Shown here: positions 1 to 64,000 of the stretch, piece by piece
Numbering within the stretch: position 1 is the first letter of the stretch
Layout of the letters: every line of letters starts with the position of its first letter
NCBI GenBank assembly: GCA_052034865.1
Contig: JBPOIC010000009.1
Coordinates: forward strand, 2,016-66,015
Length of the DNA stretch: 64,000 nt
Reading direction: 5' to 3'
Origin: Myxococcota bacterium
GTDB lineage: Bacteria; UBA10199; JADFYH01
The notes under the pieces: generated by a model
Seen by the model: the letters and a program-made list of their open reading frames with translations, nothing else
Database searches by the model: none
Told to the model about the DNA's origin: nothing
Made by a program: the position numbers and the translations under genes

Positions 1-716
1 ACGGGGTGAGTTTCAGCAGCAAGACGAATACGATTACGAACTCGATTCCCGGAGTTACCTTTACATTGCTGACGACTTCTTCCTCAGATTCTCTGAAGCT
101 GACTGTTCAGTCGGATACCACTTCATTGGCCAGCAAGATCACTACCTTTGTAACCAGCTACAATTCCACGCGTGCCGCTCTCAAGACACAGCTGGATGTG
201 GATCTGAAGACAAGAAAGACCGGGGTTTTGGGAAGAGAACCTACTTTAACAACGATCCATTCAAAGCTTTCCGATTATATGGGTTCGTATCTGAATGGTC
301 TGGGAGTGAGTGCTTACAAATCACTTTCTCAGATTGGCATCACCGCGAAAGACAGTGGCGAATTGCAGATAGACAGCTCGAAACTGACCAGCACCATTCA
401 GTCGGATCCTACCGCCATTCGGTATCTTTTTCAGGGCGTCAATTCTCAGGATGGAATTGCAAAGAGTGTCTACAATTTACTGGATAATCATCTGGGCCCT
501 GTGGGGGCTTTGACCCAGCGACAGACGTCATTAAACAAACAGATCGATGAAAACGGAAAATTGCTCAAAACCCGTCAGGGTCAACTGACGAGTTATACGG
601 CGCGGTTGGAGTTGAAATATCAATTGATGGAAAAGGCGATCAATAATCTGAAGGCACAACAGAATGCAATCGATGCCTATATTTCCCAACAGAACTATTC
701 TTCAAATAATGAATGA
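1..716 (+). CDS. fliD: Flagellar filament cap protein FliD (hook-associated protein 2), C-terminal part; 5' end lies outside the window
   Basis: ORF is open to the window edge. Polar S/T/N/Q-rich sequence with a C-terminal coiled-coil region (LTSYTARLELKYQLMEKAINNLKAQQNAIDAYISQQ) typical of the FliD C-terminus. It is directly followed by fliS, as in fliD-fliS-fliT operons. Confidence 0.7.
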   Translation, partial: GVSFSSKTNTITNSIPGVTFTLLTTSSSDSLKLTVQSDTTSLASKITTFVTSYNSTRAALKTQLDVDLKTRKTGVLGREPTLTTIHSKLSDYMGSYLNGLGVSAYKSLSQIGITAKDSGELQIDSSKLTSTIQSDPTAIRYLFQGVNSQDGIAKSVYNLLDNHLGPVGALTQRQTSLNKQIDENGKLLKTRQGQLTSYTARLELKYQLMEKAINNLKAQQNAIDAYISQQNYSSNNE

Positions 717-744
717 TCAATGACTCAATCGCAGGAGGCGAGTT

Positions 745-1128
745 ATGTACCAACAGGTTTCATCCTATACCAATATGATGGCTGAGAAGTTTTTGCATGA
801 GTCACCTGAGAATTTGATGGTGATGCTTTATGAAGGAATGATTACCCGCATTCGTCGCGGCCGTGAATTTTACAAGGCAGGCCAGCTGGTTCGAGCCCGT
901 GAGTCTTCAATGCAGGCGAGTCGAATCGCAAGCGCCCTCATGGATAACCTTAATTTTGAAGAAGGTGGAGAAACTGTTCGGAACCTGGAAAGACTTTATG
1001 CCTACGTGATTTCGGAAGTTTCAGCTTCGTGCATTAGTCAGGATCCTTCCCCCCACTATCAGAATATTCTTTCTGTGCTGGAGACCTTGTGTGGGAGTTG
1101 GAAAGAATTGTCAGGTCGATCCAAATGA
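745..1128 (+). CDS. fliS: Flagellar export chaperone FliS
   Basis: 127 aa, ATG preceded by AGGAGG. About 125 aa, helical, position after fliD, FliS-like N-terminal region (YTNMMAEKFLHESPENLMVMLYEGMI). Confidence 0.75.
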   Translation: MYQQVSSYTNMMAEKFLHESPENLMVMLYEGMITRIRRGREFYKAGQLVRARESSMQASRIASALMDNLNFEEGGETVRNLERLYAYVISEVSASCISQDPSPHYQNILSVLETLCGSWKELSGRSK

Positions 1129-1520
1129 AAAACGCACTTTCCCATTTTGATGAGAAAGGGGTCCAGAATCTGATGGAGCTGATGGAATTTTACTATTCTC
1201 TTGGACTTCAGACCCTGGCAGACCTTCAGTACACACACTCCGATGAGGCCCTCGGCCAATGTAAAAAGCTCGAGGCCATTTCCTCCCAGTATATTGGAAT
1301 GATGCAGAATGTTTCGTGGGCGGAATGTGTTCCAAATCCAACGATTAAAAGGAAATTCTTCGATCAGCTTCAAAAGAATGTCGATATGATGAGATCTTTG
1401 CAAGGATTGCTCGAAGAAAAACTTTACGAAGTTCAGAAGATTTTAAACAAGCTTCCTGCGGCTGCCCGTTTCCCAAACGACGAGTGGTCAGCAGAAAGCT
1501 CCTATCAGGCAAGCCTATGA
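1125..1520 (+). CDS. Hypothetical helical protein, possibly a FliT-like flagellar chaperone
   Basis: Internal ATG at 1125 overlaps the fliS stop (ATGA). About 131 aa, predicted helical, acidic. FliT identity is inferred from its position after fliS only. Confidence 0.4.
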   Translation: MKNALSHFDEKGVQNLMELMEFYYSLGLQTLADLQYTHSDEALGQCKKLEAISSQYIGMMQNVSWAECVPNPTIKRKFFDQLQKNVDMMRSLQGLLEEKLYEVQKILNKLPAAARFPNDEWSAESSYQASL

Positions 1521-2056
1521 TCCCGGGAGCCCCTCTTCAAAATCATGAGGAGGAAAATTATTTCAAGGTTCTTGGAGAGATTTATCTCTACGTTGAAGAT
1601 TATCCTGACTCCGAAAACATTCATTTGTCGCAGGGCCTTCCTGAATCGGGTGATCCGATTGAGCTTAGACTCATGAACTTTCAGGCCAGGCTGCTCTATA
1701 ACAATCCAGAACACAGCAAGGATCTCATCGAACTTGCCCGTATTCTCGAGATGATTCACAAGGCAAAAGATCTGACAAAACTCCCCCAGGTAAGGTTGCA
1801 ATCGGTTTTGATCAGTGCGGGAGATTTGGAATATTTAAGTCACGAATACCTTCCGGTTGGAAAAAGGGTTTTATCCCACATGAGTTTTCCGGATTATCCC
1901 TACGAATCCATCAGTGTTGCCGCTGAAGTGATTCATTGCCAGCTCGCACGCCATCCAAAACCTCTTTATGAGGTAGCTCTGGGCTTTCAGGAAATCCCCG
2001 AGAATTATCGGGAAATGATCATCAAGTTCGTCAATCAGATCCAGCGACGAAAGTGA
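1517..2056 (+). CDS. Hypothetical protein of unknown function (co-transcribed with fliS)
   Basis: Internal ATG at 1517 overlaps the upstream stop (ATGA), about 179 aa. No motif recognised. Confidence 0.45.
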   Translation: MIPGAPLQNHEEENYFKVLGEIYLYVEDYPDSENIHLSQGLPESGDPIELRLMNFQARLLYNNPEHSKDLIELARILEMIHKAKDLTKLPQVRLQSVLISAGDLEYLSHEYLPVGKRVLSHMSFPDYPYESISVAAEVIHCQLARHPKPLYEVALGFQEIPENYREMIIKFVNQIQRRK

Positions 2057-2169
2057 CCGAAAGCTTGTATCTCATCCCTTGAAATTTTCAGTCAGCGTTT
2101 TTCATCCTTACTTCTGCAATGAGACAACACGCTAAAAGGAGGGATTGGGTTACGTAGAATATAAAAAGT

Positions 2170-3705
2170 TTAATGCTGAATGGATTCCAGAAGAGAGAGG
2201 TTTGTCAGGGGAAATGAAATAAAACCGTCCAGAAGCGAGGTTAGGCTATTCCTGTAAGGTTCCTTTGATTTGTCAGGATGACTCTGGATTCCCAGGATTG
2301 GAATGCGTTTTCCTGCCTTGCGCTGATATTTTCGGATTTCAAGCATCATTTCGTCTTCATCCGTGGGAACATCTTCCGGACGAATCAGAATCAGGTCAAA
2401 CTCTTCCTTGCCAAGATGTGAAAAAAGCAATTCGGATGAGGTTGCCTGGACATAGGTGTGGCCGTAGGTATTCAGGGTTTGAAGGGCAGAGTGTGGGCTT
2501 TTTGATTTTTCAAAAATGAGAATGTGGAGCTTTGCTTCTTCTTCATTCAAGAAATGACGGGTAATGAGAGGGAGTGAATGATTTGGATGAAAGCGATGAT
2601 TCAGAAGATACTGGAAGGTATCGTAGATTTCAGTTGGATAAAGCGGTTTGCTGAAGTAACCCTGAATTCCTGCCTCCTGACAGCGTTTCGCATCTCCCCT
2701 TTCCGGTTGCGAAGTCATCAAAACGGAATATGTTTCTGAAAATCGGTTTGTTCGTAACCATTTGGCAATCCATTCAAAAGCGGATGAAGGTGAAAGATTT
2801 TTTTCAATCAGAATAAAGTCCAGGCGAAGATCGGTGTTCTTAATAAAAACTTCCGCATCGGATTCATTTCCCGCTGTATGAACTCCCATTCCCCAGCTTT
2901 CCATAATTTTTTTCAGACGATTCAAATGATACGGATCGGATTCAAGAATCATCACTTGAAGGTTTTCCAGTGGGTAGGTGTTCAAAATCTCCTGATGAGA
3001 AGGATGGGCTTCAAAGCGAATCGGAAAGGTAAAAGAAAAAGTTTCACCTTCATCTGTATGTGTGTGTGTCAAAGCCCCTCCCAACAGAACAAGAAGTTTC
3101 TGAGCCAAAAGAAACTGAAGATCTCTAAAGTAAGATCCTGAGCCCTGGAGCCCACTCAGGATACTGTCAGGTGCGGTTTTCAGCAAAACCTCTAACACAA
3201 GATGGTTGTCATTTTTACATTTGACTTCAAGGTTTCCAGAAATATCGGGCTGCGAGGCAGAGATAAGAAAACCCCTGAGCAGGTCTTCAAATATCTGTTT
3301 GAAGCGGGCAGGACTTCCGACAAGGGTATCAGGAACTTCCGTGGAAATCAGGAAGCGAAAATTTTTGTGTAGCCTTTCTGCTTCTGAGTGGAGGTGATTT
3401 AAAATCGTTGAAAGGGATTTACGCAGACTGAAGGAAATCTGCTCAGGTGATATTTTATCCGATTCAATCTGACCGATATCCATCATCGAACGGGTAAGTT
3501 GGGTGAGATGGTCGAGGATTTGCCGAATCGAAAGACGTTCTTCTTCTGTCAGTCTCTGGTATCCGTTTTTTTCTTCTGTCAGTGCATTCGCAAGAAATGA
3601 AAGCCCTTCGTGAATTTCACTGGCGAACTGAAACACCAGCTTTTCGGACAGATTTCCGTTGAGGCGTGATAGCTTTTCAGATTTTTGAAAGTTTTCCGGA
3701 TGCAT
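2170..3705 (-). CDS. Histidine-kinase-like protein with a degenerate ATPase region and two receiver-like domains lacking the canonical phospho-acceptor Asp (putative pseudokinase / phosphorelay component)
   Basis: H-box-like SEIHEGLSFL near the N-terminus (His32) and a HisKA/HATPase-like core (G2-like FLLAQKLLVLLGGALTHTH...GETFSFTFP). N-box Asn and G1 DxGxG are not evident. REC1 (VMILESD...DFILIEKNLSP...VLMTSQ...FSKPL) has E at the phospho-Asp position. REC2 (ILIFEKSKS...DLILIRPED) has R there. No TM or sensor domain. Lies immediately downstream of the sigma-54 EBP gene on the same strand. Confidence 0.55.
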   Translation of the reverse strand: MHPENFQKSEKLSRLNGNLSEKLVFQFASEIHEGLSFLANALTEEKNGYQRLTEEERLSIRQILDHLTQLTRSMMDIGQIESDKISPEQISFSLRKSLSTILNHLHSEAERLHKNFRFLISTEVPDTLVGSPARFKQIFEDLLRGFLISASQPDISGNLEVKCKNDNHLVLEVLLKTAPDSILSGLQGSGSYFRDLQFLLAQKLLVLLGGALTHTHTDEGETFSFTFPIRFEAHPSHQEILNTYPLENLQVMILESDPYHLNRLKKIMESWGMGVHTAGNESDAEVFIKNTDLRLDFILIEKNLSPSSAFEWIAKWLRTNRFSETYSVLMTSQPERGDAKRCQEAGIQGYFSKPLYPTEIYDTFQYLLNHRFHPNHSLPLITRHFLNEEEAKLHILIFEKSKSPHSALQTLNTYGHTYVQATSSELLFSHLGKEEFDLILIRPEDVPTDEDEMMLEIRKYQRKAGKRIPILGIQSHPDKSKEPYRNSLTSLLDGFISFPLTNLSLLESIQH

Positions 3706-3808
3706 AATGGAATAAGTATGTAAGAGATTATTTTAAAAACACCAGACTCATCAGAATCAAAAGAAACGGAATTTTGCTTCCTGTTGCTTTAAAGAGCAGA
3801 TCGTAAAG

Positions 3809-5299
3809 TTAAGGTAAGATCGAAAATTGTTTTTCATCCTCAAAATCACCTTCTTCCGGAAGCGTGATTCCTGCCGGCAAAACGAGTCCCTCTTCACGAT
3901 AGGCCTTTAATTTATTTCGTAAGGTTCGCACGCTAATTCCCAAAGACTGGGAAGCCCGCACTCGGTTTCCTTTATGAATTTCCAGGGCTCGGTATATCAT
4001 CTGACGTTCAATTTCCTTGATGCTTGTCATGGGGAGCTCTTCAGGGGCGGCTTCTCGGGGAGCGACGGTTAAGGGAGGAGATTCCAATTCGGTATCATCG
4101 AACCAGATATGATCAATGGTATCTCCATGAGTCAGATAAGCGGTGCGTGTGATGATGTTTTCCAGCTCGCGGACATTTCCGGGCCAGGAATAACGGCTCA
4201 GCTGCTGAATCGCGGCAGAACTTAAGGTCATCTCACGATTGATATTCTGCAGGTTCAGGCGATTGAGAATGTGTTTTGCAAGAATGGAAACATCTTCAAT
4301 TCTTTCCCGAAGGGGAGGGATGCGAACCGAGATCACGTTCAGTCGATAAAAGAGATCTTCTCGGAACTGTCTGTTACGCACGGACTCTTTAAGATCACGG
4401 TTCGTTGTTGCAATCAATCGGACATCCAGCTGAATTTTCTGATGTCCTCCAACACGGTACAATTCTTTTTCCTGAATGACTCGAAGCAGTTTGGCCTGCA
4501 GCAGGGGATCCATTTCACTTACTTCATCAAGAAGCAGGGTTCCTTTTTGGGCCAGCTCAAATTTACCGATGTGTTTTGTGAGCGCTCCCGTAAAAGATCC
4601 TTTTTCATAACCAAAAAGCTCAGACTCCAGAAGTGTGGCAGGTATGGAGGCACAGTTGATCCCCACAAAAGGCTGATTTCTTCGTCGGGAAAGCTGATGC
4701 AGGGTTTGAGCAAACATCTCCTTTCCGACACCTGACTCTCCAAGAATCATCACTGTGATGTCACTATCCGCAATATGATTCAAGTACCCGATCGCTTTTT
4801 TCATCGCCGGGTGAGCTTCTGCACTGGGAAGGGATCGCAGATCACAATATTTGTTTTCTGTTTTTTCACTTTCGGGATTTTTTCTTTCTGAGAGAAAGTT
4901 CTGTATCAGTGTTTCAAACTGTTCTTCAGAAAAGGGCTTCAGTATTGGAGAGATGTTTCTGGATTGCGGAATGAGCTCAAGGTCAGCGCTGTCTTCAGGA
5001 TATAAAGTGAGAATAATTTTAAGCTGAGGATATTTTGAAATGAGTTGATAGGTGAAATCCGAAGACTTCGTTTTGATAAGATCGAAATCCAGAATGAGCA
5101 GATCGGGCTCTTCATATTGAAGAAGTGTTTCAATATTGGTCAGATCATTCGTTTTGAGGATGGTATGCGGATTTTTTTCCAGAAAGGAAAGCATCACATG
5201 ACGCATGGCTTTCTGGCTTTCAGCTACGAGAATCTTCAAGAGACATTCCTCCTTAAAGCCCAGGAATTTTTCACTGGATCGTTGATAGGAAATTCGCAA
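3809..5299 (-). CDS. Sigma-54-dependent response regulator (NtrC family; FlrC/FleR/FlbD-like flagellar master activator)
   Basis: N-terminal receiver (LKILVAES...DLLILDFDL), AAA+ sigma-54 activation domain with Walker A GESGVGKE and the GAFTGA-type loop (EKGSFTGA), ESELFGYEKG motif, and a C-terminal Fis-type HTH (RASQSLGISVRTLRNKLK). Confidence 0.85.
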   Translation of the reverse strand: MRISYQRSSEKFLGFKEECLLKILVAESQKAMRHVMLSFLEKNPHTILKTNDLTNIETLLQYEEPDLLILDFDLIKTKSSDFTYQLISKYPQLKIILTLYPEDSADLELIPQSRNISPILKPFSEEQFETLIQNFLSERKNPESEKTENKYCDLRSLPSAEAHPAMKKAIGYLNHIADSDITVMILGESGVGKEMFAQTLHQLSRRRNQPFVGINCASIPATLLESELFGYEKGSFTGALTKHIGKFELAQKGTLLLDEVSEMDPLLQAKLLRVIQEKELYRVGGHQKIQLDVRLIATTNRDLKESVRNRQFREDLFYRLNVISVRIPPLRERIEDVSILAKHILNRLNLQNINREMTLSSAAIQQLSRYSWPGNVRELENIITRTAYLTHGDTIDHIWFDDTELESPPLTVAPREAAPEELPMTSIKEIERQMIYRALEIHKGNRVRASQSLGISVRTLRNKLKAYREEGLVLPAGITLPEEGDFEDEKQFSILP

Positions 5300-5541
5300 A
5301 TGCAGTGCAGGGAACTTCGGATGCCTTGGATCTTATCTTGAGATGAATAAAATCAAAGAAGCTGAAAGAAATAATAAGTTGGATATTTAATATTCTAGGA
5401 CAACATCTTTATTTTTCAATGTAAAAAACAGGAAAGTGATTATTTTGATTCTGTTTGGAGAGAGGAAATCAGGAAGAGCGATGAAAGGTGTGAAAACTAA
5501 CCCGTACAACACTCGAGTCTGACATTTTTTTGGCGCTTTTT

Positions 5542-7815
5542 TTAGAGGGATTTATCTTCAGGGCTTAAAAATTCAACTTGCCCGAGCAGTTCAATTATTT
5601 GCTGATAGGAAGTTCCTGCAACAGGTGCGATCGCAGGATCAGGATGATCCTGATATTTTTTCCAGAGTGCGAGGGCTGTTTCGGTTTCATGTTTTTGCAG
5701 ATAGGCATCCACCAAAATCATCCGGCTGCGCATTCGGTCAGGGAACTCAGGATCAAGCTTTTGAAGCTCTTCATATACATTCAGAACTTCATCATAGCGC
5801 CTGTCGAGAGCCAGTAAATAAATCCTTTCATCCATTGCCTTGATCTGCCAGGAGCGGATGATGCTTTGGGTTTCAGTATTTCCGCCGATCTGGGCTGTTT
5901 GCAGAGGAAGCCAGGAAAGAATCTGCAAGGCACGATTCATTTGCCCGGACATCTGCGCACAACGGGATGCCTGTAGAGAGTAGCGAAAAAGGTCCTCTCC
6001 CGTGATTCCCAGCTCGGAGAGTTTTTCAAAATCAGAAACGCATTTGGAATAGTTCTCATGAAGAATTGCCTGAGCGGCATGAGTCAGGTGGTAAAGTTTT
6101 CTTGCTTCGGGATCTTCCGGAAGATCTGGCACAAGTTTTAAGGTCGATTCGAGGAGATCGTTTTCTCCAATAAGGGCATAGGCGCGGGCCAGTTTCAGAA
6201 GTAAAAGTTTTTTCTCGGAATCCGGTATTTCCTTTTCAAAAAGAAGGCGCTGGTAAAGTCGAACAGCAGAAGTTTCCATGCTGGTTTCCAGATAGGCATC
6301 TCCCGCTTTTACAAGCAGCTCGCTTTTATTTGGCATGTAGGGAATCAGCAGACGGTAGCGATCAGCCAGATCAAGAAACTCCAGATATTTTCTTTCGTTA
6401 CGAAATGCTTCATATTTTTTCAGCAAGAGTTCCTGAGTGAAAAAACCTGCTTCTTTCAGAAGCGATTCTTCTTCCGGCCCACTTTTTTCTCTCATTCTCT
6501 GGATGAGATCCAGTCGACCCAAAACTTCATCCGTTTTTCCGAGTGCCTCCTCAAAAAAGGCAGTCAGTAAAAGAAATTCCAATTTTTCTGCATCAGGAAG
6601 CTCTTCAGAATCGAAAGTAGATGTGAGTTTTTCAAGGGCTTGAGGATAGGAAGATGAGATTTTTTCAGTCGCGATAATGCGAGCCCACAGGAGCAGGGCG
6701 TTTTTTGAGAGAGGATGTGGATCTCCATTCGCCAACTGAAAAAGTCTGGAAGCGGAAGCGGAGCGGTTTTTGTTTTCATGAACATCGATTTCCAGCAATC
6801 GGTATTCAATGTGACCCAGCGCATCCTGTGGCAGTGAGCTGTGTTGGAGCCCTGAAAAGATCTCCATTGATTTTTCGAAATTGCCTATCTGAAAAAGAGC
6901 CTCGGCATAATAGAGACTGGAATAGGGAGCGAGGATACTGTCACTTGTGGAAAGAAAGTGACCCATTTTTTCATACCAATCCACAACTTCCTGAAATTTT
7001 CCTTCCCAAAATAAAGTGTCTCCAAATCGCTGTGCCAGGTGGGGGGTAAGTTCTTCTGTATTCAGAAAGGTTGCAAGCTTCCAGAAATAATCTTCTCCAC
7101 GAACATAACGCCCCCGTTGAAAGTAGATCTCCAGAATGAGTGATTCAAAAAGCCGTGTCATGGGGGGCTCTTTTAAAGATTGAATTTCCTGACGGTAAGC
7201 GATTTTGAGGGCCTCCTGAAACCATCTGAGTTCCAGTAGTGAAACCGAAAGTCCGTAACTACCCGCGAGGGCGTATTTCGAAGTCGGATAGTGGCCCAGG
7301 GCTTTCCAGTAGGCATTCGTGGCACTGAGAATTTTTCCGCGTTCATGGGGAGCGGTGATGGCCAGTTTCAAGTCTGCAAGCCAGTAAAGTTTTTCTTCAG
7401 CCTGAGGGACATTTTCCGATTTCAGTTCCTGCTGAAGCTCATCAATCTTTTTTTTGTATTCCCTGATCTGTCGCGGATTGGGTGTCCAGCTGAAGGGAAA
7501 TGGTTTTGTCTGCAGGGCATCATAGGCAAGGGTGGGAATAGTAGGTCTCAGATTTTCTTTTGCCTTGGGTAAATTCCTTGCCAGATAAAATTCTCGTGAA
7601 GGAGAGATGGAAGAGAATTCTTTTAAGAACTTTTTGTTGCCTGTTTCCTGGGGCAATGAAAGTGGGAGGGATTCAGCAGTAGTCGAATGACTCTCCTGCT
7701 TTTCATTTGCAGAAGCAGAAGTCAGGCCAAATCCCATTAGGATCAGTACAAATACGCAAATATAAAGATATCTGAAAAATCCAAAAAAAATTTTCACGCA
7801 TTCTTTCTGTGTCAA
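5542..7815 (-). CDS. Large TPR-repeat protein with an N-terminal signal/anchor segment
   Basis: 757 aa. Hydrophobic N-terminus (IFFGFFRYLYICVFVLILMGFGLTSASA), then many helical W/Y/L/A-rich repeats typical of TPR/Sel1 arrays. The track start is TTG; an in-frame GTG 18 nt downstream is an alternative. Confidence 0.55.
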   Translation of the reverse strand: MTQKECVKIFFGFFRYLYICVFVLILMGFGLTSASANEKQESHSTTAESLPLSLPQETGNKKFLKEFSSISPSREFYLARNLPKAKENLRPTIPTLAYDALQTKPFPFSWTPNPRQIREYKKKIDELQQELKSENVPQAEEKLYWLADLKLAITAPHERGKILSATNAYWKALGHYPTSKYALAGSYGLSVSLLELRWFQEALKIAYRQEIQSLKEPPMTRLFESLILEIYFQRGRYVRGEDYFWKLATFLNTEELTPHLAQRFGDTLFWEGKFQEVVDWYEKMGHFLSTSDSILAPYSSLYYAEALFQIGNFEKSMEIFSGLQHSSLPQDALGHIEYRLLEIDVHENKNRSASASRLFQLANGDPHPLSKNALLLWARIIATEKISSSYPQALEKLTSTFDSEELPDAEKLEFLLLTAFFEEALGKTDEVLGRLDLIQRMREKSGPEEESLLKEAGFFTQELLLKKYEAFRNERKYLEFLDLADRYRLLIPYMPNKSELLVKAGDAYLETSMETSAVRLYQRLLFEKEIPDSEKKLLLLKLARAYALIGENDLLESTLKLVPDLPEDPEARKLYHLTHAAQAILHENYSKCVSDFEKLSELGITGEDLFRYSLQASRCAQMSGQMNRALQILSWLPLQTAQIGGNTETQSIIRSWQIKAMDERIYLLALDRRYDEVLNVYEELQKLDPEFPDRMRSRMILVDAYLQKHETETALALWKKYQDHPDPAIAPVAGTSYQQIIELLGQVEFLSPEDKSL

Positions 7816-7851
7816 ACAGGATCAAAGACCTGTTTGAAGTTCTTCATTTAT

Positions 7852-8472
7852 TCAAATTTCTGTCGAGATTCGATTCATGATTTTGGAGACGTATTTTTTG
7901 GTTTCTGAATATGGAGGAATACCTTCATATTTTTTTACACTTCCAGGCCCAGCATTATAGGCAGCCAGCGCAAGTTTTAAATCCTGATCAAATGAATCTA
8001 GCATCTTTCTCAAATAGCGTGCCCCCCCGTGGACATTTTCCTGAATATCAAAAATATTTTTGACGCCCATCTCCCTGGCGGTTCCAGGCATCAATTGTGT
8101 GAGGCCCTTGGCTCCAGCAGAAGAAACTGCATTCGGGTTATAATTTGATTCGGTGTGAACCAGTGCATTCAGAACCTTTGATGGAATCTGGAATTCTTTG
8201 GCCGCCTTTTCGATGGCCTCCTGAATTTCCTCCTTAAAACTTTTGGGTGTTGGATCTTTAGAGAGAGTCGATGCGAAAGAATTTTTGGATGATTCTGGAT
8301 TCTTTGCGATGGGAATCTGAGGTACAGAGGGCTTGCGCACTGTTTGCGCAGGAAGTGCATAGTCCCAATAGTCGCGAATTGTCATTGCCGTTTTTGGAAG
8401 AGAATTTGAAGATGCAGAAAACATGGTTTCCCCCTGTTGATTGGAAGATATGGAAAGCAAGCGGGGTGCCAA
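7852..8472 (-). CDS. Lytic transglycosylase (SLT domain), likely flagellum-associated (SltF-like)
   Basis: SLT catalytic motifs TESNYNP...AGAKGLTQLMPGTA...AYNAGPG. Signal-like N-terminus. Located at the head of the flgF operon region. Confidence 0.7.
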   Translation of the reverse strand: MAPRLLSISSNQQGETMFSASSNSLPKTAMTIRDYWDYALPAQTVRKPSVPQIPIAKNPESSKNSFASTLSKDPTPKSFKEEIQEAIEKAAKEFQIPSKVLNALVHTESNYNPNAVSSAGAKGLTQLMPGTAREMGVKNIFDIQENVHGGARYLRKMLDSFDQDLKLALAAYNAGPGSVKKYEGIPPYSETKKYVSKIMNRISTEI

Positions 8473-8772
8473 CTGATATTTTTTCTTCTTAACCTGTTCA
8501 CCTTACAATTCTATTCTCGCCTTAAGATATCGTGAGAACAGGCATTTCTGTTTTTTTATTGTGGATTTCTGCTTTGGAAATCACAAGGCAGGGATTAAAA
8601 CTCCTGCATTCCTTCAGAGGAAATTCTTTCCGTCCTGTTCCTGAAGCGGTAAATTTGACCTGTCTTCTCTTCCCGCCATTGGAAATCCCTCTTTCGTTTT
8701 CTTTATTCTGATTTCAAAAATAAAACTGGGATTTTAGTGAGTTAGAGGCATGTTTTTTTCAAGCTGCTTCTT

Positions 8773-8788
8773 TGGTCCTGCTTTTGCA
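8773..8788 (+). promoter_or_regulatory. Sigma-54 (-24/-12) promoter upstream of flgF
   Basis: TGGtcC-tgctt-TTGCA has exactly the TGGCAC-N5-TTGCW spacing. It sits about 33 nt upstream of the flgF ATG, and an AGGAGG RBS lies between them. Confidence 0.5.
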
Positions 8789-8820
8789 ATTGCAGGATCG
8801 TCAGTCAGGAGGAGAATCTT

Positions 8821-9546
8821 ATGGGAATTGGAATTGATGTGGCAGTTCAGGGCATGGCTCTTAAAGAACGGGAGCTGGAGCTCATAGCCAACAATCTCTC
8901 AAATTCGAATACGGCCGGATTCAGGGAACAGAGAATTGCCTTCGAATCCAGTCTGCTTAAACAGCAGACTGACGCCAGGGGAGTGACAGAAAAGATTTAC
9001 TTTCCCGAAGCAACCAGCCTCACCAGTTTTGTTCCAGGAGCCTATCTTTCAACAGGAAACTCACTCGACGTGGCGATTCAGGGCGAAGGTTTTTTTGAAG
9101 TCCAGACCGATCAGGGGGCTTTTTATACGCGCAATGGGGCTTTAAGCCTCGATGCCCAGGGACGTTTGGTAACTTCAACCGGTGCAAGTATCATGGGTGC
9201 CGAAGGGAATCTGGAAATCAAAACTCCGGGAAAAATCCAGATCAGCTCCAAAGGAGATATTACAAATAATGGCGAATCTGTCGGTCGTCTGAAGGTGGTG
9301 CGTTTTCAGAATCTGAAGAATCTGAAACCGGTGGGAAACAATCTCTACACCACCATTGATTCCCCTGAAACATTAGAAAGCCCTTCTGTATTGCAGGGCA
9401 GAATTGAAGGATCCAATGCAACCCTCGTTCAGAATCTTGGAAAAATGATCGAAGTCTCCAGGCAGTATGAAACCTATCAACGCGTGATTAAAACGCACGA
9501 GCGGATGGATCAGGAAATTGCAAGTTCGCTTGGGCGTTTGAGTTAA
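8821..9546 (+). CDS. flgF: Flagellar basal-body rod protein FlgF
   Basis: N-terminal rod/hook motif (LIANNLSNSNTAGFR), 241 aa, followed directly by flgG. Confidence 0.8.
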   Translation: MGIGIDVAVQGMALKERELELIANNLSNSNTAGFREQRIAFESSLLKQQTDARGVTEKIYFPEATSLTSFVPGAYLSTGNSLDVAIQGEGFFEVQTDQGAFYTRNGALSLDAQGRLVTSTGASIMGAEGNLEIKTPGKIQISSKGDITNNGESVGRLKVVRFQNLKNLKPVGNNLYTTIDSPETLESPSVLQGRIEGSNATLVQNLGKMIEVSRQYETYQRVIKTHERMDQEIASSLGRLS

Positions 9547-9557
9547 GTGAGGTCTTT

Positions 9558-10346
9558 ATGAGTCTACAGGCACTTTATGCGGCATCTACCGGCATGGAAG
9601 CCCAGATGACCCGCATCAACAATATCGCGAACAATATCTCAAACCTCAACACGACTGCTTTCAAGAGCTCTAGGGAAAGTTTTGAAGATCTCATGTACGA
9701 ACAGGTGCAAACCCCGGGGACGAGCAATGGTCAGAATACGGTAGCTCCCGTTGGAATTCAGCTTGGGCATGGAACCCATCTGACGGGCGTCTACAAGCAT
9801 TTTTCACAAGGTGAATTCGTACAGACCGATCGTGAGCTGGATATTGCGATTGAAGGGGGAGGGTTTTTGGAAGTCACTCAGGATAATGGGCAGAAAGCCT
9901 TTACCCGCGATGGAGGGCTCAGGATCAATTCCGAAGGGACCGTTGTCACAAATCAGGGACTGGCGATCTCTCCGAACCTCACCGTTCCTGTCAACGCGAC
10001 TTCCGTTAAAATTGCCAAGGATGGAACCGTGACGGCGGCAATTTCCGGAAGTACAGCACCTCAAGAATTGGGAACCTTGCAGCTTGTTGTTTTTACCAAC
10101 GAAGCGGGTCTGAAATCATTGGGCGGAAATCTTTATGAAGAGACTGTGGCATCAGGCAGTCCGACGACGACAAACGCGGGAGAGAATGGGGCCGGATTTT
10201 TTCAGCAGGGATTTCTAGAAAATTCCAATGTGAATCTTTCGGAGGAGCTGATTCAGATGATTGTGGCCCAGCGCAGCTACGAAGCGAATTCAAAAGTTTT
10301 GTCTACCGCCAGTGAGATGATGAAGTCATCGAACAATATTGTCTGA
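9558..10346 (+). CDS. flgG: Flagellar distal rod protein FlgG
   Basis: ALYAASTGMEAQMTRINNIANNISNLNTTAFK N-terminus and the conserved C-terminus NVNLSEELIQMIVAQRSYEANSKVLSTASEM. Confidence 0.9.
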   Translation: MSLQALYAASTGMEAQMTRINNIANNISNLNTTAFKSSRESFEDLMYEQVQTPGTSNGQNTVAPVGIQLGHGTHLTGVYKHFSQGEFVQTDRELDIAIEGGGFLEVTQDNGQKAFTRDGGLRINSEGTVVTNQGLAISPNLTVPVNATSVKIAKDGTVTAAISGSTAPQELGTLQLVVFTNEAGLKSLGGNLYEETVASGSPTTTNAGENGAGFFQQGFLENSNVNLSEELIQMIVAQRSYEANSKVLSTASEMMKSSNNIV

Positions 10347-10369
10347 TCGATGCTGCGAGAAAAAACCCT

Positions 10370-11314
10370 ATGAAGAATTTATTTTACAGATCTGGATTTT
10401 TCCTCCTCCTCTTTTTAGCGGGGTTTCATTCAGTTGCAGCAGGTGAGTTTTTTCAGCTGGGTTTTGTAGAAAGTGTTTCGAAACCCTTTAATCAAATCCG
10501 TCTCAAGGATGTCGTTGACCTTCAGAAAACCAGCCCGAATCTGGTGGAGAAATATGGCAGTCTTCCCATTCCTTCTTCTTCAGCAGAGCTGAAACCTTCT
10601 GAGGTTCTGCTGGCGCTTTCCAAGGCTGGTGTTTCCATTTCTCAAATTCAACTTGTTTCATCGGGCCAGAAAGGAATTCCCCTTGATGCCAGAAGTGTCG
10701 TGCTCCATCAGGTTCAGGATGAAATCGCGCGAGCGGTTTCTCAGGAAAATGGAGTACTTTCCACCGAGATTGAACTGGAATGGATCGATACCCCTGTTAG
10801 CTGTCCAGCTCCTTCCCAGTTTCAGCGTTTGACACTTGAAGGGCGCGCGCCTTCCTATCAGGTAGCGTTTATCAATGGGGAAGGACAAACAATCCAGCGT
10901 CTTCCCTTTCAGGCAAAGATTTCCATTCATACAACCGTCGTCATTCCCAAAAACAGAATCAATGCAGGAAATCCGGTGAGCCGTCAGGATTTTATCGAGG
11001 AAAAGCGTCAGCTTTTGGAGGCCAGGGACCTGGTTCATAGTTTAAGCGAGCTGAAAGAGGGAAGTTTCCAGCTCACTCAAAATCTGGAGAGTGGCGAGCC
11101 CATTAAAAAAACGATGTTTCAGAATATCACGGCTCCTCAAAAAGGAGCGGTCGTCAATCTCATTAAAAAGGATCCCCGCTTTCAGATTCAGACACTGGGC
11201 AGGATAAAAGAGGTTTTGAATGATGGCACCCTGGTGATCGTCGAAAATCTTGATTCGAAAAAGGAAGTGACCGCTCGTGTTCTTAATTCGAGTGAGGTGG
11301 AAATTGTTTACTGA
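10370..11314 (+). CDS. flgA: Flagellar P-ring assembly chaperone FlgA
   Basis: Signal peptide. SAF-like segment (NRINAGNPVSRQDFIEE). FlgA-like C-terminus (KEVLNDGTLVIVENLDSKKEVTARVLNSSEVEI). Position before flgH/flgI. Confidence 0.55.
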   Translation: MKNLFYRSGFFLLLFLAGFHSVAAGEFFQLGFVESVSKPFNQIRLKDVVDLQKTSPNLVEKYGSLPIPSSSAELKPSEVLLALSKAGVSISQIQLVSSGQKGIPLDARSVVLHQVQDEIARAVSQENGVLSTEIELEWIDTPVSCPAPSQFQRLTLEGRAPSYQVAFINGEGQTIQRLPFQAKISIHTTVVIPKNRINAGNPVSRQDFIEEKRQLLEARDLVHSLSELKEGSFQLTQNLESGEPIKKTMFQNITAPQKGAVVNLIKKDPRFQIQTLGRIKEVLNDGTLVIVENLDSKKEVTARVLNSSEVEIVY

Positions 11315-12059
11315 TCAAAAACTCAAAAACATATTGAGATTATTTTCTTTGCTGATCGCCCTGGGTTTCTCGATCGGATGCGGAATGCTGCCGACCAAGC
11401 CCCGACATAGTGCGCGCGATTTGGGAAGGACGCTGGGAGGACAGACCTATTTCAATAAAGACCAAACTGCTCCCACTCAAAAAATGGTCGAGGCCAAAAC
11501 CGGATCTTTGTGGGTGGATGGATACTCATCCCGCATTTATGAAAACATGCACCGTGCATCGCGGGTCGGAGATACGGTCATGATCGTGATTGCTGAAGAG
11601 TCCCACGGTAAAGATTCGGGAGGGACGAGTAGCGATAAAAAATCCGAAAACAGTTCCTCGATCAGCAGTCTGGGCGGAATTGTCGAAAAGATTCACAAGG
11701 CCATCAATCTGTTTGATCCCAGCAATCTTCTGGCATCCAAGACGGATACGAAATTTCAGGGCAAGGCCTCGACCGAACGCAAGAGTGAATTGTTTGCCAG
11801 GATTACTGGAACAATTATCGAAGTCTTGGGAAATGGCAATCTCGTGATAGAAGCCGAAAAGCGTATTCGGGTGAATAATGAAGAGCAGATCCTGATCGTG
11901 GAAGGAGTGATTCGTCCTTACGATATCCAGCCGGATAATACAGTTCTCTCGACCTCCATTGCTGATGCCCGCGTGAGCTATTCCGGCTTTGGCGTTGTGG
12001 CGGAAAAACAGCGTCCGGGCTGGTTGGCAAGAATTCTCGATTATGTCTGGCCTTTCTGA
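11277..12059 (+). CDS. flgH: Flagellar L-ring lipoprotein FlgH
   Basis: Lipobox LIALGFSIGCG. Conserved FlgH core (ITGTIIEVLGNGNLVIEAEKRIRVNNEEQILIVEGVIRPYDIQPDNTVLSTSIADARVSYSG). The track start overlaps flgA by 38 nt, so the true start may be a downstream non-ATG codon. Confidence 0.8.
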   Translation: MFLIRVRWKLFTDQKLKNILRLFSLLIALGFSIGCGMLPTKPRHSARDLGRTLGGQTYFNKDQTAPTQKMVEAKTGSLWVDGYSSRIYENMHRASRVGDTVMIVIAEESHGKDSGGTSSDKKSENSSSISSLGGIVEKIHKAINLFDPSNLLASKTDTKFQGKASTERKSELFARITGTIIEVLGNGNLVIEAEKRIRVNNEEQILIVEGVIRPYDIQPDNTVLSTSIADARVSYSGFGVVAEKQRPGWLARILDYVWPF

Positions 12060-12063
12060 TTTT

Positions 12064-13185
12064 ATGAAACGAAATTCAATTCACATTGGAACTCTGATTT
12101 TTCTCCTGGCGGTATCATTCGTGTTGCCTCTTTCTGTCTGGGCCTCACGCATTAAAGATATTTCCAATTTTAAAGGGGTTCGATCCAACCAGCTGATTGG
12201 CTATGGGCTAGTCGTGGGTCTGGATTCCTCCGGTGACAGTACGAGCTCGGATGTGGTGAAAAAATCTCTCGGAGAAGTGCTCACAAAAATGGGAGTCGGA
12301 GCGGATCCAACCCGTTTCCAGGCCAAAAACGTCGCTTCCGTGATGGTGACCGCAACACTACCGGCTTTTGCCAAGGCCGGCTCCAATATCGATGTCGTTG
12401 TTTCATCCATTGGGGATGCCAAAAGCCTGCAGGGTGGAACCTTGCTGATGACACCTTTACGTGCTGCCAATCAGGAAATCTATGCAGTCGCTCAAGGCCC
12501 CATTTCGGTAGGAGGCTACCAGGCCGAATCCCCGGTGGGAGGTTCGAGTGTGAAGAGCAACCATCAGACTGTCGCCAAGATCAGTAATGGGGCGATTGTT
12601 GAGAAAGAAGTGGATTTCGGTCTTTCAAATTCTCAATCCCTTTCGCTTTCACTCAATGAACCGGATTTTACGACCTCTTACCGTATCGCCCAGAAAATCA
12701 ATCAGGCCCTTAATGGTAGTTATGCCAGTGCGGTCGATTCAGGATCGGTAAGCATTCAGATTCCTCCAGATTATCAAGCCCAGGTAACGACTTTGATTGC
12801 GAAGCTTGAGACATTGGAAATCCAGCCCGACATGGCGGCCAAAGTCATCCTGAATGAAAGAACAGGAACCGTCGTGATGGGCGAAAACGTGCGAATTGCC
12901 ACCGTGGCGGTCTCTCATGGAAATCTGAATATCCGGATTGATCAGAGCTACGGAGTGTCTCAACCCAATACGCTTGGCGCAGGCCAAACAGTTGTCACGC
13001 CGCAAACGGAATTTTTTGTAAACGATGATCAGCAACGCAAACTCGTCCTGATTCCTCAGGGGGTGAGTATCGGAGAGATTGTACGTGCCCTGAATGCCAT
13101 GGGAGTGACGGCACGGGATCTCATCTCAGTGCTCCAGGCCATCAAGGCTGCTGGGGCGCTACAGGGAGAGTTGGTGCTGATTTAG
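12064..13185 (+). CDS. flgI: Flagellar P-ring protein FlgI
   Basis: Signal peptide MKRNSIHIGTLIFLLAVSFVLPLSVWA, then RIKDISNFKGVRSNQLIGYGLVVGLDSSGD. I chose the ATG at 12064 just after the flgH stop in preference to the longer track ORF. Confidence 0.85.
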   Translation: MKRNSIHIGTLIFLLAVSFVLPLSVWASRIKDISNFKGVRSNQLIGYGLVVGLDSSGDSTSSDVVKKSLGEVLTKMGVGADPTRFQAKNVASVMVTATLPAFAKAGSNIDVVVSSIGDAKSLQGGTLLMTPLRAANQEIYAVAQGPISVGGYQAESPVGGSSVKSNHQTVAKISNGAIVEKEVDFGLSNSQSLSLSLNEPDFTTSYRIAQKINQALNGSYASAVDSGSVSIQIPPDYQAQVTTLIAKLETLEIQPDMAAKVILNERTGTVVMGENVRIATVAVSHGNLNIRIDQSYGVSQPNTLGAGQTVVTPQTEFFVNDDQQRKLVLIPQGVSIGEIVRALNAMGVTARDLISVLQAIKAAGALQGELVLI

Positions 13186-13223
13186 GAGATTTTGGACTCT
13201 TAAGGTTTTTTAAGGAATAAATC

Positions 13224-13991
13224 ATGATCCACATGGATACCATCGATACGACAATGCTTTCCGGTGCGCCGATAAATATGGAGGGGAGTTCCGAAAAAAA
13301 TCGAACTCCCGAGCAGGATGCCCAGGCCGCAAAAAAATTTGAGGCTTTTTTTATGGGATATGCCTTTCAGAAGGCCTACGAAGCGATTCCGAAATCCGAT
13401 CTTTTTGGAGAAAGGATGAACGGCGAAGTCTACCAAGGATTGTTGATTCAAAGTCTTTCGGATCAGGTTCTTCAGTCGCCTCAGGGAGTGAGACTTCATC
13501 AGCAAATCCTTTCTCCTTCTTCCCTAGGATATGGGGGACCTGCAAAATTGCCTGAGGTGACACTGGGAGAATCCTGGGAGAATACACCTCCGAATTTTTC
13601 CCTGGCTTTATCGCCGGAGCTGTTGACCTCAAAATATGGATTTCGAAAGGATCCTATCGAAAAAAATGAACGGTTTCATGGAGGAGTGGATTTTGCGGTC
13701 TCTCCTCGTACACCGATTCGATCTGCGGGAGAGGGAGTAGTGGTATTTAGTGGCAGTAAAGGAGGGTATGGAAATACGGTGATCATTCAGCATGGAAATG
13801 AGTACAGCACCCTGTATGCCCACAATGATGAGACCGTCGTTAAGGTAGGTCAGAAAGTTCATCAGGGAGACCTGATTGCCTATTCTGGCAATACAGGGCG
13901 ATCGACTGGACCTCATTTGCATTTTGAGGTGCGAAAAGGTGGAAAAACCGTGAATCCCCAGGAACATGCTTATTTTTCAGAAAAAATTTAA
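13224..13991 (+). CDS. flgJ: FlgJ-like rod-binding domain fused to an M23 (LytM-type) metallo-endopeptidase
   Basis: N-terminal Rod_bind-like segment (AAKKFEAFFMGYAFQKAYEAIPKSDLFGERMNGEVYQGLLIQSLSDQ). C-terminal M23 motifs HGGVDFA...GYGNTVIIQHGNEYSTLYAH...GNTGRSTGPHLHFEV. Confidence 0.7.
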   Translation: MIHMDTIDTTMLSGAPINMEGSSEKNRTPEQDAQAAKKFEAFFMGYAFQKAYEAIPKSDLFGERMNGEVYQGLLIQSLSDQVLQSPQGVRLHQQILSPSSLGYGGPAKLPEVTLGESWENTPPNFSLALSPELLTSKYGFRKDPIEKNERFHGGVDFAVSPRTPIRSAGEGVVVFSGSKGGYGNTVIIQHGNEYSTLYAHNDETVVKVGQKVHQGDLIAYSGNTGRSTGPHLHFEVRKGGKTVNPQEHAYFSEKI

Positions 13992-14080
13992 GTTCTTAGA
14001 AAGACATGCCGTTATACTCAATGGAATGGAGCGTTTTATCCTGTTTCGAAAGGTTCGGATCAGGACAAAAGGAGATGCAT

Positions 14081-14365
14081 ATGAAAATAAACGACTCAAA
14101 TCGGTTGAGGGGAGACGGCATCAAGGTTCAAAAATCGGACCGGGGCTCACAACTGGCCAAGCAGGGAAGTGTCGCGGCAGGTTCAAAAGACCACGTGGCC
14201 ATTTCCAGCACCAGCCAGCAGGTCCAGGGCTTCCATCAGGAATATCGCCAGCTTCAGGCTTTGGATATGGACAAGCTGAAAGATCAGATCCAGTCCGGGC
14301 AATATCATCCGGATCCAAAGGAGATAGCCTCTGCGATGATGGAATATTTCAACCAACAAGTTTAA
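14081..14365 (+). CDS. flgM: Anti-sigma-28 factor FlgM
   Basis: About 94 aa from the internal ATG preceded by AGGAG. FlgM-like C-terminus (LKDQIQSGQYHPDPKEIASAMMEYF). Followed by a flgN-like gene and flgK. Confidence 0.65.
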   Translation: MKINDSNRLRGDGIKVQKSDRGSQLAKQGSVAAGSKDHVAISSTSQQVQGFHQEYRQLQALDMDKLKDQIQSGQYHPDPKEIASAMMEYFNQQV

Positions 14366-14377
14366 GGACCCACATCC

Positions 14378-14884
14378 ATGGAACTCTTACTTCAACACCT
14401 CGAAAGCAATCTGGATGCCTTGATGGAGTCTTTGAATGCGCTGGTAGAAGATTTGCGCCTGGAGCGTGAAGCGATCATCGAATTCAACCTGAAAAGAATC
14501 CAGGAAGCCTATCAGCACAAACACAAGACACTATTACGCATCAAGTCACTTGAAAATATCAGGCAGGCCATGATCCAGAAGATTAAAGAGGAACTTCTGG
14601 AGGTTGAAAGCGCGCCGATTGAATCGGTACTGAATCGCATTACGAATGCAGAGCAGGCAGAGCGCATTCGTGATCGGTTTTCCTGTATCCGATCAATGGC
14701 CCAGGCTGCTCAGGAGTTCAATGAGAACCAGCGGCAGTACCTTGTGCGCTCCCTCCGATCTGTCCAATCTTCGCTCTCCCTTCTGGAAAGCATTCAAGGC
14801 CGTAGCCACCTTCACTGTTATAATGACCAGGGATATATGCAGTCGGGCCTTGAATTTCAGACCGAGTTCAACCTCAATCTGTAA
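14378..14884 (+). CDS. flgN: FlgN-like flagellar chaperone
   Basis: 168 aa helical protein between flgM and flgK (the canonical flgM-flgN-flgK arrangement). No strong sequence motif. Confidence 0.4.
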   Translation: MELLLQHLESNLDALMESLNALVEDLRLEREAIIEFNLKRIQEAYQHKHKTLLRIKSLENIRQAMIQKIKEELLEVESAPIESVLNRITNAEQAERIRDRFSCIRSMAQAAQEFNENQRQYLVRSLRSVQSSLSLLESIQGRSHLHCYNDQGYMQSGLEFQTEFNLNL

Positions 14885-14918
14885 TTCCTGATAGCCCATT
14901 TTCTCTCCTTAAAAAGCT

Positions 14919-16325
14919 ATGGCGAGTAATTTTACGATATTCGAATCGGCCGTCAGCGCTTTGGGTGCAAACAGCCAGGCCCTAAGCGTTGCCTCCCAAA
15001 ACATCGCGAACGTGAATACGCCCGGGTATTCACGTGAACGCATTTTGCTCCGTTCTGCCCAATCGCAGGTTATCGGTGGAATCGAGCTGGGACGCGGTGT
15101 TGAAGTTCGCGATGTCCAACGCATTTATGATCAGTTCACGGAGCTGAATCTCATGAATGCAGGCAGCTCTTCGCAGGAGCAGGACGTCGTTGCCCAGAGT
15201 CTAAAGCAGGTGGAAACCCTTTTTAATGAAGTGGGAACCGAAGGACTTTCATCTTTTGTTACCAATTTTCTGAATTCTTTTCAGGATTTGGCCGGAGATC
15301 CAGAATCGATCACAGTGCGGCAGAATGTTTTGAACAAGGCAGGGATTGTCATCGATCGATTTAATACCCTTTCTCAGGGTCTAAAAGACATCCGCGAGTC
15401 TATTGATGGTCAGATCAAAGACCGGGTGAATAAAATCAACAGCATTGCCGAGGAATTGTATGAGTTGAATGGAAAAATCATTTCCTCCTCTGGAAGTGCT
15501 TTGACACTGCGTGATCAGCGTAACGTCAAATTGCGTGAATTGGCGGAGTTGACTGACGTCACGGCAATCGACAATAGCGACGGAAATTTTCAGGTTTATA
15601 TTGCGGGTGGAATGCTGCTTGTAAACAACAAGGGCCTGGCCACACTTTCGACCAGCGTCGATAATAACAACTCGGGCCTTTCCAGAATTTACTTCCAGGT
15701 CGGATCCGGTCAGGCCGCGGATATTACCGATCAGTTCAGCACAGGAGCAATCAAGGGTTTTCTGGGAGTGCGTGATACTACCGTGCCCGGTTATCAAACG
15801 ACTCTCAATGAATTTGCCTATGAGCTGGCGACCGAAGTCAATTCCCTCCATCAGGTAGGCTTTGACCTGAATGGAAATACGGGAAATCGTTTCTTTACCA
15901 ATCTGACCAGTGCAACCGATGCCGCAGCCATTATCGATTTTGACGGTGCGGTCTTAAACTCTCCCAATGCCATTGCTGCAAGTGATACACTGGCATCGAT
16001 TCCTGGAGGCAACGCCAATGCCTTGAGTATTGCATCTTTACAGAGTGCGGCGATCACATTTACGACAAGCACGACGACTTTCACTTCATTCTATGGAGAT
16101 TATCTTGCCGAGGTCGGTAGTGACAGCGCCAATGCAAGAAACCTCGCCGAATTTTCCAAAAACATCTTAAACCAGGCAGAAGTCCAGCGCGAGCAGGTTT
16201 CCGGCGTATCTCTCGATGAAGAACAGGTGAATCTGATTCGGTATCAGGCAGCCTTTCAGGCGGCCTCAAAACTGGTTTCGGTTGCAAATAATCTTCTCGA
16301 TCTTCTGGTGAGATTGGGAGAGTAA
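14919..16325 (+). CDS. flgK: Hook-associated protein 1 FlgK
   Basis: N-terminal ANSQALSVASQNIANVNTPGYSRE and C-terminal LIRYQAAFQAASKLVSVANNLLDLL rod/hook-family termini. 468 aa. Confidence 0.85.
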   Translation: MASNFTIFESAVSALGANSQALSVASQNIANVNTPGYSRERILLRSAQSQVIGGIELGRGVEVRDVQRIYDQFTELNLMNAGSSSQEQDVVAQSLKQVETLFNEVGTEGLSSFVTNFLNSFQDLAGDPESITVRQNVLNKAGIVIDRFNTLSQGLKDIRESIDGQIKDRVNKINSIAEELYELNGKIISSSGSALTLRDQRNVKLRELAELTDVTAIDNSDGNFQVYIAGGMLLVNNKGLATLSTSVDNNNSGLSRIYFQVGSGQAADITDQFSTGAIKGFLGVRDTTVPGYQTTLNEFAYELATEVNSLHQVGFDLNGNTGNRFFTNLTSATDAAAIIDFDGAVLNSPNAIAASDTLASIPGGNANALSIASLQSAAITFTTSTTTFTSFYGDYLAEVGSDSANARNLAEFSKNILNQAEVQREQVSGVSLDEEQVNLIRYQAAFQAASKLVSVANNLLDLLVRLGE

Positions 16326-16373
16326 ATGTAAGGATGATTAAAAGAAAACTTACAGACATTTAAGATAGAATTT

Positions 16374-17273
16374 ATGCCAATTGCCAGGATCACATACAGT
16401 GCCCAGCAGCTTCTGATCCAGAACAACATGACACGCGTTCAGGAGCATTATCAGGCTGCTTTTGGCCCTGCGACCAGCGGAAAACGGGTCAATACGATTT
16501 CGGACGATCCCTCCAATATTTCCCATCTCTTTTCCCTGAGAAACCGTGTGAAGGAGAGCGAACAATATCAAAGCAGCGTTTCGAATGCGCGTTTGAGACT
16601 CACCTATACCGATTCGCGACTCGGCGAGGCGCACGATACAATTCAACGTATTATTGATGTCGGTATGCAGGGAAATGATGCTTCCATTACGGGATCACTG
16701 CGCACTCAACTGGCACAGCAGATTACAGATTTGAAAACAGAACTTCTTTCGCATGCAAATTCCCAGTTTGAAAGCCGCTATATCTTTGCAGGAACGGCCA
16801 CGAGTACCAAACCATTTGCAGGAACCCCAGTGGCTTTTGCGGGAAACAGCACAATTATCAGTATTCAGGCGAATACGTCGGTTCAAATAGATCTGAATCT
16901 GGATGGAGATGCCATCTTCACAGGAGCTGGGGGTGGTCAGGATATTTTTTCGGCAATCGATGCGCTTTCAACCGCTGTGGGTACGGCGAATTCCTCGGCA
17001 ATTTCAACGGCTCTGGATCAGTTGAAAACGGGTCTGGAACAGGTTGATTCTGCCCGAGCGACGGTCGGTATCCGGCAGCAGCAGATCGATGCGATCGACA
17101 GTGCCTTGAGCGAAGATCGGATCAGTATTCTGGATCAGCTCTCCAAAATTGAGGAAGTGAGCATTGATGAAGCCCTCACCCAATTGACCGTTCGTGAAAC
17201 GGCCTTAAAGCTCGTTTTTTCTAGTTCTTCAAGAGTGTTATCGGTTTTGGGTGGACTGACCCTGCAAGTCTAA
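16374..17273 (+). CDS. flgL: Hook-associated protein 3 FlgL
   Basis: Flagellin-family N-terminal and C-terminal helices (RLGEAHDTIQRIIDVGMQ...EALTQLTVRETALK). Position after flgK. 299 aa. Confidence 0.75.
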   Translation: MPIARITYSAQQLLIQNNMTRVQEHYQAAFGPATSGKRVNTISDDPSNISHLFSLRNRVKESEQYQSSVSNARLRLTYTDSRLGEAHDTIQRIIDVGMQGNDASITGSLRTQLAQQITDLKTELLSHANSQFESRYIFAGTATSTKPFAGTPVAFAGNSTIISIQANTSVQIDLNLDGDAIFTGAGGGQDIFSAIDALSTAVGTANSSAISTALDQLKTGLEQVDSARATVGIRQQQIDAIDSALSEDRISILDQLSKIEEVSIDEALTQLTVRETALKLVFSSSSRVLSVLGGLTLQV

Positions 17274-17285
17274 TCTTTTTATCCC

Positions 17286-17813
17286 ATGCATACGATGACG
17301 GATTATATCTCCATTCATCGCAGTCATCCCGGTTATCCTGAGTGGAAAACCGATTTGCATTGGATGAGTGATGCCTATCTGAAGGCCCTGGAAGAGGAAA
17401 TTCTCACCAATCCTGCACGGTCCTTTCGCAGAATAGATCCTTCAAAAAAATATCAGGTGATTGAGCTTTTTGAAGGTCTTCTTTTACAAACAGATCAAAG
17501 CTGCTTACAGATCGCCTGTTTCAAAGACAAACGCATTGGCTATTTTCTCGGAATGATCAAAAACTGTATCGCAGAGATTCCTCCCCGTATCGGATACGTC
17601 AATGGGCTCTATATCGAACCCCAGTATCGTAACCAGGGCATTGGACAAAAACTTCTGGATCAGGGCAAGTCCTGGTTTCAGGAAAAAAAATTACCGCTTG
17701 CGGAGCTGTATCTTTCCGCAGGGAACGGGCCTGGTGAAAGATTCTGGCTGAGAAACGGCTATCAGAAAACAGAATCAGTTCTGTTATGTCCTCTTCCTCC
17801 CCCCACATCCTGA
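17286..17813 (+). CDS. GNAT-family N-acetyltransferase (candidate PseH-like acetyltransferase)
   Basis: GNAT acetyl-CoA motif region (IEPQYRNQGIGQKLLDQGKSWF). 175 aa. Embedded between flgL and motA. Confidence 0.55.
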   Translation: MHTMTDYISIHRSHPGYPEWKTDLHWMSDAYLKALEEEILTNPARSFRRIDPSKKYQVIELFEGLLLQTDQSCLQIACFKDKRIGYFLGMIKNCIAEIPPRIGYVNGLYIEPQYRNQGIGQKLLDQGKSWFQEKKLPLAELYLSAGNGPGERFWLRNGYQKTESVLLCPLPPPTS

Positions 17814-18041
17814 CCCTCTTTTTTTAGGAACTAATCCTTTAGATTCAGCCCAGAATACCGTTCGAAGTAAGAGGATCCCTGTCGATTTCCTTTTTCCGTG
17901 CGTGTGCACAGGCAAAAGTGAAAATCCTGTGAGATCTTTTCGACTCTTTGTGGTTCCTGTTAGCCCATGTCATGAGAGATAAATAGGATCCGCAGTGAGG
18001 GCCTTCAGAACGCTTAAACCCTGATTTTCCTGGGAGCCTTT

Positions 18042-18833
18042 ATGGACTTAGCGACAGTTGCTGGTCTGGTACTTGCGCTGATTGGTATCGTTGGCGGTCT
18101 CGTCCTGGAAGGTGGGAGTGTTCTCCAGATTCTGAAACCCACGGCCGCCCTGATCGTGTTGGGTGGAACCATCGGTGCGACGATGATCAGCTTCCCGATG
18201 GATATCTTCATGCAGGCCATGAAGAATTTTATGGGGCTGTTTTTTCCCAAATCCCTCAATGGTGAAAAAATCATTGAAGAGATTGTGCAGCTTGCCGTGA
18301 AGGCCCGTAAAGAAGGGGTCGTGGCTCTCGAAGGAGATGCCAAAAATATTACGGAGCCCTTCTTTAAGAAGGCAGTCATGATGGCAGTCGATGGCGCTGA
18401 TCCGAAAGAGCTTAAAAAAACCCTCGAAATGCAACTGAATTATCTCGATGAAGAAGCAGCCCGTGTTCCAAAAGTGTGGGAGTCGGCTGGAGGTTATGCA
18501 CCTACAGTTGGAATTATCGGAGCGGTCATGGGGCTCATCCAGGTTATGCAGCACCTCGATAATATCGAAGAGGTTGGTCACGGTATTGCAACCGCTTTCG
18601 TTGCAACAATTTATGGAGTTGGTTTTGCCAATATTATCTTTTTGCCTGCCGCGGGAAAACTGACTCTCACCCATAAGCGCAATATGGTCGTGAAAGAAAT
18701 GATTCTGGAAGGGATTCTTCTGATTATCGAAGGCGTGAATCCACGTATCATTCAGGATAAATTATCCATCTTCTTTGGCGAGCGTCTGACAGCGGTCAAA
18801 GACGCCCAGGCTCCTGCGGAAAAGGCGGCCTGA
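18042..18833 (+). CDS. motA: Flagellar stator protein MotA
   Basis: Four TM segments and a conserved MotA/TolQ/ExbB core (AGGYAPTVGIIGAVMGLIQVM...TAFVATIYGVGFANIIFLP). Confidence 0.85.
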   Translation: MDLATVAGLVLALIGIVGGLVLEGGSVLQILKPTAALIVLGGTIGATMISFPMDIFMQAMKNFMGLFFPKSLNGEKIIEEIVQLAVKARKEGVVALEGDAKNITEPFFKKAVMMAVDGADPKELKKTLEMQLNYLDEEAARVPKVWESAGGYAPTVGIIGAVMGLIQVMQHLDNIEEVGHGIATAFVATIYGVGFANIIFLPAAGKLTLTHKRNMVVKEMILEGILLIIEGVNPRIIQDKLSIFFGERLTAVKDAQAPAEKAA

Positions 18834-18843
18834 GGACAGCATC

Positions 18844-19968
18844 ATGTCTCGTAAACACAAACATGAAGAACATGCCAATCATGAACGCTGGCTGGTTTCC
18901 TATGCCGACTTCATTACCCTTCTTTTTGCCTTCTTCGTCGTTCTGTTTTCTTCTTCCCAGGTAGATCGCAGTAAAACCCAGAAAATGGCTTTGGCGATTG
19001 AATCTGCCTTCAGTACGTTTTCGATGTTCAATCAACCCGGAGGGCAGGCAAGTATCATCTCCAGTACGAAAACAATCGGTTCAAGCACGCGCACGCCCAT
19101 GACGACCGAAGATGGGAGCCCCATTTTTATGGCGCCTGAGATACTGGAACAATCGGATAAGATTATTACCGAGATGAAAGGAGATCCTTCACTCAACACA
19201 AATTCGGGTGTTCCGACCGATGCCGAGACTGCCCTGAATCGCGCGAAGAAAAAAATTATTGATGTTTTGGATAAACGCAAAGCCAGAACGGAGGTTCAGG
19301 TAGGAACCGACAAGCGTGGTCTGATCATTTCGATTCGCGAAGAAGGTCTGTTTGAATCGGGCTCAGCCCAGATGACGGTTGGCTCTCAATATCTCATGCA
19401 TGAAATCGGCTCGATGCTTCTGGATCTTCCCAATACCGTTCGTGTCGAAGGGCATACCGACAATCAGCCGATTCGAGGCAATGGATCGAACTGGGAGCTT
19501 TCGGCTTTAAGATCTGTGCATGTGGTCAAGTGGATGATCGATCACTTCGATCTGGATCCGAACCGTTTTTCAGCAGTCGGGTATGGAGAGTTTCATCCGA
19601 TTGCCAGCAACGAAAACGAAGAAGGCCGCAAGAAAAACCGTCGGGTGGAAATTGTGATCTTAAACTCGACCGAAGCCCAGCGGGAAAGTCTGGAGAAAAA
19701 ATTTCTTAATCATGAGGTCAAAGGTGGAGCTGAAGAACCTGCTTCCCTTCCTTCCTCAGAAACGAGACAGAGTCCACATCAGGAAGTTGCAGAGCCACAG
19801 ACCCAGCCCCACTCTGAAACTTCTTCGAATTCTCTCGAGTCCGGACACGAGGTCTTGGAAGCAAGACTTCCGGAAACTTTGGAAGAGCCCCCCCACTCGG
19901 AAAATATCGTTGATCCCTCCGAGCAGGAACCTGTTCCGGTTCCCCCTCCGCCACCGAGCATTCAATAA
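18844..19968 (+). CDS. motB: Flagellar stator protein MotB with a long low-complexity C-terminal tail
   Basis: N-terminal TM/plug (WLVSYADFITLLFAFFVVLF). OmpA-like PG-binding domain (VRVEGHTDNQP...NWELSALRSVHVVKWM...NRRVEIVIL). About 90 aa E/P/S-rich tail ending PVPVPPPPPSIQ. Confidence 0.85.
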   Translation: MSRKHKHEEHANHERWLVSYADFITLLFAFFVVLFSSSQVDRSKTQKMALAIESAFSTFSMFNQPGGQASIISSTKTIGSSTRTPMTTEDGSPIFMAPEILEQSDKIITEMKGDPSLNTNSGVPTDAETALNRAKKKIIDVLDKRKARTEVQVGTDKRGLIISIREEGLFESGSAQMTVGSQYLMHEIGSMLLDLPNTVRVEGHTDNQPIRGNGSNWELSALRSVHVVKWMIDHFDLDPNRFSAVGYGEFHPIASNENEEGRKKNRRVEIVILNSTEAQRESLEKKFLNHEVKGGAEEPASLPSSETRQSPHQEVAEPQTQPHSETSSNSLESGHEVLEARLPETLEEPPHSENIVDPSEQEPVPVPPPPPSIQ

Positions 19969-20001
19969 CACCAAAGACAGTTAATAAAGAGGGGAGTCAT
20001 T

Positions 20002-20730
20002 TTAAACAATCGTTTTGGTATGGCGTCCCAGAATAAAGGCCTCTGCAGCGGCGACTCCAACGGAAGCGCCCCGCCAGTTGGCCAGCATCTGAACTGCCTT
20101 GAGGGATCGGGGATGAGGCCAGGGCTTCATTTCGCTGGAATAAGCTCTCAAGGCTTTGAGCTTTAATGGAAGGGTTTTGGTGATGTCGTGAAACCACTGG
20201 GGCGTAAAAGCAGGTGCACTCTGGGCGGTTTGAGATTCCGTGCTGGAAGGAATTTCAAAAAACAAAAGGGTTTCCCAGGAAGAATTTGGCAAAGGGCGTG
20301 CTGCTGTAACGACCGCCTCGTGGGTTTTTCGGTGATCAATATTTAAATCGCCCGAATGATGGGTATAGAGAACATGCGGTTTGATTCGGTCCAGAGTCGA
20401 TTCAACAATTTTAATGATATCGAGCAGTGATACCGAATCCATCCGATTATCAGGAAGGGATTCGACTTTCAGGGAACGGACTCCCAAAATCTGATTGGCA
20501 CGGGTAGCCGCCTTAAGCAGGGCTCCCAGCTCTTTTTTTCTTGAATTCGGATTGCGTGTACGATCCCGACTGGTAATCCCTTCAGCAAGGATTAAGACAT
20601 GGACTTCATCTCCGTTCAAGGCATGATGAGCAATACTTCCTCCACAACCCAAGACTTCGTCGTCTGGATGCGCAGCCACCACCAAAACCCGCTTTGAAGA
20701 TTTCCTTTTTTTCGATAGGCTTGCTTTCAT
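20002..20730 (-). CDS. PIG-L/LmbE-family N-acetylsugar deacetylase
   Basis: Zinc-binding signature VLVVAAHPDDEVLGCGG and HxxH-type region of the LmbE family. Confidence 0.7.
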   Translation of the reverse strand: MKASLSKKRKSSKRVLVVAAHPDDEVLGCGGSIAHHALNGDEVHVLILAEGITSRDRTRNPNSRKKELGALLKAATRANQILGVRSLKVESLPDNRMDSVSLLDIIKIVESTLDRIKPHVLYTHHSGDLNIDHRKTHEAVVTAARPLPNSSWETLLFFEIPSSTESQTAQSAPAFTPQWFHDITKTLPLKLKALRAYSSEMKPWPHPRSLKAVQMLANWRGASVGVAAAEAFILGRHTKTIV

Positions 20731-20763
20731 AATTTCATCCTTATCATTGAAAAGGAGCGCCCG

Positions 20764-21495
20764 ATGAAAACCGTTCTGATCAACCAGGCCCGCATGACTT
20801 CCACCCGGCTCCCCGGGAAGGTATTGAAAGAAGTTCTGGGAAAACCGCTTCTGGAATATCAGATCGAGCGCATTCGCCGAATTCGGGAAATAGATGATTT
20901 CGTGATTGCAACAACCACCTTGCCCAGCGATGACCCGATTGTATCCCTCTGTAAAAAACTGAAGGTAAAATATTTCCGCGGATCGGAAACCGATGTTTTA
21001 AGCCGCTATGCTCAGGTTGCAGAGCGTGAACAGGCGGATTCGGTGGTTCGTGTAACTTCGGATTGTCCTTTGCTGGATCCGGAAATTGTGGATGACGTTC
21101 TCCGGTTTTTCAAAATTCATTTTCCAAAATATGCCTACGTTTCGAATGTTGATCCCAGAACCTTTCCTCGGGGGATGGACACCGAAGTCTTTACCGCTCA
21201 GGCACTTCAGGAATCTTTTCGCGAAGCAATCGATCCTTATGAAAAAGAACATGTGACTCTTTTTATTCATAGGCATCCCGAGCGTTACCTGCGCGCAGGT
21301 GTCACCGATACACAGAATCACAGTCAGCATCGCTGGACCGTCGATACGCCGGAAGATTTTCAGCTCATTGAAAAAATACTCGAAGCCCTCTATCCCAAAA
21401 ATCCTTTCTTTACTCTCAAAGATCTGCTCGCTTTATTGCAAGAGCATCCGGAATGGCAGCAGATCAACGCCCATGTGGAGCAAAAGAAATATTGA
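20764..21495 (+). CDS. pseF: Nonulosonic acid cytidylyltransferase (CMP-pseudaminic acid synthetase PseF-like, CTP_transf_3 family)
   Basis: N-terminal MKTVLINQARMTSTRLPGKVLKEVLGKPLL typical of acylneuraminate cytidylyltransferases. Adjacent to the pse genes. Confidence 0.65.
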   Translation: MKTVLINQARMTSTRLPGKVLKEVLGKPLLEYQIERIRRIREIDDFVIATTTLPSDDPIVSLCKKLKVKYFRGSETDVLSRYAQVAEREQADSVVRVTSDCPLLDPEIVDDVLRFFKIHFPKYAYVSNVDPRTFPRGMDTEVFTAQALQESFREAIDPYEKEHVTLFIHRHPERYLRAGVTDTQNHSQHRWTVDTPEDFQLIEKILEALYPKNPFFTLKDLLALLQEHPEWQQINAHVEQKKY

Positions 21496-22531
21496 ATTCT
21501 TCATGGATGAACTCTGCGAGTCGCTGACTTCCCAACCCATCGATGAGCTTTGGTCCGTTTTCTGACATCTGTCTGAGATTCGCAGAATCGGCAATCAACT
21601 CTTTCATCTTCTCGATGATTTCAGCATCTTCGATCTGATCATACATTCCTAAAAAAATACCGCAGTTTTTCTTTTGGATTTCCTCTGCCGTTCCGCGCTG
21701 GTTGGTGTGTGTTGCCAGGATCACCAGAGGTCTTCCCAGATAGAGGATCTCCTGTGCCGTCAGGCCTCCCGCTGTGATGACGATTTGGGATTTTTTGAGC
21801 AGAATGGGTAAGTCGTCAGGGTAGAGCAAAAGCTGAATGCGTGGATTTTCATCGGCCAGACGCTGAAGCTTGCCGATCGACTTGCACAGAGGTCCGGCAA
21901 TGAGCTGGATCTTTTTCAGAGAATCCAGTGCGAGAAGGAGACGCCCAACCCTTAAAGTCTGTTCTTCAGGGTCGGAGCCTCCAAAAGTCGCAGTAACTTC
22001 ATCTGCCGCCGAGGAAAAATCCGGAGAGTTTTTTATCTCGCTGGTGCTTTTTATAAAATCGTGACGCAGGGGAAAAAAGGCTGGGCCAATTTTTGAGTAA
22101 GGACGGCTGGGTCTTGGATAAATGGTTTTGGTGGCAGCGATGCTGCCATTGATGTAGCCGGTAACGGGGTAGCTGACCTTTTCTCCATCATCATCGAAAG
22201 CAAGGATGGGAATTCGTGATTGCTTGCGAATGTGTGCGTAGTAATCGCGTGAAAGACGATAAGAATCGGTGATCAAAACCGAGCCTTTTCTTTTTTTAAT
22301 CAACTGGAAAATTTCTTCTGCTTCCTCACTGCCACCATCCTGGGAAACCAGATGCTGAACAAAAAAAGGTTTTGGGGCGAGGAGATTTTCGACGCTATCG
22401 GCAGATAAGATGAATGTAATCTGAATATTTGGGGTCGATTCCCAGAGGGCTCGGGCAAAAGTATAGCAGCGTGATAAATGCCCGAATCCTACTTCTGCAT
22501 TGGCCTCTGTATGAAAAAAGATTTCCCCCAT
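21464..22531 (-). CDS. pseG: UDP-2,4-diacetamido-2,4,6-trideoxy-beta-L-altropyranose hydrolase PseG-like (GT28-C fold)
   Basis: N-terminal GFGHLSRCYTFARAL motif characteristic of PseG. C-terminal glycosyltransferase-28-like region. Last gene of the minus-strand pse operon. Confidence 0.6.
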   Translation of the reverse strand: MGEIFFHTEANAEVGFGHLSRCYTFARALWESTPNIQITFILSADSVENLLAPKPFFVQHLVSQDGGSEEAEEIFQLIKKRKGSVLITDSYRLSRDYYAHIRKQSRIPILAFDDDGEKVSYPVTGYINGSIAATKTIYPRPSRPYSKIGPAFFPLRHDFIKSTSEIKNSPDFSSAADEVTATFGGSDPEEQTLRVGRLLLALDSLKKIQLIAGPLCKSIGKLQRLADENPRIQLLLYPDDLPILLKKSQIVITAGGLTAQEILYLGRPLVILATHTNQRGTAEEIQKKNCGIFLGMYDQIEDAEIIEKMKELIADSANLRQMSENGPKLIDGLGSQRLAEFIHEEFNISFAPHGR

Positions 22532-22534
22532 AGA

Positions 22535-23230
22535 TTAATCCTTACGGCATAAAAAGTTCCAGGTCGCTAAACGAAAATTCTCGTGAGGAATAAGAGTCTC
22601 GATGATTTTGTGTTCCAGACGTTCAAAGACAAAAGAAGAAAACAGGTCCTGAAGATGAGGCTGATCTGAAAAGTGGACAGCCCCCACACTCGAAAAGGGG
22701 CCCGATGTAAAATCTTTTCGGGTATTGGAATCAAGATGGGTCTGTGCTTTTTCGAATTCTGAATGATGGGTCGAAAACCAGTCAATTCCAAGATATTTTC
22801 CACCCGGATTGAGATGTGCGTGGCAGTTTGCCAGGGTTTTACGAATTGCTGCGGTCGTGTTGTGAGTGAGAGAGGAACGATCGACAATCAGGTCAAAGGT
22901 AAAATCGAAAGGAATTCCTTCGGTAAAATCGCCCGCGACAAGCTGATTTTTAAGATCCGGAAAGCGGTCTTTCAGTTTTTCAACGATGTGAGGACTTCCT
23001 TCGATGGCGTAGTATCGAACCCCAAGATTTTTAAAAAAAGAAATATTCGCCCCTGCCCCGCAACCCAGCTCCAAAACAGTGGTCTCTGCACTCAAAGGTC
23101 TGGCAAAGCGCATCACAAAGCTCACCACCTCCGACCATGGATAAATGCTCATCTGTTGCGAGGCCTGATAAATCTGATCCCATTCTTTGGAAAAACCCAT
23201 GGAAGTCTCCTTCAGGAATTTTAAATCCAT
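22535..23230 (-). CDS. Class I SAM-dependent methyltransferase
   Basis: Motif I VLELGCGAGANISFF and downstream acidic loop. 231 aa. Confidence 0.6.
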   Translation of the reverse strand: MDLKFLKETSMGFSKEWDQIYQASQQMSIYPWSEVVSFVMRFARPLSAETTVLELGCGAGANISFFKNLGVRYYAIEGSPHIVEKLKDRFPDLKNQLVAGDFTEGIPFDFTFDLIVDRSSLTHNTTAAIRKTLANCHAHLNPGGKYLGIDWFSTHHSEFEKAQTHLDSNTRKDFTSGPFSSVGAVHFSDQPHLQDLFSSFVFERLEHKIIETLIPHENFRLATWNFLCRKD

Positions 23231-23233
23231 TGT

Positions 23234-23917
23234 TTACAACTGAATGAACGAGATATTGGGCTCGAATTCAAAACATTCGATGCGGTGCTGATTCAGACTC
23301 AGCTTTTCAAGCAGGGCCTGCGTTTCGCCCGGCCAGTCCGGATTGTTGATTTCATCGAAGGCCAAAATAGCGCCTTTGGGCATAAGAGGCAGAAAATATT
23401 TGAGAGCGGTTTGGGTAGGTTCGTAGATATCAAAATCCAGATAAAGAAGGGATACCAGAAGGTGTTTGTTTTTTTCTACATAAGCAGGGATTGTTTGATT
23501 GGCATCTCCTTTGACCAGTTCGATTTTGGGGATGTGATTGATGAAACGATTGGTATCGAATTCGGCAATTACGGCCTGCATTTCATCATAGACCGGATAG
23601 CTTTCCCCAAACATGCCTTCTTTGACCTCCGGATTCCTTCGGTCAATCGCCTGCACACTGGGAAATCCTTCAAAGGTATCAAAACCAATAATCTTTCGAT
23701 GATAATTATAGGGTTCCAGAGTTGCGGATATCTTGGCCCAGCTCATCACTCCCCCTCCCTGATGAACTCCGCATTCGACGATGCTTCCCTTGATGGGTAG
23801 CTGGCGCCTGAAAATTTCATAGTAGGCCATGAAACGGGCCAGCGTCTGCCGTCGGACATACTTGGAAAAGTTGGCAAGCTTCTTATCAGTGGGACAGGTG
23901 GATTGATCAAAAATCAT
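23234..23917 (-). CDS. TylF/MycF-family (macrocin-type) SAM-dependent O-methyltransferase
   Basis: GSIVECGVHQGGGVMSW motif typical of the TylF/Methyltransf_24 sugar O-methyltransferases. Confidence 0.55.
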   Translation of the reverse strand: MIFDQSTCPTDKKLANFSKYVRRQTLARFMAYYEIFRRQLPIKGSIVECGVHQGGGVMSWAKISATLEPYNYHRKIIGFDTFEGFPSVQAIDRRNPEVKEGMFGESYPVYDEMQAVIAEFDTNRFINHIPKIELVKGDANQTIPAYVEKNKHLLVSLLYLDFDIYEPTQTALKYFLPLMPKGAILAFDEINNPDWPGETQALLEKLSLNQHRIECFEFEPNISFIQL

Positions 23918-24651
23918 ATTGTCTCCTGTTTTAGCCAGGCTGCTGGCGCTTTTTTCAGATAACGAATATTTCCCTCAAAAAGAATTTCTGAACTGCGAGA
24001 ACCAGCATTGAACAAAAGATCCAGTGCGCTCATGTAAGGAAGAAATTCACCATGGAGCTGAGAATAGGTTGGATGATGATAGTCCTGAAAATAAACCTCG
24101 ATGTTCTTTTCATGAAACGAAGCGACATCGGCATAATCTTTTCCTTGTGCTCCAAAGATGTAATGTGTCGCTTTGAGTTGCACACACATATCCAAAACCA
24201 GATCTGATTTTTTCCCCTGAAAATTAAAATCTGAGGCCTTGACGATGGGGCGCTCCAGACCGAAGCATTTTAAAAAGTAACTCAATATTTCCAGATTAAG
24301 ATCCGAAAGAAAGATCAGATCCGTTCGGCGCAAAATCTGATCAAGAGCTGGAAAATATTGATGAAAAAAGGGCGCTTTCTGATAGGCAAGCTGGATGGAT
24401 TTTAAGTGCTTGCGCCGCCAGTCTCCAGAAATGATTTTCACCTCTGAAATGATTTTTTCAAAGTGATTTTTTGATTCGACAGGAACGGTCAGCCAGATTT
24501 CTCCAGTATTGGTTTTGATCTTGTTGCGGTTGTTAAAATCTTTCGTTTGATATTGCACGATATCAAACCAGCAGAATTGATCGGCCAGGGCGATTTTATG
24601 AATCAGTCCCAGCCACGGCAAATAAACCGGTTGATGTGCGGTAAGGATCAT
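23914..24651 (-). CDS. WbqC-like family protein (uncharacterised sugar-modification protein)
   Basis: N-terminal MILTAHQPVYLPWLGLIHKIALADQF resembles the WbqC family start (ISQPTFLPWLGYF). Translationally coupled to neighbours (4-nt overlaps). Confidence 0.45.
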   Translation of the reverse strand: MILTAHQPVYLPWLGLIHKIALADQFCWFDIVQYQTKDFNNRNKIKTNTGEIWLTVPVESKNHFEKIISEVKIISGDWRRKHLKSIQLAYQKAPFFHQYFPALDQILRRTDLIFLSDLNLEILSYFLKCFGLERPIVKASDFNFQGKKSDLVLDMCVQLKATHYIFGAQGKDYADVASFHEKNIEVYFQDYHHPTYSQLHGEFLPYMSALDLLFNAGSRSSEILFEGNIRYLKKAPAAWLKQETI

Positions 24652-25658
24652 AATTGATTCAGGGCTTTAATGATGGTTTCCACCTCACGGGGGGTGAGTG
24701 AAGGGTAAATCGGTACCGAGACCGTGGATCTTGAAAAATGCAGAGCCCTGGGAAAAGGCTTTGCCAGAAGCTCCCAATCTTCGATTGGAACAATGGCCTG
24801 AATTTTTTTTTGTTTGAGTCTCTGCAGAACCTTTTCGGGCCGGGATGTCCGGAAAACAGCCCGATATCGAACTGGAGATATTTCGATTTTCTCTTCACGT
24901 ACCCACGCAAGGTCTGTTTTCAGGTACGCTTTAAAAATCTGTTCACGTTTTTTTAAAAAACGGGGGAGTTGTTTGAGCTGGGTGCGACCGACTGCCGCCT
25001 GCAAATCTGTCATCTGAAAATTGAAACGGGGTCTGTCTTTTCGTTGCATATCAAAAAGCCGGTAGTCGCGTATCCATTCAATAGGAGCTTTGTGACGCGA
25101 AACCACTGCCCCTCCCTGTCCTCCGCTCGTCATCAATTTCGTCGCATAAAATGAAAAAACTCCCAGATCTCCCTGAAGCCCCGCATGTACTCCGTTTACC
25201 TTTGCCCCGAGGGCCTGAGCGCAGTCCTCTATCACGGAAATTCCATTCAGTTCGGACAACTCCGTTGGAATTCCAAAAAGGTGAGGCACAATTGCAATCT
25301 CAGGAGATTTCTTTTCAAGCATTGCCAGATCAAGATTGGGTTGTGATTCAGCAATGTCCAGGAACACTTCTTTTCCTTGAGCCATGCGCACGGCATGGCG
25401 AAGCGCAGAACAGGCATAAACGGGCATTCCAATTTTTTTATGCGAAGCATTTAAGGCTAAAAGTGACAGATAAAGCGCTGCAGTTCCGCTTGAAACTGCA
25501 ACGGCATGTCCTCTTGGAATTTTCAAAAAATCGCACAAGTCATTCTCAAAGCCCTCCACTTCATTTCCCTGGGCCAGCCATCCCGAGCGCAGAACCCGAC
25601 AGGCGGCCCTTTCTTCGTAAATTCCAATTGTAAGACGGTTATGAGGAATCAGATTCAA
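24648..25658 (-). CDS. DegT/DnrJ/EryC1/StrS-family PLP-dependent sugar aminotransferase (second copy, short form)
   Basis: AVSSGTAALYLSLLAL and the Lys-containing FSFYATKLMTSGGQGG motif. 336 aa. Confidence 0.65.
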   Translation of the reverse strand: MNLIPHNRLTIGIYEERAACRVLRSGWLAQGNEVEGFENDLCDFLKIPRGHAVAVSSGTAALYLSLLALNASHKKIGMPVYACSALRHAVRMAQGKEVFLDIAESQPNLDLAMLEKKSPEIAIVPHLFGIPTELSELNGISVIEDCAQALGAKVNGVHAGLQGDLGVFSFYATKLMTSGGQGGAVVSRHKAPIEWIRDYRLFDMQRKDRPRFNFQMTDLQAAVGRTQLKQLPRFLKKREQIFKAYLKTDLAWVREEKIEISPVRYRAVFRTSRPEKVLQRLKQKKIQAIVPIEDWELLAKPFPRALHFSRSTVSVPIYPSLTPREVETIIKALNQL

Positions 25659-26125
25659 ATTTTCCCCTTGGATTTTTTTTTGCTTAATATTTGCTTTCGG
25701 TAATAGCCCGGTTTGAGCTGCATGGGATTTCCGATGACGAGAGAGTAAGGAGGAATGCGCACACCTTCGACAACGGTTCCTGCAGCCACGACACTGTGAT
25801 GACCGATGTGTGCCCCGCCTTTAATGACCGAATGGGATCCGACAAAAACAGATTTTCCCAGCACGATCGACTTGCGATCAATTTTATTCTGAAGTCCCAC
25901 ACATTTTTTGTGAGAGTCGGCACAGTTGATCGAGACGAATGAAGCGATATCGCACCCTTCTCCAATGACCACTTTGGACAGGTGTGCATTCACCTCTGAC
26001 ATTCCCCCAATATAAACATTTTTGCCGATGCGGGGTTTTCCATGGATCCAAACCAAAGGATGAAAACGGTTGGATGGAAAATCCAGATGCTTTTCAAATA
26101 GCTTCCTAAATTGCCTGGATGTCAT
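25655..26125 (-). CDS. Left-handed beta-helix (hexapeptide-repeat) sugar N-acetyltransferase (PglD/NeuD-like)
   Basis: Tandem hexapeptide repeats (IGKNVYIGGMSEVNAHLSKVVIGEGCDIASFVSI...VFVGSHSVIKGGAHIGHHSVVAAGTVV). Start chosen at the ATG overlapping the pseI stop (ATGA). Confidence 0.65.
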   Translation of the reverse strand: MTSRQFRKLFEKHLDFPSNRFHPLVWIHGKPRIGKNVYIGGMSEVNAHLSKVVIGEGCDIASFVSINCADSHKKCVGLQNKIDRKSIVLGKSVFVGSHSVIKGGAHIGHHSVVAAGTVVEGVRIPPYSLVIGNPMQLKPGYYRKQILSKKKSKGKI

Positions 26126-27174
26126 CCGAAATCTCCCCATGTCAGTGTCTGTCCTTTTGCGATGGGCTTTTGGGCCTGAAGACCGAGAATTTTTTCAAGC
26201 AGAGACGGAGGCAGCCCGCTTCCCGGGCGTCTTAAGGCCAGGTTTTCTTCTGAAAGCGCTTCTCCTGGCGGGATGTTTTTTAAGGCAACGATACTGCGTC
26301 GGGCCAGAATACGCATTTTTTCTTCTTCAGCGGTGGGTCGAATCTGCGCACATCCTAACATGCGAAAGGCCGTGCGAATGGAGTGTACCCAGTTTTTCAA
26401 TCCCTGTGGATCTTCAGAAAAGGCATGATCCGGACCTCGCAGGTCATGGCTTAGGGTAAAATGTTTTTCAAAAAAACATCCTCCCAAACTCACAGCGAGA
26501 GAAGAGGCCAATGGCCCTTCGGTATGATCAGAAAATCCGATGGGGATTTGAGGATAGGTCTGCTGGAGGGTTTTGATCTTAAGCAGATTCACATCCTGAA
26601 TGGGTGTTGGATATTGAGACGTACAGGCAAGAAGCAAAGTTGGATATCCTCGAAAAGTGCCAATCGCCTCGAGGGCCTGGTCGATTTCCGCAAGGGTTGC
26701 CATCCCGGAAGAAATAATCAGGGGAAGAGAGGTTTTTGCATAGTGTTTGAGCAGGGGAGTGTGGATCAAATCATCGGATCCAATCTTGATCGCACTGACG
26801 CCGACTTCGAGAAGGATTTTTAAATCACTGGGATTTTGGGGCGTGGAAAGGAAGACCAGTTTTTTTTCTTCGCAGCGTTTTTTAAGTTGAGGCCAGGCGG
26901 ATAAGGGCAATTCGCATCGCTTGAACATCGCATGCATGGATTCAGTGATTTCTTTTCCCTGGGAATGATAAGTCCACTTCAGATTTTGATCGGAAAGAAT
27001 TTCATCGGCCTGAAATGTCTGAAACTTTACGGCATCGACACCCGCATCATGAGCAATCTCGATCATCTCCAGGGCCTTTTCAATCTCTCCATTGTGATTG
27101 ATTCCGACCTCCGCGACGATAAAGGGAGGAAGCCCGTGCCCAATCTGCCGATCCTCAATTTTAACCCAACTCAT
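26122..27174 (-). CDS. pseI: N-acetylneuraminate-synthase-family enzyme (pseudaminic acid synthase PseI/NeuB-like)
   Basis: IGHGLPPFIVAEVGINHNGEIEKALEMIEIAHDAGVDAVKFQTF NeuB motif plus a C-terminal SAF domain. Start at the internal ATG (MSWVKIEDRQIG). Confidence 0.8.
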   Translation of the reverse strand: MSWVKIEDRQIGHGLPPFIVAEVGINHNGEIEKALEMIEIAHDAGVDAVKFQTFQADEILSDQNLKWTYHSQGKEITESMHAMFKRCELPLSAWPQLKKRCEEKKLVFLSTPQNPSDLKILLEVGVSAIKIGSDDLIHTPLLKHYAKTSLPLIISSGMATLAEIDQALEAIGTFRGYPTLLLACTSQYPTPIQDVNLLKIKTLQQTYPQIPIGFSDHTEGPLASSLAVSLGGCFFEKHFTLSHDLRGPDHAFSEDPQGLKNWVHSIRTAFRMLGCAQIRPTAEEEKMRILARRSIVALKNIPPGEALSEENLALRRPGSGLPPSLLEKILGLQAQKPIAKGQTLTWGDFG

Positions 27175-28378
27175 AAAGACCGATCCTTTCTTTTCTCGCA
27201 GAGAGGTTGACCGCAACATCTTCGTAGGGAGCCAGTAAGTCCCGCAGAAGTTCAAGGAAACGATCTTGATCTTTTTGATTTAAACCTGGGTAGAGGGGAA
27301 TGGAGAGGGCTGTCCGAAAATAATTTTCTGCCTGAGGAAAATGCTGGGGCGAAACCGAGAAGTGCTGCTGGTAGTAGGGATGTCGATAAATCGGAATATA
27401 ATGCAATTGGCAGAAAAATCCTGCCGCCCTCAATTTTTGAAAAATCAAATCGCGCGGCACCTGCTCTTCAAATTTGAGAATGCAAAGATGATGGGAAGAC
27501 AGGTGAGGTTCTGAAGGAAGCAACAGTTTTACCAGAGACTGATTTTTAAGCTGTTCCTGATAATATAGAAACTGCTCGCGTCTTGCGGCGATAAACTGAT
27601 CGAGTTTTTTAATCTGTGAAAGTCCGAGCGCTGACTGAACTTCGGTCAGTCGGTAATTCCAGCCCAGATCTTCCATTTCGTAATACCAGCCTGGACGGCC
27701 TTCTTCGGGCTGGGGATGATAAACTCCATGATTTCTGAAGGATTTTAATTTTCGGTAATAGCCTTCGTCGTTGGTGGTTACCATTCCTCCTTCGAGCGTG
27801 GTGATGGATTTGACAGGATGAAAACTGAAAACCGTCATATCACTATATTCGCAGGAGCCGATTTTGGTTTCCTGTCCCGTCTTTGGATCTTTGATGCCTG
27901 CTCCGAGGGCATGGCAGCCATCTTCGATAATTTTCAGATGATAGCGTTGCGCAAGCTCGGCCAGTTTGGGCATGTTGACGGGTGCTCCTGCAAAATGAAC
28001 CGGCAGAATGACCCGCGTTTTTTCATTGATGCCGGATTCTAGCCTATCCACATCCAACAGCGGCAACCCTTCCTGAACATCCGAAAAACGCGGCTTGGCT
28101 CCAACGTATAGAAGACAATTGGCGGTTGCCAGAAAAGAGATCGGAGTTGTGATCCCTTCTTCATTTTTTTTAAGACCCAGGACGTGACAGGCCCCATGGA
28201 GAGCCGCAGTTCCATTTGAAAAAGCGATCGCAAACCGCGCTCCACAATAGTTCGCCACCTGTCGCTCAAATTCTGCAAGCAAAGGTCCCTGGGTGAGCAG
28301 ACGGCCTCTTAAGGCTTCGGTAACCGCTCGAATATCATCATCTTCAATGAGTTGCCGACTGTAGGGGATATCCTGCAT
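27161..28378 (-). CDS. pseC: UDP-4-amino-4,6-dideoxy-N-acetyl-beta-L-altrosamine transaminase PseC (DegT family)
   Basis: N-terminal MQDIPYSRQLIEDDDIRAVTEALRGRLLTQGP matches the PseC start. PLP-Lys region FSFHPVKSITTLEGG. I rejected the longer track ORF in favour of this internal start. Confidence 0.8.
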   Translation of the reverse strand: MQDIPYSRQLIEDDDIRAVTEALRGRLLTQGPLLAEFERQVANYCGARFAIAFSNGTAALHGACHVLGLKKNEEGITTPISFLATANCLLYVGAKPRFSDVQEGLPLLDVDRLESGINEKTRVILPVHFAGAPVNMPKLAELAQRYHLKIIEDGCHALGAGIKDPKTGQETKIGSCEYSDMTVFSFHPVKSITTLEGGMVTTNDEGYYRKLKSFRNHGVYHPQPEEGRPGWYYEMEDLGWNYRLTEVQSALGLSQIKKLDQFIAARREQFLYYQEQLKNQSLVKLLLPSEPHLSSHHLCILKFEEQVPRDLIFQKLRAAGFFCQLHYIPIYRHPYYQQHFSVSPQHFPQAENYFRTALSIPLYPGLNQKDQDRFLELLRDLLAPYEDVAVNLSARKERIGLYELG

Positions 28379-29435
28379 TTGGGATCCGTTCAGTAAGGGT
28401 GGATGGAGAAGAGCCGTAGGTGTGAGAGTCGTGTGGATCAAAAAGAAGATTTTCTTTTTTCAGCAGGGCTTCGATCTCGGGTACTGAAAGCCAGATTGAG
28501 TTGGTATTACTGGCATAGGTGAAATCCTCATCGCATTTTATGGCATGATAGCCATTGTCTGCGACGTAATGGTTTTGATCCCACCATTGAAAAGGAGGTT
28601 GGATAATGTAGAAATCTGAAAATTCGAGTGCGTTGCGGGCATCTTCCTGCGGAATCATAACCTCATGGAGTTTTTCACCAGGTCGAATACCGGTGGTTTC
28701 CCACTTGCATTCTGGGGCAATCGCTTTAGCCACATCTACAATATAAGCACTGGGAATTTTTGGAACAAAAATCTCACCTCCCTGCATAAGCCCGAGGCAC
28801 CGGATTACAAAGTCGACTCCATCGGTAAGTGTAATCAGAAAGCGGGTCATCCGAAGATCGGTAAGAGGTAGGATACCGCTGTTTCGTTTTCTTAAGAAAA
28901 GGGGAACGACACTGCCTCGGCTTCCCACCACGTTCCCGTAGCGTACGACCGAAAAACGTGTCGGACGACCTCCAGCGAGATGATTGGCAGAGATAAAAAG
29001 CTTGTCGGAGCATAGTTTTGTCGCTCCGTAAAGATTGATGGGATTGGCAGCTTTATCTGTCGAGAGGGCAATCACTTTCGAGACGCCGCAATCGATCGCT
29101 GCAGAGATGATATTATATGCGCCGATAATATTCGTTCGGACGGCTTCAAAAGGATTGTATTCAATCGCTGGAACCTGCTTGAGGGCCGCTGCATGGATGA
29201 CGATATCAACTCCATACAGGGCGCGTCGCAATCGATCGAGATCCCGAACATCCCCTATAAAATAGCGCAGGCAGGGATGGTCGAAGCGCTCATGCATCAT
29301 CGACTGCTTTAATTCATCCCGGCTGAAAATGATAATGCGCTGGGGTTCAAACCGTCTCAGAATCGTTTCGACACATTTTTGTCCAAAAGATCCCGTCCCA
29401 CCCGTGATCAGAATTGTTTTCCCATTCAGATTCAT
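28344..29435 (-). CDS. pseB: UDP-N-acetylglucosamine 4,6-dehydratase (inverting) PseB/FlaA1
   Basis: MNLNGKTILITGGTGSFGQKCV Rossmann motif, YGATKLCSDKLF catalytic YxxxK. 363 aa. First gene of the operon. Confidence 0.9.
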   Translation of the reverse strand: MNLNGKTILITGGTGSFGQKCVETILRRFEPQRIIIFSRDELKQSMMHERFDHPCLRYFIGDVRDLDRLRRALYGVDIVIHAAALKQVPAIEYNPFEAVRTNIIGAYNIISAAIDCGVSKVIALSTDKAANPINLYGATKLCSDKLFISANHLAGGRPTRFSVVRYGNVVGSRGSVVPLFLRKRNSGILPLTDLRMTRFLITLTDGVDFVIRCLGLMQGGEIFVPKIPSAYIVDVAKAIAPECKWETTGIRPGEKLHEVMIPQEDARNALEFSDFYIIQPPFQWWDQNHYVADNGYHAIKCDEDFTYASNTNSIWLSVPEIEALLKKENLLFDPHDSHTYGSSPSTLTERIPNAGYPLQSATH

Positions 29436-29747
29436 AAAATCTCTCCTTATTGAAGGTGTGCGATTCGGGTTTGCTCTATATTAAGCAAGACAGATGCCAG
29501 CTTTTCGAAAGAAACATGAAAGGGCGTTAACGATTTGAATCTGTGCATTAAATCCGCATTTTTAGCTTTTTAACTGTGTTTCACCTCAAGGTTGGATGGG
29601 GAAAATTTTTCCCATTTACCTACTTCTCCACACGGGTCTTTCCTGCCTGAAGATAAGGTAATATTTTCCTGAATGAACTTCCCTCCTGTTGCTTCCTTTT
29701 TTGTTAACTTGCCGGAATTTATGTGCCTTTCAAAAAAACTCTCCTGC

Positions 29748-29763
29748 AGGAACGCAAATTGCT
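29748..29763 (+). promoter_or_regulatory. Sigma-54 (-24/-12) promoter upstream of flgB
   Basis: aGGaAC-gcaaa-TTGCt matches TGGCAC-N5-TTGCW at 10 of 12 positions with exact spacing. About 25 nt upstream of the flgB start. Confidence 0.5.
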
Positions 29764-29788
29764 TATGTCTTAAACCAAAGATTCAGTC

Positions 29789-30184
29789 ATGGAGGATATG
29801 ATGAGCGATTTTGATCGGGTGGTAAATCTTGCAAGAGAAGTTCTAGGAGTGCGGGTGACAGATCATGCCCTGCACTCATCGAATATTGCGAATGCCGATA
29901 CGCCCAACTATCTCGCAAAAATTTCTTCTTTTGAAGCACGTCTTAGACAGGTCCAAAAAGACATAAATTCGCCCGAACTTGATTTTCGCTCCTCTGATGA
30001 GTGGGATGTGAAAATGAAGCTAGCACAATCGAAGGCTTCCACAAACCTAAAAGGAAACAATGTTCAACTTGATCAGGAAACGGCAGCAATGTCTGAAAAT
30101 GCATTGAACTATCTATCTACGATGAAGATCCTGTCGAAAACCATCGCGATTGAAAAATACGCCATTACGTCCGGAAATAGCTAA
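29789..30184 (+). CDS. flgB: Flagellar proximal rod protein FlgB
   Basis: HALHSSNIANADTPNYL motif. 131 aa. The start may be one of the two downstream ATGs that follow an embedded GGAGGA. Confidence 0.8.
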   Translation: MEDMMSDFDRVVNLAREVLGVRVTDHALHSSNIANADTPNYLAKISSFEARLRQVQKDINSPELDFRSSDEWDVKMKLAQSKASTNLKGNNVQLDQETAAMSENALNYLSTMKILSKTIAIEKYAITSGNS

Positions 30185-30208
30185 ACAGAGTTACCTTAAG
30201 GAGAAGGT

Positions 30209-30646
30209 ATGAGTCTGATTTCAAGCTTCGATTTGAGTGCCACTGGGATGAGCCTTCAGCGCAGACGTGTGGATATTGCGGCCGAGAATCTGGCCAATAT
30301 CAATTCAACTGAGACCTCGGATGGAGGCCCTTACCGCCGCAAGGAGGCCATTATCAGCAGTACGGCCCTTCCTTTTGAAGCAAGTCTCAATCACTACGTG
30401 CACAAAAGAAGCATTCAAATGCCTAAAATTGCTGCGGTGGAAAAAAGTAAAGATCCCCCGATCAAGATTTACGATCCACAACATCCGCATGCTGATGAAA
30501 AAGGTTTTGTAGCGATGCCTAACATTTCATCCACCCAGGAGATGGTCAACTTAATGACGGCTTCCATCGCTTATGAGGCGAACATGAGTGCTTTCAATGA
30601 GGCCAAAACGATGGTGATGCGAACACTGGAGATGGGAGGAATCTAA
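30209..30646 (+). CDS. flgC: Flagellar proximal rod protein FlgC
   Basis: LSATGMSLQRRRVDIAAENLANINST and C-terminal SNISSTQEMVNLMTASIAYEANMSAF. Confidence 0.85.
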   Translation: MSLISSFDLSATGMSLQRRRVDIAAENLANINSTETSDGGPYRRKEAIISSTALPFEASLNHYVHKRSIQMPKIAAVEKSKDPPIKIYDPQHPHADEKGFVAMPNISSTQEMVNLMTASIAYEANMSAFNEAKTMVMRTLEMGGI

Positions 30647-30649
30647 TCC

Positions 30650-30958
30650 ATGGCGATTGATCGCATATCCGGTTTCAATCCCTCTGGTCTTTTTCTTGAG
30701 AAAAGTCCTGAGATTTCATCGGGAAAAAAGGTGGAAGAGACAGGGTTTAAGGATGCCCTGGTGAAGGAAGTGAAATCTGTCAATGAGAACATGTTGAAGA
30801 CACAGCAGATGTCGCAGGACTTCATGCTCGGGAACCGTCAGGATCTCCATGAAGTCATGATTGCTCTGGATAAAACCGATCTGGAATTCCGTTTAATGAC
30901 TCAGGTTCGAAACAAGGCGCTAGATGCCTATAACGAAATCATGAGGATGCAGGTATAA
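30650..30958 (+). CDS. fliE: Flagellar hook-basal body protein FliE
   Basis: 102 aa. C-terminal LHEVMIALDKTDLEFRLMTQVRNKALDAYNEIMRMQV. Confidence 0.75.
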   Translation: MAIDRISGFNPSGLFLEKSPEISSGKKVEETGFKDALVKEVKSVNENMLKTQQMSQDFMLGNRQDLHEVMIALDKTDLEFRLMTQVRNKALDAYNEIMRMQV

Positions 30959-30960
30959 CC

Positions 30961-32445
30961 ATGGGATCCTGGTTCCAACAATTAAAAGAAATGATCGAGA
31001 GCCTTTCTTTGGCGAGAAAGATCTCGATTCTTGTGCTGCTGTTTCTCTCCGTTTCAGCAATTGGCTATTTGGCCACCCTTTCAGGCAAGGTGGCTTATGA
31101 GCCTTTGTTTACCAATCTGAACTCTGAAGACATGGGATCGATCATCAGCAGGCTGGATAAACAGGGAACTGCTTACCGAGTCGATCAAATCCAGCGCACA
31201 GTTCTGGTGCCGGCAACCGATGTATTAAAAATCAGGATCAAAATGGCAGAAGAAGGCCTGCCCCGATTTGGTGGCGTGGGTTTTGAAATTTTTGACAAAA
31301 ACAGTTTTGGAAAATCTGAATTTGAACAGCGGGTGAGTTTTCAGCGGGCTCTCGAAGGAGAACTCACGCGTACCATTCTCAGCTTAAGAGAAATTGAAAA
31401 AGCCAGGGTCCACCTGGTGCTGCCGGAAAAATCCGTTTTTTCAGAAAGCCAGCAACCCGCGCGGGCGTCCGTGATTTTAAAGCTGGGACGAAATGGTGTT
31501 TTGCCAGAATCAACAGTATCGGCAATCAGCCATCTGGTCTCAAGCGCCGTGGAAGGCCTCGACCCGAATCACATCACCATTGTGGATAGCGAAGGCCATT
31601 TGTTGAGCTCCGGTGAGGGGGACCCTTCTTTGGTTGCGGGAGGACAGGCCCTGAATCAGAAAATCCAGATAGAAAAATCCCTCGAAAACCGGATTGTCGA
31701 GTTGCTCACACCCATAGTCGGTATGGGAAAAGTCATTACCCAGGTGAGTGCCGATATTGATTTTACGCGATCTGAAACAACCGAAGAAATTTTCGATCCC
31801 ACCAAAACTGCTGTTGCGCAGGAATCCAAGACCAAAGCCAAAAAATCAGAAGGAAGTGCCGGAGGAGAAAATGCGGCTGCGGCAGGGGTGTCATCCAACG
31901 ATAGTGAAGACACCGAGCAGACGCGCTATGAAGTCAGTAAAACCACACGCAGACAGGTCAGCCCCATGGGAGCCGTCAAGGGACTGTCCATCGCCATACT
32001 GGTCGACGGGATCTATGAAGATAAGAATGGAAAGATGGAATATGCGCCCCGACCGGCAGAAGATCTGACGCGGATGGAAGAATTGGTCAAAAGTGCTGTT
32101 GGTTATTCCACTCAGCGTGGGGATCAGATCAAGATTACCAATCTTGCCTTTCAGTCTCCTGAAAACCAGCTCAGGAGTGAAGAAGCCTGGTACATGAAAA
32201 AATCTACCTATGCCTTTATCACTGCAGTTGTTGCAAATGTACTGATCGTTTTGGTGATTGCGCTGATCTTCATCTTTGTCATCAGGCCACTGATGGCCAG
32301 CTGGAATGGAGTCCGCCAGAAACGTCTATCGGGTCCGAGAAGTGCAGGAGCTCTCGATAGTGGACAGGCGCCTATGGAAATTGGGGAGCTGGTAAAAATT
32401 AATCCGGAAGCCGCAGCGGCGGCGATTCGAAAGTGGCTGGAATAA
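30961..32445 (+). CDS. fliF: Flagellar MS-ring protein FliF
   Basis: N-terminal TM, YscJ/FliF periplasmic domains, second TM near the C-terminus (AFITAVVANVLIVLVIALIFIFVI). 494 aa. Confidence 0.8.
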   Translation: MGSWFQQLKEMIESLSLARKISILVLLFLSVSAIGYLATLSGKVAYEPLFTNLNSEDMGSIISRLDKQGTAYRVDQIQRTVLVPATDVLKIRIKMAEEGLPRFGGVGFEIFDKNSFGKSEFEQRVSFQRALEGELTRTILSLREIEKARVHLVLPEKSVFSESQQPARASVILKLGRNGVLPESTVSAISHLVSSAVEGLDPNHITIVDSEGHLLSSGEGDPSLVAGGQALNQKIQIEKSLENRIVELLTPIVGMGKVITQVSADIDFTRSETTEEIFDPTKTAVAQESKTKAKKSEGSAGGENAAAAGVSSNDSEDTEQTRYEVSKTTRRQVSPMGAVKGLSIAILVDGIYEDKNGKMEYAPRPAEDLTRMEELVKSAVGYSTQRGDQIKITNLAFQSPENQLRSEEAWYMKKSTYAFITAVVANVLIVLVIALIFIFVIRPLMASWNGVRQKRLSGPRSAGALDSGQAPMEIGELVKINPEAAAAAIRKWLE

Positions 32446-32460
32446 AAATCAAGGAGAAGT

Positions 32461-33552
32461 ATGCCTGCAGCACAGACAGCGCCCTCGGCGCTTAAAAATA
32501 TCGAGAAGGCAGCCATGATCCTTTTATCACTGGATCAGCAGTCTGCCGGAGAGGTTCTTAATTTTCTGAAGGATGATGAGATTCAGAGGATAGGTTCCGC
32601 GCTATTGCATCTTCAGAAAGTTCCCACACAAAATCTAAGTACGGTACTCGAAGAATTTTCTGAAGGGTTTTCTTCTACACAAAATCAAAAAGCAGATGGA
32701 TCTCCTGCAGAACCAATGGATCTGAATGGTCGAAGCGTTGTTGAAAAAATTTTGCAGAACTCGCTTCCCACAGAACGTGGCAAAAGCATCTGGAAAGGAA
32801 TTGGAGAGTTGTCGGAAGAAGCATCCGAAGATCAAAAGTTTGGCCTTAAAAAAATTCTCAAGTCCTTTGAGCCGATGGGGCTGCATCACCTGATCAAGGA
32901 TGAACATCCCCAGCTGATTGCAGTGGTACTAAGCATGGTGGTGCGCAGCAAGGTAAAACTCATTCTGGAAAAATTTGAAGAGCCCGTAAGGATTGAAATC
33001 TATTTGCGGATGGCACAGCTGGAGAAAATTTCATCACGAACGATCGAAGATCTGAAAGAATTTTTCCAGTCCAAATTGCAATCGGGCGCTGAAGCCCCTG
33101 TTGTAGAGGAGGCGGGTCAGGCAGAAGATGTGGAACTTGCCGGAATTGATGAAACTGTCCTGGTACTTAAAACCATTCCTCGAGCAGATTCTACCCGCAT
33201 CATCGAAGATATCGCAAAGATCAGTCCTGAGCTTGCTCAGGAAATTGAGAAAAGAATGTTTACCATGGAAGATCTTGAACGTGCCGATGATGCAGGTATT
33301 CGTGAGCTTCTTAGATCCGTACGTCAGGAAGATCTTAAAATTGCATTAAAGAATGTGTCGGAAAATTTACAGACCAAATTTTTAAAAAACATGTCCGAGC
33401 GCGCATCTCTCATTCTGAAGGAAGATATGGAGGCTATGGCGCCTGTCAAAGTGGAAGAAGTGGAAGCCGCTCAGAACAATATCCTTCAGGCAGCGAAAGA
33501 TCTGATCAAGGAAGATAAACTGAAACTCGCAGAACTGACGGATGAAGAATAA
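32461..33552 (+). CDS. fliG: Flagellar motor switch protein FliG
   Basis: AAMILLSLDQQSAGEVLNFLKDDEIQRI N-terminus and the charged C-terminal torque helix region. 363 aa. Confidence 0.85.
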   Translation: MPAAQTAPSALKNIEKAAMILLSLDQQSAGEVLNFLKDDEIQRIGSALLHLQKVPTQNLSTVLEEFSEGFSSTQNQKADGSPAEPMDLNGRSVVEKILQNSLPTERGKSIWKGIGELSEEASEDQKFGLKKILKSFEPMGLHHLIKDEHPQLIAVVLSMVVRSKVKLILEKFEEPVRIEIYLRMAQLEKISSRTIEDLKEFFQSKLQSGAEAPVVEEAGQAEDVELAGIDETVLVLKTIPRADSTRIIEDIAKISPELAQEIEKRMFTMEDLERADDAGIRELLRSVRQEDLKIALKNVSENLQTKFLKNMSERASLILKEDMEAMAPVKVEEVEAAQNNILQAAKDLIKEDKLKLAELTDEE

Positions 33553-33564
33553 GGACAACGAATC

Positions 33565-34272
33565 ATGCCTTCTTTTCAGGAAACAGCGATGACCCCCGCA
33601 CGGCCTCTCAAACAGGGATTGAAGGCCACCTATCAGGGAATGGATCTGCGCGCCCTGGTTGCCGTTCGGGAAACCCCTCCCGTTTCAGAGAAGCCAGCGG
33701 AGATTTTACAGCAGGAAGAAGACCAGAAAAAAATCCAGGCATCTCTGGAAGAGCAGAAAAAAAACTTACTCGTTCTTCAGGAGGCGGTACTTCAGCTCAA
33801 GGAAGAAAATCAGAAATGGAAAGAAGATGCAGCCAAGGAAGTCACCGAAATCCTTTTTGTGATGGTGGGAGAAATTCTGAAAAGTGAGTTTTCAAAGAAA
33901 ACCGAAAAGGTTCAGGAAGAAATTCGTAGCCTCATCGAAGAGACATCCCGGGAAGAAGGCCGAACCCTTTTGTTGAATCCTGAGGATTACCAGGCTCTAG
34001 AGCAGGCAGGACACGAAAATTTTCTCAAATGGATTGCAGAGCTTCATGTCACGGTTCTGAAAGAAGCCACCGTGATGCGGGGAGCTTGCCGGATTCAGAC
34101 CCCCACACGGCGATTTGAAGCCGATCCCTACAAAAGGGTGGATTGGATCAAAAACCGGATTTTTTCAAAAGTCGATTTTTCGGCTGTAGCAATGGATGAG
34201 GATTCCTATCGTCCCGAAACATTTAATAATCCCATTTCTGAGGATAACGTGCATGGCAATCCCGCTGTCTAA
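33565..34272 (+). CDS. fliH: Flagellar export protein FliH
   Basis: E/K-rich coiled-coil N-terminus and FliH-like C-terminal domain. Position before fliI. Confidence 0.6.
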   Translation: MPSFQETAMTPARPLKQGLKATYQGMDLRALVAVRETPPVSEKPAEILQQEEDQKKIQASLEEQKKNLLVLQEAVLQLKEENQKWKEDAAKEVTEILFVMVGEILKSEFSKKTEKVQEEIRSLIEETSREEGRTLLLNPEDYQALEQAGHENFLKWIAELHVTVLKEATVMRGACRIQTPTRRFEADPYKRVDWIKNRIFSKVDFSAVAMDEDSYRPETFNNPISEDNVHGNPAV

Positions 34273-35584
34273 AGAGGCGATCCGAATTGCCTTACAGGAG
34301 TCTCCAAGAATTTTTGTTACAGGTCAGGTGACAAAAGTTCTGGGACTGATCATCGAAGGCAGCCTGCCTGGAATCCCGGTAGGAGCGATGTGCCGTATTC
34401 GCTCGCAGGATGGGCGAAGCTCGATTCCGGCAGAAGTTATCGGACTCAAGGGACACCATGTCGTTTTGATGCCGATCGGTACAACAAATGGGATTCGAAT
34501 TGGCGACGAGATTGAACCGATGAGTCCTGAAGCAACTGTAAGAGTGAGTGAGGATTTGCTGGGGAGAATTCTCGATGGCTGTGGAAATCCCATCGATGGT
34601 CGATTGAGTATTCTGGAAGGAGTGGAAAAACCTCTTTACAATTTTTCTTCTTCGCCAGTGACACGCAAGCTTGTGAATGAACCTTTGGGGCTCGGAGTAA
34701 GATCGATAGATGGTTTTATGACCTGCGGGATTGGCATGCGCATGATGATTATGGCGGGTTCTGGCGTAGGAAAAAGTACCCTGCTGGGAATGATTGCGCG
34801 CTCTACTCAGGCTGATATCAATGTGATCGGACTCATTGGCGAACGGGGTCGCGAGGTTCGCGAGTTCATCGACAAAAATCTGGGAGCAGAAGGTCTGAAA
34901 CATTCAGTCCTGGTGATCGCTACTTCTGACAGCCCTGCGCTGGTCCGCATGCGTGCAGCTTTTGTGACCACAACCATTGCAGAGTATTTTCGAGATCAGG
35001 GCTTAAAAGTACTGCTGATGATGGATTCCCTCACGCGGTTTGCCATGGCTTCGCGTGAAGTGGGTCTTGCACTCGGAGAACCTCCGACCGTGAAAGGGTA
35101 CACGCCCTCTCTTTTCAGCGCCCTTCCAAGACTCCTCGAACGGGTGGGAACCACGGATGGAGCCGGAAGTATTACAGGCTTATACACTGTCCTGATGGAA
35201 GCGGATGATCTTCAGGATCCTGTGGTGGATACGGTTCGCTCGATTGTCGATGGACATATTGTTCTGAACCGCAAACTGGCCAATGAAGGTTTTTATCCTC
35301 CGATTGATGTTTTGCAGAGCCTGTCCCGTGTGATGTCTCATGTCGCCTCCCATGACCATCAAAAAACAATGCAGCAGCTCAGGCGCTATATGGCGCTCTA
35401 TGAAGAGATGTCTGATTACATCAAGATGGGCCTCTATGCGCCAGGGAAGAACCCCGAGCTCGATATTGCTTTGCAGAAAATTGAATCTATCAAGAAATTT
35501 CTACGTCAGGATGTTCACGAAAAAACTTCATATCCTGAAACTGTTGGCTGGATGTCCAAAATAGCCTGGGAGAAAAGCCTGTGA
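34253..35584 (+). CDS. fliI: Flagellum-specific ATPase FliI
   Basis: Walker A GSGVGKSTLLGMI, Walker B LLMMDSLTRFAMA. Start at the internal ATG (MAIPLSK) overlapping the fliH end. Confidence 0.9.
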   Translation: MAIPLSKEAIRIALQESPRIFVTGQVTKVLGLIIEGSLPGIPVGAMCRIRSQDGRSSIPAEVIGLKGHHVVLMPIGTTNGIRIGDEIEPMSPEATVRVSEDLLGRILDGCGNPIDGRLSILEGVEKPLYNFSSSPVTRKLVNEPLGLGVRSIDGFMTCGIGMRMMIMAGSGVGKSTLLGMIARSTQADINVIGLIGERGREVREFIDKNLGAEGLKHSVLVIATSDSPALVRMRAAFVTTTIAEYFRDQGLKVLLMMDSLTRFAMASREVGLALGEPPTVKGYTPSLFSALPRLLERVGTTDGAGSITGLYTVLMEADDLQDPVVDTVRSIVDGHIVLNRKLANEGFYPPIDVLQSLSRVMSHVASHDHQKTMQQLRRYMALYEEMSDYIKMGLYAPGKNPELDIALQKIESIKKFLRQDVHEKTSYPETVGWMSKIAWEKSL

Positions 35585-36036
35585 AAAAATTCAGATTTCG
35601 ACTGGAGGCCCTCTATCGCTTTCGTCGTGAGATGGAGCGCCAAGCCCTTCAGGAACTTGAAGGCGTAAAAATGGAGGAGCTTAAGTTGAGAGAAACCCTG
35701 CTTCAGTTGCAGGGTGAACAGCGGGAGTGGTCGGATGCCTACAACAGCTCGGCATCGAGTAATAAGAAAGACTGGATATTGTGGATCGAAAAATACCTGG
35801 TTGATCTTGAAAAAAAACACGCCGCTCTCGAGCAAGAGCTTGTAAAAGTGCGAGAGCGTTTGAGGGTTGTCTTGAAAAAAGTCGAAGAGAGTTATCGCTC
35901 ACGCAGGCAAGTCGAAATCATGAAAGAAAAAGAGTTCACGCTGTTTTGTGAGATGATTCGGAAAAAAGAGCAGAATGATTCTGCCGAGCTTGGCCTGTTG
36001 AGATTTACCAATGTTTCCGGAATTTCGACACAATGA
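35581..36036 (+). CDS. fliJ: Flagellar export chaperone FliJ
   Basis: 151 aa coiled-coil (MKKFRFRLEALYRFRREMERQALQEL). GTG start overlapping the fliI stop (GTGA). Confidence 0.6.
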   Translation: MKKFRFRLEALYRFRREMERQALQELEGVKMEELKLRETLLQLQGEQREWSDAYNSSASSNKKDWILWIEKYLVDLEKKHAALEQELVKVRERLRVVLKKVEESYRSRRQVEIMKEKEFTLFCEMIRKKEQNDSAELGLLRFTNVSGISTQ

Positions 36037-36731
36037 CAAAAAAAGAGAAAGCAGGTTCAGGAGCACTCCTGAAAACTCTGAAGCCTATTAATGATGTTCC
36101 AGTTCAGAATATGAAACACGGGAAAACCATCCAGATAATTGGCCTGCTTTTTACCCTCGCCCTGACTGCAAGGACAGCCTTTACGGAGCCTGCTGCCGAA
36201 TCTTTACCGCAGGCAGTCAATGCCTCTGCAGAGTCCCAAAATGAGGGGCTTGCCGAATCAAAGCCCATACGACACATCTCTGCGGATCTTCAGTTTTTAT
36301 ATGAGACTACTCAAAACGATCCATTAAAAACGGATTTGGTGATCGATGAGCAGTACCCCTGGATTGATTTAAAGCGCGAGATTGAAAGAAGACGACGCGA
36401 GGGGAAAACACGTGAAAGTCTTCAGGATCTTCAAAGAGGGCTGGATGAGAAAATAAAGCAGATGGCTCAGGTTGAGGAAACCTTATCCAAAAAGATTAAG
36501 AAAAATACCCAGACCAACGAAAACTTTCTTTATCTGGTTAAGCTTTACGAATCCATGAGCCCCGAAAAGGTATCGGAGCTTTTAAGGCAGATGCCTCTAC
36601 AGGTTTCTGTCGAGATTCTTAAAAAGATGAATATGAAAAAATCAAGTCAGGTGCTGGCTGTAATGGAAGAAAAAATGGCCGGTGAGATGAGCCGTCGGCT
36701 GATGCAACCTGAAGCGGTTAACAAAAACTGA
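36033..36731 (+). CDS. Flagellar operon protein with an MgtE-N-like domain (YlxF/MotE/FlbB-like)
   Basis: Signal-like N-terminus. C-terminal LYLVKLYESMSPEKVSELLRQMPLQVSVEILKKMNMKKSSQVLAVMEE resembles the MgtE N-terminal domain. Same position as Bacillus ylxF between fliJ and fliK. Confidence 0.45.
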   Translation: MTKKEKAGSGALLKTLKPINDVPVQNMKHGKTIQIIGLLFTLALTARTAFTEPAAESLPQAVNASAESQNEGLAESKPIRHISADLQFLYETTQNDPLKTDLVIDEQYPWIDLKREIERRRREGKTRESLQDLQRGLDEKIKQMAQVEETLSKKIKKNTQTNENFLYLVKLYESMSPEKVSELLRQMPLQVSVEILKKMNMKKSSQVLAVMEEKMAGEMSRRLMQPEAVNKN

Positions 36732-36743
36732 CAGGAGGATAAT

Positions 36744-38168
36744 ATGGCTTTGGAAACGACCCAGGTACGTTCAAATGCAGCAGATTTTTTAAAATCAACT
36801 CCTGTGGATCAGGAGTTCAGGATGCGTGCAGGAAATAAACACGATGATTTTGATCAGATGGTTCAGTCTCATCTGAAATCACGCCCATCTTCCTCTTCTG
36901 AAAAATCGGAAAAGGCGTCCCGAACAACACAACCTCAAAGAAGAGAAAAAACAGAGAACACAGATAAAAATGAAGCAACCCGGGAAAGTAAAAAAAAGGA
37001 AGAAGTGTCAGAGGATGAAAAAAGGGAATTGTCCGAAGATGAAAAAAATGAAGTGTCTGATTCTGAGCGCAAGACCGAAGCCCGGAGAGAAGAAGAAAAG
37101 CCGGAGGAGGCTGACGCTTCTGCCGATCTGAATGAATCCGAAAATTCGAATCAGACATCCCTCAAATCCTTGCGCTTGACTCCTGAGCAATTCCAAATCG
37201 AGATTTCCGCATTGGAAATAAAATCAGTTTCGCCCTCTTTCCAGGACCTGGAGCTGCCATCAGATAGCAATAAACTCCTAGAACTTACTGACCAGGAAAT
37301 TGGGATCGAGAGCCCCAAGCATGAACGCTTTTTCCGAATGGACAGCAAAGATGATAAACCAAGCCAAATCTCTTCTTCGGAGATTTTTGCGAACTCTTCC
37401 GAGATATCAAACCTACACACACAAACCCCAGACACTATTCAGCAAAAAACCTCCGCTTTGACAGATCTGATACAGAAGACAGATGGAAAACAGGTATTGG
37501 ATCCAGTCCGACCCTGGAATCTGCAGGAGGGCACGGCATTCCAGTCTAATAAAAATTCTCTTGAAGAACTTCATCTTTCATTTCCTGGAAGAGGGATGGA
37601 AAAACGACGGGCTGGGCTCAATGAAATTCCGACTCTGCCTAGTACTTTCAACCCAAGAGCGGAAGGGCTTCAGGGCGCTCAAAAAGAGAGTCTTGGAATT
37701 TCCCGTTCCAGTGAATCCGGATGGACTGCATTGACCGCTGATCAGATTCAAAGCCTGAATCAGCAGGTGTTGGAAGGACTTCAAAGTCTTAAAACAAAAG
37801 ATGGATCTGTGGTGGAGATTCAGCTCAGTCCTCCCGAGTGGGGACGAATTCATGTTCAGCTTTCGATGGGAAAAGAAGACGTCAAGCTTTCGATGATGGT
37901 GGAAAATGAAGCTGTGAAAAAAAATCTGGAGCAATCCGCTTCGGAGATCAAACACATTCTTTCCCAGCAGGGTCTTGGTGGAGCTCAGGTTCATGTCGGT
38001 CTCAATCAAAACCCCACACGTGATTCAGGTTCTCAGGATCGGGAAGAGAGAGAAAACTCGGATCGGTTGGCTCGTGTTGCAGCGTCTTCAAGAAAACAGG
38101 CTCCCGCAGTCGATCCACGCTCGAGATGGCAGGACTGGCGCTCTTCGGTGGTCGATCGGCGCATTTAA
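36744..38168 (+). CDS. fliK: Flagellar hook-length control protein FliK
   Basis: Long disordered E/K/S-rich N-terminal part and a conserved C-terminal Flg_hook domain (PPEWGRIHVQLSMGKEDVKLSMMVENEAVKKNLEQS...LGGAQVHVG). Confidence 0.7.
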   Translation: MALETTQVRSNAADFLKSTPVDQEFRMRAGNKHDDFDQMVQSHLKSRPSSSSEKSEKASRTTQPQRREKTENTDKNEATRESKKKEEVSEDEKRELSEDEKNEVSDSERKTEARREEEKPEEADASADLNESENSNQTSLKSLRLTPEQFQIEISALEIKSVSPSFQDLELPSDSNKLLELTDQEIGIESPKHERFFRMDSKDDKPSQISSSEIFANSSEISNLHTQTPDTIQQKTSALTDLIQKTDGKQVLDPVRPWNLQEGTAFQSNKNSLEELHLSFPGRGMEKRRAGLNEIPTLPSTFNPRAEGLQGAQKESLGISRSSESGWTALTADQIQSLNQQVLEGLQSLKTKDGSVVEIQLSPPEWGRIHVQLSMGKEDVKLSMMVENEAVKKNLEQSASEIKHILSQQGLGGAQVHVGLNQNPTRDSGSQDREERENSDRLARVAASSRKQAPAVDPRSRWQDWRSSVVDRRI

Positions 38169-38230
38169 AAGCCCGTGAAACACATTCGAACCGTGTGGAT
38201 GTGATCTTTCATCCAGAAAGTGAGGAAAAG

Positions 38231-38896
38231 ATGATTGCAGATGGAATAAATTATACAGCCTCGTCCGCAACCTCTAGTGCGGGCAAAACAAAAGATGCTT
38301 CGGGTACAACGAAGGATCAGTTTCTTCAGATCCTTCTGACTCAGCTAAAAAATCAGGATCCTCTTCAGCCGCCAGATCCAACGCAGTTCACTCAACAGTT
38401 AACCCAGTATGGGCAGCTCGAGCAGTTATTTAAGCTTAATGACAGTTTTGCTTCCCTGGCCCAATCCCAGAAATCGATTGAGCGCTCCCAGGCCCTGTCA
38501 ATGGTCAACCACACCGTGTCAGCCAAAAGTGATGAAATAGAGATTCAGAATGGACAGGTTCCTTATGTCGGAATCTCAGTGGCATCTCCGGCAGAGACTG
38601 TTCAGCTGGAGATTGTCGATTCTCTGGGTCGTGTGGTGCGCAAAGCCGAATTCTCCCATGTCAATCCTGGTACAACCTACTATGGATTTGATGGCAAAGA
38701 TGATCTGGGACAGAATCTGTCCGAAGGGATTTACCGCGTGCGATTGAAAGCCTTCAGCCCGGATCATACGCCAATATCCATAGAACCGGTCACGCAGGGT
38801 ATTGTGTCAGGAGTGGACTTCTCGAGCGGATCGCCCATGATTGAAATGGGGCATCGTCTGATCTCAATGGATGAGATCCTGTCTGTGGATGCTTAA
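38231..38896 (+). CDS. flgD: Flagellar hook capping protein FlgD
   Basis: KDQFLQILLTQLKNQDPLQPPDPTQFTQQLTQYGQLEQ motif. Internal ATG with an upstream GAGGA RBS chosen over the track start. Confidence 0.8.
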   Translation: MIADGINYTASSATSSAGKTKDASGTTKDQFLQILLTQLKNQDPLQPPDPTQFTQQLTQYGQLEQLFKLNDSFASLAQSQKSIERSQALSMVNHTVSAKSDEIEIQNGQVPYVGISVASPAETVQLEIVDSLGRVVRKAEFSHVNPGTTYYGFDGKDDLGQNLSEGIYRVRLKAFSPDHTPISIEPVTQGIVSGVDFSSGSPMIEMGHRLISMDEILSVDA

Positions 38897-38927
38897 GGAA
38901 ATTCATTAAAAATAAGGAGGGAGATTT

Positions 38928-40193
38928 ATGGGTATTTTTAACGCTCTTTTCGCTGGAGTTAACGGTATCAACTCAAACGGTAACGCAATTTCAACTTTGG
39001 GTGATAACATCGCAAACGTGAATACGATTGGTTTTAAGGCGTCGCGTGCCTCTTTTGAAGATATCCTGGCAGGAAGTGAAGCAAACATTGGATTGGGATC
39101 CCGCATTTCGAGCGTTTCTCCTCAATTCAGTCAGGGCGGATTCGAATCTTCCAGTTCTGTCACAGATCTGGCGATTGATGGTCAGGGATTCTTTGTTGTG
39201 AAAAATACGGATGGATCTACTTTCTACTCCCGCTCAGGACAATTTATCATTGATAAAGATGGTTACCTGATTAACGCATCTAACCAGCGTCTCCAGGGTT
39301 TTACCGTCGACGTCAACCATTCGATTACTTCAAACATTGACGATATCCAGATTTCTACGGCTCCCGTTCCTCCACAGCCGAGCGATAGCATTACAATGTC
39401 GATGAATCTGGATTCTAACGACACATCTCCCGCGGCCTTCAGCTTGACTGATCCGAACGGGACTTCCAATTTCTCCTCCGGTGTTACTGTTTATGACTCG
39501 CTCGGAAACAGTCATCTGGTTTCGCTTTTCTTCAGGAAGAGTGCGGCGAACAGCTGGGAATGGTTTGCATTGGTTGATGGAGGTGAGATTACCGGTGGTA
39601 CTGCAGGTGTCTATGAGCAGGAAGCAAATGGAACCATAACATTTGATACCCAAGGGGCTTTGGTCTCTGCGACAACAACTGCCAGTGACTTTGATTTTGT
39701 TGGTGCGGCTCAAACCCAGGCGATTAATTTTGATTTCGGTACAGGAACGGGTGCTGGTGGAACGGGTCTAGATGGAGTGACTCAATTCGGAAGTAATTCG
39801 GCTCTCTCGAATATTACCCAGGATGGTTATGCTTCGGGATCTCTCAAGAGCATCGATATCTCTCAAAATGGAATCATTACCGGAAACTATACGAACGGTA
39901 CTACACAGAATATTGCCCAAGTGGTTCTGGCCTCTTTCCACAACGAGGAAGCCCTGGTGCGTGTCGGTAACAACAACTATCGTGAAACGCTCGATTCCGG
40001 AAGTGCCATTATCTCAGCTCCAGCCGGCGCGGGAAAAGGGAGTCTGGTTTCTCATACCCTCGAGCAATCCAATGTTGACTTGGCCAATGAGCTCATTCGC
40101 ATGGTTATTATTCAGAGAGGTTTTCAGGCCAACTCGAGAACAATTACGACAATCAATGATATGCTCGCTCAGCTCGTGAATCTGGGACAATAA
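38928..40193 (+). CDS. flgE: Flagellar hook protein FlgE
   Basis: N-terminal ISTLGDNIANVNTIGFKASRASFED and C-terminal SNVDLANELIRMVIIQRGFQANSRTITTINDM. 421 aa. Confidence 0.9.
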   Translation: MGIFNALFAGVNGINSNGNAISTLGDNIANVNTIGFKASRASFEDILAGSEANIGLGSRISSVSPQFSQGGFESSSSVTDLAIDGQGFFVVKNTDGSTFYSRSGQFIIDKDGYLINASNQRLQGFTVDVNHSITSNIDDIQISTAPVPPQPSDSITMSMNLDSNDTSPAAFSLTDPNGTSNFSSGVTVYDSLGNSHLVSLFFRKSAANSWEWFALVDGGEITGGTAGVYEQEANGTITFDTQGALVSATTTASDFDFVGAAQTQAINFDFGTGTGAGGTGLDGVTQFGSNSALSNITQDGYASGSLKSIDISQNGIITGNYTNGTTQNIAQVVLASFHNEEALVRVGNNNYRETLDSGSAIISAPAGAGKGSLVSHTLEQSNVDLANELIRMVIIQRGFQANSRTITTINDMLAQLVNLGQ

Positions 40194-40242
40194 CTTCGTT
40201 TCATTTTCCGATCCTGTACGCTTCGATTTTCAGGGTCGGTAA

Positions 40243-40827
40243 ATGGAGCTGATTTCAAGGAGATTTCCCTTGTCTAAAAAAATCATCATCATCGCAGCGG
40301 CCGTGCTTCTTCTGGGCGGGGGGGCAGCAGGATATTTTCTTTTCATGAAAAAGGACAAACCTGCAGCACATGCAACGGAATCCAAGGAAGAAAAAGGCCA
40401 TGAAGCTGCGGACGAGGAAACGGCCAAGGAAAACAAGGAAATCCATGAAGATCGAAAACCCGCTCCGCCGGAAGAAGAAACGGCTGCAGAAGAGGAACAT
40501 GGAAGTGAAGGAGGAGAGGAAAAAGAACCTCTGGTTTTCAAGTTTGATCCAATGGTTGTAAACATCTTCGACAAAAATACGATTCACTATCTCAAAATCG
40601 GTCTGGAGATCAGTTGTAGCAATGCAGAAGTGGTGGAAGAAATTAAGGTGAAAAAATCCCAGCTTCAGGACCGCATGATGTTTTTGACAGGAGACACCAG
40701 CTTGAGAGAAATTTTAACCTCCGGAGGAAAAACGCTTCTCAAGGAAGATCTGCAGGAAGCCTTCAACCGAATCCTTAAAAAAGGAAAAGTGAAAAAAATA
40801 TATTTCACTGACTTTACGATTCAATAG
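40243..40827 (+). CDS. fliL: Flagellar basal body-associated protein FliL
   Basis: Single N-terminal TM (IIIAAAVLLLGGGAAGYFLFM), acidic linker, then the FliL core (LVFKFDPMVVNIFDKNTIHYLKIGLEI...LKEDLQEAFNRIL). Confidence 0.7.
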   Translation: MELISRRFPLSKKIIIIAAAVLLLGGGAAGYFLFMKKDKPAAHATESKEEKGHEAADEETAKENKEIHEDRKPAPPEEETAAEEEHGSEGGEEKEPLVFKFDPMVVNIFDKNTIHYLKIGLEISCSNAEVVEEIKVKKSQLQDRMMFLTGDTSLREILTSGGKTLLKEDLQEAFNRILKKGKVKKIYFTDFTIQ

Positions 40828-41000
40828 CCAAAGTTCAGCCACTTCGGCTTATGGTGCTGTGTTTGGATCACATAGTCATCAAGTGTTCTTGACTCACCCA
40901 GGAATTTCACTTCGATAGAAGAATCACGCTCTGTCAGAATCTCAACGCGGAAAGATTGACCCAACCTTCTCTTTTTCCACTCCCGATTTAATGAGAGGAG

Positions 41001-41053
41001 GAAAAAAATTCCCTGTCATTTTTATCCATTTCAATTCACAAAAAAATTCCCTT
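41001..41053 (+). promoter_or_regulatory. Direct repeat pair (AAAAAAATTCCCT x2, 38 nt apart) upstream of the candidate fliM promoter; possible activator (EBP) binding sites
   Basis: A 13-nt perfect direct repeat at 41003-41015 and 41041-41053 sits 40-100 nt upstream of the sigma-54-like element, inside the unusually long 270-nt fliL-fliM spacer. Confidence 0.25.
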
Positions 41054-41093
41054 TAAAATTCAGAAATTAGATCACGTTAGAATCGGGATGTTC

Positions 41094-41109
41094 TGGTATG
41101 CGGCTTGCA
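41094..41109 (+). promoter_or_regulatory. Candidate sigma-54 promoter overlapping the annotated fliM start
   Basis: TGGtat-gcggc-TTGCA has exact -24/-12 spacing. It overlaps the first ATG of the fliM ORF, so either the match is fortuitous or the fliM start lies downstream (next ATG at 41122). Confidence 0.3.
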
Positions 41110-42060
41110 AACCAATCAGGCATGCCCGAATCAGTAAACTCAATTTCCTCTGCGTCTGAGGTCTCTGCCAAAAACAGGCCGCCCTCCCATCTTTGGGAAG
41201 GGGAAAGTTCTCCCTATCCTCTTTTTGAAGCGGCTTCAGCCGGGGATAACCGCCTTAAAAGTCTGGATCAGATTGGTCAGGAAATCGCTGGCTCTCTTCA
41301 GGGGAGTTTAACGGTTCTGTGGAAAGATGTCGAAAAAGTCGAATGGGAGAAAAATGAAATTGTTTCAGCCAAGGATTGCCTGAAGGGGTTGAATGTTGAA
41401 AATCATCTGGTGATTCAATGGATCACCAGCGCCCAGAAAATTAAAGGCTATCTGGTGTTGGATAAAAAATTTTTTGTGGAGCTTTATAATTTCCTTTTGG
41501 GCGGAAAACAGCCCAGTACCCGTAGCCAATCTCTTACTCTTCTCGAACAATCCTATCTGAATCGGGTGGTCGTTTCCATCCTCGAAGTGATTTCACATTC
41601 CTGGTCCACTAAAATTCCATGGAATTTGACCTCCGAAAAATTTCTCGAAGAGGCCGTTGCTCTGGAAAATGAAGTGCTCACTTCGGATTTCATCCGCATC
41701 TGCCTTAAGGTTACAGTAAAAGAAATCCCTTCGGTTTATTTGCTCATCGTTCCCAAGGAAATCCTGACCTGCCTTGCAAGTCCTTCTCAGAATCTGAAAG
41801 TCGAAGATGAAAAACAGCCTCTCCTCGATGAGGAATGGAGACAGGGAGTCCTTCATTCCATTGGTGTGACCCAGGTCCCGGTTGCGGTTGAACTGGGATG
41901 CATCCATACGACGCTTCAGAAAATCATCGCGCTTAAAGTGGAGGATGTATTTTCTCTCGATATTCCGGCCGAAGGACACCAGATCCATATCGGCGGGAAA
42001 TCAGCATTCCGAGGCTCTCTGGGAATATTGGGAGAAAACAAGGCGGTTAAAATCATTTAA
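41098..42060 (+). CDS. fliM: Flagellar motor switch protein FliM (divergent)
   Basis: Position between fliL and fliN, about 320 aa, C-terminal SpoA-like segment (VGVTQVPVAVELGCIHTTLQKIIALKVEDVFSLD). The canonical N-terminal LSQxEIDALL motif is not evident, and the start is uncertain. Confidence 0.5.
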   Translation: MRLANQSGMPESVNSISSASEVSAKNRPPSHLWEGESSPYPLFEAASAGDNRLKSLDQIGQEIAGSLQGSLTVLWKDVEKVEWEKNEIVSAKDCLKGLNVENHLVIQWITSAQKIKGYLVLDKKFFVELYNFLLGGKQPSTRSQSLTLLEQSYLNRVVVSILEVISHSWSTKIPWNLTSEKFLEEAVALENEVLTSDFIRICLKVTVKEIPSVYLLIVPKEILTCLASPSQNLKVEDEKQPLLDEEWRQGVLHSIGVTQVPVAVELGCIHTTLQKIIALKVEDVFSLDIPAEGHQIHIGGKSAFRGSLGILGENKAVKII

Positions 42061-42080
42061 CTGTCTGGAAGGAGGAGATC

Positions 42081-42383
42081 TTGTCAGAAGCATCCACAAA
42101 TTCCGAAATGGCCTCGGGTTCTTCAGATCTGTCGCTAGTCATGGATGTTCCAGTGACGCTGCAGGTGTTTTTAGGAGAGGCAACCCTGACTGTGGAGGAA
42201 ATCCTGAAGTGCGGAAAGGGCTCTGTCATCCCTCTCAATCAGAAAGTGGGAGAGCCATTTTTGGTCCTTCTTCAGAAAAAGCCAATCGCGCAGGGTGAAA
42301 TTGTTCAGGCAGGAGAAAATCTGGGGATCAAGATTACAAACGTGATGAATGAAAAACCCGTTTCAGCAGGTGAAGCTCAGTGA
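42081..42383 (+). CDS. fliN: Flagellar motor switch protein FliN
   Basis: SpoA domain (LSLVMDVPVTLQVFLGEATLTVEEILKCGKGSVIPLNQKVGEPFLVLLQKKPIAQGEIV). TTG start 5 nt after GGAGG, or the ATG at 42108. Confidence 0.8.
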   Translation: MSEASTNSEMASGSSDLSLVMDVPVTLQVFLGEATLTVEEILKCGKGSVIPLNQKVGEPFLVLLQKKPIAQGEIVQAGENLGIKITNVMNEKPVSAGEAQ

Positions 42384-42390
42384 GAAACTT

Positions 42391-43191
42391 ATGAAAATCC
42401 TCATTCATAAAAATAAAAGAAACAGAATCATCCCGTGTTTCATCTTCTTTCTGATTTTTGCCTCGCCTGGTTCCTGTGTTTTTGGAGCTGAAGAGGTTTT
42501 TCAGGCAAACCCTTCTGTCCGTCCGTCCCCTGAAAAGCTCATTGATCTGATGGCAAAAAATCAACTGGGGATTCAGTCAGAAGAGGAAATGTCGGTGACA
42601 GGAGATCTCCCGACGATCCAGAAAGCTCCTTCTTCGAACATCAGTCTGCTCAATTCCAAAAGAGAAGAAGAGAGTTTGCCCTGGTCCAAGACCATTCTTA
42701 CTTCCCTCTTTCTTTGCACTCTTATTGCCCTGGGGGCCTGGGGGGTTCAGAAACTCTCCAAAGGAAAGCTTCCGCGACGTTTGGTCGAGAATGAAGAGTT
42801 TCAAATCCTTCAAAACGTTTCGTTGGGTTTAAAGAGGCAGCTCGTGATCGCCCGAATGGGATCCTCAAGACTGTTAATTGGCTTGAGCGGCTCTCAAATC
42901 CAGCTTCTGCATACAAATGAAGAAAAAGAGATTCCTCAACCCAAAGCTGTAGCAGATCCGGTGATAACCCAAAAGCAGGTTGCCGCCTCTGCAAAACCTC
43001 CAGCATTTCAGTCTGCTGACCCTCTGGATTTTGATTTCTCCAGGCGCATTCAGCAGGTCCTGGAGCAGCTGGGCCCCATTTCTTTTGACAGGAAAAAAAC
43101 ATCCGAAAATTCCCGGACAGAAAAAACAGATTCCAATCGAATTCCAGAAGGATCTGCAAAAAATTCCCGACTGGTGAGTATGAGAAATTAG
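42391..43191 (+). CDS. fliO: FliO-like flagellar export apparatus protein (long form)
   Basis: Located immediately before fliP. Signal-like N-terminus and one central TM (ILTSLFLCTLIALGAWGV). At 266 aa it is longer than typical FliO. Confidence 0.4.
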   Translation: MKILIHKNKRNRIIPCFIFFLIFASPGSCVFGAEEVFQANPSVRPSPEKLIDLMAKNQLGIQSEEEMSVTGDLPTIQKAPSSNISLLNSKREEESLPWSKTILTSLFLCTLIALGAWGVQKLSKGKLPRRLVENEEFQILQNVSLGLKRQLVIARMGSSRLLIGLSGSQIQLLHTNEEKEIPQPKAVADPVITQKQVAASAKPPAFQSADPLDFDFSRRIQQVLEQLGPISFDRKKTSENSRTEKTDSNRIPEGSAKNSRLVSMRN

Positions 43192-43277
43192 TCCGTGATG
43201 ATTTTTAAAAATGAAAAATCCAAAAGTCCATCGAGGTTCGAAGGACTTGTGTATTCCTTGATGCATTTTAAAACCGG

Positions 43278-44039
43278 ATGATTATGCGACTTCGTCGAAT
43301 AATTCCATGTGCGATCCTGCTGATTCTGATGGGAGGATTTTCCCGTTTGGGTTTTTCTGCCTCTGCCATTCCTTCGCTGAATATCAGTGTGGGGGGCGCT
43401 GAAAATCCGGTTGGCATGGCTTCGGCCATGAAGATCTTTATTTTTCTGACGCTTGTTTCCATTGGTCCTGCACTTTTGCTCACGATGACTTCCTTTACCC
43501 GGATTATCATCGTCCTTTCGTTCTTAAGACAGGCCATTGGTGTGCAGCAATCGCCTCCAAATCAGATAATCATTGGGCTTGCCCTGTTTCTGACTGTCTT
43601 TTCCATGTCACCCATTTTCAGGGAAATCTATGGCGGGGCGGTGGCACCCTTTTTAAAAGAAGAAATTACTCAGGAAGTAGCGATCGAAAAGGCAACAAGT
43701 CCTTTAAAAAGTTTCATGTTCAATCAGACCCGCAAGGCAGATCTGGAACTGTTTCTATCAATTTCGCATTCTCAGGCACCCAAGAATCTTGAGGAGCTGT
43801 CGCTGTCTGTCCTGGTTCCATCCTTTATCATCAGCGAACTCAAGACCGCTTTTCAGATGGGATTTTTAATCTATCTGCCTTTCGTTCTGATCGATCTGGT
43901 CGTTTCGATGGTTCTGCTTGTGATGGGAATGATGGTTTTGCCTCCCATCGTTATTTCACTTCCATTCAAGCTAATGCTTTTTGTCCTCGTCGATGGATGG
44001 ACCCTGGTGGTGGGATCTCTCATGAGGAGTTTTAAATGA
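43278..44039 (+). CDS. fliP: Flagellar export apparatus protein FliP
   Basis: Signal peptide plus conserved FliP core (SFTRIIIVLSFLRQAIGVQQSPPNQIIIGLALFLTVFSM...GFLIYLPFVLIDLVVSMVLL). Confidence 0.9.
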   Translation: MIMRLRRIIPCAILLILMGGFSRLGFSASAIPSLNISVGGAENPVGMASAMKIFIFLTLVSIGPALLLTMTSFTRIIIVLSFLRQAIGVQQSPPNQIIIGLALFLTVFSMSPIFREIYGGAVAPFLKEEITQEVAIEKATSPLKSFMFNQTRKADLELFLSISHSQAPKNLEELSLSVLVPSFIISELKTAFQMGFLIYLPFVLIDLVVSMVLLVMGMMVLPPIVISLPFKLMLFVLVDGWTLVVGSLMRSFK

Positions 44040-44308
44040 CGACGGCCTTTGTGGTGGAAATCGCTCGCGAGACGGTTTGGACTTCGATGCTGGTTTTGGC
44101 ACCGATTCTGATTGTGGGTTTTATCATGGGAGTTCTGGTGAGTTTTATTCAGACGATTCTGCAATTGCAGGACACAACCGTAGCGGTCATCCCCAAGGTA
44201 GTTTCGATTTCCCTGACTCTCGTTATTTTTGGTCACTGGATGTTGAGTCGTCTGATGAACTACACCGCCCATTTTCTGGGAAACTTTATTTCAATGACTT
44301 TAAACTGA
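44036..44308 (+). CDS. fliQ: Flagellar export apparatus protein FliQ
   Basis: 90 aa, two TM segments (ILIVGFIMGVLVSFIQTILQLQDTTVAVIPKVV). ATGA overlap with fliP. Confidence 0.9.
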   Translation: MTTAFVVEIARETVWTSMLVLAPILIVGFIMGVLVSFIQTILQLQDTTVAVIPKVVSISLTLVIFGHWMLSRLMNYTAHFLGNFISMTLN

Positions 44309-44315
44309 GTAAACC

Positions 44316-45074
44316 ATGAACTGGCTCGAATACTTTCTACAACTGGTTTTGTTTACCTTCCGGATCGGGGCCCTGTTTGTTGCGGCACCGCTCTTCAGCA
44401 CCCACAGCATTTCACCCGCTCTGAAATTCTTTTTTGCACTCGCTCTCTCTTCGATGCTGCTGCCTTTTCAGCCCCATCTTCCAGAAGCTATCTGGAAGGA
44501 AAATTCCGTTTTGATCCTCGTACTGGCCCGCGAGATTGGCCTGGGACTGATGATGGGATTTTCCATTCGGTTAATCTTCGTCTTCATCACTTTGACCCTG
44601 GAATTCATGGGACTCCAGATTGGCTTTTCAATTGCAAACATGTTCGATCCGCAAACGAACTCCCAGATTTCCGTACTCGCGGAATTGGGAGTCTATCTTT
44701 CTTTCATTCTGTTTTTTTCGACAAACCTCCATCATGAAATGATTTATGCCCTGATCAAAACCTATCAGAAATTTCCGATCGGGCTTCCGGACTGGGATCT
44801 CAAACCCATGCTGGCAGGAATCCTGTATCTGCTTCAGGAAATTTTTGAGGCAGCGGTTCGTCTCTCCTTCCCGGTCGTGGTCTCCATGTGGATCATTCAT
44901 CTTATTCTGGGAGTGGTCTCGCGAACATCCCCACAGATGAATCTCTTTTTCAATATCACCTTTATTCTCAATATCGTGAGCGGGCTGTTACTCATCAATC
45001 TTTATTGGCCACAGATTCTCAGTCACACACAGACGATGTCGATAAAGCTTTTTCGAAACGCTTATTATCTTTGA
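44316..45074 (+). CDS. fliR: Flagellar export apparatus protein FliR
   Basis: 252 aa polytopic membrane protein following fliQ (FRIGALFVAAPLFS...). Confidence 0.85.
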   Translation: MNWLEYFLQLVLFTFRIGALFVAAPLFSTHSISPALKFFFALALSSMLLPFQPHLPEAIWKENSVLILVLAREIGLGLMMGFSIRLIFVFITLTLEFMGLQIGFSIANMFDPQTNSQISVLAELGVYLSFILFFSTNLHHEMIYALIKTYQKFPIGLPDWDLKPMLAGILYLLQEIFEAAVRLSFPVVVSMWIIHLILGVVSRTSPQMNLFFNITFILNIVSGLLLINLYWPQILSHTQTMSIKLFRNAYYL

Positions 45075-45162
45075 TCCAATAACGATCATTTTCTGAAGCA
45101 GAGAATACTGCGGTTTTAAAACCTTAAATTTTGCCGGGTTTCAGGATTCAGGAATCATTCCT

Positions 45163-46254
45163 ATGGCTGAAAAAAGTGACCAGGAAAAAACGGAAGAACC
45201 TTCAGAGAAACGGGTCGAGGAATTCAGATCCGAAGGACGCATTGCGCGCAGTGTGGAGCTCAGTTCTCTGATAACACTGGCTGCGGGTTTTGTGTCTCTT
45301 TTCGCAATTCGGGGAGTGTTGGGAGATCGTATCCTTTTCAGTTTCCGGGATGCCTTAAGCTTCGATGGAAATCCGGATACCCATTCTTTTATAACGTGGG
45401 TTTTTACTGATCTCGTTCCTGTCATGTACTGGATTGGAGTCCTGTTTGCGATCATTCTGGTCTGCGCCGTCTGTGGTTCGCTTGCGCAGACGGGTTTGGT
45501 TTTTTCTTCCAAACGCATTCTTCCCCGATTTGACGGTTTAAGTCCTGCCCAGGGAATCAAGAAAATTTTCTCTCAAAAGGCCCTCGTTCAGTTTATCAAA
45601 AACTTTAGCAAGGTTCTCGTGATCGGCTGGATCGCCTATGTTTTTTTAAATGGCCACCGTGGAGAGATCATTTCATCTCATGAACTGAATCTCCAGCAGG
45701 GAATCGCCTGGGCGGTGCATCTGATCGCCATGGTTCTCATGCGGATTTTTCTGTTTCTGCTCGTTTTGTCCGGATCCGATTATCTTTATCAATGGTGGAC
45801 GATTCATCAGGAGATGAAGATGAGTCGACAGGAATTAAAAGATGAAATGAAAGAGCGTGAGGTTTCACCCGAAGTTAAAAACAAGGTCCGTCGGGTATCG
45901 ATGGAGAGGGCGAAACGGCAGATCCAGCGGGATGTGCCACTGGCCGATGTAATTGTGACCAATCCCACGCATTATGCAGTCGCGTTGCGCTATGAGCGGC
46001 TGAAAGATCCGGCGCCTAGAGTTGTAGCCAAAGGAAAAGATCATCTGGCGGCGGTAATCCGGGCCCTGGCTCAGGAGAATGAAGTCCCCCTTTATGAGTA
46101 TCCGGAGCTTGCCAGGAATCTTTACAGTAAAGTGAAGGTCGGCAAGACGATCCCAGCAGAATTGTATCCAACCGTTGCCCGCGTGCTTGCTTACATCTAT
46201 CAGATTTATCAGAAGCGCTATCAGAAGAAAGGAGAGATCCGCTATGTGGGGTAA
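45163..46254 (+). CDS. flhB: Flagellar export apparatus protein FlhB
   Basis: N-terminal EKRVEEFRSEGRIARS, four TM segments, autocleavage motif NPTH (VIVTNPTHYAVAL). Confidence 0.9.
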   Translation: MAEKSDQEKTEEPSEKRVEEFRSEGRIARSVELSSLITLAAGFVSLFAIRGVLGDRILFSFRDALSFDGNPDTHSFITWVFTDLVPVMYWIGVLFAIILVCAVCGSLAQTGLVFSSKRILPRFDGLSPAQGIKKIFSQKALVQFIKNFSKVLVIGWIAYVFLNGHRGEIISSHELNLQQGIAWAVHLIAMVLMRIFLFLLVLSGSDYLYQWWTIHQEMKMSRQELKDEMKEREVSPEVKNKVRRVSMERAKRQIQRDVPLADVIVTNPTHYAVALRYERLKDPAPRVVAKGKDHLAAVIRALAQENEVPLYEYPELARNLYSKVKVGKTIPAELYPTVARVLAYIYQIYQKRYQKKGEIRYVG

Positions 46255-48331
46255 CCTTTCTTATAAAAACCTTTTGAAAGAAGGTGGAGACCTTCTCCTT
46301 GTGCTGGGACTTGCAGGAGTCGTCCTTCTGATGATCATTCCTGTTCCGGCTTATCTGGTCGACGTCTTCCTTGTTTTTTCGATTACCCTCTCGATTCTGA
46401 TTTTCATGGTTTCACTGTACTCTTCCCGTCCCCTCGATTTTTCTGTTTTTCCAACCCTCATTCTCTTTGCCACTCTAATTCGCCTGACCCTGAATGTAGC
46501 GAGTACGCGTCTGATTTTACTGAACGGCAGTTCGGGAGATGAGGCCGCCGGCAAGGTGATCAAGGCCTTTGGCTATTTTGTGGCTGGAGGAAATTACATT
46601 GTTGGATTTATTATTTTCATCATTCTGATCGTCATCAATTTCGTGGTCATCACAAAAGGCGCAGGAAGAATTGCCGAAGTCGCTGCGCGTTTCACCCTCG
46701 ATGCCATGCCCGGAAAACAGCTGGCCGTCGATGCCGATCTGAACGCCGGAGCGATCACGGATCAGGAAGCCAAGCGCAGGCGTGAAGAGCTTGAAAAGCA
46801 TGCTGATTTTTATGGAGCGATGGATGGAGCTTCAAAGTTTGTCCGCGGCGATGCCGTGGCTGGCATTCTCATCACCGTCGTCAATGTCATCGGTGGATTC
46901 ATTATTGGAATGGCGCAAGAAGGTCTCGATTTTTCCGAAGCTGCCCGCATCTACACGGTGTTGAGTATTGGGGATGGGCTTGTGGGGCAGATTCCTGCCC
47001 TTATCATTTCTACGGCTGCAGGTCTGATCGTTACCAAGGTTTCCAATCAGCATCGCCTTTCTGAAGAAATTGGGGCCCAGACTTTGGCTCATTGGCGACC
47101 GATGGCTATGGCCGGCGTGATCCTCTTTGTGCTCAGTCTGGTGCCAGGGCTACCTCACCTGCTCTTTATTCTCATGGCGGCCTTGTTGGGTTTCGCGAGT
47201 TACCGGATCTGGTCGCGAGAAAAAGAAGAGACGATGAACCAGAGCCAGGTGGAGCTTACCCGAGAGAGCAGTCCGAACCAGACATCCCAGCAGGTGGATA
47301 ATGTGCCGCTTCTAGATCCGATCGAAATCGAAGTGGGATACGATCTGGTGGGGCTGGTCGATCAGCGCTCGGCCGGTGAATTTCCACAGCGCGTCCTGGG
47401 CATTCGACGTCAGCTCGCGACGGAAATGGGAATTCTGCTTCCTCCCGTCCACATCCGCGACAATCTGAAATTCAAACCCAATGAATACCGCATCCTTTTG
47501 AAAGGTGCCACGATCGCCAGAGGAGAGCTGCTTCCCAAACACCTGCTCGCCCTCGATCCCGGAATGACCACCCGCCAGATTGAAGGAGTCCCGACCCAGG
47601 ATCCGACCTTTGGGCTTCCGGCACTCTGGATTACCGAAGAAATGCGGGATGCGGCGATGATCGCCGGTTATACCGTTGTCGATCTGCCTAGTGTTCTAGC
47701 GACCCATCTCATGGAAGTCCTGCGCCACAATCTGCATGAAATCTTTGGCTGGCAGGATATGTCTAAACTGATCGAACAGCTCAAAGTCACCAATCCCAAG
47801 CTCGTGTCCGATCTGATTCCTGAGATGCTTCCTTTTGGCCAGATTCTAAAAGTTCTTCAGAATCTTTTGCGTGAACAGGTTTCGATCCGTGATCTGGTCA
47901 CTATTTTCGAAACACTGGCGGAAAATGCCATCCATACGAAAGATCCCTACGAACTGACGCAGTTTGTACGCGTGGCTTTGGGACGCAGCATTTCGCAACG
48001 CCATCTTGCCTCTGATCAGAAGCTCTATGCCTTAACTCTGGCACGATCGATGGAAGAAAAACTCCTGCAGTCGGTGACGAATACAAAGAATGGGCCTCAG
48101 ATCGTTCTCGATCCGAACATGGCGCGAAGCTTTGTCGAAGAGATCGGGAAAAAAGTGAAAGAAAAGGTCACCAGCCATCAGTCGCCAGTTCTGCTGACTT
48201 CCCAGCAGGTGCGTCCTCATCTTTCTCAGCTCATTGAAAAATTTATACCTAACCTGGCCGTCCTTGCGCATAGCGAAGTCGCCGGTCACGTCAATGTCAT
48301 GCCGATTGGCATGATTGGGGAGGGATTATGA
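46244..48331 (+). CDS. flhA: Flagellar export apparatus protein FlhA
   Basis: Conserved FHIPxxG-type TM core (AGRIAEVAARFTLDAMPGKQLAVDADLNAGAI) and a large cytoplasmic C-terminal domain. Start at the internal ATG (MWGNLSYK). Confidence 0.9.
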   Translation: MWGNLSYKNLLKEGGDLLLVLGLAGVVLLMIIPVPAYLVDVFLVFSITLSILIFMVSLYSSRPLDFSVFPTLILFATLIRLTLNVASTRLILLNGSSGDEAAGKVIKAFGYFVAGGNYIVGFIIFIILIVINFVVITKGAGRIAEVAARFTLDAMPGKQLAVDADLNAGAITDQEAKRRREELEKHADFYGAMDGASKFVRGDAVAGILITVVNVIGGFIIGMAQEGLDFSEAARIYTVLSIGDGLVGQIPALIISTAAGLIVTKVSNQHRLSEEIGAQTLAHWRPMAMAGVILFVLSLVPGLPHLLFILMAALLGFASYRIWSREKEETMNQSQVELTRESSPNQTSQQVDNVPLLDPIEIEVGYDLVGLVDQRSAGEFPQRVLGIRRQLATEMGILLPPVHIRDNLKFKPNEYRILLKGATIARGELLPKHLLALDPGMTTRQIEGVPTQDPTFGLPALWITEEMRDAAMIAGYTVVDLPSVLATHLMEVLRHNLHEIFGWQDMSKLIEQLKVTNPKLVSDLIPEMLPFGQILKVLQNLLREQVSIRDLVTIFETLAENAIHTKDPYELTQFVRVALGRSISQRHLASDQKLYALTLARSMEEKLLQSVTNTKNGPQIVLDPNMARSFVEEIGKKVKEKVTSHQSPVLLTSQQVRPHLSQLIEKFIPNLAVLAHSEVAGHVNVMPIGMIGEGL

Positions 48332-49605
48332 GAATCAAAACCTATCTTGTAAATCATCTGGGAGAAGCGATTGAGAAGATTAAAAAGGAACTTGGCCCGC
48401 AAGCGGTCATCCTTTCCACCCGTAAAGTGGAAGGACAGGGATGGTCTCAAAAAACCTGTCGACTCGAGGTCACAGCAACACTCCCCGATGCTCCGCCGGC
48501 TTTCAGGGAAGCCCCTGTCGATGCACTTCTCGAAAAAGAGACTCAGAAAAATCCTCTGCCCGGATTTTCACAGCCCAAACCGGCTCCTTCTCCCCTCAGA
48601 CCTTTTTATGAGCGTGGTAGTTCCTGGGTGGATGCACTTTCGCATCTGGTCGCCCATCGCTTAAGCGCTCGGGCGCTGGAGGCTCTCATTGCCGCCTCCC
48701 CGGATGAAAAAATTTCTTCAGATCCTCAAACATGTCAGGCCTGGATTGCATCCTGGTTGGAAAAAAACCTGCCAGCAGTGACGCCATTTTCAATTCAGGC
48801 AAATGCCCCCAGCCATTTGGCCTTTGTTGGGCCCACCGGTTCTGGAAAAACAACGACTCTGATCAAAATTGCACACAGCCTGCTTCAGGATCTTTCTCCC
48901 TCTTCTTTTGCCATTCTTTCACTCGATTATGAAAGATTGGGCCGTCAGGAACCTTTGCGTCGTTTTGCACAACAGCATGGAATTCGGTTTCGTCTGATCC
49001 AGAGTGACCGCCAGCTCAAAGAAGCCCAAAAGGCTTTTTCCAACCTGCAAACCCTTCTGATCGATACGGAGGGCTTCTCACCTTTTGACACCCACCGGAT
49101 GCATCATCTTCAACAGATGCTTTCAGGGTTTGAGGGCCTTTATAAATCTCTCGTATTGCCGGTGAGCATGCCGCAAAACGATCTTCAGCAGATGATCGCT
49201 GCGTTTTCCACTTTGGGCCTGGACAGTCTCACCCTCACCAAGCTGGATGAAACCCTCTATTTTGGGAATCTCTTCAACGCCTCTTATGAGAGCGGTCTTC
49301 CCCTGGCCTATTTCACCACCGGGCAGAAAATTCCGGAAGATATCGAAATCTCGGGCTTTGAAAGAATTCTTTCCTGTCTGTTTCATGGGCTGGACGGTGT
49401 TGTGGATTCCAGTACCAGGCCTGCTCCCAATGTTTCAAATCCTGAGGTTCCAAAAAAGAAAGAGGAGACACCGTCTTTTCCTCTTGTGTCGACAGCAGGC
49501 TCCCCAAGCATCCCATCTCTCTCCAAAAATTTTGAGGAGCTTCCATTGTATTCGATTCTTCAGCAGGCCTGGAAATCCAGGCAAATGTATGTGGGCGGGT
49601 CTTAG
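48328..49605 (+). CDS. flhF: Flagellar biosynthesis SRP-type GTPase FlhF
   Basis: G1 FVGPTGSGKTTTLIKIA, G3 DTEG, G4 TKLDE. 425 aa. ATGA overlap with flhA. Confidence 0.8.
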   Translation: MRIKTYLVNHLGEAIEKIKKELGPQAVILSTRKVEGQGWSQKTCRLEVTATLPDAPPAFREAPVDALLEKETQKNPLPGFSQPKPAPSPLRPFYERGSSWVDALSHLVAHRLSARALEALIAASPDEKISSDPQTCQAWIASWLEKNLPAVTPFSIQANAPSHLAFVGPTGSGKTTTLIKIAHSLLQDLSPSSFAILSLDYERLGRQEPLRRFAQQHGIRFRLIQSDRQLKEAQKAFSNLQTLLIDTEGFSPFDTHRMHHLQQMLSGFEGLYKSLVLPVSMPQNDLQQMIAAFSTLGLDSLTLTKLDETLYFGNLFNASYESGLPLAYFTTGQKIPEDIEISGFERILSCLFHGLDGVVDSSTRPAPNVSNPEVPKKKEETPSFPLVSTAGSPSIPSLSKNFEELPLYSILQQAWKSRQMYVGGS

Positions 49606-49731
49606 TGACCAAACTCTTCTGTTTTCTGGAATCTGAATTTGAATGCAACGCAATGAGGCATCCCTTCGGGAGCCATCAGCAAAAGATCTTCCTCAAAGGG
49701 ATTAAAACCCTTGAGTTGAAGGAGAGGCGGT

Positions 49732-50523
49732 ATGCAAACCCTTCAGATGAAATACCACGTCGAAGTCACAAATCCAGGAGCTTCACTCAATGAATTTGAG
49801 CAGCAGAAGCTTCTTGAAAACCTTCGTTTGGTGCGAAGCACGGTGTCCCGGATCATGCACCGTCTTCCGCGTCATATCGATGCTGAAGATCTCATTCACA
49901 CCGGCATTCTGGGATTGATGGATGCAGTGAAGAAATTCAGCTGGGACCCTCAGAAGAATCACGATGAGTTTCGGGCGTACGCCGAATGTCGTATTCGGGG
50001 TCAGGTTCTGGATGAGCTTCGAAAGATGGATCTGCTTCCCCGCTCCATGCGCGAAAAGATCAATCGCTTCAAGCGTGCCTATGATGCTCTTTCCCAGAAA
50101 TTCAACCGTGATCCCACGGATGAAGAAATCTGCAAGGTACTCGATATCAGTATGGAAACCTGCCAGCGCCTGAAATCCGAACTGCACATGGGAAAGGAAG
50201 TTTCCTACAGCCCGCTGGAGGCGAGTCAGGCTTTGGAGAAATTGCTGGCCAGTACGGTGGAGGGAAAAAACCAGCGCAACCCGGAAGTGGCCATGCAGGT
50301 TCGGGAAATTCACGAGATCCTGAGTGAAGAGATCCAGAGTCTGGATGAAAAAGAGCGCAACGTTGTGAGTCTTTATTATCTGGAGGATCTGACTCTCAAG
50401 GAGATTGGCAATCTGTATTCATTAACCGAGGCCCGCGTGTCTCAAATCCACGCTGCTGCGATGGAAAAACTTTATAAAAAGATGCGTTCCCGATTGGGAA
50501 TGAAACATCTTCCACTGGAGTAA
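49732..50523 (+). CDS. fliA: Flagellar sigma factor FliA (sigma-28)
   Basis: Sigma-70 region 2 (DLIHTGILGLMDAVKKF), region 3, and region 4 HTH (LTLKEIGNLYSLTEARVSQIHAAAMEKL). 263 aa. Confidence 0.85.
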   Translation: MQTLQMKYHVEVTNPGASLNEFEQQKLLENLRLVRSTVSRIMHRLPRHIDAEDLIHTGILGLMDAVKKFSWDPQKNHDEFRAYAECRIRGQVLDELRKMDLLPRSMREKINRFKRAYDALSQKFNRDPTDEEICKVLDISMETCQRLKSELHMGKEVSYSPLEASQALEKLLASTVEGKNQRNPEVAMQVREIHEILSEEIQSLDEKERNVVSLYYLEDLTLKEIGNLYSLTEARVSQIHAAAMEKLYKKMRSRLGMKHLPLE

Positions 50524-50530
50524 AAGATTC

Positions 50531-52066
50531 ATGAAGGATTTTGCCAAAAAACGTCCCACGCTTTCGGTGTGCCTGATTGCCCGCAATGAAGAAAGGCTGC
50601 TGCCAGCCTGTCTTCAAAGTGTATCGGGCTGGGCCGAAGAAATCATTGTCGTCGATACGGGCTCGACGGATCGCACGCCACAAATCGCAAAAGAATCAGG
50701 AGCTAAGGTTTTTGCATTTGGCTGGCAGAATGATTTTGCAGCGGCACGCAATGAATCACTTTCGAAAGCCACGCAGGAATGGATTCTGGTTCTGGATGCC
50801 GATGAAGTGGTGTCTGCATCCGCAAAAGCACAGATCGATGACCTTCTGACTCATTCCAGTGCCCTGCTGTTTTATCTGATCCAGACAACGTACGCGGAAG
50901 AATCGGCCACATTTGGCTGGATTCCCAATTATCTGAAAGATCCTGAAGCGCAGGGATATGCCGGTTTTATCGAATCGCCGCTGGTACGTCTTTTCAGGAA
51001 TATTCCCCAGATCCGGTTTCAGGGACGAATTCACGAGCATGCTTTCCATGAAGATCGAAAGATTCTTCCAGCAAAAACCCCGATTCGAATTCATCATTAC
51101 GGAAAGTATATTCCCGCTCCTCTCAATGAGAAAAAAAATCTCCTCTATCTCGAACTGGGTCGAAAAAAATGTCTGGAGAATTCGAAAGATGCCCATGCCT
51201 TTTACGAACTGGGAGTTCAATGCTGGAGCATGGAGCGGATGCAGGAAGCCAAAGAGAGTCTGGAGCAGGCGCTTAAGATCGATCCGAAATATTCCAAATG
51301 TCTTATCGCGATGGCGATCGTATTGACGGTTGAAAAAAAATATCAGGAAGCGATTGGGATGTATGCACGGCTTCTCGAAATAGAGCCGCAGAATATACTT
51401 CCTTATCTCTATCTGCCGCCTCTCCTGATGGAAATCGGCAATCTCTCTCTAGCGGAAGAGATTCTGAAAGCAGGCGAATTCCATGCGGCGTTTCATCCCT
51501 GTTTTCATATCAATCAGGGTGTCGTGAGAAAGCAGATGGGAAATTTTAGAGGTGCGATTGCTTCTTTTAATGAAGCCTTAAGACTCAATCCCAACGAATC
51601 ACTGGCGTGGCTCAATCAGGGAATGGCGTGGATGGATCTTCGTGAATGGGATCTGGCAAAAGAATCGCTGGATAAGGCCAGAACTTTTTCAAGACAGCGT
51701 TTGCTGGCCACCGAGAAACTCGCGGAATGGCATTTTTTGCAGAAGGGGTCGGATCCGTCTCATCTGGAAAAAGGTCTGGAGTGTCTCAAGGAGGTCTATC
51801 GTGAAATTCCAAAAGATGCCTCGAATCTTCTGAATATGGGAATTTTTTTGATTCAGCTTAAACGAAAAGAGGAAGCTCGAAGCTATCTCAATCAGATTCA
51901 TTCTCTGGAAGGATTGAAATCAGAAGAGAAAGAAAGACTTTATTTTTGTGCTACAGCCACAGGAGCAGAAAAGGTTTTGCCCCTGTTGGGACCCTGGGAA
52001 AAGCCGCAGAAAACAGTTGCCGTCAAAGAAAAGGAGCCAGTTCATGTCTCAACTTACATCGCCTGA
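50531..52066 (+). CDS. Family-2 glycosyltransferase fused to TPR repeats
   Basis: GT2 N-terminal domain (LSVCLIARNEERLLPACLQS...IIVVDTGSTDRT...LVLDADEVV) followed by a TPR array. Starts 8 nt after fliA. Confidence 0.7.
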   Translation: MKDFAKKRPTLSVCLIARNEERLLPACLQSVSGWAEEIIVVDTGSTDRTPQIAKESGAKVFAFGWQNDFAAARNESLSKATQEWILVLDADEVVSASAKAQIDDLLTHSSALLFYLIQTTYAEESATFGWIPNYLKDPEAQGYAGFIESPLVRLFRNIPQIRFQGRIHEHAFHEDRKILPAKTPIRIHHYGKYIPAPLNEKKNLLYLELGRKKCLENSKDAHAFYELGVQCWSMERMQEAKESLEQALKIDPKYSKCLIAMAIVLTVEKKYQEAIGMYARLLEIEPQNILPYLYLPPLLMEIGNLSLAEEILKAGEFHAAFHPCFHINQGVVRKQMGNFRGAIASFNEALRLNPNESLAWLNQGMAWMDLREWDLAKESLDKARTFSRQRLLATEKLAEWHFLQKGSDPSHLEKGLECLKEVYREIPKDASNLLNMGIFLIQLKRKEEARSYLNQIHSLEGLKSEEKERLYFCATATGAEKVLPLLGPWEKPQKTVAVKEKEPVHVSTYIA

Positions 52067-52955
52067 GGATCAATTCAATCCAGCCGTTTATGGGTTTAAA
52101 AAAATATTCATTACCGATACCGCACCGGAAGTCTGGAGGGAAAAGCGAGTCGCCGACGGAAAGAAAATTGGCGTCTGGAATGGAGGATTCAAAATCCATT
52201 TCAATCCTCTCAATCTTCAGCCAAAGGATTTTGCTGCCTTGGGAATAGAAGAGACGGAAAATCTATTTTCTCCTCATTCTTTAAAATTAAATAATCCCTG
52301 GGAAGCCATGGAGCTTTTCATGGAAGGACCGCTCGATGAATTTCAGATCGCAAATTACTTTATCGAATTTCCGGTCGCCGCGAGAGGACTGCTTTCCTAC
52401 ATTCGCCTCGCTGCTAAGGCCCAGGAAGGATCGCTTCCTTTGCCCACATCCTGTCCTGAAACCCTGGAAGCTTCCGAATCCAATCCTTTCTTATGGAATC
52501 TGACAGGTAAATGTCTGGCTATTTGCGGGAAAGTTTCAGAAGCAGGGAAGATTTTTGAGAAAATTGCCGAGCGGTATCCCGAATTCAGTGAGTCCTACGG
52601 AAATCTGGGGGCCCTGCTCTGGAAGTTTGGCAAGCGGCGTGAGGCCTTCGTGATGTTTACGGAATCTCTGGGCCGCAATCCTTTCAGCAGCTCGGCGCAA
52701 CTTAACTTTTTTGAGGCAGGGCGTGAGCTTCAGGAATTCTCCGCGATGACGACCGTTCTTCAGAAAATCATTCATCAGTATCCTTATTGCCTGGATCTCT
52801 ATTCATTGCTGGCAGTCTGCTTCTATCAGATTCGTGAAGTGGAGAGGGCCAAATCGGTTTTAAATGATCTGCTTCGGGAGTCCCCGGAAGATTCCGAAGG
52901 GAAACTTCTGCTTCATCGCATCACCCAGTCTGCAGAATGGAGAGCGCTTCTATGA
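52044..52955 (+). CDS. Hypothetical protein with a TPR-like C-terminal region
   Basis: Internal ATG with an upstream AGGAG. About 303 aa. No catalytic motif recognised. Confidence 0.4.
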   Translation: MSQLTSPEDQFNPAVYGFKKIFITDTAPEVWREKRVADGKKIGVWNGGFKIHFNPLNLQPKDFAALGIEETENLFSPHSLKLNNPWEAMELFMEGPLDEFQIANYFIEFPVAARGLLSYIRLAAKAQEGSLPLPTSCPETLEASESNPFLWNLTGKCLAICGKVSEAGKIFEKIAERYPEFSESYGNLGALLWKFGKRREAFVMFTESLGRNPFSSSAQLNFFEAGRELQEFSAMTTVLQKIIHQYPYCLDLYSLLAVCFYQIREVERAKSVLNDLLRESPEDSEGKLLLHRITQSAEWRALL

Positions 52956-54883
52956 CTTCATTCTTCGAAGAGAATCTGGCCACTCTTATCGAAACTTTTC
53001 CATCGCTCGGGATGAAGGTTCAGCAGGTGGATGCGGGAACGTATCCACTGGTTCATATCAAGGAAAACAACTCCTGGGACCTTTTGCATGACGGAAAATT
53101 TCTCTACGGGAAAAACGCTCCTGGTTTTATCCGCAGTGAAATGGATGCGGTGAATCTCAGTTTCCCAAAGCTCGTAATTTTTTACAGTACAGGACTGGGG
53201 TATACGGTTCAGGAATTTTTCAGGAACCACGCAACGCATTCGGAGAAAATCTTCATCATTGAAAAGTCCATTGTCCTTTTCAGAAGATCGCTTGAGATTT
53301 TCGATTGGCGTCCCATTTTGAAAGATTCCAGGGTTTGTCTTCTGGTGGGGCTGACCTTGCCTCAGCTGAAAGAAGAACTATTGAAACAGACCTATGCGTC
53401 AGAAGTCATAGTCAACATCAAGACCCTCACGCCCATTTGTGATTCCAAAGCGATGGAATTGGAGGAGGGATCTTACTATCAGTCGGCCGCAGAGCTTTTC
53501 AAACAGGCTGTGGCCTTTTCAGAAAGCCTGCCACGAGGACACCCGGAAGACTCCTATCAGGGGTTCATGAATACCGTACGCAATTTGCCGAATGCCCAAG
53601 GGGTCCCGCATTTTGAATCCTGCACACATCTGTTTGCCGGTTTTCCGGGGATTGTCGTTTCAACAGGTCCTTCTCTGGATCGTGCACTCCCTTTCTTAAA
53701 GGAAGTAAAAGACCGCGCGGTGATTGCCTGCGCCGATTCCAACCTTAAAATACTTCTGAAGAACGGCATTCTTCCTCATTTGACTGGGTGCGTGGAGCGT
53801 GTTCCGGAAACACGACATTTTTTCGATCAGATTCCTTCCATGAAAAAAACCTGGATGGTGACCAACCCGCTGATTTGGCCGGGGAGTTATGAAAGTTATC
53901 CTGGACCCAAAATCCATTTAATGAAGGCCATTTCCCAAATTCAGTGGTTTTGGCCCGAAGCGCCCTATTATCGAACTGGCCATTCGGTGGCTCATAATCT
54001 TTTCATGATTCTCAGACTCATGGGTTGTTCCCCCATACTTTTTGTTGGGCAGGATTTGGCTTTCGATCGTTTTTCAGTGCGCAGTCATGCGGATGGAGTT
54101 CCGGAGATCATCTCGAAAATTGGAAAGAAAGATTATGAAGACTGTGAGAGCGAGGTAAAAAAAGGAGAAAAGAAAAAAAATTATCTCGCCGAAGGAAATA
54201 ATGGAGAGCCCATCCTTACGACCGAGGCCTGGAATCAGTTCCGCACTCACTTCGGCCTGATCATTCAGGCGGAAAATGTGCCCTGCTACAATCTGATTTA
54301 TCCGGAATACGGAGCCAGAATAGAAAACATGACACGGCTGGATCCTCCGGAGCTGATTCGATTTTTGGGTGAATCGCGTCCTGTTGCTGAAATCATTCAG
54401 AAGGAATTTTCCTCCAGACCTGTGCTTAATCCTGCCGAATATCAAAAGAAAATGGGAGAAAGGATTTCGAAGGCCATCGATTATCTCGAGCGCTACCAAC
54501 AGATTACCCTCGAGGTTCTGGATTCTGTCAGCTGGTTTCGGCATGAAAATGAAATCTTTGAATCGGGGCCCAGACTCTACCAACCCCTGCTTAATCGTCT
54601 TGAAAAAATCGTAAATGAAATTGAAGAGAACTTTTCTACTTCAGATTCAGATGATTTTTATGGCCACTTCCTTTTGGCACAGGTCCAGCATCGAACTACC
54701 GAGATCAATCAGCTCGCCCTCGGTTTCCTCAAACTCAATCCCGATTCCAAACAGCGTCTTTATGGCCAGCTAAACTGTGTCAATGAATGGTTCAGTGTGG
54801 TGTTCTATTGGGCTTCCCGAATGAAAAATTTTCTGGAGCGCTCATTCATCCGGGCATCTGATCCTTCGATTTTAAATTCATGA
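52952..54883 (+). CDS. maf: Motility accessory factor Maf (DUF115/MptE-like; putative flagellin nonulosonic-acid transferase), paralog 1
   Basis: Central DUF115-like core (FAGFPGIVVSTGPSLDRALPFLKEVKDRAVIACADSNLKILLKNGILPHLTGCVER) and a large helical C-terminal region. About 640 aa. Confidence 0.6.
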   Translation: MTSFFEENLATLIETFPSLGMKVQQVDAGTYPLVHIKENNSWDLLHDGKFLYGKNAPGFIRSEMDAVNLSFPKLVIFYSTGLGYTVQEFFRNHATHSEKIFIIEKSIVLFRRSLEIFDWRPILKDSRVCLLVGLTLPQLKEELLKQTYASEVIVNIKTLTPICDSKAMELEEGSYYQSAAELFKQAVAFSESLPRGHPEDSYQGFMNTVRNLPNAQGVPHFESCTHLFAGFPGIVVSTGPSLDRALPFLKEVKDRAVIACADSNLKILLKNGILPHLTGCVERVPETRHFFDQIPSMKKTWMVTNPLIWPGSYESYPGPKIHLMKAISQIQWFWPEAPYYRTGHSVAHNLFMILRLMGCSPILFVGQDLAFDRFSVRSHADGVPEIISKIGKKDYEDCESEVKKGEKKKNYLAEGNNGEPILTTEAWNQFRTHFGLIIQAENVPCYNLIYPEYGARIENMTRLDPPELIRFLGESRPVAEIIQKEFSSRPVLNPAEYQKKMGERISKAIDYLERYQQITLEVLDSVSWFRHENEIFESGPRLYQPLLNRLEKIVNEIEENFSTSDSDDFYGHFLLAQVQHRTTEINQLALGFLKLNPDSKQRLYGQLNCVNEWFSVVFYWASRMKNFLERSFIRASDPSILNS

Positions 54884-55033
54884 AGAAACTTCTGAAGAAT
54901 TCCCATGGGCTAATACTCACTTAAACCACTGTCTGAGACCTCGCTGGAAGACTTCTTGCGATAAGCCCTTACGATTGGTTCTCGCGAGTCTCTTAGCTTG
55001 AGAGAGATCTCTTAAAAAAATGAATCGAGAAAG

Positions 55034-56923
55034 ATGCCCATGACTGATTTTCTCACCCAAAATCTTCAGGTTCTTGGGGCCCGTCAACCCGCTTTGGCTG
55101 AGAAAATAGCGCAGGCCGAAGATGCTTCCGTTCAGTTGCTGGAAAATCAGGGGCCACTTCCTGATCTGAAAATCTACGGGACAGGATTTTATGGAGAGAC
55201 ACCAGAAGTTGCTGTTGAAAAATTCTGGAAGGATCAGAAACTTTCAGGCGAGCGGCTTCTCATCTTCTACGGTTTCGGGCTGGGTTATCCCCTTAAATAT
55301 TTTCTGAAATATCTGCGCAAACCCCTCCAGGAAGTGCTCATCATTGAACGATCTGCTGCGGCTGTACGTCTGGCATTCAGTCTTCAGGATTGGAAAGAGG
55401 AATTGCAGGATGTGCGGATTGAATGGTGGATTGGAGAAGATCCAGAACGATCAAAAAATGGATTTCATCATTATTATAATGACTCCCACCGTTTTCTATA
55501 TTGCCGAAGTCAGCAGAGTATTTCGTGGCTTCCTGCACTCAAGGTCGATGGAAAATATTATCTCGAGATGGCTCAGGCCCTGGCAGATGCGAGTGCTTAT
55601 CTGCTACGAACCCAGGGTGCAGATCCCGAAGATTATTTTCGCGGTACGCTCAACTTTGTGGATAATCTTCCCAGGCTGAAACTGACACCGCTTCTCAACC
55701 AATTTCAGAATATTGCCCATGGTCTTCCGGGAATTATCGTATCCACTGGGCCTTCGCTCAATGCATCGCTTCCCATTCTGCGTGAAATTCAGGATCGCGC
55801 GGTGATTTATTCGGCGGACAGTGCCCTGCAGCTTCTGGTGGAATCGGGAATTCATCCTCATTTTGCAGGAACCCTGGAAAGAGTTTATCTGACCGAAAGA
55901 TTTTTCAGAAATCTTCCGGATCTTCCGGATACCTATCTTGTTGCACCCCCGCTGGTTTACCCCAAAACTCTTAAAACCTATCGTGGCCCCCAGCTATTCC
56001 TGCATTCGCCCGGTTTTCCGTGTGATGCGATTTTGGGTCGTGCTCCGAGCCAGTTTCTGGGGCCTTCGGTGGCGACGATGGGATTTCAGGTTTTAAATCT
56101 TTTGGGGTGTAATCCCATAATCCTGGTGGGTCAGGACCTTGCTTACGAGAGGGCTTCAGGAAGGTCACATGCGAAGGGCGCCCATCCTGAGCTGGAGGTA
56201 ACGCTTCAAAATTCGCCGGAAGTGCCTTCCGTTCATGAAATCGAGGTGGAAGGCAACAATGGCGCCCCGATTCGCACGACATCGACTTTTCAGTATTTTG
56301 CACAAACTTTCGAAATGCTTATTCAGAGCTCAGGCAAAACCTGCCTGAACGCCATTGCTTTAGAGTATGGGATGAAAATTCCCGGGACTCAACGGATTGA
56401 GCCTTCTGCACTGGCAGAGTTTGTTTCACCAAAACCGGTTTTGATCGCGTCGCAAATGAAGGAGCGTTTTAAAACCTGTCTTCAACAGGATTCCAGCGCG
56501 TGGATAGAAACAATTCAGGGTCAGATCAAACGCTACGAGTCCTACCTAACAGGGCTTTGCACTCAAGCGACTGCAATGCTCGAAGACTGGGCCCGATTTT
56601 TTCATGAGCATCAATCCGATCCGATTGATGAGAAACTGAGATCTCTCTATCTGGAAAAAATCGATGCATTTTACGAACAGGTTCAGCAGATGACCCATCA
56701 AAACCCGGAGTTTTTTTATTTTTTCTATCCTCACATTCTGCCGAAACATCTTTGGGTCTCCATGCGCTACCATGAGTTGCGCGATCAGAAGGGAAGCTTT
56801 GATTCCCAGCTCATGCCTCTTTATTATTTATGGAAAGACTGGGCCCAGGAGGTAGTGCTCTGGACTTCTCGAGTCAGCTTCCTCTTCCAGAAGGTGGAAG
56901 GGAGGGATGCATGCCCAGGATGA
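55034..56923 (+). CDS. maf: Motility accessory factor Maf, paralog 2
   Basis: Same core (AHGLPGIIVSTGPSLNASLPILREIQDRAVIYSADSALQLLVESGIHPHFAGTLER). Overall collinear with paralog 1. 629 aa. Confidence 0.6.
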   Translation: MPMTDFLTQNLQVLGARQPALAEKIAQAEDASVQLLENQGPLPDLKIYGTGFYGETPEVAVEKFWKDQKLSGERLLIFYGFGLGYPLKYFLKYLRKPLQEVLIIERSAAAVRLAFSLQDWKEELQDVRIEWWIGEDPERSKNGFHHYYNDSHRFLYCRSQQSISWLPALKVDGKYYLEMAQALADASAYLLRTQGADPEDYFRGTLNFVDNLPRLKLTPLLNQFQNIAHGLPGIIVSTGPSLNASLPILREIQDRAVIYSADSALQLLVESGIHPHFAGTLERVYLTERFFRNLPDLPDTYLVAPPLVYPKTLKTYRGPQLFLHSPGFPCDAILGRAPSQFLGPSVATMGFQVLNLLGCNPIILVGQDLAYERASGRSHAKGAHPELEVTLQNSPEVPSVHEIEVEGNNGAPIRTTSTFQYFAQTFEMLIQSSGKTCLNAIALEYGMKIPGTQRIEPSALAEFVSPKPVLIASQMKERFKTCLQQDSSAWIETIQGQIKRYESYLTGLCTQATAMLEDWARFFHEHQSDPIDEKLRSLYLEKIDAFYEQVQQMTHQNPEFFYFFYPHILPKHLWVSMRYHELRDQKGSFDSQLMPLYYLWKDWAQEVVLWTSRVSFLFQKVEGRDACPG

Positions 56924-58182
56924 AGTGGGTTTTTTATCATCGGGGTGTGGAGTGCGATGGAAATTCTCCCTGGGAAAAACCGCTCGGTGGAACAGAATCT
57001 GCGCTGATATTGATGGCACGGGCTTTGGCGGTTCTCGATCAGGATGTTCATGTCTTTACCGAAACCCGACATCCGGGAATTTATACAGGGGTCGAATACC
57101 ATCGCTGGGAAGATTTTGAGCGCTTTGCACATTTTCACCCAATCGATATCTTTATTGGCATTCGCCAGCTACTGCCTTTTCTGGCCCGTCGCTTTGGCCG
57201 CATGCAGATCTATTTTTCTCCCGATGCCTGGGATCAGCCATTTTTGCATGAGGCCTTTCAGTTCCAGACCTGCATCGAAAATCAGAATTACCAAATCAGA
57301 CTCTATCCCCTCCATCAGCTTTTAAGCACCATCGATAGGGTTTTCTGTGTCGGACACTGGCAGGCGGAGACGTTTGTCACTCATCTGAAAATTCCACGCG
57401 AAAAAATTTATGTGACAGCGAATGGTGTCCATCTTGAGGATTTTCATCCACTCCCGCTTAAAAATCGCAAACGCCAGCTGGTGTATTCCTCCACGCCGTT
57501 TCGCGGTCTGGAATATCTGCTCAAATATTTTCCGCACGTACGCTCACAAGTCCCGGAAGCTCAGTGTGTGGTGCTTAGCGGGATGCAGCTTTACGGATTG
57601 AGTCGTGATGAAGATCAGGAAAAATTTGCTTCAATTTATCAACTTGCTCAGCAGCCCGGAGTGATTCTTTCGACCCCCCTTGCCAAAAAGGAAATGGCAC
57701 GTGTGCTTAGCGAAAGCCGCGTTTTGGCCTATCCGAACACCTTTCCGGAAACTTTCTGTATCGCCGCGCTGGAGGCCCAGGCGGCGGGGCTTCCGATCGT
57801 CACGACCGAGAGTGGGGCTCTTTGCGAGCGGGTTCATGAAGGGGAAGATGGCTATTTGATTTCAGGTCATCCGTCTCAATCTGCCTATGCCGAGCGCTGG
57901 ATAGAGAAAGTCATTCGTCTTCTCACCGAGGATGCCGAGTGGGAATCGATGAGTGAGAAGGCTTTGATTCAGGCAAAAAATTTCTCCTACCTAAAGCTGG
58001 CAGCGCAGTGGATTGAGTATTGTCAGGACTTTCTGAATTCAAATCCTCAAGGCATTCCCACCTCTTTTCAAATTCAGGATTTAAAGATTCAATTGCCATC
58101 CTCTTCATCTTCTCTTCATACGATTTCTAAAGAAATCCTTAAAACCCTTGTCCAGCAGGCATTGAGTCAGGCGCGCTGGTAG
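56920..58182 (+). CDS. Family-1 (GT4-type) glycosyltransferase
   Basis: GT-B C-terminal motif (VLAYPNTFPETFCIAALEAQAAGLPIVTTESGALCERV...DGYLI). Start at the ATG overlapping the maf2 stop (ATGA). Confidence 0.7.
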   Translation: MKWVFYHRGVECDGNSPWEKPLGGTESALILMARALAVLDQDVHVFTETRHPGIYTGVEYHRWEDFERFAHFHPIDIFIGIRQLLPFLARRFGRMQIYFSPDAWDQPFLHEAFQFQTCIENQNYQIRLYPLHQLLSTIDRVFCVGHWQAETFVTHLKIPREKIYVTANGVHLEDFHPLPLKNRKRQLVYSSTPFRGLEYLLKYFPHVRSQVPEAQCVVLSGMQLYGLSRDEDQEKFASIYQLAQQPGVILSTPLAKKEMARVLSESRVLAYPNTFPETFCIAALEAQAAGLPIVTTESGALCERVHEGEDGYLISGHPSQSAYAERWIEKVIRLLTEDAEWESMSEKALIQAKNFSYLKLAAQWIEYCQDFLNSNPQGIPTSFQIQDLKIQLPSSSSSLHTISKEILKTLVQQALSQARW

Positions 58183-58228
58183 GGGGATGGGGAAGAAGAG
58201 ACAGGGGGAAAGAAGATAAAATTCAGAA

Positions 58229-58368
58229 GGACGACAATTTCGTTTTTGCGAGCGGAACGTCTTGTCGTTTTGTAGGGGCGAGGCTTGCCTCGCCCTTTCG
58301 AATTCAAAAGTCGGGGCGTATTGCAATACGCCCCTACGACAGGGCAATGACGACAATTTCGTATTTGT
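58229..58368. repeat. Structured intergenic element: two GC-rich perfect hairpins flanked by a 19-nt direct repeat
   Basis: GACGACAATTTCGT(T/A)TTTG at 58230-58248 and 58349-58367. Hairpins GGGCGAGGC-tt-GCCTCGCCC (58276-58295) and GGGGCGTATTG/CAATACGCCCC (58313-58334). Located between the convergent GT4 and sod genes. Confidence 0.4.
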
Positions 58369-58394
58369 GTTTCATTACACGAAAAACTTCTTTT

Positions 58395-64000: not shown

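Follow-up and report, generated by a model that had tools for sequence, protein, structure and literature searches.

The soluble 511-residue protein P0001, encoded at 2170..3705 on the minus strand of a 64,000-nucleotide stretch of a Myxococcota contig (hereafter the window), is a decayed ShkA-type hybrid histidine kinase, a pseudo-histidine kinase with two pseudo-receivers in which the fold has been kept and the phosphorylation chemistry has been wholly lost. It follows the gene for an NtrC-family sigma-54 enhancer-binding protein (EBP, 3809..5239, minus strand), and its mode of regulation is probably binding, not phosphorylation. The initial annotation had correctly placed both genes on the minus strand at these positions, and it had taken the second product for a pseudokinase and not a canonical FlrB, a view that is upheld here by the failure of all catalytic positions tested and by the recurrence of the loss in six relatives. 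Pseudokinases and pseudo-receivers as such are already known, and P0001 is a variant of them.

Fold and lost catalytic positions of P0001

P0001 has the domain order DHp-CA-REC1-linker-REC2 with no N-terminal sensor and, in agreement with its earlier description as soluble, no transmembrane segment (the maximum Kyte-Doolittle 19-residue mean is 1.34). Pfam recovers Response_reg alone in the protein (residues 251-362, 34.1 bits); HisKA and HATPase_c give no match to it even at E<=1, and none of the seven family members matches HATPase_c at E<=0.1. An AF2 model (mean pLDDT 80.9) comprises DHp, CA and two receiver folds, with the DHp four-helix-bundle hairpin and the GHKL alpha/beta fold supported by both the model and Foldseek. 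The top Foldseek match is full-length ShkA of Caulobacter crescentus (6qrj, E 3.6e-21), followed by the kinase regions of GacS and RetS, and the probability is 1.00 for each of ShkA, GacS, RetS and HK853. The best fold match is also a full-length profile match: the family HMM aligns with 6qrj from end to end (E 2.4e-22), the family matches canonical hybrid kinases over 484 columns (hhalign probability 100%, E 1.4e-79), and the canonical relatives match ShkA over its full length (E 3e-127). The register was taken from an HMM of 53 canonical homologues, from hhalign and from the family HMM aligned with 6qrj, and two independent profile alignments concur at the key positions. Since an identical protein is encoded on two independently assembled contigs, P0001 is not an assembly artefact.

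Inspection of these alignments shows that P0001 has none of the catalytic features of a competent HisKA-type kinase, namely the acceptor His, the N-box Asn, the G1, F and G2 boxes and the ATP lid. The DHp-like helical hairpin (aa 3-81, 3463..3699, minus strand; AF2 helices 3-43 and 54-81) bears an H-box remnant, FASEIHEGL, with Ser29 (3619-3621) at the phospho-His position and Glu30 at the Glu that follows it, a register fixed by the relatives L090 (FSHDLRKPLN) and P0065 (ILQDLRPPID). Among the relatives the phospho-His position is occupied by Lys, Arg or Gln, and by His only in the L090 member. The segment EIHEGLSFL, which had been read as a HisKA-like H-box, is indeed a remnant of that box, but its histidine, His32 (3610-3612), falls at His+3, where canonical kinases carry Arg by both hhalign and the family HMM against ShkA and where the relatives have Arg or Lys. 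With Ser29 at the acceptor, decay of the kinase core has gone further than was first supposed. The CA (GHKL)-like alpha/beta domain (aa 88-232, 3010..3444, minus strand), delimited by AF2, Foldseek and the alignments, is modelled with a pLDDT of 85-93 save for the lid remnant at 181-192, and its Foldseek matches are the kinase cores of ShkA, GacS and RetS. In it Gly145 (3271-3273) replaces the Asn of the N-box GNAIKFT, Thr177 stands at the Asp of G1 (KTAPDS where canonical kinases have DTGIGI), and the alignments show no counterpart for the remainder of G1, the F box or the G2 box, the lid having lost about 14 residues, GGTGLGL among them, in keeping with the earlier failure to find the N-box Asn and G1 box.

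REC1 (aa 249-370, 2596..2961, minus strand), the domain detected by Pfam, retains Thr331 and Lys353 but has Glu255-Ser256 at the DD pair and Glu301 (2803-2805) at the acceptor, the latter aligned with both Asp53 of DivK and the canonical acceptor. In REC2 (aa 393-511, 2173..2529, minus strand), delimited by alignments and its AF2 receiver fold, Glu399-Lys400 are at the DD pair, Arg442 (2380-2382) at the acceptor, Gln474 at T and Phe498 at K. A domain without any one of DD, D, T/S and K is a pseudo-receiver by a published definition (PMC12632262), under which both REC1 (ES/E/T/K) and REC2 (EK/R/Q/F) fall; further, neither receiver has a complete active-site set in any of the seven family members. 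Hence the replacement of the acceptors by Glu and Arg, first read by eye, stands in the profile alignments that had been proposed as its test, and these place no acceptor Asp in either receiver and recover no intact N, G1 or G2 box. Having no acceptor His or Asp, P0001 has nothing to carry phosphate, and the suggestion of a phosphotransfer scaffold finds no support. That of a phosphomimetic Glu is weak, as the REC1 acceptor is Glu in only two of the seven members and Gly, Thr or Asp in the rest.

In ShkA, REC1 is a pseudo-receiver that binds a ligand; its alpha4-beta5-alpha5 face takes either the linker or c-di-GMP, and the REC1-REC2 linker carries a tether motif, DDR (10.1101/675454). In the P0001 family the alpha4-beta5 region of REC1 bears an invariant RGDA..C...GI..Y..P motif, and the linker (aa 371-392, 2530..2595, minus strand; delimited by invariant columns and alignment with the ShkA linker) bears an invariant L-I-T-x-H-x-L-x-E motif (Leu380, Thr382, His384, Leu386, Glu388). 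This LITxH element occupies the position of the ShkA tether, with Thr382-Arg383-His384 there and DDR absent. Only one or two of the six c-di-GMP contacts of ShkA (Arg324, Tyr338, Ile340, Arg344, Ser347, Gln351) are kept: Tyr338 corresponds to the family-invariant Tyr350 in the family HMM alignment, and the invariant Arg336 is plausibly the counterpart of Arg324, a match that depends on the placement of a two-residue gap. Arg344, Ser347 and Gln351 are changed to Tyr356, Glu359 and Asp362, respectively, and, because these three contacts are altered and DDR is replaced, binding of c-di-GMP is not inferable.

The likeness to ShkA extends to the absence of an N-terminal sensor, with the acceptor helix beginning near residue 20-30, to the layout DHp-CA-pseudo-REC1-linker-REC2, and to a REC1 without the DD pair. 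A further parallel lies in the downstream target, as TacA is a sigma-54 activator. The path from ShkA through ShpA to TacA is described in PMC7010744. ShkA, however, is active as a kinase: it possesses His23, an ATP site and Asp430 in REC2, and it is switched on by c-di-GMP (10.1101/675454). P0001 has lost the His, the Asn, G1, G2 and the acceptor Asp of both receivers, LITxH stands in for DDR, REC2 is not phosphorylatable (Arg442 at ShkA Asp430), and no Hpt protein is encoded nearby.

The neighbouring activator and its operon

The EBP (476 aa) combines an atypical receiver with an AAA+ domain and a Fis-type HTH; its maximal ORF, 3809-5299, spans 496 aa, and gene callers start it at the TTG at 5239. 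Pfam identifies Sigma54_activat (PF00158, 229 bits, 3e-68), AAA_lid_14 (PF25601) and HTH_8 (PF02954), and Response_reg reaches 28.8 bits, slightly below its cut-off of 30.2. In the 476-aa form GESGVGKE lies at 167, GSFTGA at 214-219 and LLLDEV at 235, such that the protein has the Walker A/B motifs, GAFTGA-type loop and C-terminal Fis-type HTH of the NtrC family. Its earlier identification as an NtrC-type activator thus holds for the AAA+ and HTH domains and for the Phe and Thr of the loop, although the loop reads GSFTGA and not GAFTGA. The top NCBIfam match is FlbD (369 bits against a cut-off of 750), FlgR scores 276 bits (cut-off 750), and no NCBIfam equivalog cut-off is reached. The receiver has Glu7-Ser8 instead of DD and retains Asp51 and Lys101 (ES/D/T/K as a set); all orthologues read have Glu or Asp followed by Ser, Gln or Ala at this pair, the second acidic residue being missing throughout. 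Judged by these residues, a receiver so deprived of a metal-binding Asp is a pseudo-receiver by the above definition (PMC12632262).

The activator is the third gene of a four-gene operon. The first codes for a lytic transglycosylase (7852..8424, minus strand; Pfam SLT), with an unchanged position in all related loci, and the second, a gene call, for a 731-aa TPR-like protein with a hydrophobic N-terminus (5542..7737, minus strand), whose orthologues give only faint TPR matches and which is kept 5' of the EBP also in loci without the pseudokinase. The EBP and pseudokinase genes are separated by 103 bp, in which there is no terminator-like site, and no clear Shine-Dalgarno sequence precedes the start of the pseudokinase. 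A sigma-54 (-24/-12) promoter, TGGCACCCCGCTTGCT (8456..8471, minus strand), matches TGGCAC-N5-TTGCW perfectly about 32 nt 5' of the SLT start, as the first element of the SLT-TPR-EBP-pseudokinase operon. The same position holds a perfect consensus match in locus L004 (3569-3584) and a match with one mismatch in locus L002 (3698-3713). The count of consensus matches across the whole window is not enriched relative to shuffled sequence, and the call is therefore made on position and conservation. Co-transcription of the pseudokinase with the SLT, TPR and EBP genes from this conserved promoter is strongly indicated. On the opposite strand a sigma-54-like sequence, TGGTCCTGCTTTTGCA (8773..8788, plus strand; two mismatches to consensus), precedes the divergent flgF-flgG-flgA-flgH-flgI operon, and locus L002 has a near-identical variant, TGGTCCTGGCTTTGCA, 5' of flgF; this promoter is likely a target of the neighbouring activator. 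Among the window ORFs scanned there is no other kinase, Hpt domain or second EBP, which leaves this activator as the sole enhancer-binding protein of the flagellar cluster. Directly 3' of the pseudokinase, on the opposite strand and tail-to-tail with it, lies a PilZ-domain gene, an arrangement seen in every long pseudokinase-bearing locus.

A small family under purifying selection

Of 1.84 billion representatives searched exhaustively by HMM, only five were of the degenerate type, below whose scores the canonical hybrid kinases form a continuum, and synteny look-ups added two further members to give seven (P0001, P0065, P0151, P0074, P0017, L090, L089). In six of these the pseudokinase lies directly 3' of an orthologous activator, the seventh being on a 2-kb contig, and four of the loci have the two genes overlapping or no more than 25 nt from each other. 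In two outgroup genomes the orthologous SLT-TPR-EBP module is present with no pseudokinase next to it, so that there the activator can work alone or has its partner elsewhere in the genome. The members form a decay series: the acceptor His is kept in L090 and lost in P0065, P0001, P0151 and P0074, and the whole DHp is deleted in P0017 and L089, the hairpin hence being retained in five of the seven. As two members do without it, a mechanism that relied on the helix of kinase-receiver docking could not apply to the whole family.

The ORF is intact in all seven members, and for the closest pairs pN is 0.25-0.29 against a saturated pS of 0.77-0.80, a difference which places the gene under purifying selection. 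The pseudokinase changes at roughly double the rate of the activator (dN 0.30 vs 0.13), with identities between subgroups of 26-29% and 54-58%, respectively, and the family shares about 37 invariant columns, including RGDA, GI..Y..P and L.T.H.L.E. These comparisons strongly indicate that purifying selection has maintained the gene pair across a clade whose members are uncultured bacteria. From this genomic context it is reasonable to infer, as first proposed, that the flagellar sigma-54 cascade has a non-standard input here: the conserved operon linkage and the sigma-54 promoters speak for it, whereas the two outgroups without the adjacent gene restrict it.

Probable regulation by binding and its alternatives

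We give slightly better than even weight to the reading that P0001 is a non-catalytic binding or allosteric modulator, possibly ligand-gated, of the flagellar activator with which synteny links it. The RGDA...GIxxY face of REC1 (alpha4-beta5) and the LITxH linker would, as the best-conserved parts, sit at the c-di-GMP site and the DDR tether of ShkA, and together they are probably a latch within the molecule that has been retained. Opening of this latch, possibly by a small ligand, might free REC2 or REC1 to contact the activator in the manner of receiver-receiver or kinase-receiver pairs, and flagellar class gene expression could thereby be tuned without phosphotransfer. Against this reading count the two outgroups whose activator has no such neighbour, the two members that have no DHp, the altered ShkA contacts, the fast divergence of the protein and, in the window, a start codon with no evident Shine-Dalgarno sequence.

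The closest functional analogy is the NifL-NifA pair. NifL is a kinase-like protein without kinase activity, encoded in an operon with the sigma-54 activator NifA, which it controls by direct binding; P0001 is likewise linked in one operon to a sigma-54 activator, to which it may bind. Apart from membership of the kinase superfamily, NifL and P0001 show no detectable relationship in sequence: NifL senses through PAS domains, its GHKL domain binds ADP and it lacks receivers, and NifA has a GAF domain instead of a receiver and follows nifL, the first gene of its operon. DivL of Caulobacter (4q20), a Foldseek fold match of P0001, is likewise a pseudo-histidine kinase, with Tyr for the acceptor His, that binds a response regulator, but it keeps its CA domain and has PAS domains, a membrane anchor and no C-terminal receivers. 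FlrB, FleS and FlgS with FlrC, FleR and FlgR, as well as FliX with FlbD, parallel the present pair in joining a flagellar NtrC-type activator to a partner encoded among flagellar genes, and FlbD is controlled by its non-kinase partner FliX, which is unrelated in sequence. FlrB, FleS and FlgS, unlike P0001, are active kinases without receivers, encoded 5' of or apart from the regulator. An FlrB-like identity of P0001 was considered and rejected on its lack of a PAS domain, its two receivers and its ShkA-type descent; the reversal of the flrB-flrC gene order, to which attention had been drawn, is hence beside the point.

Several other explanations have to be set against modulation of the activator. 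P0001 might be a receptor for a small ligand such as c-di-GMP, with the ShkA-like REC1 pocket as its sensor and the motor, the PilZ-domain protein or another regulator as its target. The c-di-GMP-binding alpha4-beta5-alpha5 face of ShkA REC1 (10.1101/675454), the family-wide invariance of Tyr350 and Arg336 on the corresponding face, and the PilZ gene that adjoins the pseudokinase in every long locus where the latter occurs would suit such a role. It is nevertheless unlikely, given the alteration of three of the six ShkA contacts, the missing DDR motif, a PilZ homologue in the window genome that lacks RxxxR, and translational coupling or overlap with the activator gene and not with a PilZ operon. 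That the protein is a relic, once the hybrid kinase cognate to the activator but now useless and being lost, would explain the graded decay from a kept His through a lost His to a deleted DHp, the rapid evolution relative to the activator and the two outgroups in which it is not adjacent. A relic, however, sits poorly with ORFs intact in seven lineages despite synonymous saturation, with a pN of 0.25-0.29 far under a pS of about 0.8, and with some 37 invariant columns and a confidently predicted fold, and we hold this to be improbable.

Control of a separate genuine kinase in the manner of RetS or DivL, through a DHp heterodimer or by binding the partner of that kinase, appears more doubtful still. 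RetS of Pseudomonas aeruginosa (6dk7/6dk8/7n0e) has, like P0001, a kinase core followed by two tandem receivers, and its kinase regions are among the top sequence and fold matches of P0001. RetS acts by binding another two-component protein, largely without phosphorylation chemistry of its own, and the DHp hairpin is present in five of seven members of the present family. Yet RetS spans the membrane, senses through a periplasmic carbohydrate-binding domain and inhibits the kinase GacS by DHp contact, whereas P0001 is soluble, without such a sensor, starts with its DHp and is linked to an EBP; two relatives at an unchanged locus position lack the DHp that RetS uses, and no kinase was found among the scanned window ORFs. 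Least credible of all is a part in a phosphorelay through non-canonical residues, either with His32 phosphorylated in trans or with Glu301 as a constitutive phosphomimetic. His32-Glu33 does resemble an H-E dipeptide one helical turn off the canonical site, and REC1 does retain Thr331 and Lys353, but His32 is at a conserved-Arg column filled by Arg or Lys in the relatives, P0001 has no ATP-binding site and neither acceptor Asp, and only two of the seven members share Glu301.

Within the preferred reading of P0001 as a binding modulator of the activator, a more far-reaching version is put forward only tentatively, as one that may well prove wrong: a whole ShkA-type kinase would have turned into a partner of the activator that needs no phosphorylation and is gated by a ligand, with only the pseudo-receiver latch still working, and the receiver of the activator would itself have given up phosphorylation at Asp. 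If this is true, the flagellar checkpoint of the lineage would be a two-component system without phosphate, and the seven members would record a stepwise path from a kinase to a pure scaffold.

Loss of catalytic residues from the kinase-like protein

Window positions 2170-5299 hold two consecutive ORFs on the minus strand. The second of these, P0001 (2170-3705, minus strand), lies 103 bp 3' of the activator gene and encodes a 511-aa protein devoid of hydrophobic segments, which is present in identical form on two independently assembled contigs. Pfam detects a single receiver in it (residues 251-362, 34 bits), with neither HisKA nor HATPase_c matching even at E<=1. A scan for sigma-70 and terminator-like sites found none in the 103-bp gap between the genes. 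Nor does this spacer (3706-3808) carry an obvious Shine-Dalgarno sequence ahead of the pseudokinase ATG; in related loci the two genes overlap (L003, L089, L090) or lie 7-25 nt apart (L084, L004), and the window copy may be translated less strongly or without coupling.

The initial annotation, made by eye, had read both receivers and the ATP-binding boxes as degenerate and had named a profile alignment of the catalytic positions as the check capable of refuting this. Three versions of that alignment were run. With an HMM derived from 53 canonical homologues, residues 59-143 and 199-510 could be aligned at high posterior probability, but the H-box and the stretch from G1 to G2 remained unaligned. 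In hhalign, the degenerate family described below matched twelve canonical hybrid kinases over 484 columns (probability 100%, E 1.4e-79). The family HMM aligned across its entire length with ShkA, a hybrid kinase of solved structure (PDB 6qrj; E 2.4e-22). The placements agree among those alignments that cover each position. The N-box Asn is replaced by Gly145 and the G1 Asp by Thr177, and the rest of G1, the F box, G2 and about 14 lid residues are missing. In the first receiver (REC1), the DD pair, acceptor, T and K positions are occupied by Glu255-Ser256, Glu301, Thr331 and Lys353, and in the second (REC2) by Glu399-Lys400, Arg442, Gln474 and Phe498. A plain phmmer comparison with the PDB likewise sets Glu301 opposite Asp53 of DivK, and the by-eye reading of these regions thus proves to be in register.

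The segment EIHEGLSFL was rightly picked out as the H-box, but its histidine is not the phospho-acceptor: the two profile methods covering this region align Ser29 with the phospho-His position, Glu30 with the conserved Glu and His32 with the conserved Arg at position His+3. Family intermediates settle this register, as the motif runs from FSHDLRKPLN in L090 through ILQDLRPPID in P0065 to FASEIHEGLS in P0001. Since relatives carry Arg, Lys or Arg in the His+3 column, the best reading of His32 is as a replacement of that Arg. MAFFT alignment with single canonical kinases instead set SFLANALTEEK on FLANMSHEIR, bringing Thr43 to the His position. This register was rejected because the acceptor would then be the final residue of helix 1 in the AF2 model, and because Ser29 is what both profile methods and the family intermediates point to. 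In every register considered, the acceptor position lacks a His. P0001 has none of the three phospho-sites of a hybrid kinase, and no ATP site. The designation as a pseudokinase is upheld on a stronger case than was originally made, whereas the proposed role as a phosphotransfer scaffold fails, the phosphorylation chemistry being gone.

Fold, ancestry and the decay series

A first AF2 run on a 2-sequence alignment gave a pLDDT of 53 with an unusable N-terminal half and was replaced by a run on a 55-sequence alignment (mean pLDDT 80.9). The resulting model comprises a helical hairpin (3-43, 54-81), an alpha/beta domain that is ordered except in the lid remnant (181-192), and two receiver folds. 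Among PDB folds it matches full-length ShkA best (E 3.6e-21), with the kinase regions of GacS and RetS next in rank, and the canonical sequence relatives of P0001 match ShkA over the whole chain (E 3e-127). ShkA, a soluble hybrid kinase from Caulobacter, lacks an N-terminal sensor and carries its His at residue 23; its REC1 is a pseudo-receiver that binds c-di-GMP on the alpha4-beta5-alpha5 face, which a DDR motif in the linker covers in the auto-inhibited state, and its REC2 is phosphorylatable (10.1101/675454; PMC7010744). The fold match, together with the ShkA match of the canonical relatives, therefore identifies P0001 as a decayed member of the ShkA architecture and not a relative of FlrB, so that the comparison with flrBC gene order made in the initial annotation has no bearing on it. 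The neighbourhoods of two canonical relatives, P0004 and P0006, bear no relation to flagella or enhancer-binding proteins (EBPs).

In an exhaustive HMM search of 1.84 billion representatives, P0001 ranked first and a second degenerate protein, P0017, followed, after which came canonical hybrid kinases in a smooth continuum from 233 bits down. Among the short soluble matches of this search, P0151, P0074 and P0065 proved likewise degenerate, and walking downstream of activator orthologues yielded the L089 (377 aa) and L090 (520 aa) members. Of these members, only P0001 and P0017 were recovered when the family profile was run in a word-index search, the others coming from the exhaustive search and the walks. 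A scan of genome contigs using the family alignment and a pattern around ERGDAALC was swamped by canonical hybrid kinases from Acidobacteriota and other groups, missed the known family loci, and is uninformative on synteny.

Across the seven members, Pfam detects Response_reg in all, HisKA in three and HATPase_c in none, and the DD/D/T/K set is incomplete in both receivers of every member. They form a series of decay: L090 has a dead ATP site but retains its His and, in REC1, the Asp, Thr and Lys; in P0065 the His is gone; in P0001, P0151 and P0074 the REC1 Asp is gone as well; and P0017 and L089, whose maximal ORFs begin within the activator gene, have lost the whole DHp domain. Arg at the REC2 acceptor position is found in P0001 alone.

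The adjoining activator and the flagellar locus

The maximal ORF of the activator spans 3809-5299 (minus strand), with gene callers starting at a TTG at 5239 to give 476 aa. Pfam identifies it as an NtrC-family EBP (Sigma54_activat, 229 bits, with AAA_lid_14 and HTH_8), its receiver scoring 28.8 bits, slightly below the cut-off of 30.2. Its best NCBIfam match, Caulobacter FlbD, scores 369 bits where the cut-off is 750, which rules it out as an equivalog of any named flagellar regulator. About 25 clusters of orthologues (47-58% identity) separate from generic NtrC/FlrC proteins (41-43%). The sigma-54 contact loop (EBP residues 214-219, window about 4583-4600), earlier described as an intact GAFTGA, in fact reads GSFTGA; among orthologues it is GAFTGA in L004 and L084, and GAYTGS in L003, P0260 and P0266. 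The Phe-to-Tyr form of the loop is a known rare natural variant. In every orthologue read, the DD pair of the activator receiver is [Glu/Asp]-[Ser/Gln/Ala], so that the metal-binding second Asp was never seen, with Asp51 and Lys101 retained in most. By the definition in a recent perspective (PMC12632262), this makes it a pseudo-receiver, and to judge from these residues the activator's own receiver may not be phosphorylated at all.

The pseudokinase gene lies directly 3' of the orthologous activator in six of the seven members, the seventh being on a 2-kb contig. Loci with long flanks share the order lytic transglycosylase (SLT), TPR-like protein, activator and pseudokinase on one strand, with PilZ, an unknown gene, fliS and fliD downstream on the opposite strand; flgF-flgG-flgA-flgH-flgI is divergent upstream in the window, L002, L004 and L089. 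For two of the more distant activator orthologues, in the outgroup genomes GCA_040960315.1 and GCA_016210045.1, the SLT-TPR-activator run leads straight into flgF and has no adjacent kinase-like gene.

A perfect sigma-54 promoter match (TGGCAC-N5-TTGCT; 8456-8471, minus strand) lies about 32 nt upstream of the SLT start, and at the orthologous place the match is perfect in L004 (3569-3584) and has one mismatch in L002. Upstream of flgF, the window and L002 share a TGGTCC-N5-TTTGCA variant. The SLT/flgF intergenic region thus presents back-to-back sigma-54-type promoters (window 8456-8788; L004 3569-3584; L002 3650-3713). Since such matches are no commoner window-wide than in shuffles, their weight lies in position and conservation. 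Their conservation at orthologous positions points to the activator operon being itself sigma-54 dependent, through either autoregulation or a higher-tier activator.

The SLT and a protein of ~730-760 aa (window 5542-8424, minus strand) are always co-operonic with the activator, including at L087 and L088, where the pseudokinase is absent. The latter protein has a hydrophobic N-terminus and faint TPR matches only, with no confident family, and could itself supply the actual input to the activator. Convergent with the pseudokinase is a 190-aa gene (1484-2056, plus strand) orthologous to PilZ-domain proteins in L003, L004, L089 and L090; its RxxxR c-di-GMP motif has become E-NYF-K and its ISGSG has become ISAGD, and Pfam no longer detects PilZ. 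By its motifs it looks like a second signalling protein of the locus bereft of ligand or chemistry motifs. Between fliS and this gene, a 143-aa ORF (1089-1520, plus strand) with no Pfam match has a similar-sized counterpart (117-131 aa) at its place in every related locus and may encode a FliT-like chaperone or another flagellar factor.

The remaining window is a nearly complete flagellar regulon, with flhF (an SRP54-type GTPase) and fliA (sigma-28) at 48328-50523 and a flagellin glycosylation island (20002-29435 and 50531-58182). The island encodes a PseB/PseC-like dehydratase and aminotransferase, a cytidylyltransferase, a PIG-L deacetylase, two Maf/MptE-like proteins, a TPR-glycosyltransferase fusion and a GT4 enzyme. 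The window ORFs that were scanned include no further kinase, Hpt domain or EBP, and neither rpoN, flhG nor a second master EBP of the FleQ/FlrA type was identified among them; the top of the hierarchy is therefore encoded elsewhere or absent. A 1629-aa ORF (59095-63984, minus strand) has a partial amidase domain (residues 1257-1401) as its sole Pfam match, and Rfam gave no match in the window.

Selection, retained surfaces and possible mode of action

In the closest family pairs, pS is 0.77-0.80 and pN 0.25-0.29, values given in place of dN/dS because synonymous sites are saturated (pS at least 0.75). With pN far below a saturated pS and the pseudokinase ORF intact in all members, neutral decay is excluded. 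The activator-pseudokinase gene pair is conserved and under purifying selection, the pseudokinase evolving ~2x faster than the activator (dN 0.30 vs 0.13). Invariant columns cluster in the CA remnant at its first strand and its N-box helix (FSLR, PD.L.G.P), and in the REC1 alpha4-beta5 edge (RGDA..C...GI..Y..P), the REC1-REC2 linker (L.T.H.L.E) and REC2 strands beta1 and beta3. Tyr350 of P0001 corresponds to ShkA Tyr338, and Arg336 plausibly to ShkA Arg324. The position of the tethering linker is also kept, but with LITxH in place of the ShkA DDR. As three of the six c-di-GMP contacts of ShkA are changed in P0001, this ligand cannot be presumed.

The fold is kept, the chemistry is gone, and conserved sigma-54 promoter matches precede the operon. 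From this context alone, we infer that the pseudokinase modulates the adjoining activator through binding. Kinase-style docking through helix 1 is no general mode of such binding, because two members lack the DHp domain. A retained latch that would expose a receiver surface, possibly upon ligand binding, is favoured, because the invariant surfaces are those of the ligand and tether sites of ShkA. By analogy, NifL-NifA would be the nearest functional precedent, and ShkA and RetS are the nearest structural and evolutionary ones.

In the literature searched, neither a flagellar sigma-54 pseudokinase nor the assembly accessions turned up. Pseudo-histidine kinases and pseudo-receivers are already recognized, if poorly understood, and their activation mechanisms were called a mystery in a 2025 perspective (PMC12632262). 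P0001 overturns nothing known; its contribution lies in how unusually complete the loss of chemistry is and in the informative series of decay stages. It provides a compact natural case of a chemistry-free hybrid kinase under selection beside one target candidate, the sole sigma-54 activator found in the flagellar cluster of the window, and its relatives hold the intermediate stages, with the His kept, the His lost and the DHp domain deleted. This opens the questions of what role a kinase fold has once its chemistry is lost and which surfaces then persist. Further, it suggests that some uncultured lineages run their flagellar gene classes without a kinase of the FlrB/FleS/FlgS type and without FliX.

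Follow-up and report, generated by a model that had tools for sequence, protein, structure and literature searches.

Between two flagellar blocks, at positions 20002-29435 of the 64,000-nucleotide stretch of DNA analysed here (the window), lie eleven genes that raise two questions: which sugar do they make, and to what is it attached? The first-pass annotation read them as an expanded pseudaminic acid operon, with extra tailoring enzymes, whose product decorates flagellin. We consider it reasonably probable that this is a resident island for flagellin glycosylation, inserted between motB and flgB, that makes a CMP-nonulosonate of the pseudaminic lineage using a dedicated synthase clade and its accompanying module, with transfer by Maf proteins. 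Here, a widespread module built around the WbqC family would be carried in an ordinary flagellin glycosylation island.

Layout of the island

Profile searches found all eleven ORFs present and intact, with the family signatures previously assigned to them. However, only nine, and not all eleven as first described, are coupled on the minus strand. This operon runs from pseB (28344-29435) down to the PseG-like gene (21464-22531) in the order already proposed, i.e., pseB, pseC, NeuB-like synthase, left-handed beta-helix (LbH) acyltransferase, short DegT aminotransferase (DegT2), WbqC, TylF-type methyltransferase, class I methyltransferase and PseG-like hydrolase. In that order the eight junctions are overlaps of 35, 14, 4, 4, 4 and 4 nt followed by two gaps of 3 nt each, and the "3-4 nt gaps or ATGA overlaps" of the earlier description therefore fit six junctions, the first two overlaps being longer. 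The plus-strand cytidylyltransferase gene had been called divergent, which is true only with respect to the PIG-L gene (start 33 nt away); with the PseG-like gene it is convergent, and their 3' ends overlap by 32 nt.

The placement between two flagellar blocks was borne out, with flgL, a GNAT gene, motA and motB on one side and flgB, flgC, fliE, fliF and fliG on the other. Compared with the relative L087, in which motB is followed directly by flgB, the island is an insertion, while in the relative L088 this position holds Maf and glycosyltransferase genes. Approximately 50 nt 5' of the pseB ATG there is a sigma-54-type promoter-like site (TGGCATCTGTCTTGC; 29485..29499, minus strand) that agrees with the consensus at 9/10 positions and has both the GG and GC dinucleotides intact. 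Four such sites occur in the window against 3.4 expected, i.e., no excess over chance, and a promoter role would be suggested by position and orientation alone. The window also encodes a sigma-54 activator (3809-5299).

The WbqC cassette and its accessory enzymes

A colinear cassette (LbH, short DegT, WbqC, TylF, methyltransferase and PIG-L, plus NeuB) was found in dozens of loci, both metagenomic and genomic, whose GC contents span 0.30-0.63, with homologue identities of 38-73% (51-60% for the synthase, 60-73% for TylF). The supposedly expanded gene set is nothing special to this locus, being a conserved cassette in many unrelated bacteria. Fifteen loci of the close WbqC subfamily were fully sampled, i.e., had 4 kb or more of sequence to either side of WbqC; NeuB, DegT2 and the methyltransferase were present in all 15, PIG-L in 14, LbH (after NeuB) in 13 and TylF, an optional member, in six. 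The best explanation is that the accessory genes (PIG-L, WbqC, short DegT and class I methyltransferase, joined in some loci only by LbH and TylF) are a conserved mobile module travelling with the cassette synthase clade.

DegT2 (24648..25658, minus strand, TTG start) is a PLP aminotransferase matching PF01041 at 181 bits and the PseC model at only 140 bits. Its Schiff-base Lys and the Asp of the "IED" motif are conserved, it has no close relative in the PDB, and the operon contains no oxidoreductase able to supply its keto substrate, a point against the pathway that we favour. The WbqC-family protein (23914..24651, minus; PF08889, 243.7 bits) belongs to a family of 10,059 clusters at 50% identity (E<=1e-10) with neither a sequence match in the PDB nor a solved structure. 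Against the PDB, its AF2 model (pLDDT 89) finds no fold neighbour at E<0.1; the highest-probability Foldseek matches, all weak and far from significant (E>0.1, TM<=0.33), are nucleotidyltransferase or class I tRNA-synthetase-type folds. The PIG-L/LmbE-family de-N-acetylase (20002..20730, minus; PF02585, 91.7 bits) has an HPDDE motif and BshB1 and BshB2 as top NCBIfam matches (57 bits), and its gene adjoins WbqC even in loci that lack NeuB. The TylF-type enzyme (23234..23917, minus; PF05711, 38.8 bits) is probably a sugar O-methyltransferase, while the class I SAM methyltransferase (22535..23230, minus; Methyltransf_25/12/11 in profile searches) has a weak top NCBIfam match to daptide amine N-methyltransferase (30.8 bits).

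In the synthesis of mycothiol (MshB/MshC/MshD) and bacillithiol (BshB/BshC), a PIG-L deacetylase acts first and a ligase of class I tRNA-synthetase-like fold acts next. Three features recall this logic: the PIG-L protein matches BshB1/BshB2 best and has its gene paired with that of WbqC, WbqC shows fold likeness, very weak, only to nucleotidyltransferases and class I synthetases, and the LbH acetyltransferase could, by analogy, cap a newly added amine. However, this is an analogy only: neither MshC nor BshC shares detectable sequence similarity or significant structural similarity with WbqC, and a nucleotide-sugar or nonulosonate would take the place of GlcN-inositol or GlcN-malate as substrate. 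Our best guess is that the module would remove an inherited N-acetyl group, re-derivatise the freed amine and methylate the product, with WbqC in the role of a ligase-like enzyme that uses ATP or a nucleotide.

These enzymes may instead serve a second product, although we regard this as rather unlikely. The Pse core would then yield plain Pse5Ac7Ac, and DegT2, WbqC, PIG-L, LbH and the methyltransferases a separate modified amino sugar, e.g., an N-acylated or methylated 4-amino-4,6-dideoxyhexose drawn from the PseB keto intermediate and added to flagellin by a GT2-TPR or GT4 glycosyltransferase. WbqC, PIG-L and DegT do occur together without NeuB in a Nitrospinia MAG and on B. cereus plasmids, and GT2-TPR and GT4 genes lie beside the Maf genes of the window. 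An O-antigen also counted in favour of two products matches that of E. coli O121, which contains an N-acetylglycyl-Qui4N hexose and not a nonulosonate. The flagellar island of Dickeya zeae, with WbqC and DegT alongside methyltransferases and no NeuB, was counted on the same side (PMC9650423). Against two products, the module directly adjoins, in 15/15 fully sampled loci, a dedicated NeuB clade that occurs only with the module, and in the window module and synthase genes are linked by translational coupling.

Core enzymes and the stereochemistry of the product

Both early enzymes score above their NCBIfam equivalog cut-offs and the early pathway is therefore Pse-type, as first annotated. PseB, the inverting UDP-GlcNAc 4,6-dehydratase (minus strand; TIGR03589, 504 bits, cut-off 407.75), has a C-terminal extension of ~40 aa where its gene overlaps pseC, and PseC (27161..28378, minus) is the UDP-4-amino-4,6-dideoxy-L-AltNAc aminotransferase (TIGR03588, 448.8 bits, cut-off 423.5). 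The LegB and LegC models fall far below their own cut-offs (57 bits against 475 for PseB; 212 against 420 for PseC).

The late enzymes depart further from the pseudaminic norm. The NeuB-family nonulosonate synthase (26122..27174, minus), previously labelled pseI, scores higher on the NeuB_NnaB model (345.7 bits, cut-off 399.65) than on PseI (269.1 bits, cut-off 340.25), below cut-off in both, and is slightly nearer to NeuC-linked NeuB types (38% identity versus 33%). In the phylogeny it falls in its own cassette clade outside PseI (200/200 bootstraps), the deep placement of which is not settled by the tree, and the label of a canonical PseI does not fit it. The PseG-like UDP-sugar hydrolase (GT28-like, minus strand) is divergent, with 126 bits on TIGR03590 (cut-off 153.55) and only 21-26% identity to PseG proteins from other cassette loci; in the PDB it is matched best by C. 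jejuni PseG (3hbm), in keeping with the PseG-type hydrolase first proposed. The label pseF did not survive, since the cytidylyltransferase (20764..21495, plus; CTP_transf_3, PF02348, 99.4 bits) is SpsF-like and reaches 22.6 bits on the PseF model against a cut-off of 205.7. Its top PDB match is 6oew, it is 52% identical to its homologue in the cassette locus L041, and we infer that it would act as a CMP-nonulosonate synthetase. Legionaminic acid transfer in B. subtilis requires SpsF (PMC7439481).

Profile searches returned neither a PseF equivalog among the island proteins nor a PseH equivalog in the nearby GNAT. The small LbH acyltransferase (25655..26125, minus; Hexapep domain) had been typed as PglD/NeuD, yet it lacks the PglD/NeuD N-domain and only its beta-helix part matches that model (43.8 bits, cut-off 160.8); among PDB entries it comes closest to O-acetyltransferase-like or gamma-carbonic-anhydrase-like proteins. 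As the sole acetyltransferase in the L052 and L062 clusters, it is a candidate PseH replacement or tailoring acetyltransferase. The generic GNAT between flgL and motA (17286..17813, plus), with no match to PseH (TIGR03585), is kept 5' of motA in L087, which has no pse island there; as a PseH substitute it is possible but unproven.

Given a non-PseI synthase, a sub-cut-off PseG-like hydrolase and no PseF or PseH equivalogs, the stereochemistry of the product is not fixed by the genes. That the nonulosonate is another stereoisomer or a different sugar acid, with late enzymes nearer to the Sps/NeuB side, nevertheless seems unlikely to us. The synthase scores and clade and the SpsF-like cytidylyltransferase favour it, as does SpsE being the best PDB match of the synthase (193 bits; NeuB 178, PseI 160). 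SpsG we take to be a PseG-like enzyme. SpsE acts with SpsG and SpsF in the legionaminic acid pathway of B. subtilis (SpsM/C/D/G/E/F; PMC7439481), which resembles the present one in the subfamilies of its late enzymes and in UDP-linked intermediates. However, that pathway begins with a retaining SpsM/PglF-type dehydratase and serves the spore crust, whereas here inverting PseB followed by PseC would set the L-altro configuration early and the probable target is flagellin. Furthermore, 0/11 island genes match the NeuC-type 2-epimerase family in profile searches, and the unsettled deep placement weakens the argument from the tree. Related loci with PseB and PseC have the cassette-type NeuB as their sole synthase, and it is accompanied there by a canonical PseF (355.7 bits against a cut-off of 205.7) and the Pse-associated methylase TIGR03587; on a Mariluticola plasmid it accompanies PGAP-named pseB, pseC, pseF and pseG.

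For the pseudaminic-lineage pathway that we favour, the gene families lead us to infer the following order. UDP-GlcNAc would be dehydrated and inverted by PseB and given a 4-amino group by PseC, and the amine capped by an acyltransferase, the in-operon LbH being likelier than the nearby GNAT. The PseG-like hydrolase would release the hexose, the cassette-clade synthase would condense it with PEP, and the SpsF-like enzyme would form a CMP-activated 5,7-diamino-3,5,7,9-tetradeoxynonulosonate.

Flagellin as the acceptor

The flagellin gene was correctly placed outside the window by the first-pass annotation; it lies just upstream, beside fliD, and encodes a central domain with 33% Ser/Thr. Two putative flagellin nonulosonate transferases of Maf type are present in the same flagellar supercluster. 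The first (52937..54883, plus) combines MptE-like and Maf N-terminal domains (PF01973, 115 bits; PF20157) and scores 111 bits on a PseD-type model, under its cut-off; the second (55034..56923, plus) is 29% identical to it. A GT2 + TPR glycosyltransferase (50531..52066, plus) is encoded 3' of fliA and a GT4 glycosyltransferase (56830..58182, plus) behind the Maf pair. With two Maf genes and a Ser/Thr-rich flagellin nearby, the earlier claim of a flagellin glycan stands: flagellin is well supported as the target, to which the Maf proteins would transfer the sugar.

The cassette sugar is not intrinsically a flagellar glycan, because none of 80 metagenomic loci matched the flagellar or Maf proteins of the window and annotated cassette loci mostly lie beside polysaccharide genes (Wzy, GT4 or ABC-transporter). 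Those same observations would suit a sugar destined for a surface polysaccharide (an LPS O-antigen, a capsule or an S-layer glycan), the genes for which lie between flagellar operons only incidentally, a reading that we think very unlikely given the Maf pair, GT2-TPR gene and fliA in one supercluster, the Ser/Thr-rich flagellin, a motB-flgB junction that is a variable glycosylation site in relatives, the lack of Wzy, Wzx or ABC exporter among the scanned window ORFs, and L041, which alone of the 80 loci matched the GT2-TPR protein and in which the cassette adjoins both a flagellin gene and the GT2-TPR gene.

Among known flagellin systems, the PseB/C/H/G/I/F and Maf pathway of Campylobacter jejuni and Helicobacter pylori shares the inverting 4,6-dehydratase and 4-aminotransferase at equivalog level, a PseG-type hydrolase, a NeuB-family synthase, a CTP_transf_3 cytidylyltransferase, and Maf-family proteins with a Ser/Thr-rich flagellin nearby. 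The operon described here differs in having LbH in place of a PseH-family GNAT, a synthase outside the PseI clade, an SpsF-like cytidylyltransferase, a divergent, sub-cut-off PseG and five or six extra conserved enzymes. The group I polar flagellin glycosylation islands of Aeromonas are small pse islands beside flagellar regions that also have deacetylase, methyltransferase, aminotransferase and reductase genes and a Maf transferase; the WbqC, short DegT and LbH cassette is not mentioned in that description (PMC7874193), and the organism here is from an uncultured lineage with closest named relatives labelled Deltaproteobacteria. Aeromonas-like features do appear in the cassette loci L004, L017 and L051, in which an aldo/keto reductase occurs together with a fusion of cytidylyltransferase and class III aminotransferase.

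Gene content of the island and its canonical enzymes

Eleven intact open reading frames with clear family signatures lie at 20002-29435, bordered on one side by flgL, a GNAT gene, motA and motB and on the other by flgB, flgC, fliE, fliF and fliG. The first-pass annotation described these as eleven coupled minus-strand genes. Nine do run head to tail on the minus strand, but the cytidylyltransferase gene is on the plus strand with the PIG-L gene beyond it, giving an arrangement of nine plus two. The run consists of pseB (28344-29435), pseC (27161-28378), a NeuB-family synthase gene (26122-27174), a gene for a small hexapeptide-repeat (left-handed beta-helix, LbH) acyltransferase (25655-26125), a short DegT aminotransferase gene with a TTG start (DegT2; 24648-25658), and genes for a WbqC-family protein (23914-24651), a TylF-type methyltransferase (23234-23917), a class I methyltransferase (22535-23230) and a PseG-like protein (21464-22531). 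Read in this order, the junctions are overlaps of 35, 14, 4, 4, 4 and 4 nt followed by two 3-nt gaps. The tail of PseB continues for about 40 residues past the end of the PseB model (28344-28466), reaching 35 nt into pseC, and could be either the result of a lost stop codon or a genuine extension.

Between the class I methyltransferase gene and PIG-L (20002-20730, minus strand) lie pseG and the cytidylyltransferase gene (20764-21495, plus strand). The 3' ends of these two genes overlap convergently by 32 nt (21464-21495), while the divergent starts of the cytidylyltransferase and PIG-L genes are separated by 33 nt (20731-20763). In the metagenomic locus L041, whose synthase and cytidylyltransferase are the closest ones, PIG-L and the cytidylyltransferase gene share an orientation with 3 nt between them, a difference that points to a local inversion at this point in the window. 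With the cytidylyltransferase gene antisense between pseG and PIG-L, any promoter of its own or of PIG-L has to be inside coding sequence, unless PIG-L is transcribed by read-through from the operon.

The first two enzymes are those of pseudaminic acid (Pse) biosynthesis, in agreement with the first-pass annotation, and both were recovered at NCBIfam equivalog level. PseB, the inverting UDP-GlcNAc 4,6-dehydratase/5-epimerase, scored 504.4 bits on TIGR03589 (cut-off 407.75), and PseC, the UDP-4-amino-4,6-dideoxy-L-AltNAc aminotransferase, 448.8 bits on TIGR03588 (cut-off 423.5). The enzyme set of a legionaminic or sialic acid pathway was not recovered: scores were far under the cut-offs for the LegB model (57 bits, cut-off 475) and the LegC family (212 bits, cut-off 420), and none of the eleven island genes matched a NeuC-type 2-epimerase family. 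The PseG-like protein scored 126 bits on TIGR03590 (cut-off 153.55), and its best PDB match, over the full length, was Campylobacter jejuni PseG (E=3e-10).

Other labels had to be revised. The gene previously called pseF encodes an SpsF-like CTP_transf_3 protein that reached only 22.6 bits on the CMP-pseudaminic acid synthetase model TIGR03584 (cut-off 205.7). No GNAT is encoded in the operon, where the LbH acyltransferase is found instead. The separate GNAT gene reported between flgL and motA is indeed present (17286-17813), but its product has no match to TIGR03585 (PseH) even at E<=10. Nor is the proposed PglD/NeuD type supported for the LbH protein: its match to the NeuD/PglD model is confined to the beta-helix half, and the protein resembles small O-acetyltransferases and gamma-carbonic-anhydrase-like proteins. 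Its suggested role as a substitute for PseH is favoured by two cassette loci without a GNAT (L052 and L062), in which LbH is the sole acetyltransferase, but a third (L058) carries both LbH and a PseH-like GNAT.

The recurrent cassette and its NeuB-family synthase

Close homologues of WbqC (60-70% identity) are very numerous. Three randomly taken contexts, from a Mucilaginibacter contig, a gammaproteobacterial MAG and a 3.8-Mb contig, contained the same colinear set of NeuB, LbH, short DegT, WbqC, TylF, methyltransferase and PIG-L genes, with LbH missing from L003. The window proteins are 38-73% identical to their homologues in these contexts (L002, L003 and L004), and the window holds a cassette-clade NeuB, short DegT, WbqC, class I methyltransferase and PIG-L in colinear order, making it a member of the same group. 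Searching genome contigs with WbqC alone gave just two loci, both distant. A metagenome scan yielded 80 further loci. Co-occurrence was counted only over the 15 loci in which WbqC has 4 kb or more of sequence to either side; NeuB, DegT2 and the methyltransferase were present in all 15, PIG-L in 14, LbH in 13 and TylF in six. The GC content of loci longer than 5 kb was 0.30-0.63, and across bacteria of this range a six- or seven-gene module including WbqC accompanies nonulosonate synthesis.

Approximately 20 longer loci preserve a full order of PseB, PseC, cytidylyltransferase, PseG, NeuB, LbH, DegT2, (TylF), WbqC, methyltransferase and PIG-L. As cytidylyltransferase they have a canonical PseF or else an SpsF-like domain, in certain cases fused with a class III aminotransferase. 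The flagellar and Maf (putative flagellin nonulosonate transferase) proteins of the window had no match in any of the 80 metagenomic loci, and its glycosyltransferase with TPR (GT2-TPR) was matched only in L041. Several annotated cassette loci outside the metagenome scan have Wzy, GT4 or ABC-transporter genes around them. The literature searches turned up no description of the module. Seven cassette loci (L047, L048, L054, L064, L066, L073 and L074) have extra downstream genes matching the window NeuB at 28-41% identity, and in L064, L066, L073 and L074 such genes also match the window PseB and PseC at 28-41% identity; these seven bacteria may have two nonulosonate pathways side by side.

The synthase of the island was initially named pseI, a name that its scores do not uphold: it reached 269 bits on TIGR03586 (cut-off 340), less than the 345.7 bits on NeuB_NnaB (cut-off 399.65), and neither cut-off was attained. 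Against PDB chains it scored 193 bits with SpsE, 178 with meningococcal NeuB and 160 with a PseI. A neighbour-joining tree (200 bootstraps) was built from the cassette homologues, five plasmid PseI linked to pseG or pseH and four NeuB-family synthases linked to neuC. The cassette homologues, with a mean identity of 33% to PseI and of 38% to the NeuB types linked to neuC, formed their own clade (200/200) outside the PseI clade (itself 200/200); the tree gave no stable deeper placement for the cassette clade. The first-pass annotation had made its Pse assignment depend on the clades of the synthase, PseB and PseC; the synthase falls outside PseI, whereas PseB and PseC remain of the Pse type.

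Context nevertheless assigns the synthase a role. Longer cassette loci were confirmed to carry a true PseF (355.7 bits) as well as the Pse-associated methylase TIGR03587, and on a plasmid of Mariluticola halotolerans LMO-2 (NZ_CP090961.1) PGAP names pseB, pseC, pseF and pseG while calling the synthase only an "N-acetylneuraminate synthase family protein". The cassette clade therefore does the job of PseI by context, but is not PseI by sequence. Judged by these family and clade assignments, PseH, PseI and PseF, half of the six canonical enzymes, have given way here to non-orthologous or paralogous proteins.

Flagellar-adjacent Pse islands with deacetylase, methyltransferase and aminotransferase extras have already been described in Aeromonas (PMC7874193). 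The locus is a variant of that kind, but differs in its built-in, widespread and undescribed module and in the replacement of PseH, PseI and PseF. Overall, the first-pass description of the island is confirmed in part, and its interpretation is upheld in part.

WbqC and the possible chemistry of the accessory module

Neither the single WbqC sequence nor a profile matched any sequence in the PDB. Its AF2 model is confident (pLDDT 89, pTM 0.87), but Foldseek found no PDB neighbour with E<0.1, and the only hits of non-trivial probability, all short of that threshold, were to nucleotidyltransferase or class I synthetase-type folds. A profile search covering 1.84 billion representatives placed 10,059 50%-identity clusters in the family at E<=1e-10. 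Among the top 150 representatives there were no informative fusions, and nearly all consisted of a single domain, at about 235 aa. One of the 150, a 494-aa protein (P0247), stood alone in having a clear multi-copy architecture: two of its stretches match the WbqC profile, a pattern that suggests a tandem duplication of the domain. Papers mentioning WbqC describe it as functionally uncharacterised, and our literature search found no functional study of WbqC, LmbE or PIG-L with nonulosonic or pseudaminic acid, nor of triamino nonulosonates.

The PLP lysine and aspartate of DegT2 are kept, therefore it is probably an active aminotransferase. The operon encodes no oxidoreductase that could give it a keto substrate, and a function as a C8 aminase resembling that of Kdo8N synthesis (KdnA/KdnB) was set aside because no dehydrogenase is present in the operon.

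With low confidence, we favour a scheme of de-N-acetylation followed by re-derivatisation. The accessory module would strip an N-acetyl group and then re-derivatise the freed amine; the new group would be capped by LbH or the class I methyltransferase, and TylF could contribute an optional O-methyl. This scheme draws on the adjacency of PIG-L and WbqC, which adjoin even in loci without NeuB, on the bacillithiol deacetylases, which are the named proteins that PIG-L matches best, on the fold hits of WbqC, and on an O-antigen that matches that of Escherichia coli O121, which bears an N-acetylglycyl amino sugar. A broader reading, tentative and on balance doubtful, is that PIG-L, WbqC, the short DegT and the methyltransferase form a deacetylate/re-derivatise module in which WbqC represents a new nucleotide-dependent amide ligase-like family, that its products are aminoacylated and/or N-methylated nonulosonic acids, and that the accompanying NeuB clade is a further synthase class tuned to the modified substrate. 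The logic of the PIG-L and WbqC pair would be analogous to that of MshB/MshC.

The locus alone adds little to the picture of flagellin glycosylation, and its value is as a pointer to the cassette and to WbqC. Once worked out, the product of the module would account for some of the nonulosonate diversity that is left unassigned in environmental surveys and give an activity to the large WbqC family (>10,000 50%-identity clusters). As Mariluticola halotolerans is cultured and has a related cluster on its plasmid, the question is experimentally tractable.

Flagellin as the likely acceptor, and the flagellar surroundings

Pse-type flagellin glycosylation is required for filament assembly in several pathogens and shapes the recognition of flagella. 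A flagellin glycan, the product first proposed for this island, remains likely given a pair of Maf proteins, a nearby Ser/Thr-rich flagellin, a variable motB-flgB junction and a flagellin gene beside the cassette in L041. In the window, fliA is followed downstream by genes for a GT2-TPR protein, a TPR protein, a pair of Maf-type proteins and a GT4. Both Maf proteins (52937-54883 and 55034-56923) combine MptE-like and Maf N-domains, are 29% identical to each other and have PseD-type matches below cut-off. Their genes are linked to flagellar and nonulosonate biosynthesis genes, with the island between motAB and flgBC-fliEFG, which is the gene linkage expected of a Maf-dependent flagellin glycosylation island. 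From established Pse enzymology we infer a core route in which PseB would convert UDP-GlcNAc, PseC would put on the 4-amino group, and the amine would then be N-acylated; the UDP-sugar would be hydrolysed by the PseG-like enzyme, condensed with PEP, activated with CMP and transferred to flagellin by the Maf proteins.

The window begins within fliD, followed by fliS, and the flagellin gene is outside it as had been anticipated, a 485-aa flagellin being encoded immediately upstream on the source contig. Its central domain is 33% Ser/Thr and is a candidate O-glycosylation target. In L041 the cassette adjoins both a flagellin gene and a GT2-TPR gene. In the 673-aa flagellin of that locus (886-2907, minus strand), an insertion of FG-GAP repeats separates the conserved helical domains of the N- and C-terminus, and a 1205-aa neighbour protein has no Pfam match.

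On FliI, which gives the organism only a rough placement, the closest named matches are Deltaproteobacteria-labelled MAGs (64% identity). In the relative GCA_040960315.1 (67% FliI identity) flgB directly follows motB, and in another relative, CP064976.1, Maf and glycosyltransferase genes lie upstream of flgB. These differing gene sets indicate that the motB-flgB junction is a variable glycosylation site in the lineage and, on gene content, a hot spot for the exchange of glycosylation genes. Around motAB/flgB in relatives of the source organism, L087 (1-2428) carries a GNAT gene and a 711-aa glycosyltransferase gene, and L088 (908-5327) a Maf gene and two GT1/GT4-type glycosyltransferase genes. 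Recent horizontal acquisition of the island was rejected, since its GC, GC3 and codon usage match those of the flanks and there are no border repeats.

A sigma-54-like site, TGGCATCTGTCTTGC, is located about 50 nt upstream of pseB. Other sigma-54-type sites lie upstream of an SLT transglycosylase gene (8457-8471, minus strand; a perfect TGGCAC-N5-TTGC), flgF (8773-8788, plus strand), flgB (29748-29763, plus strand) and the second Maf gene (54945-54960, plus strand), and a sigma-54 activator gene is found at 3809-5299. The placement of these sites is only suggestive, because the motif is not enriched above chance across the window. The search for sigma-28 sites gave none that was convincing, and the frequency of sigma-70-like sites in the region did not exceed that in shuffles.

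Towards the far end of the window, a 1629-aa open reading frame (59095-63984, minus strand) encodes an amidase domain close to the C-terminus together with a weakly RelA/SpoT-like region. It adjoins a superoxide dismutase gene, and no connection with the flagellar genes is evident. Two further minus-strand open reading frames lie between the gene for the sigma-54 activator and those for the flagellar rod. The product of one (5542-7815) is 757 aa long and gave just a weak TPR match, and that of the other (2170-3705), at 511 aa, has a receiver domain in its centre.
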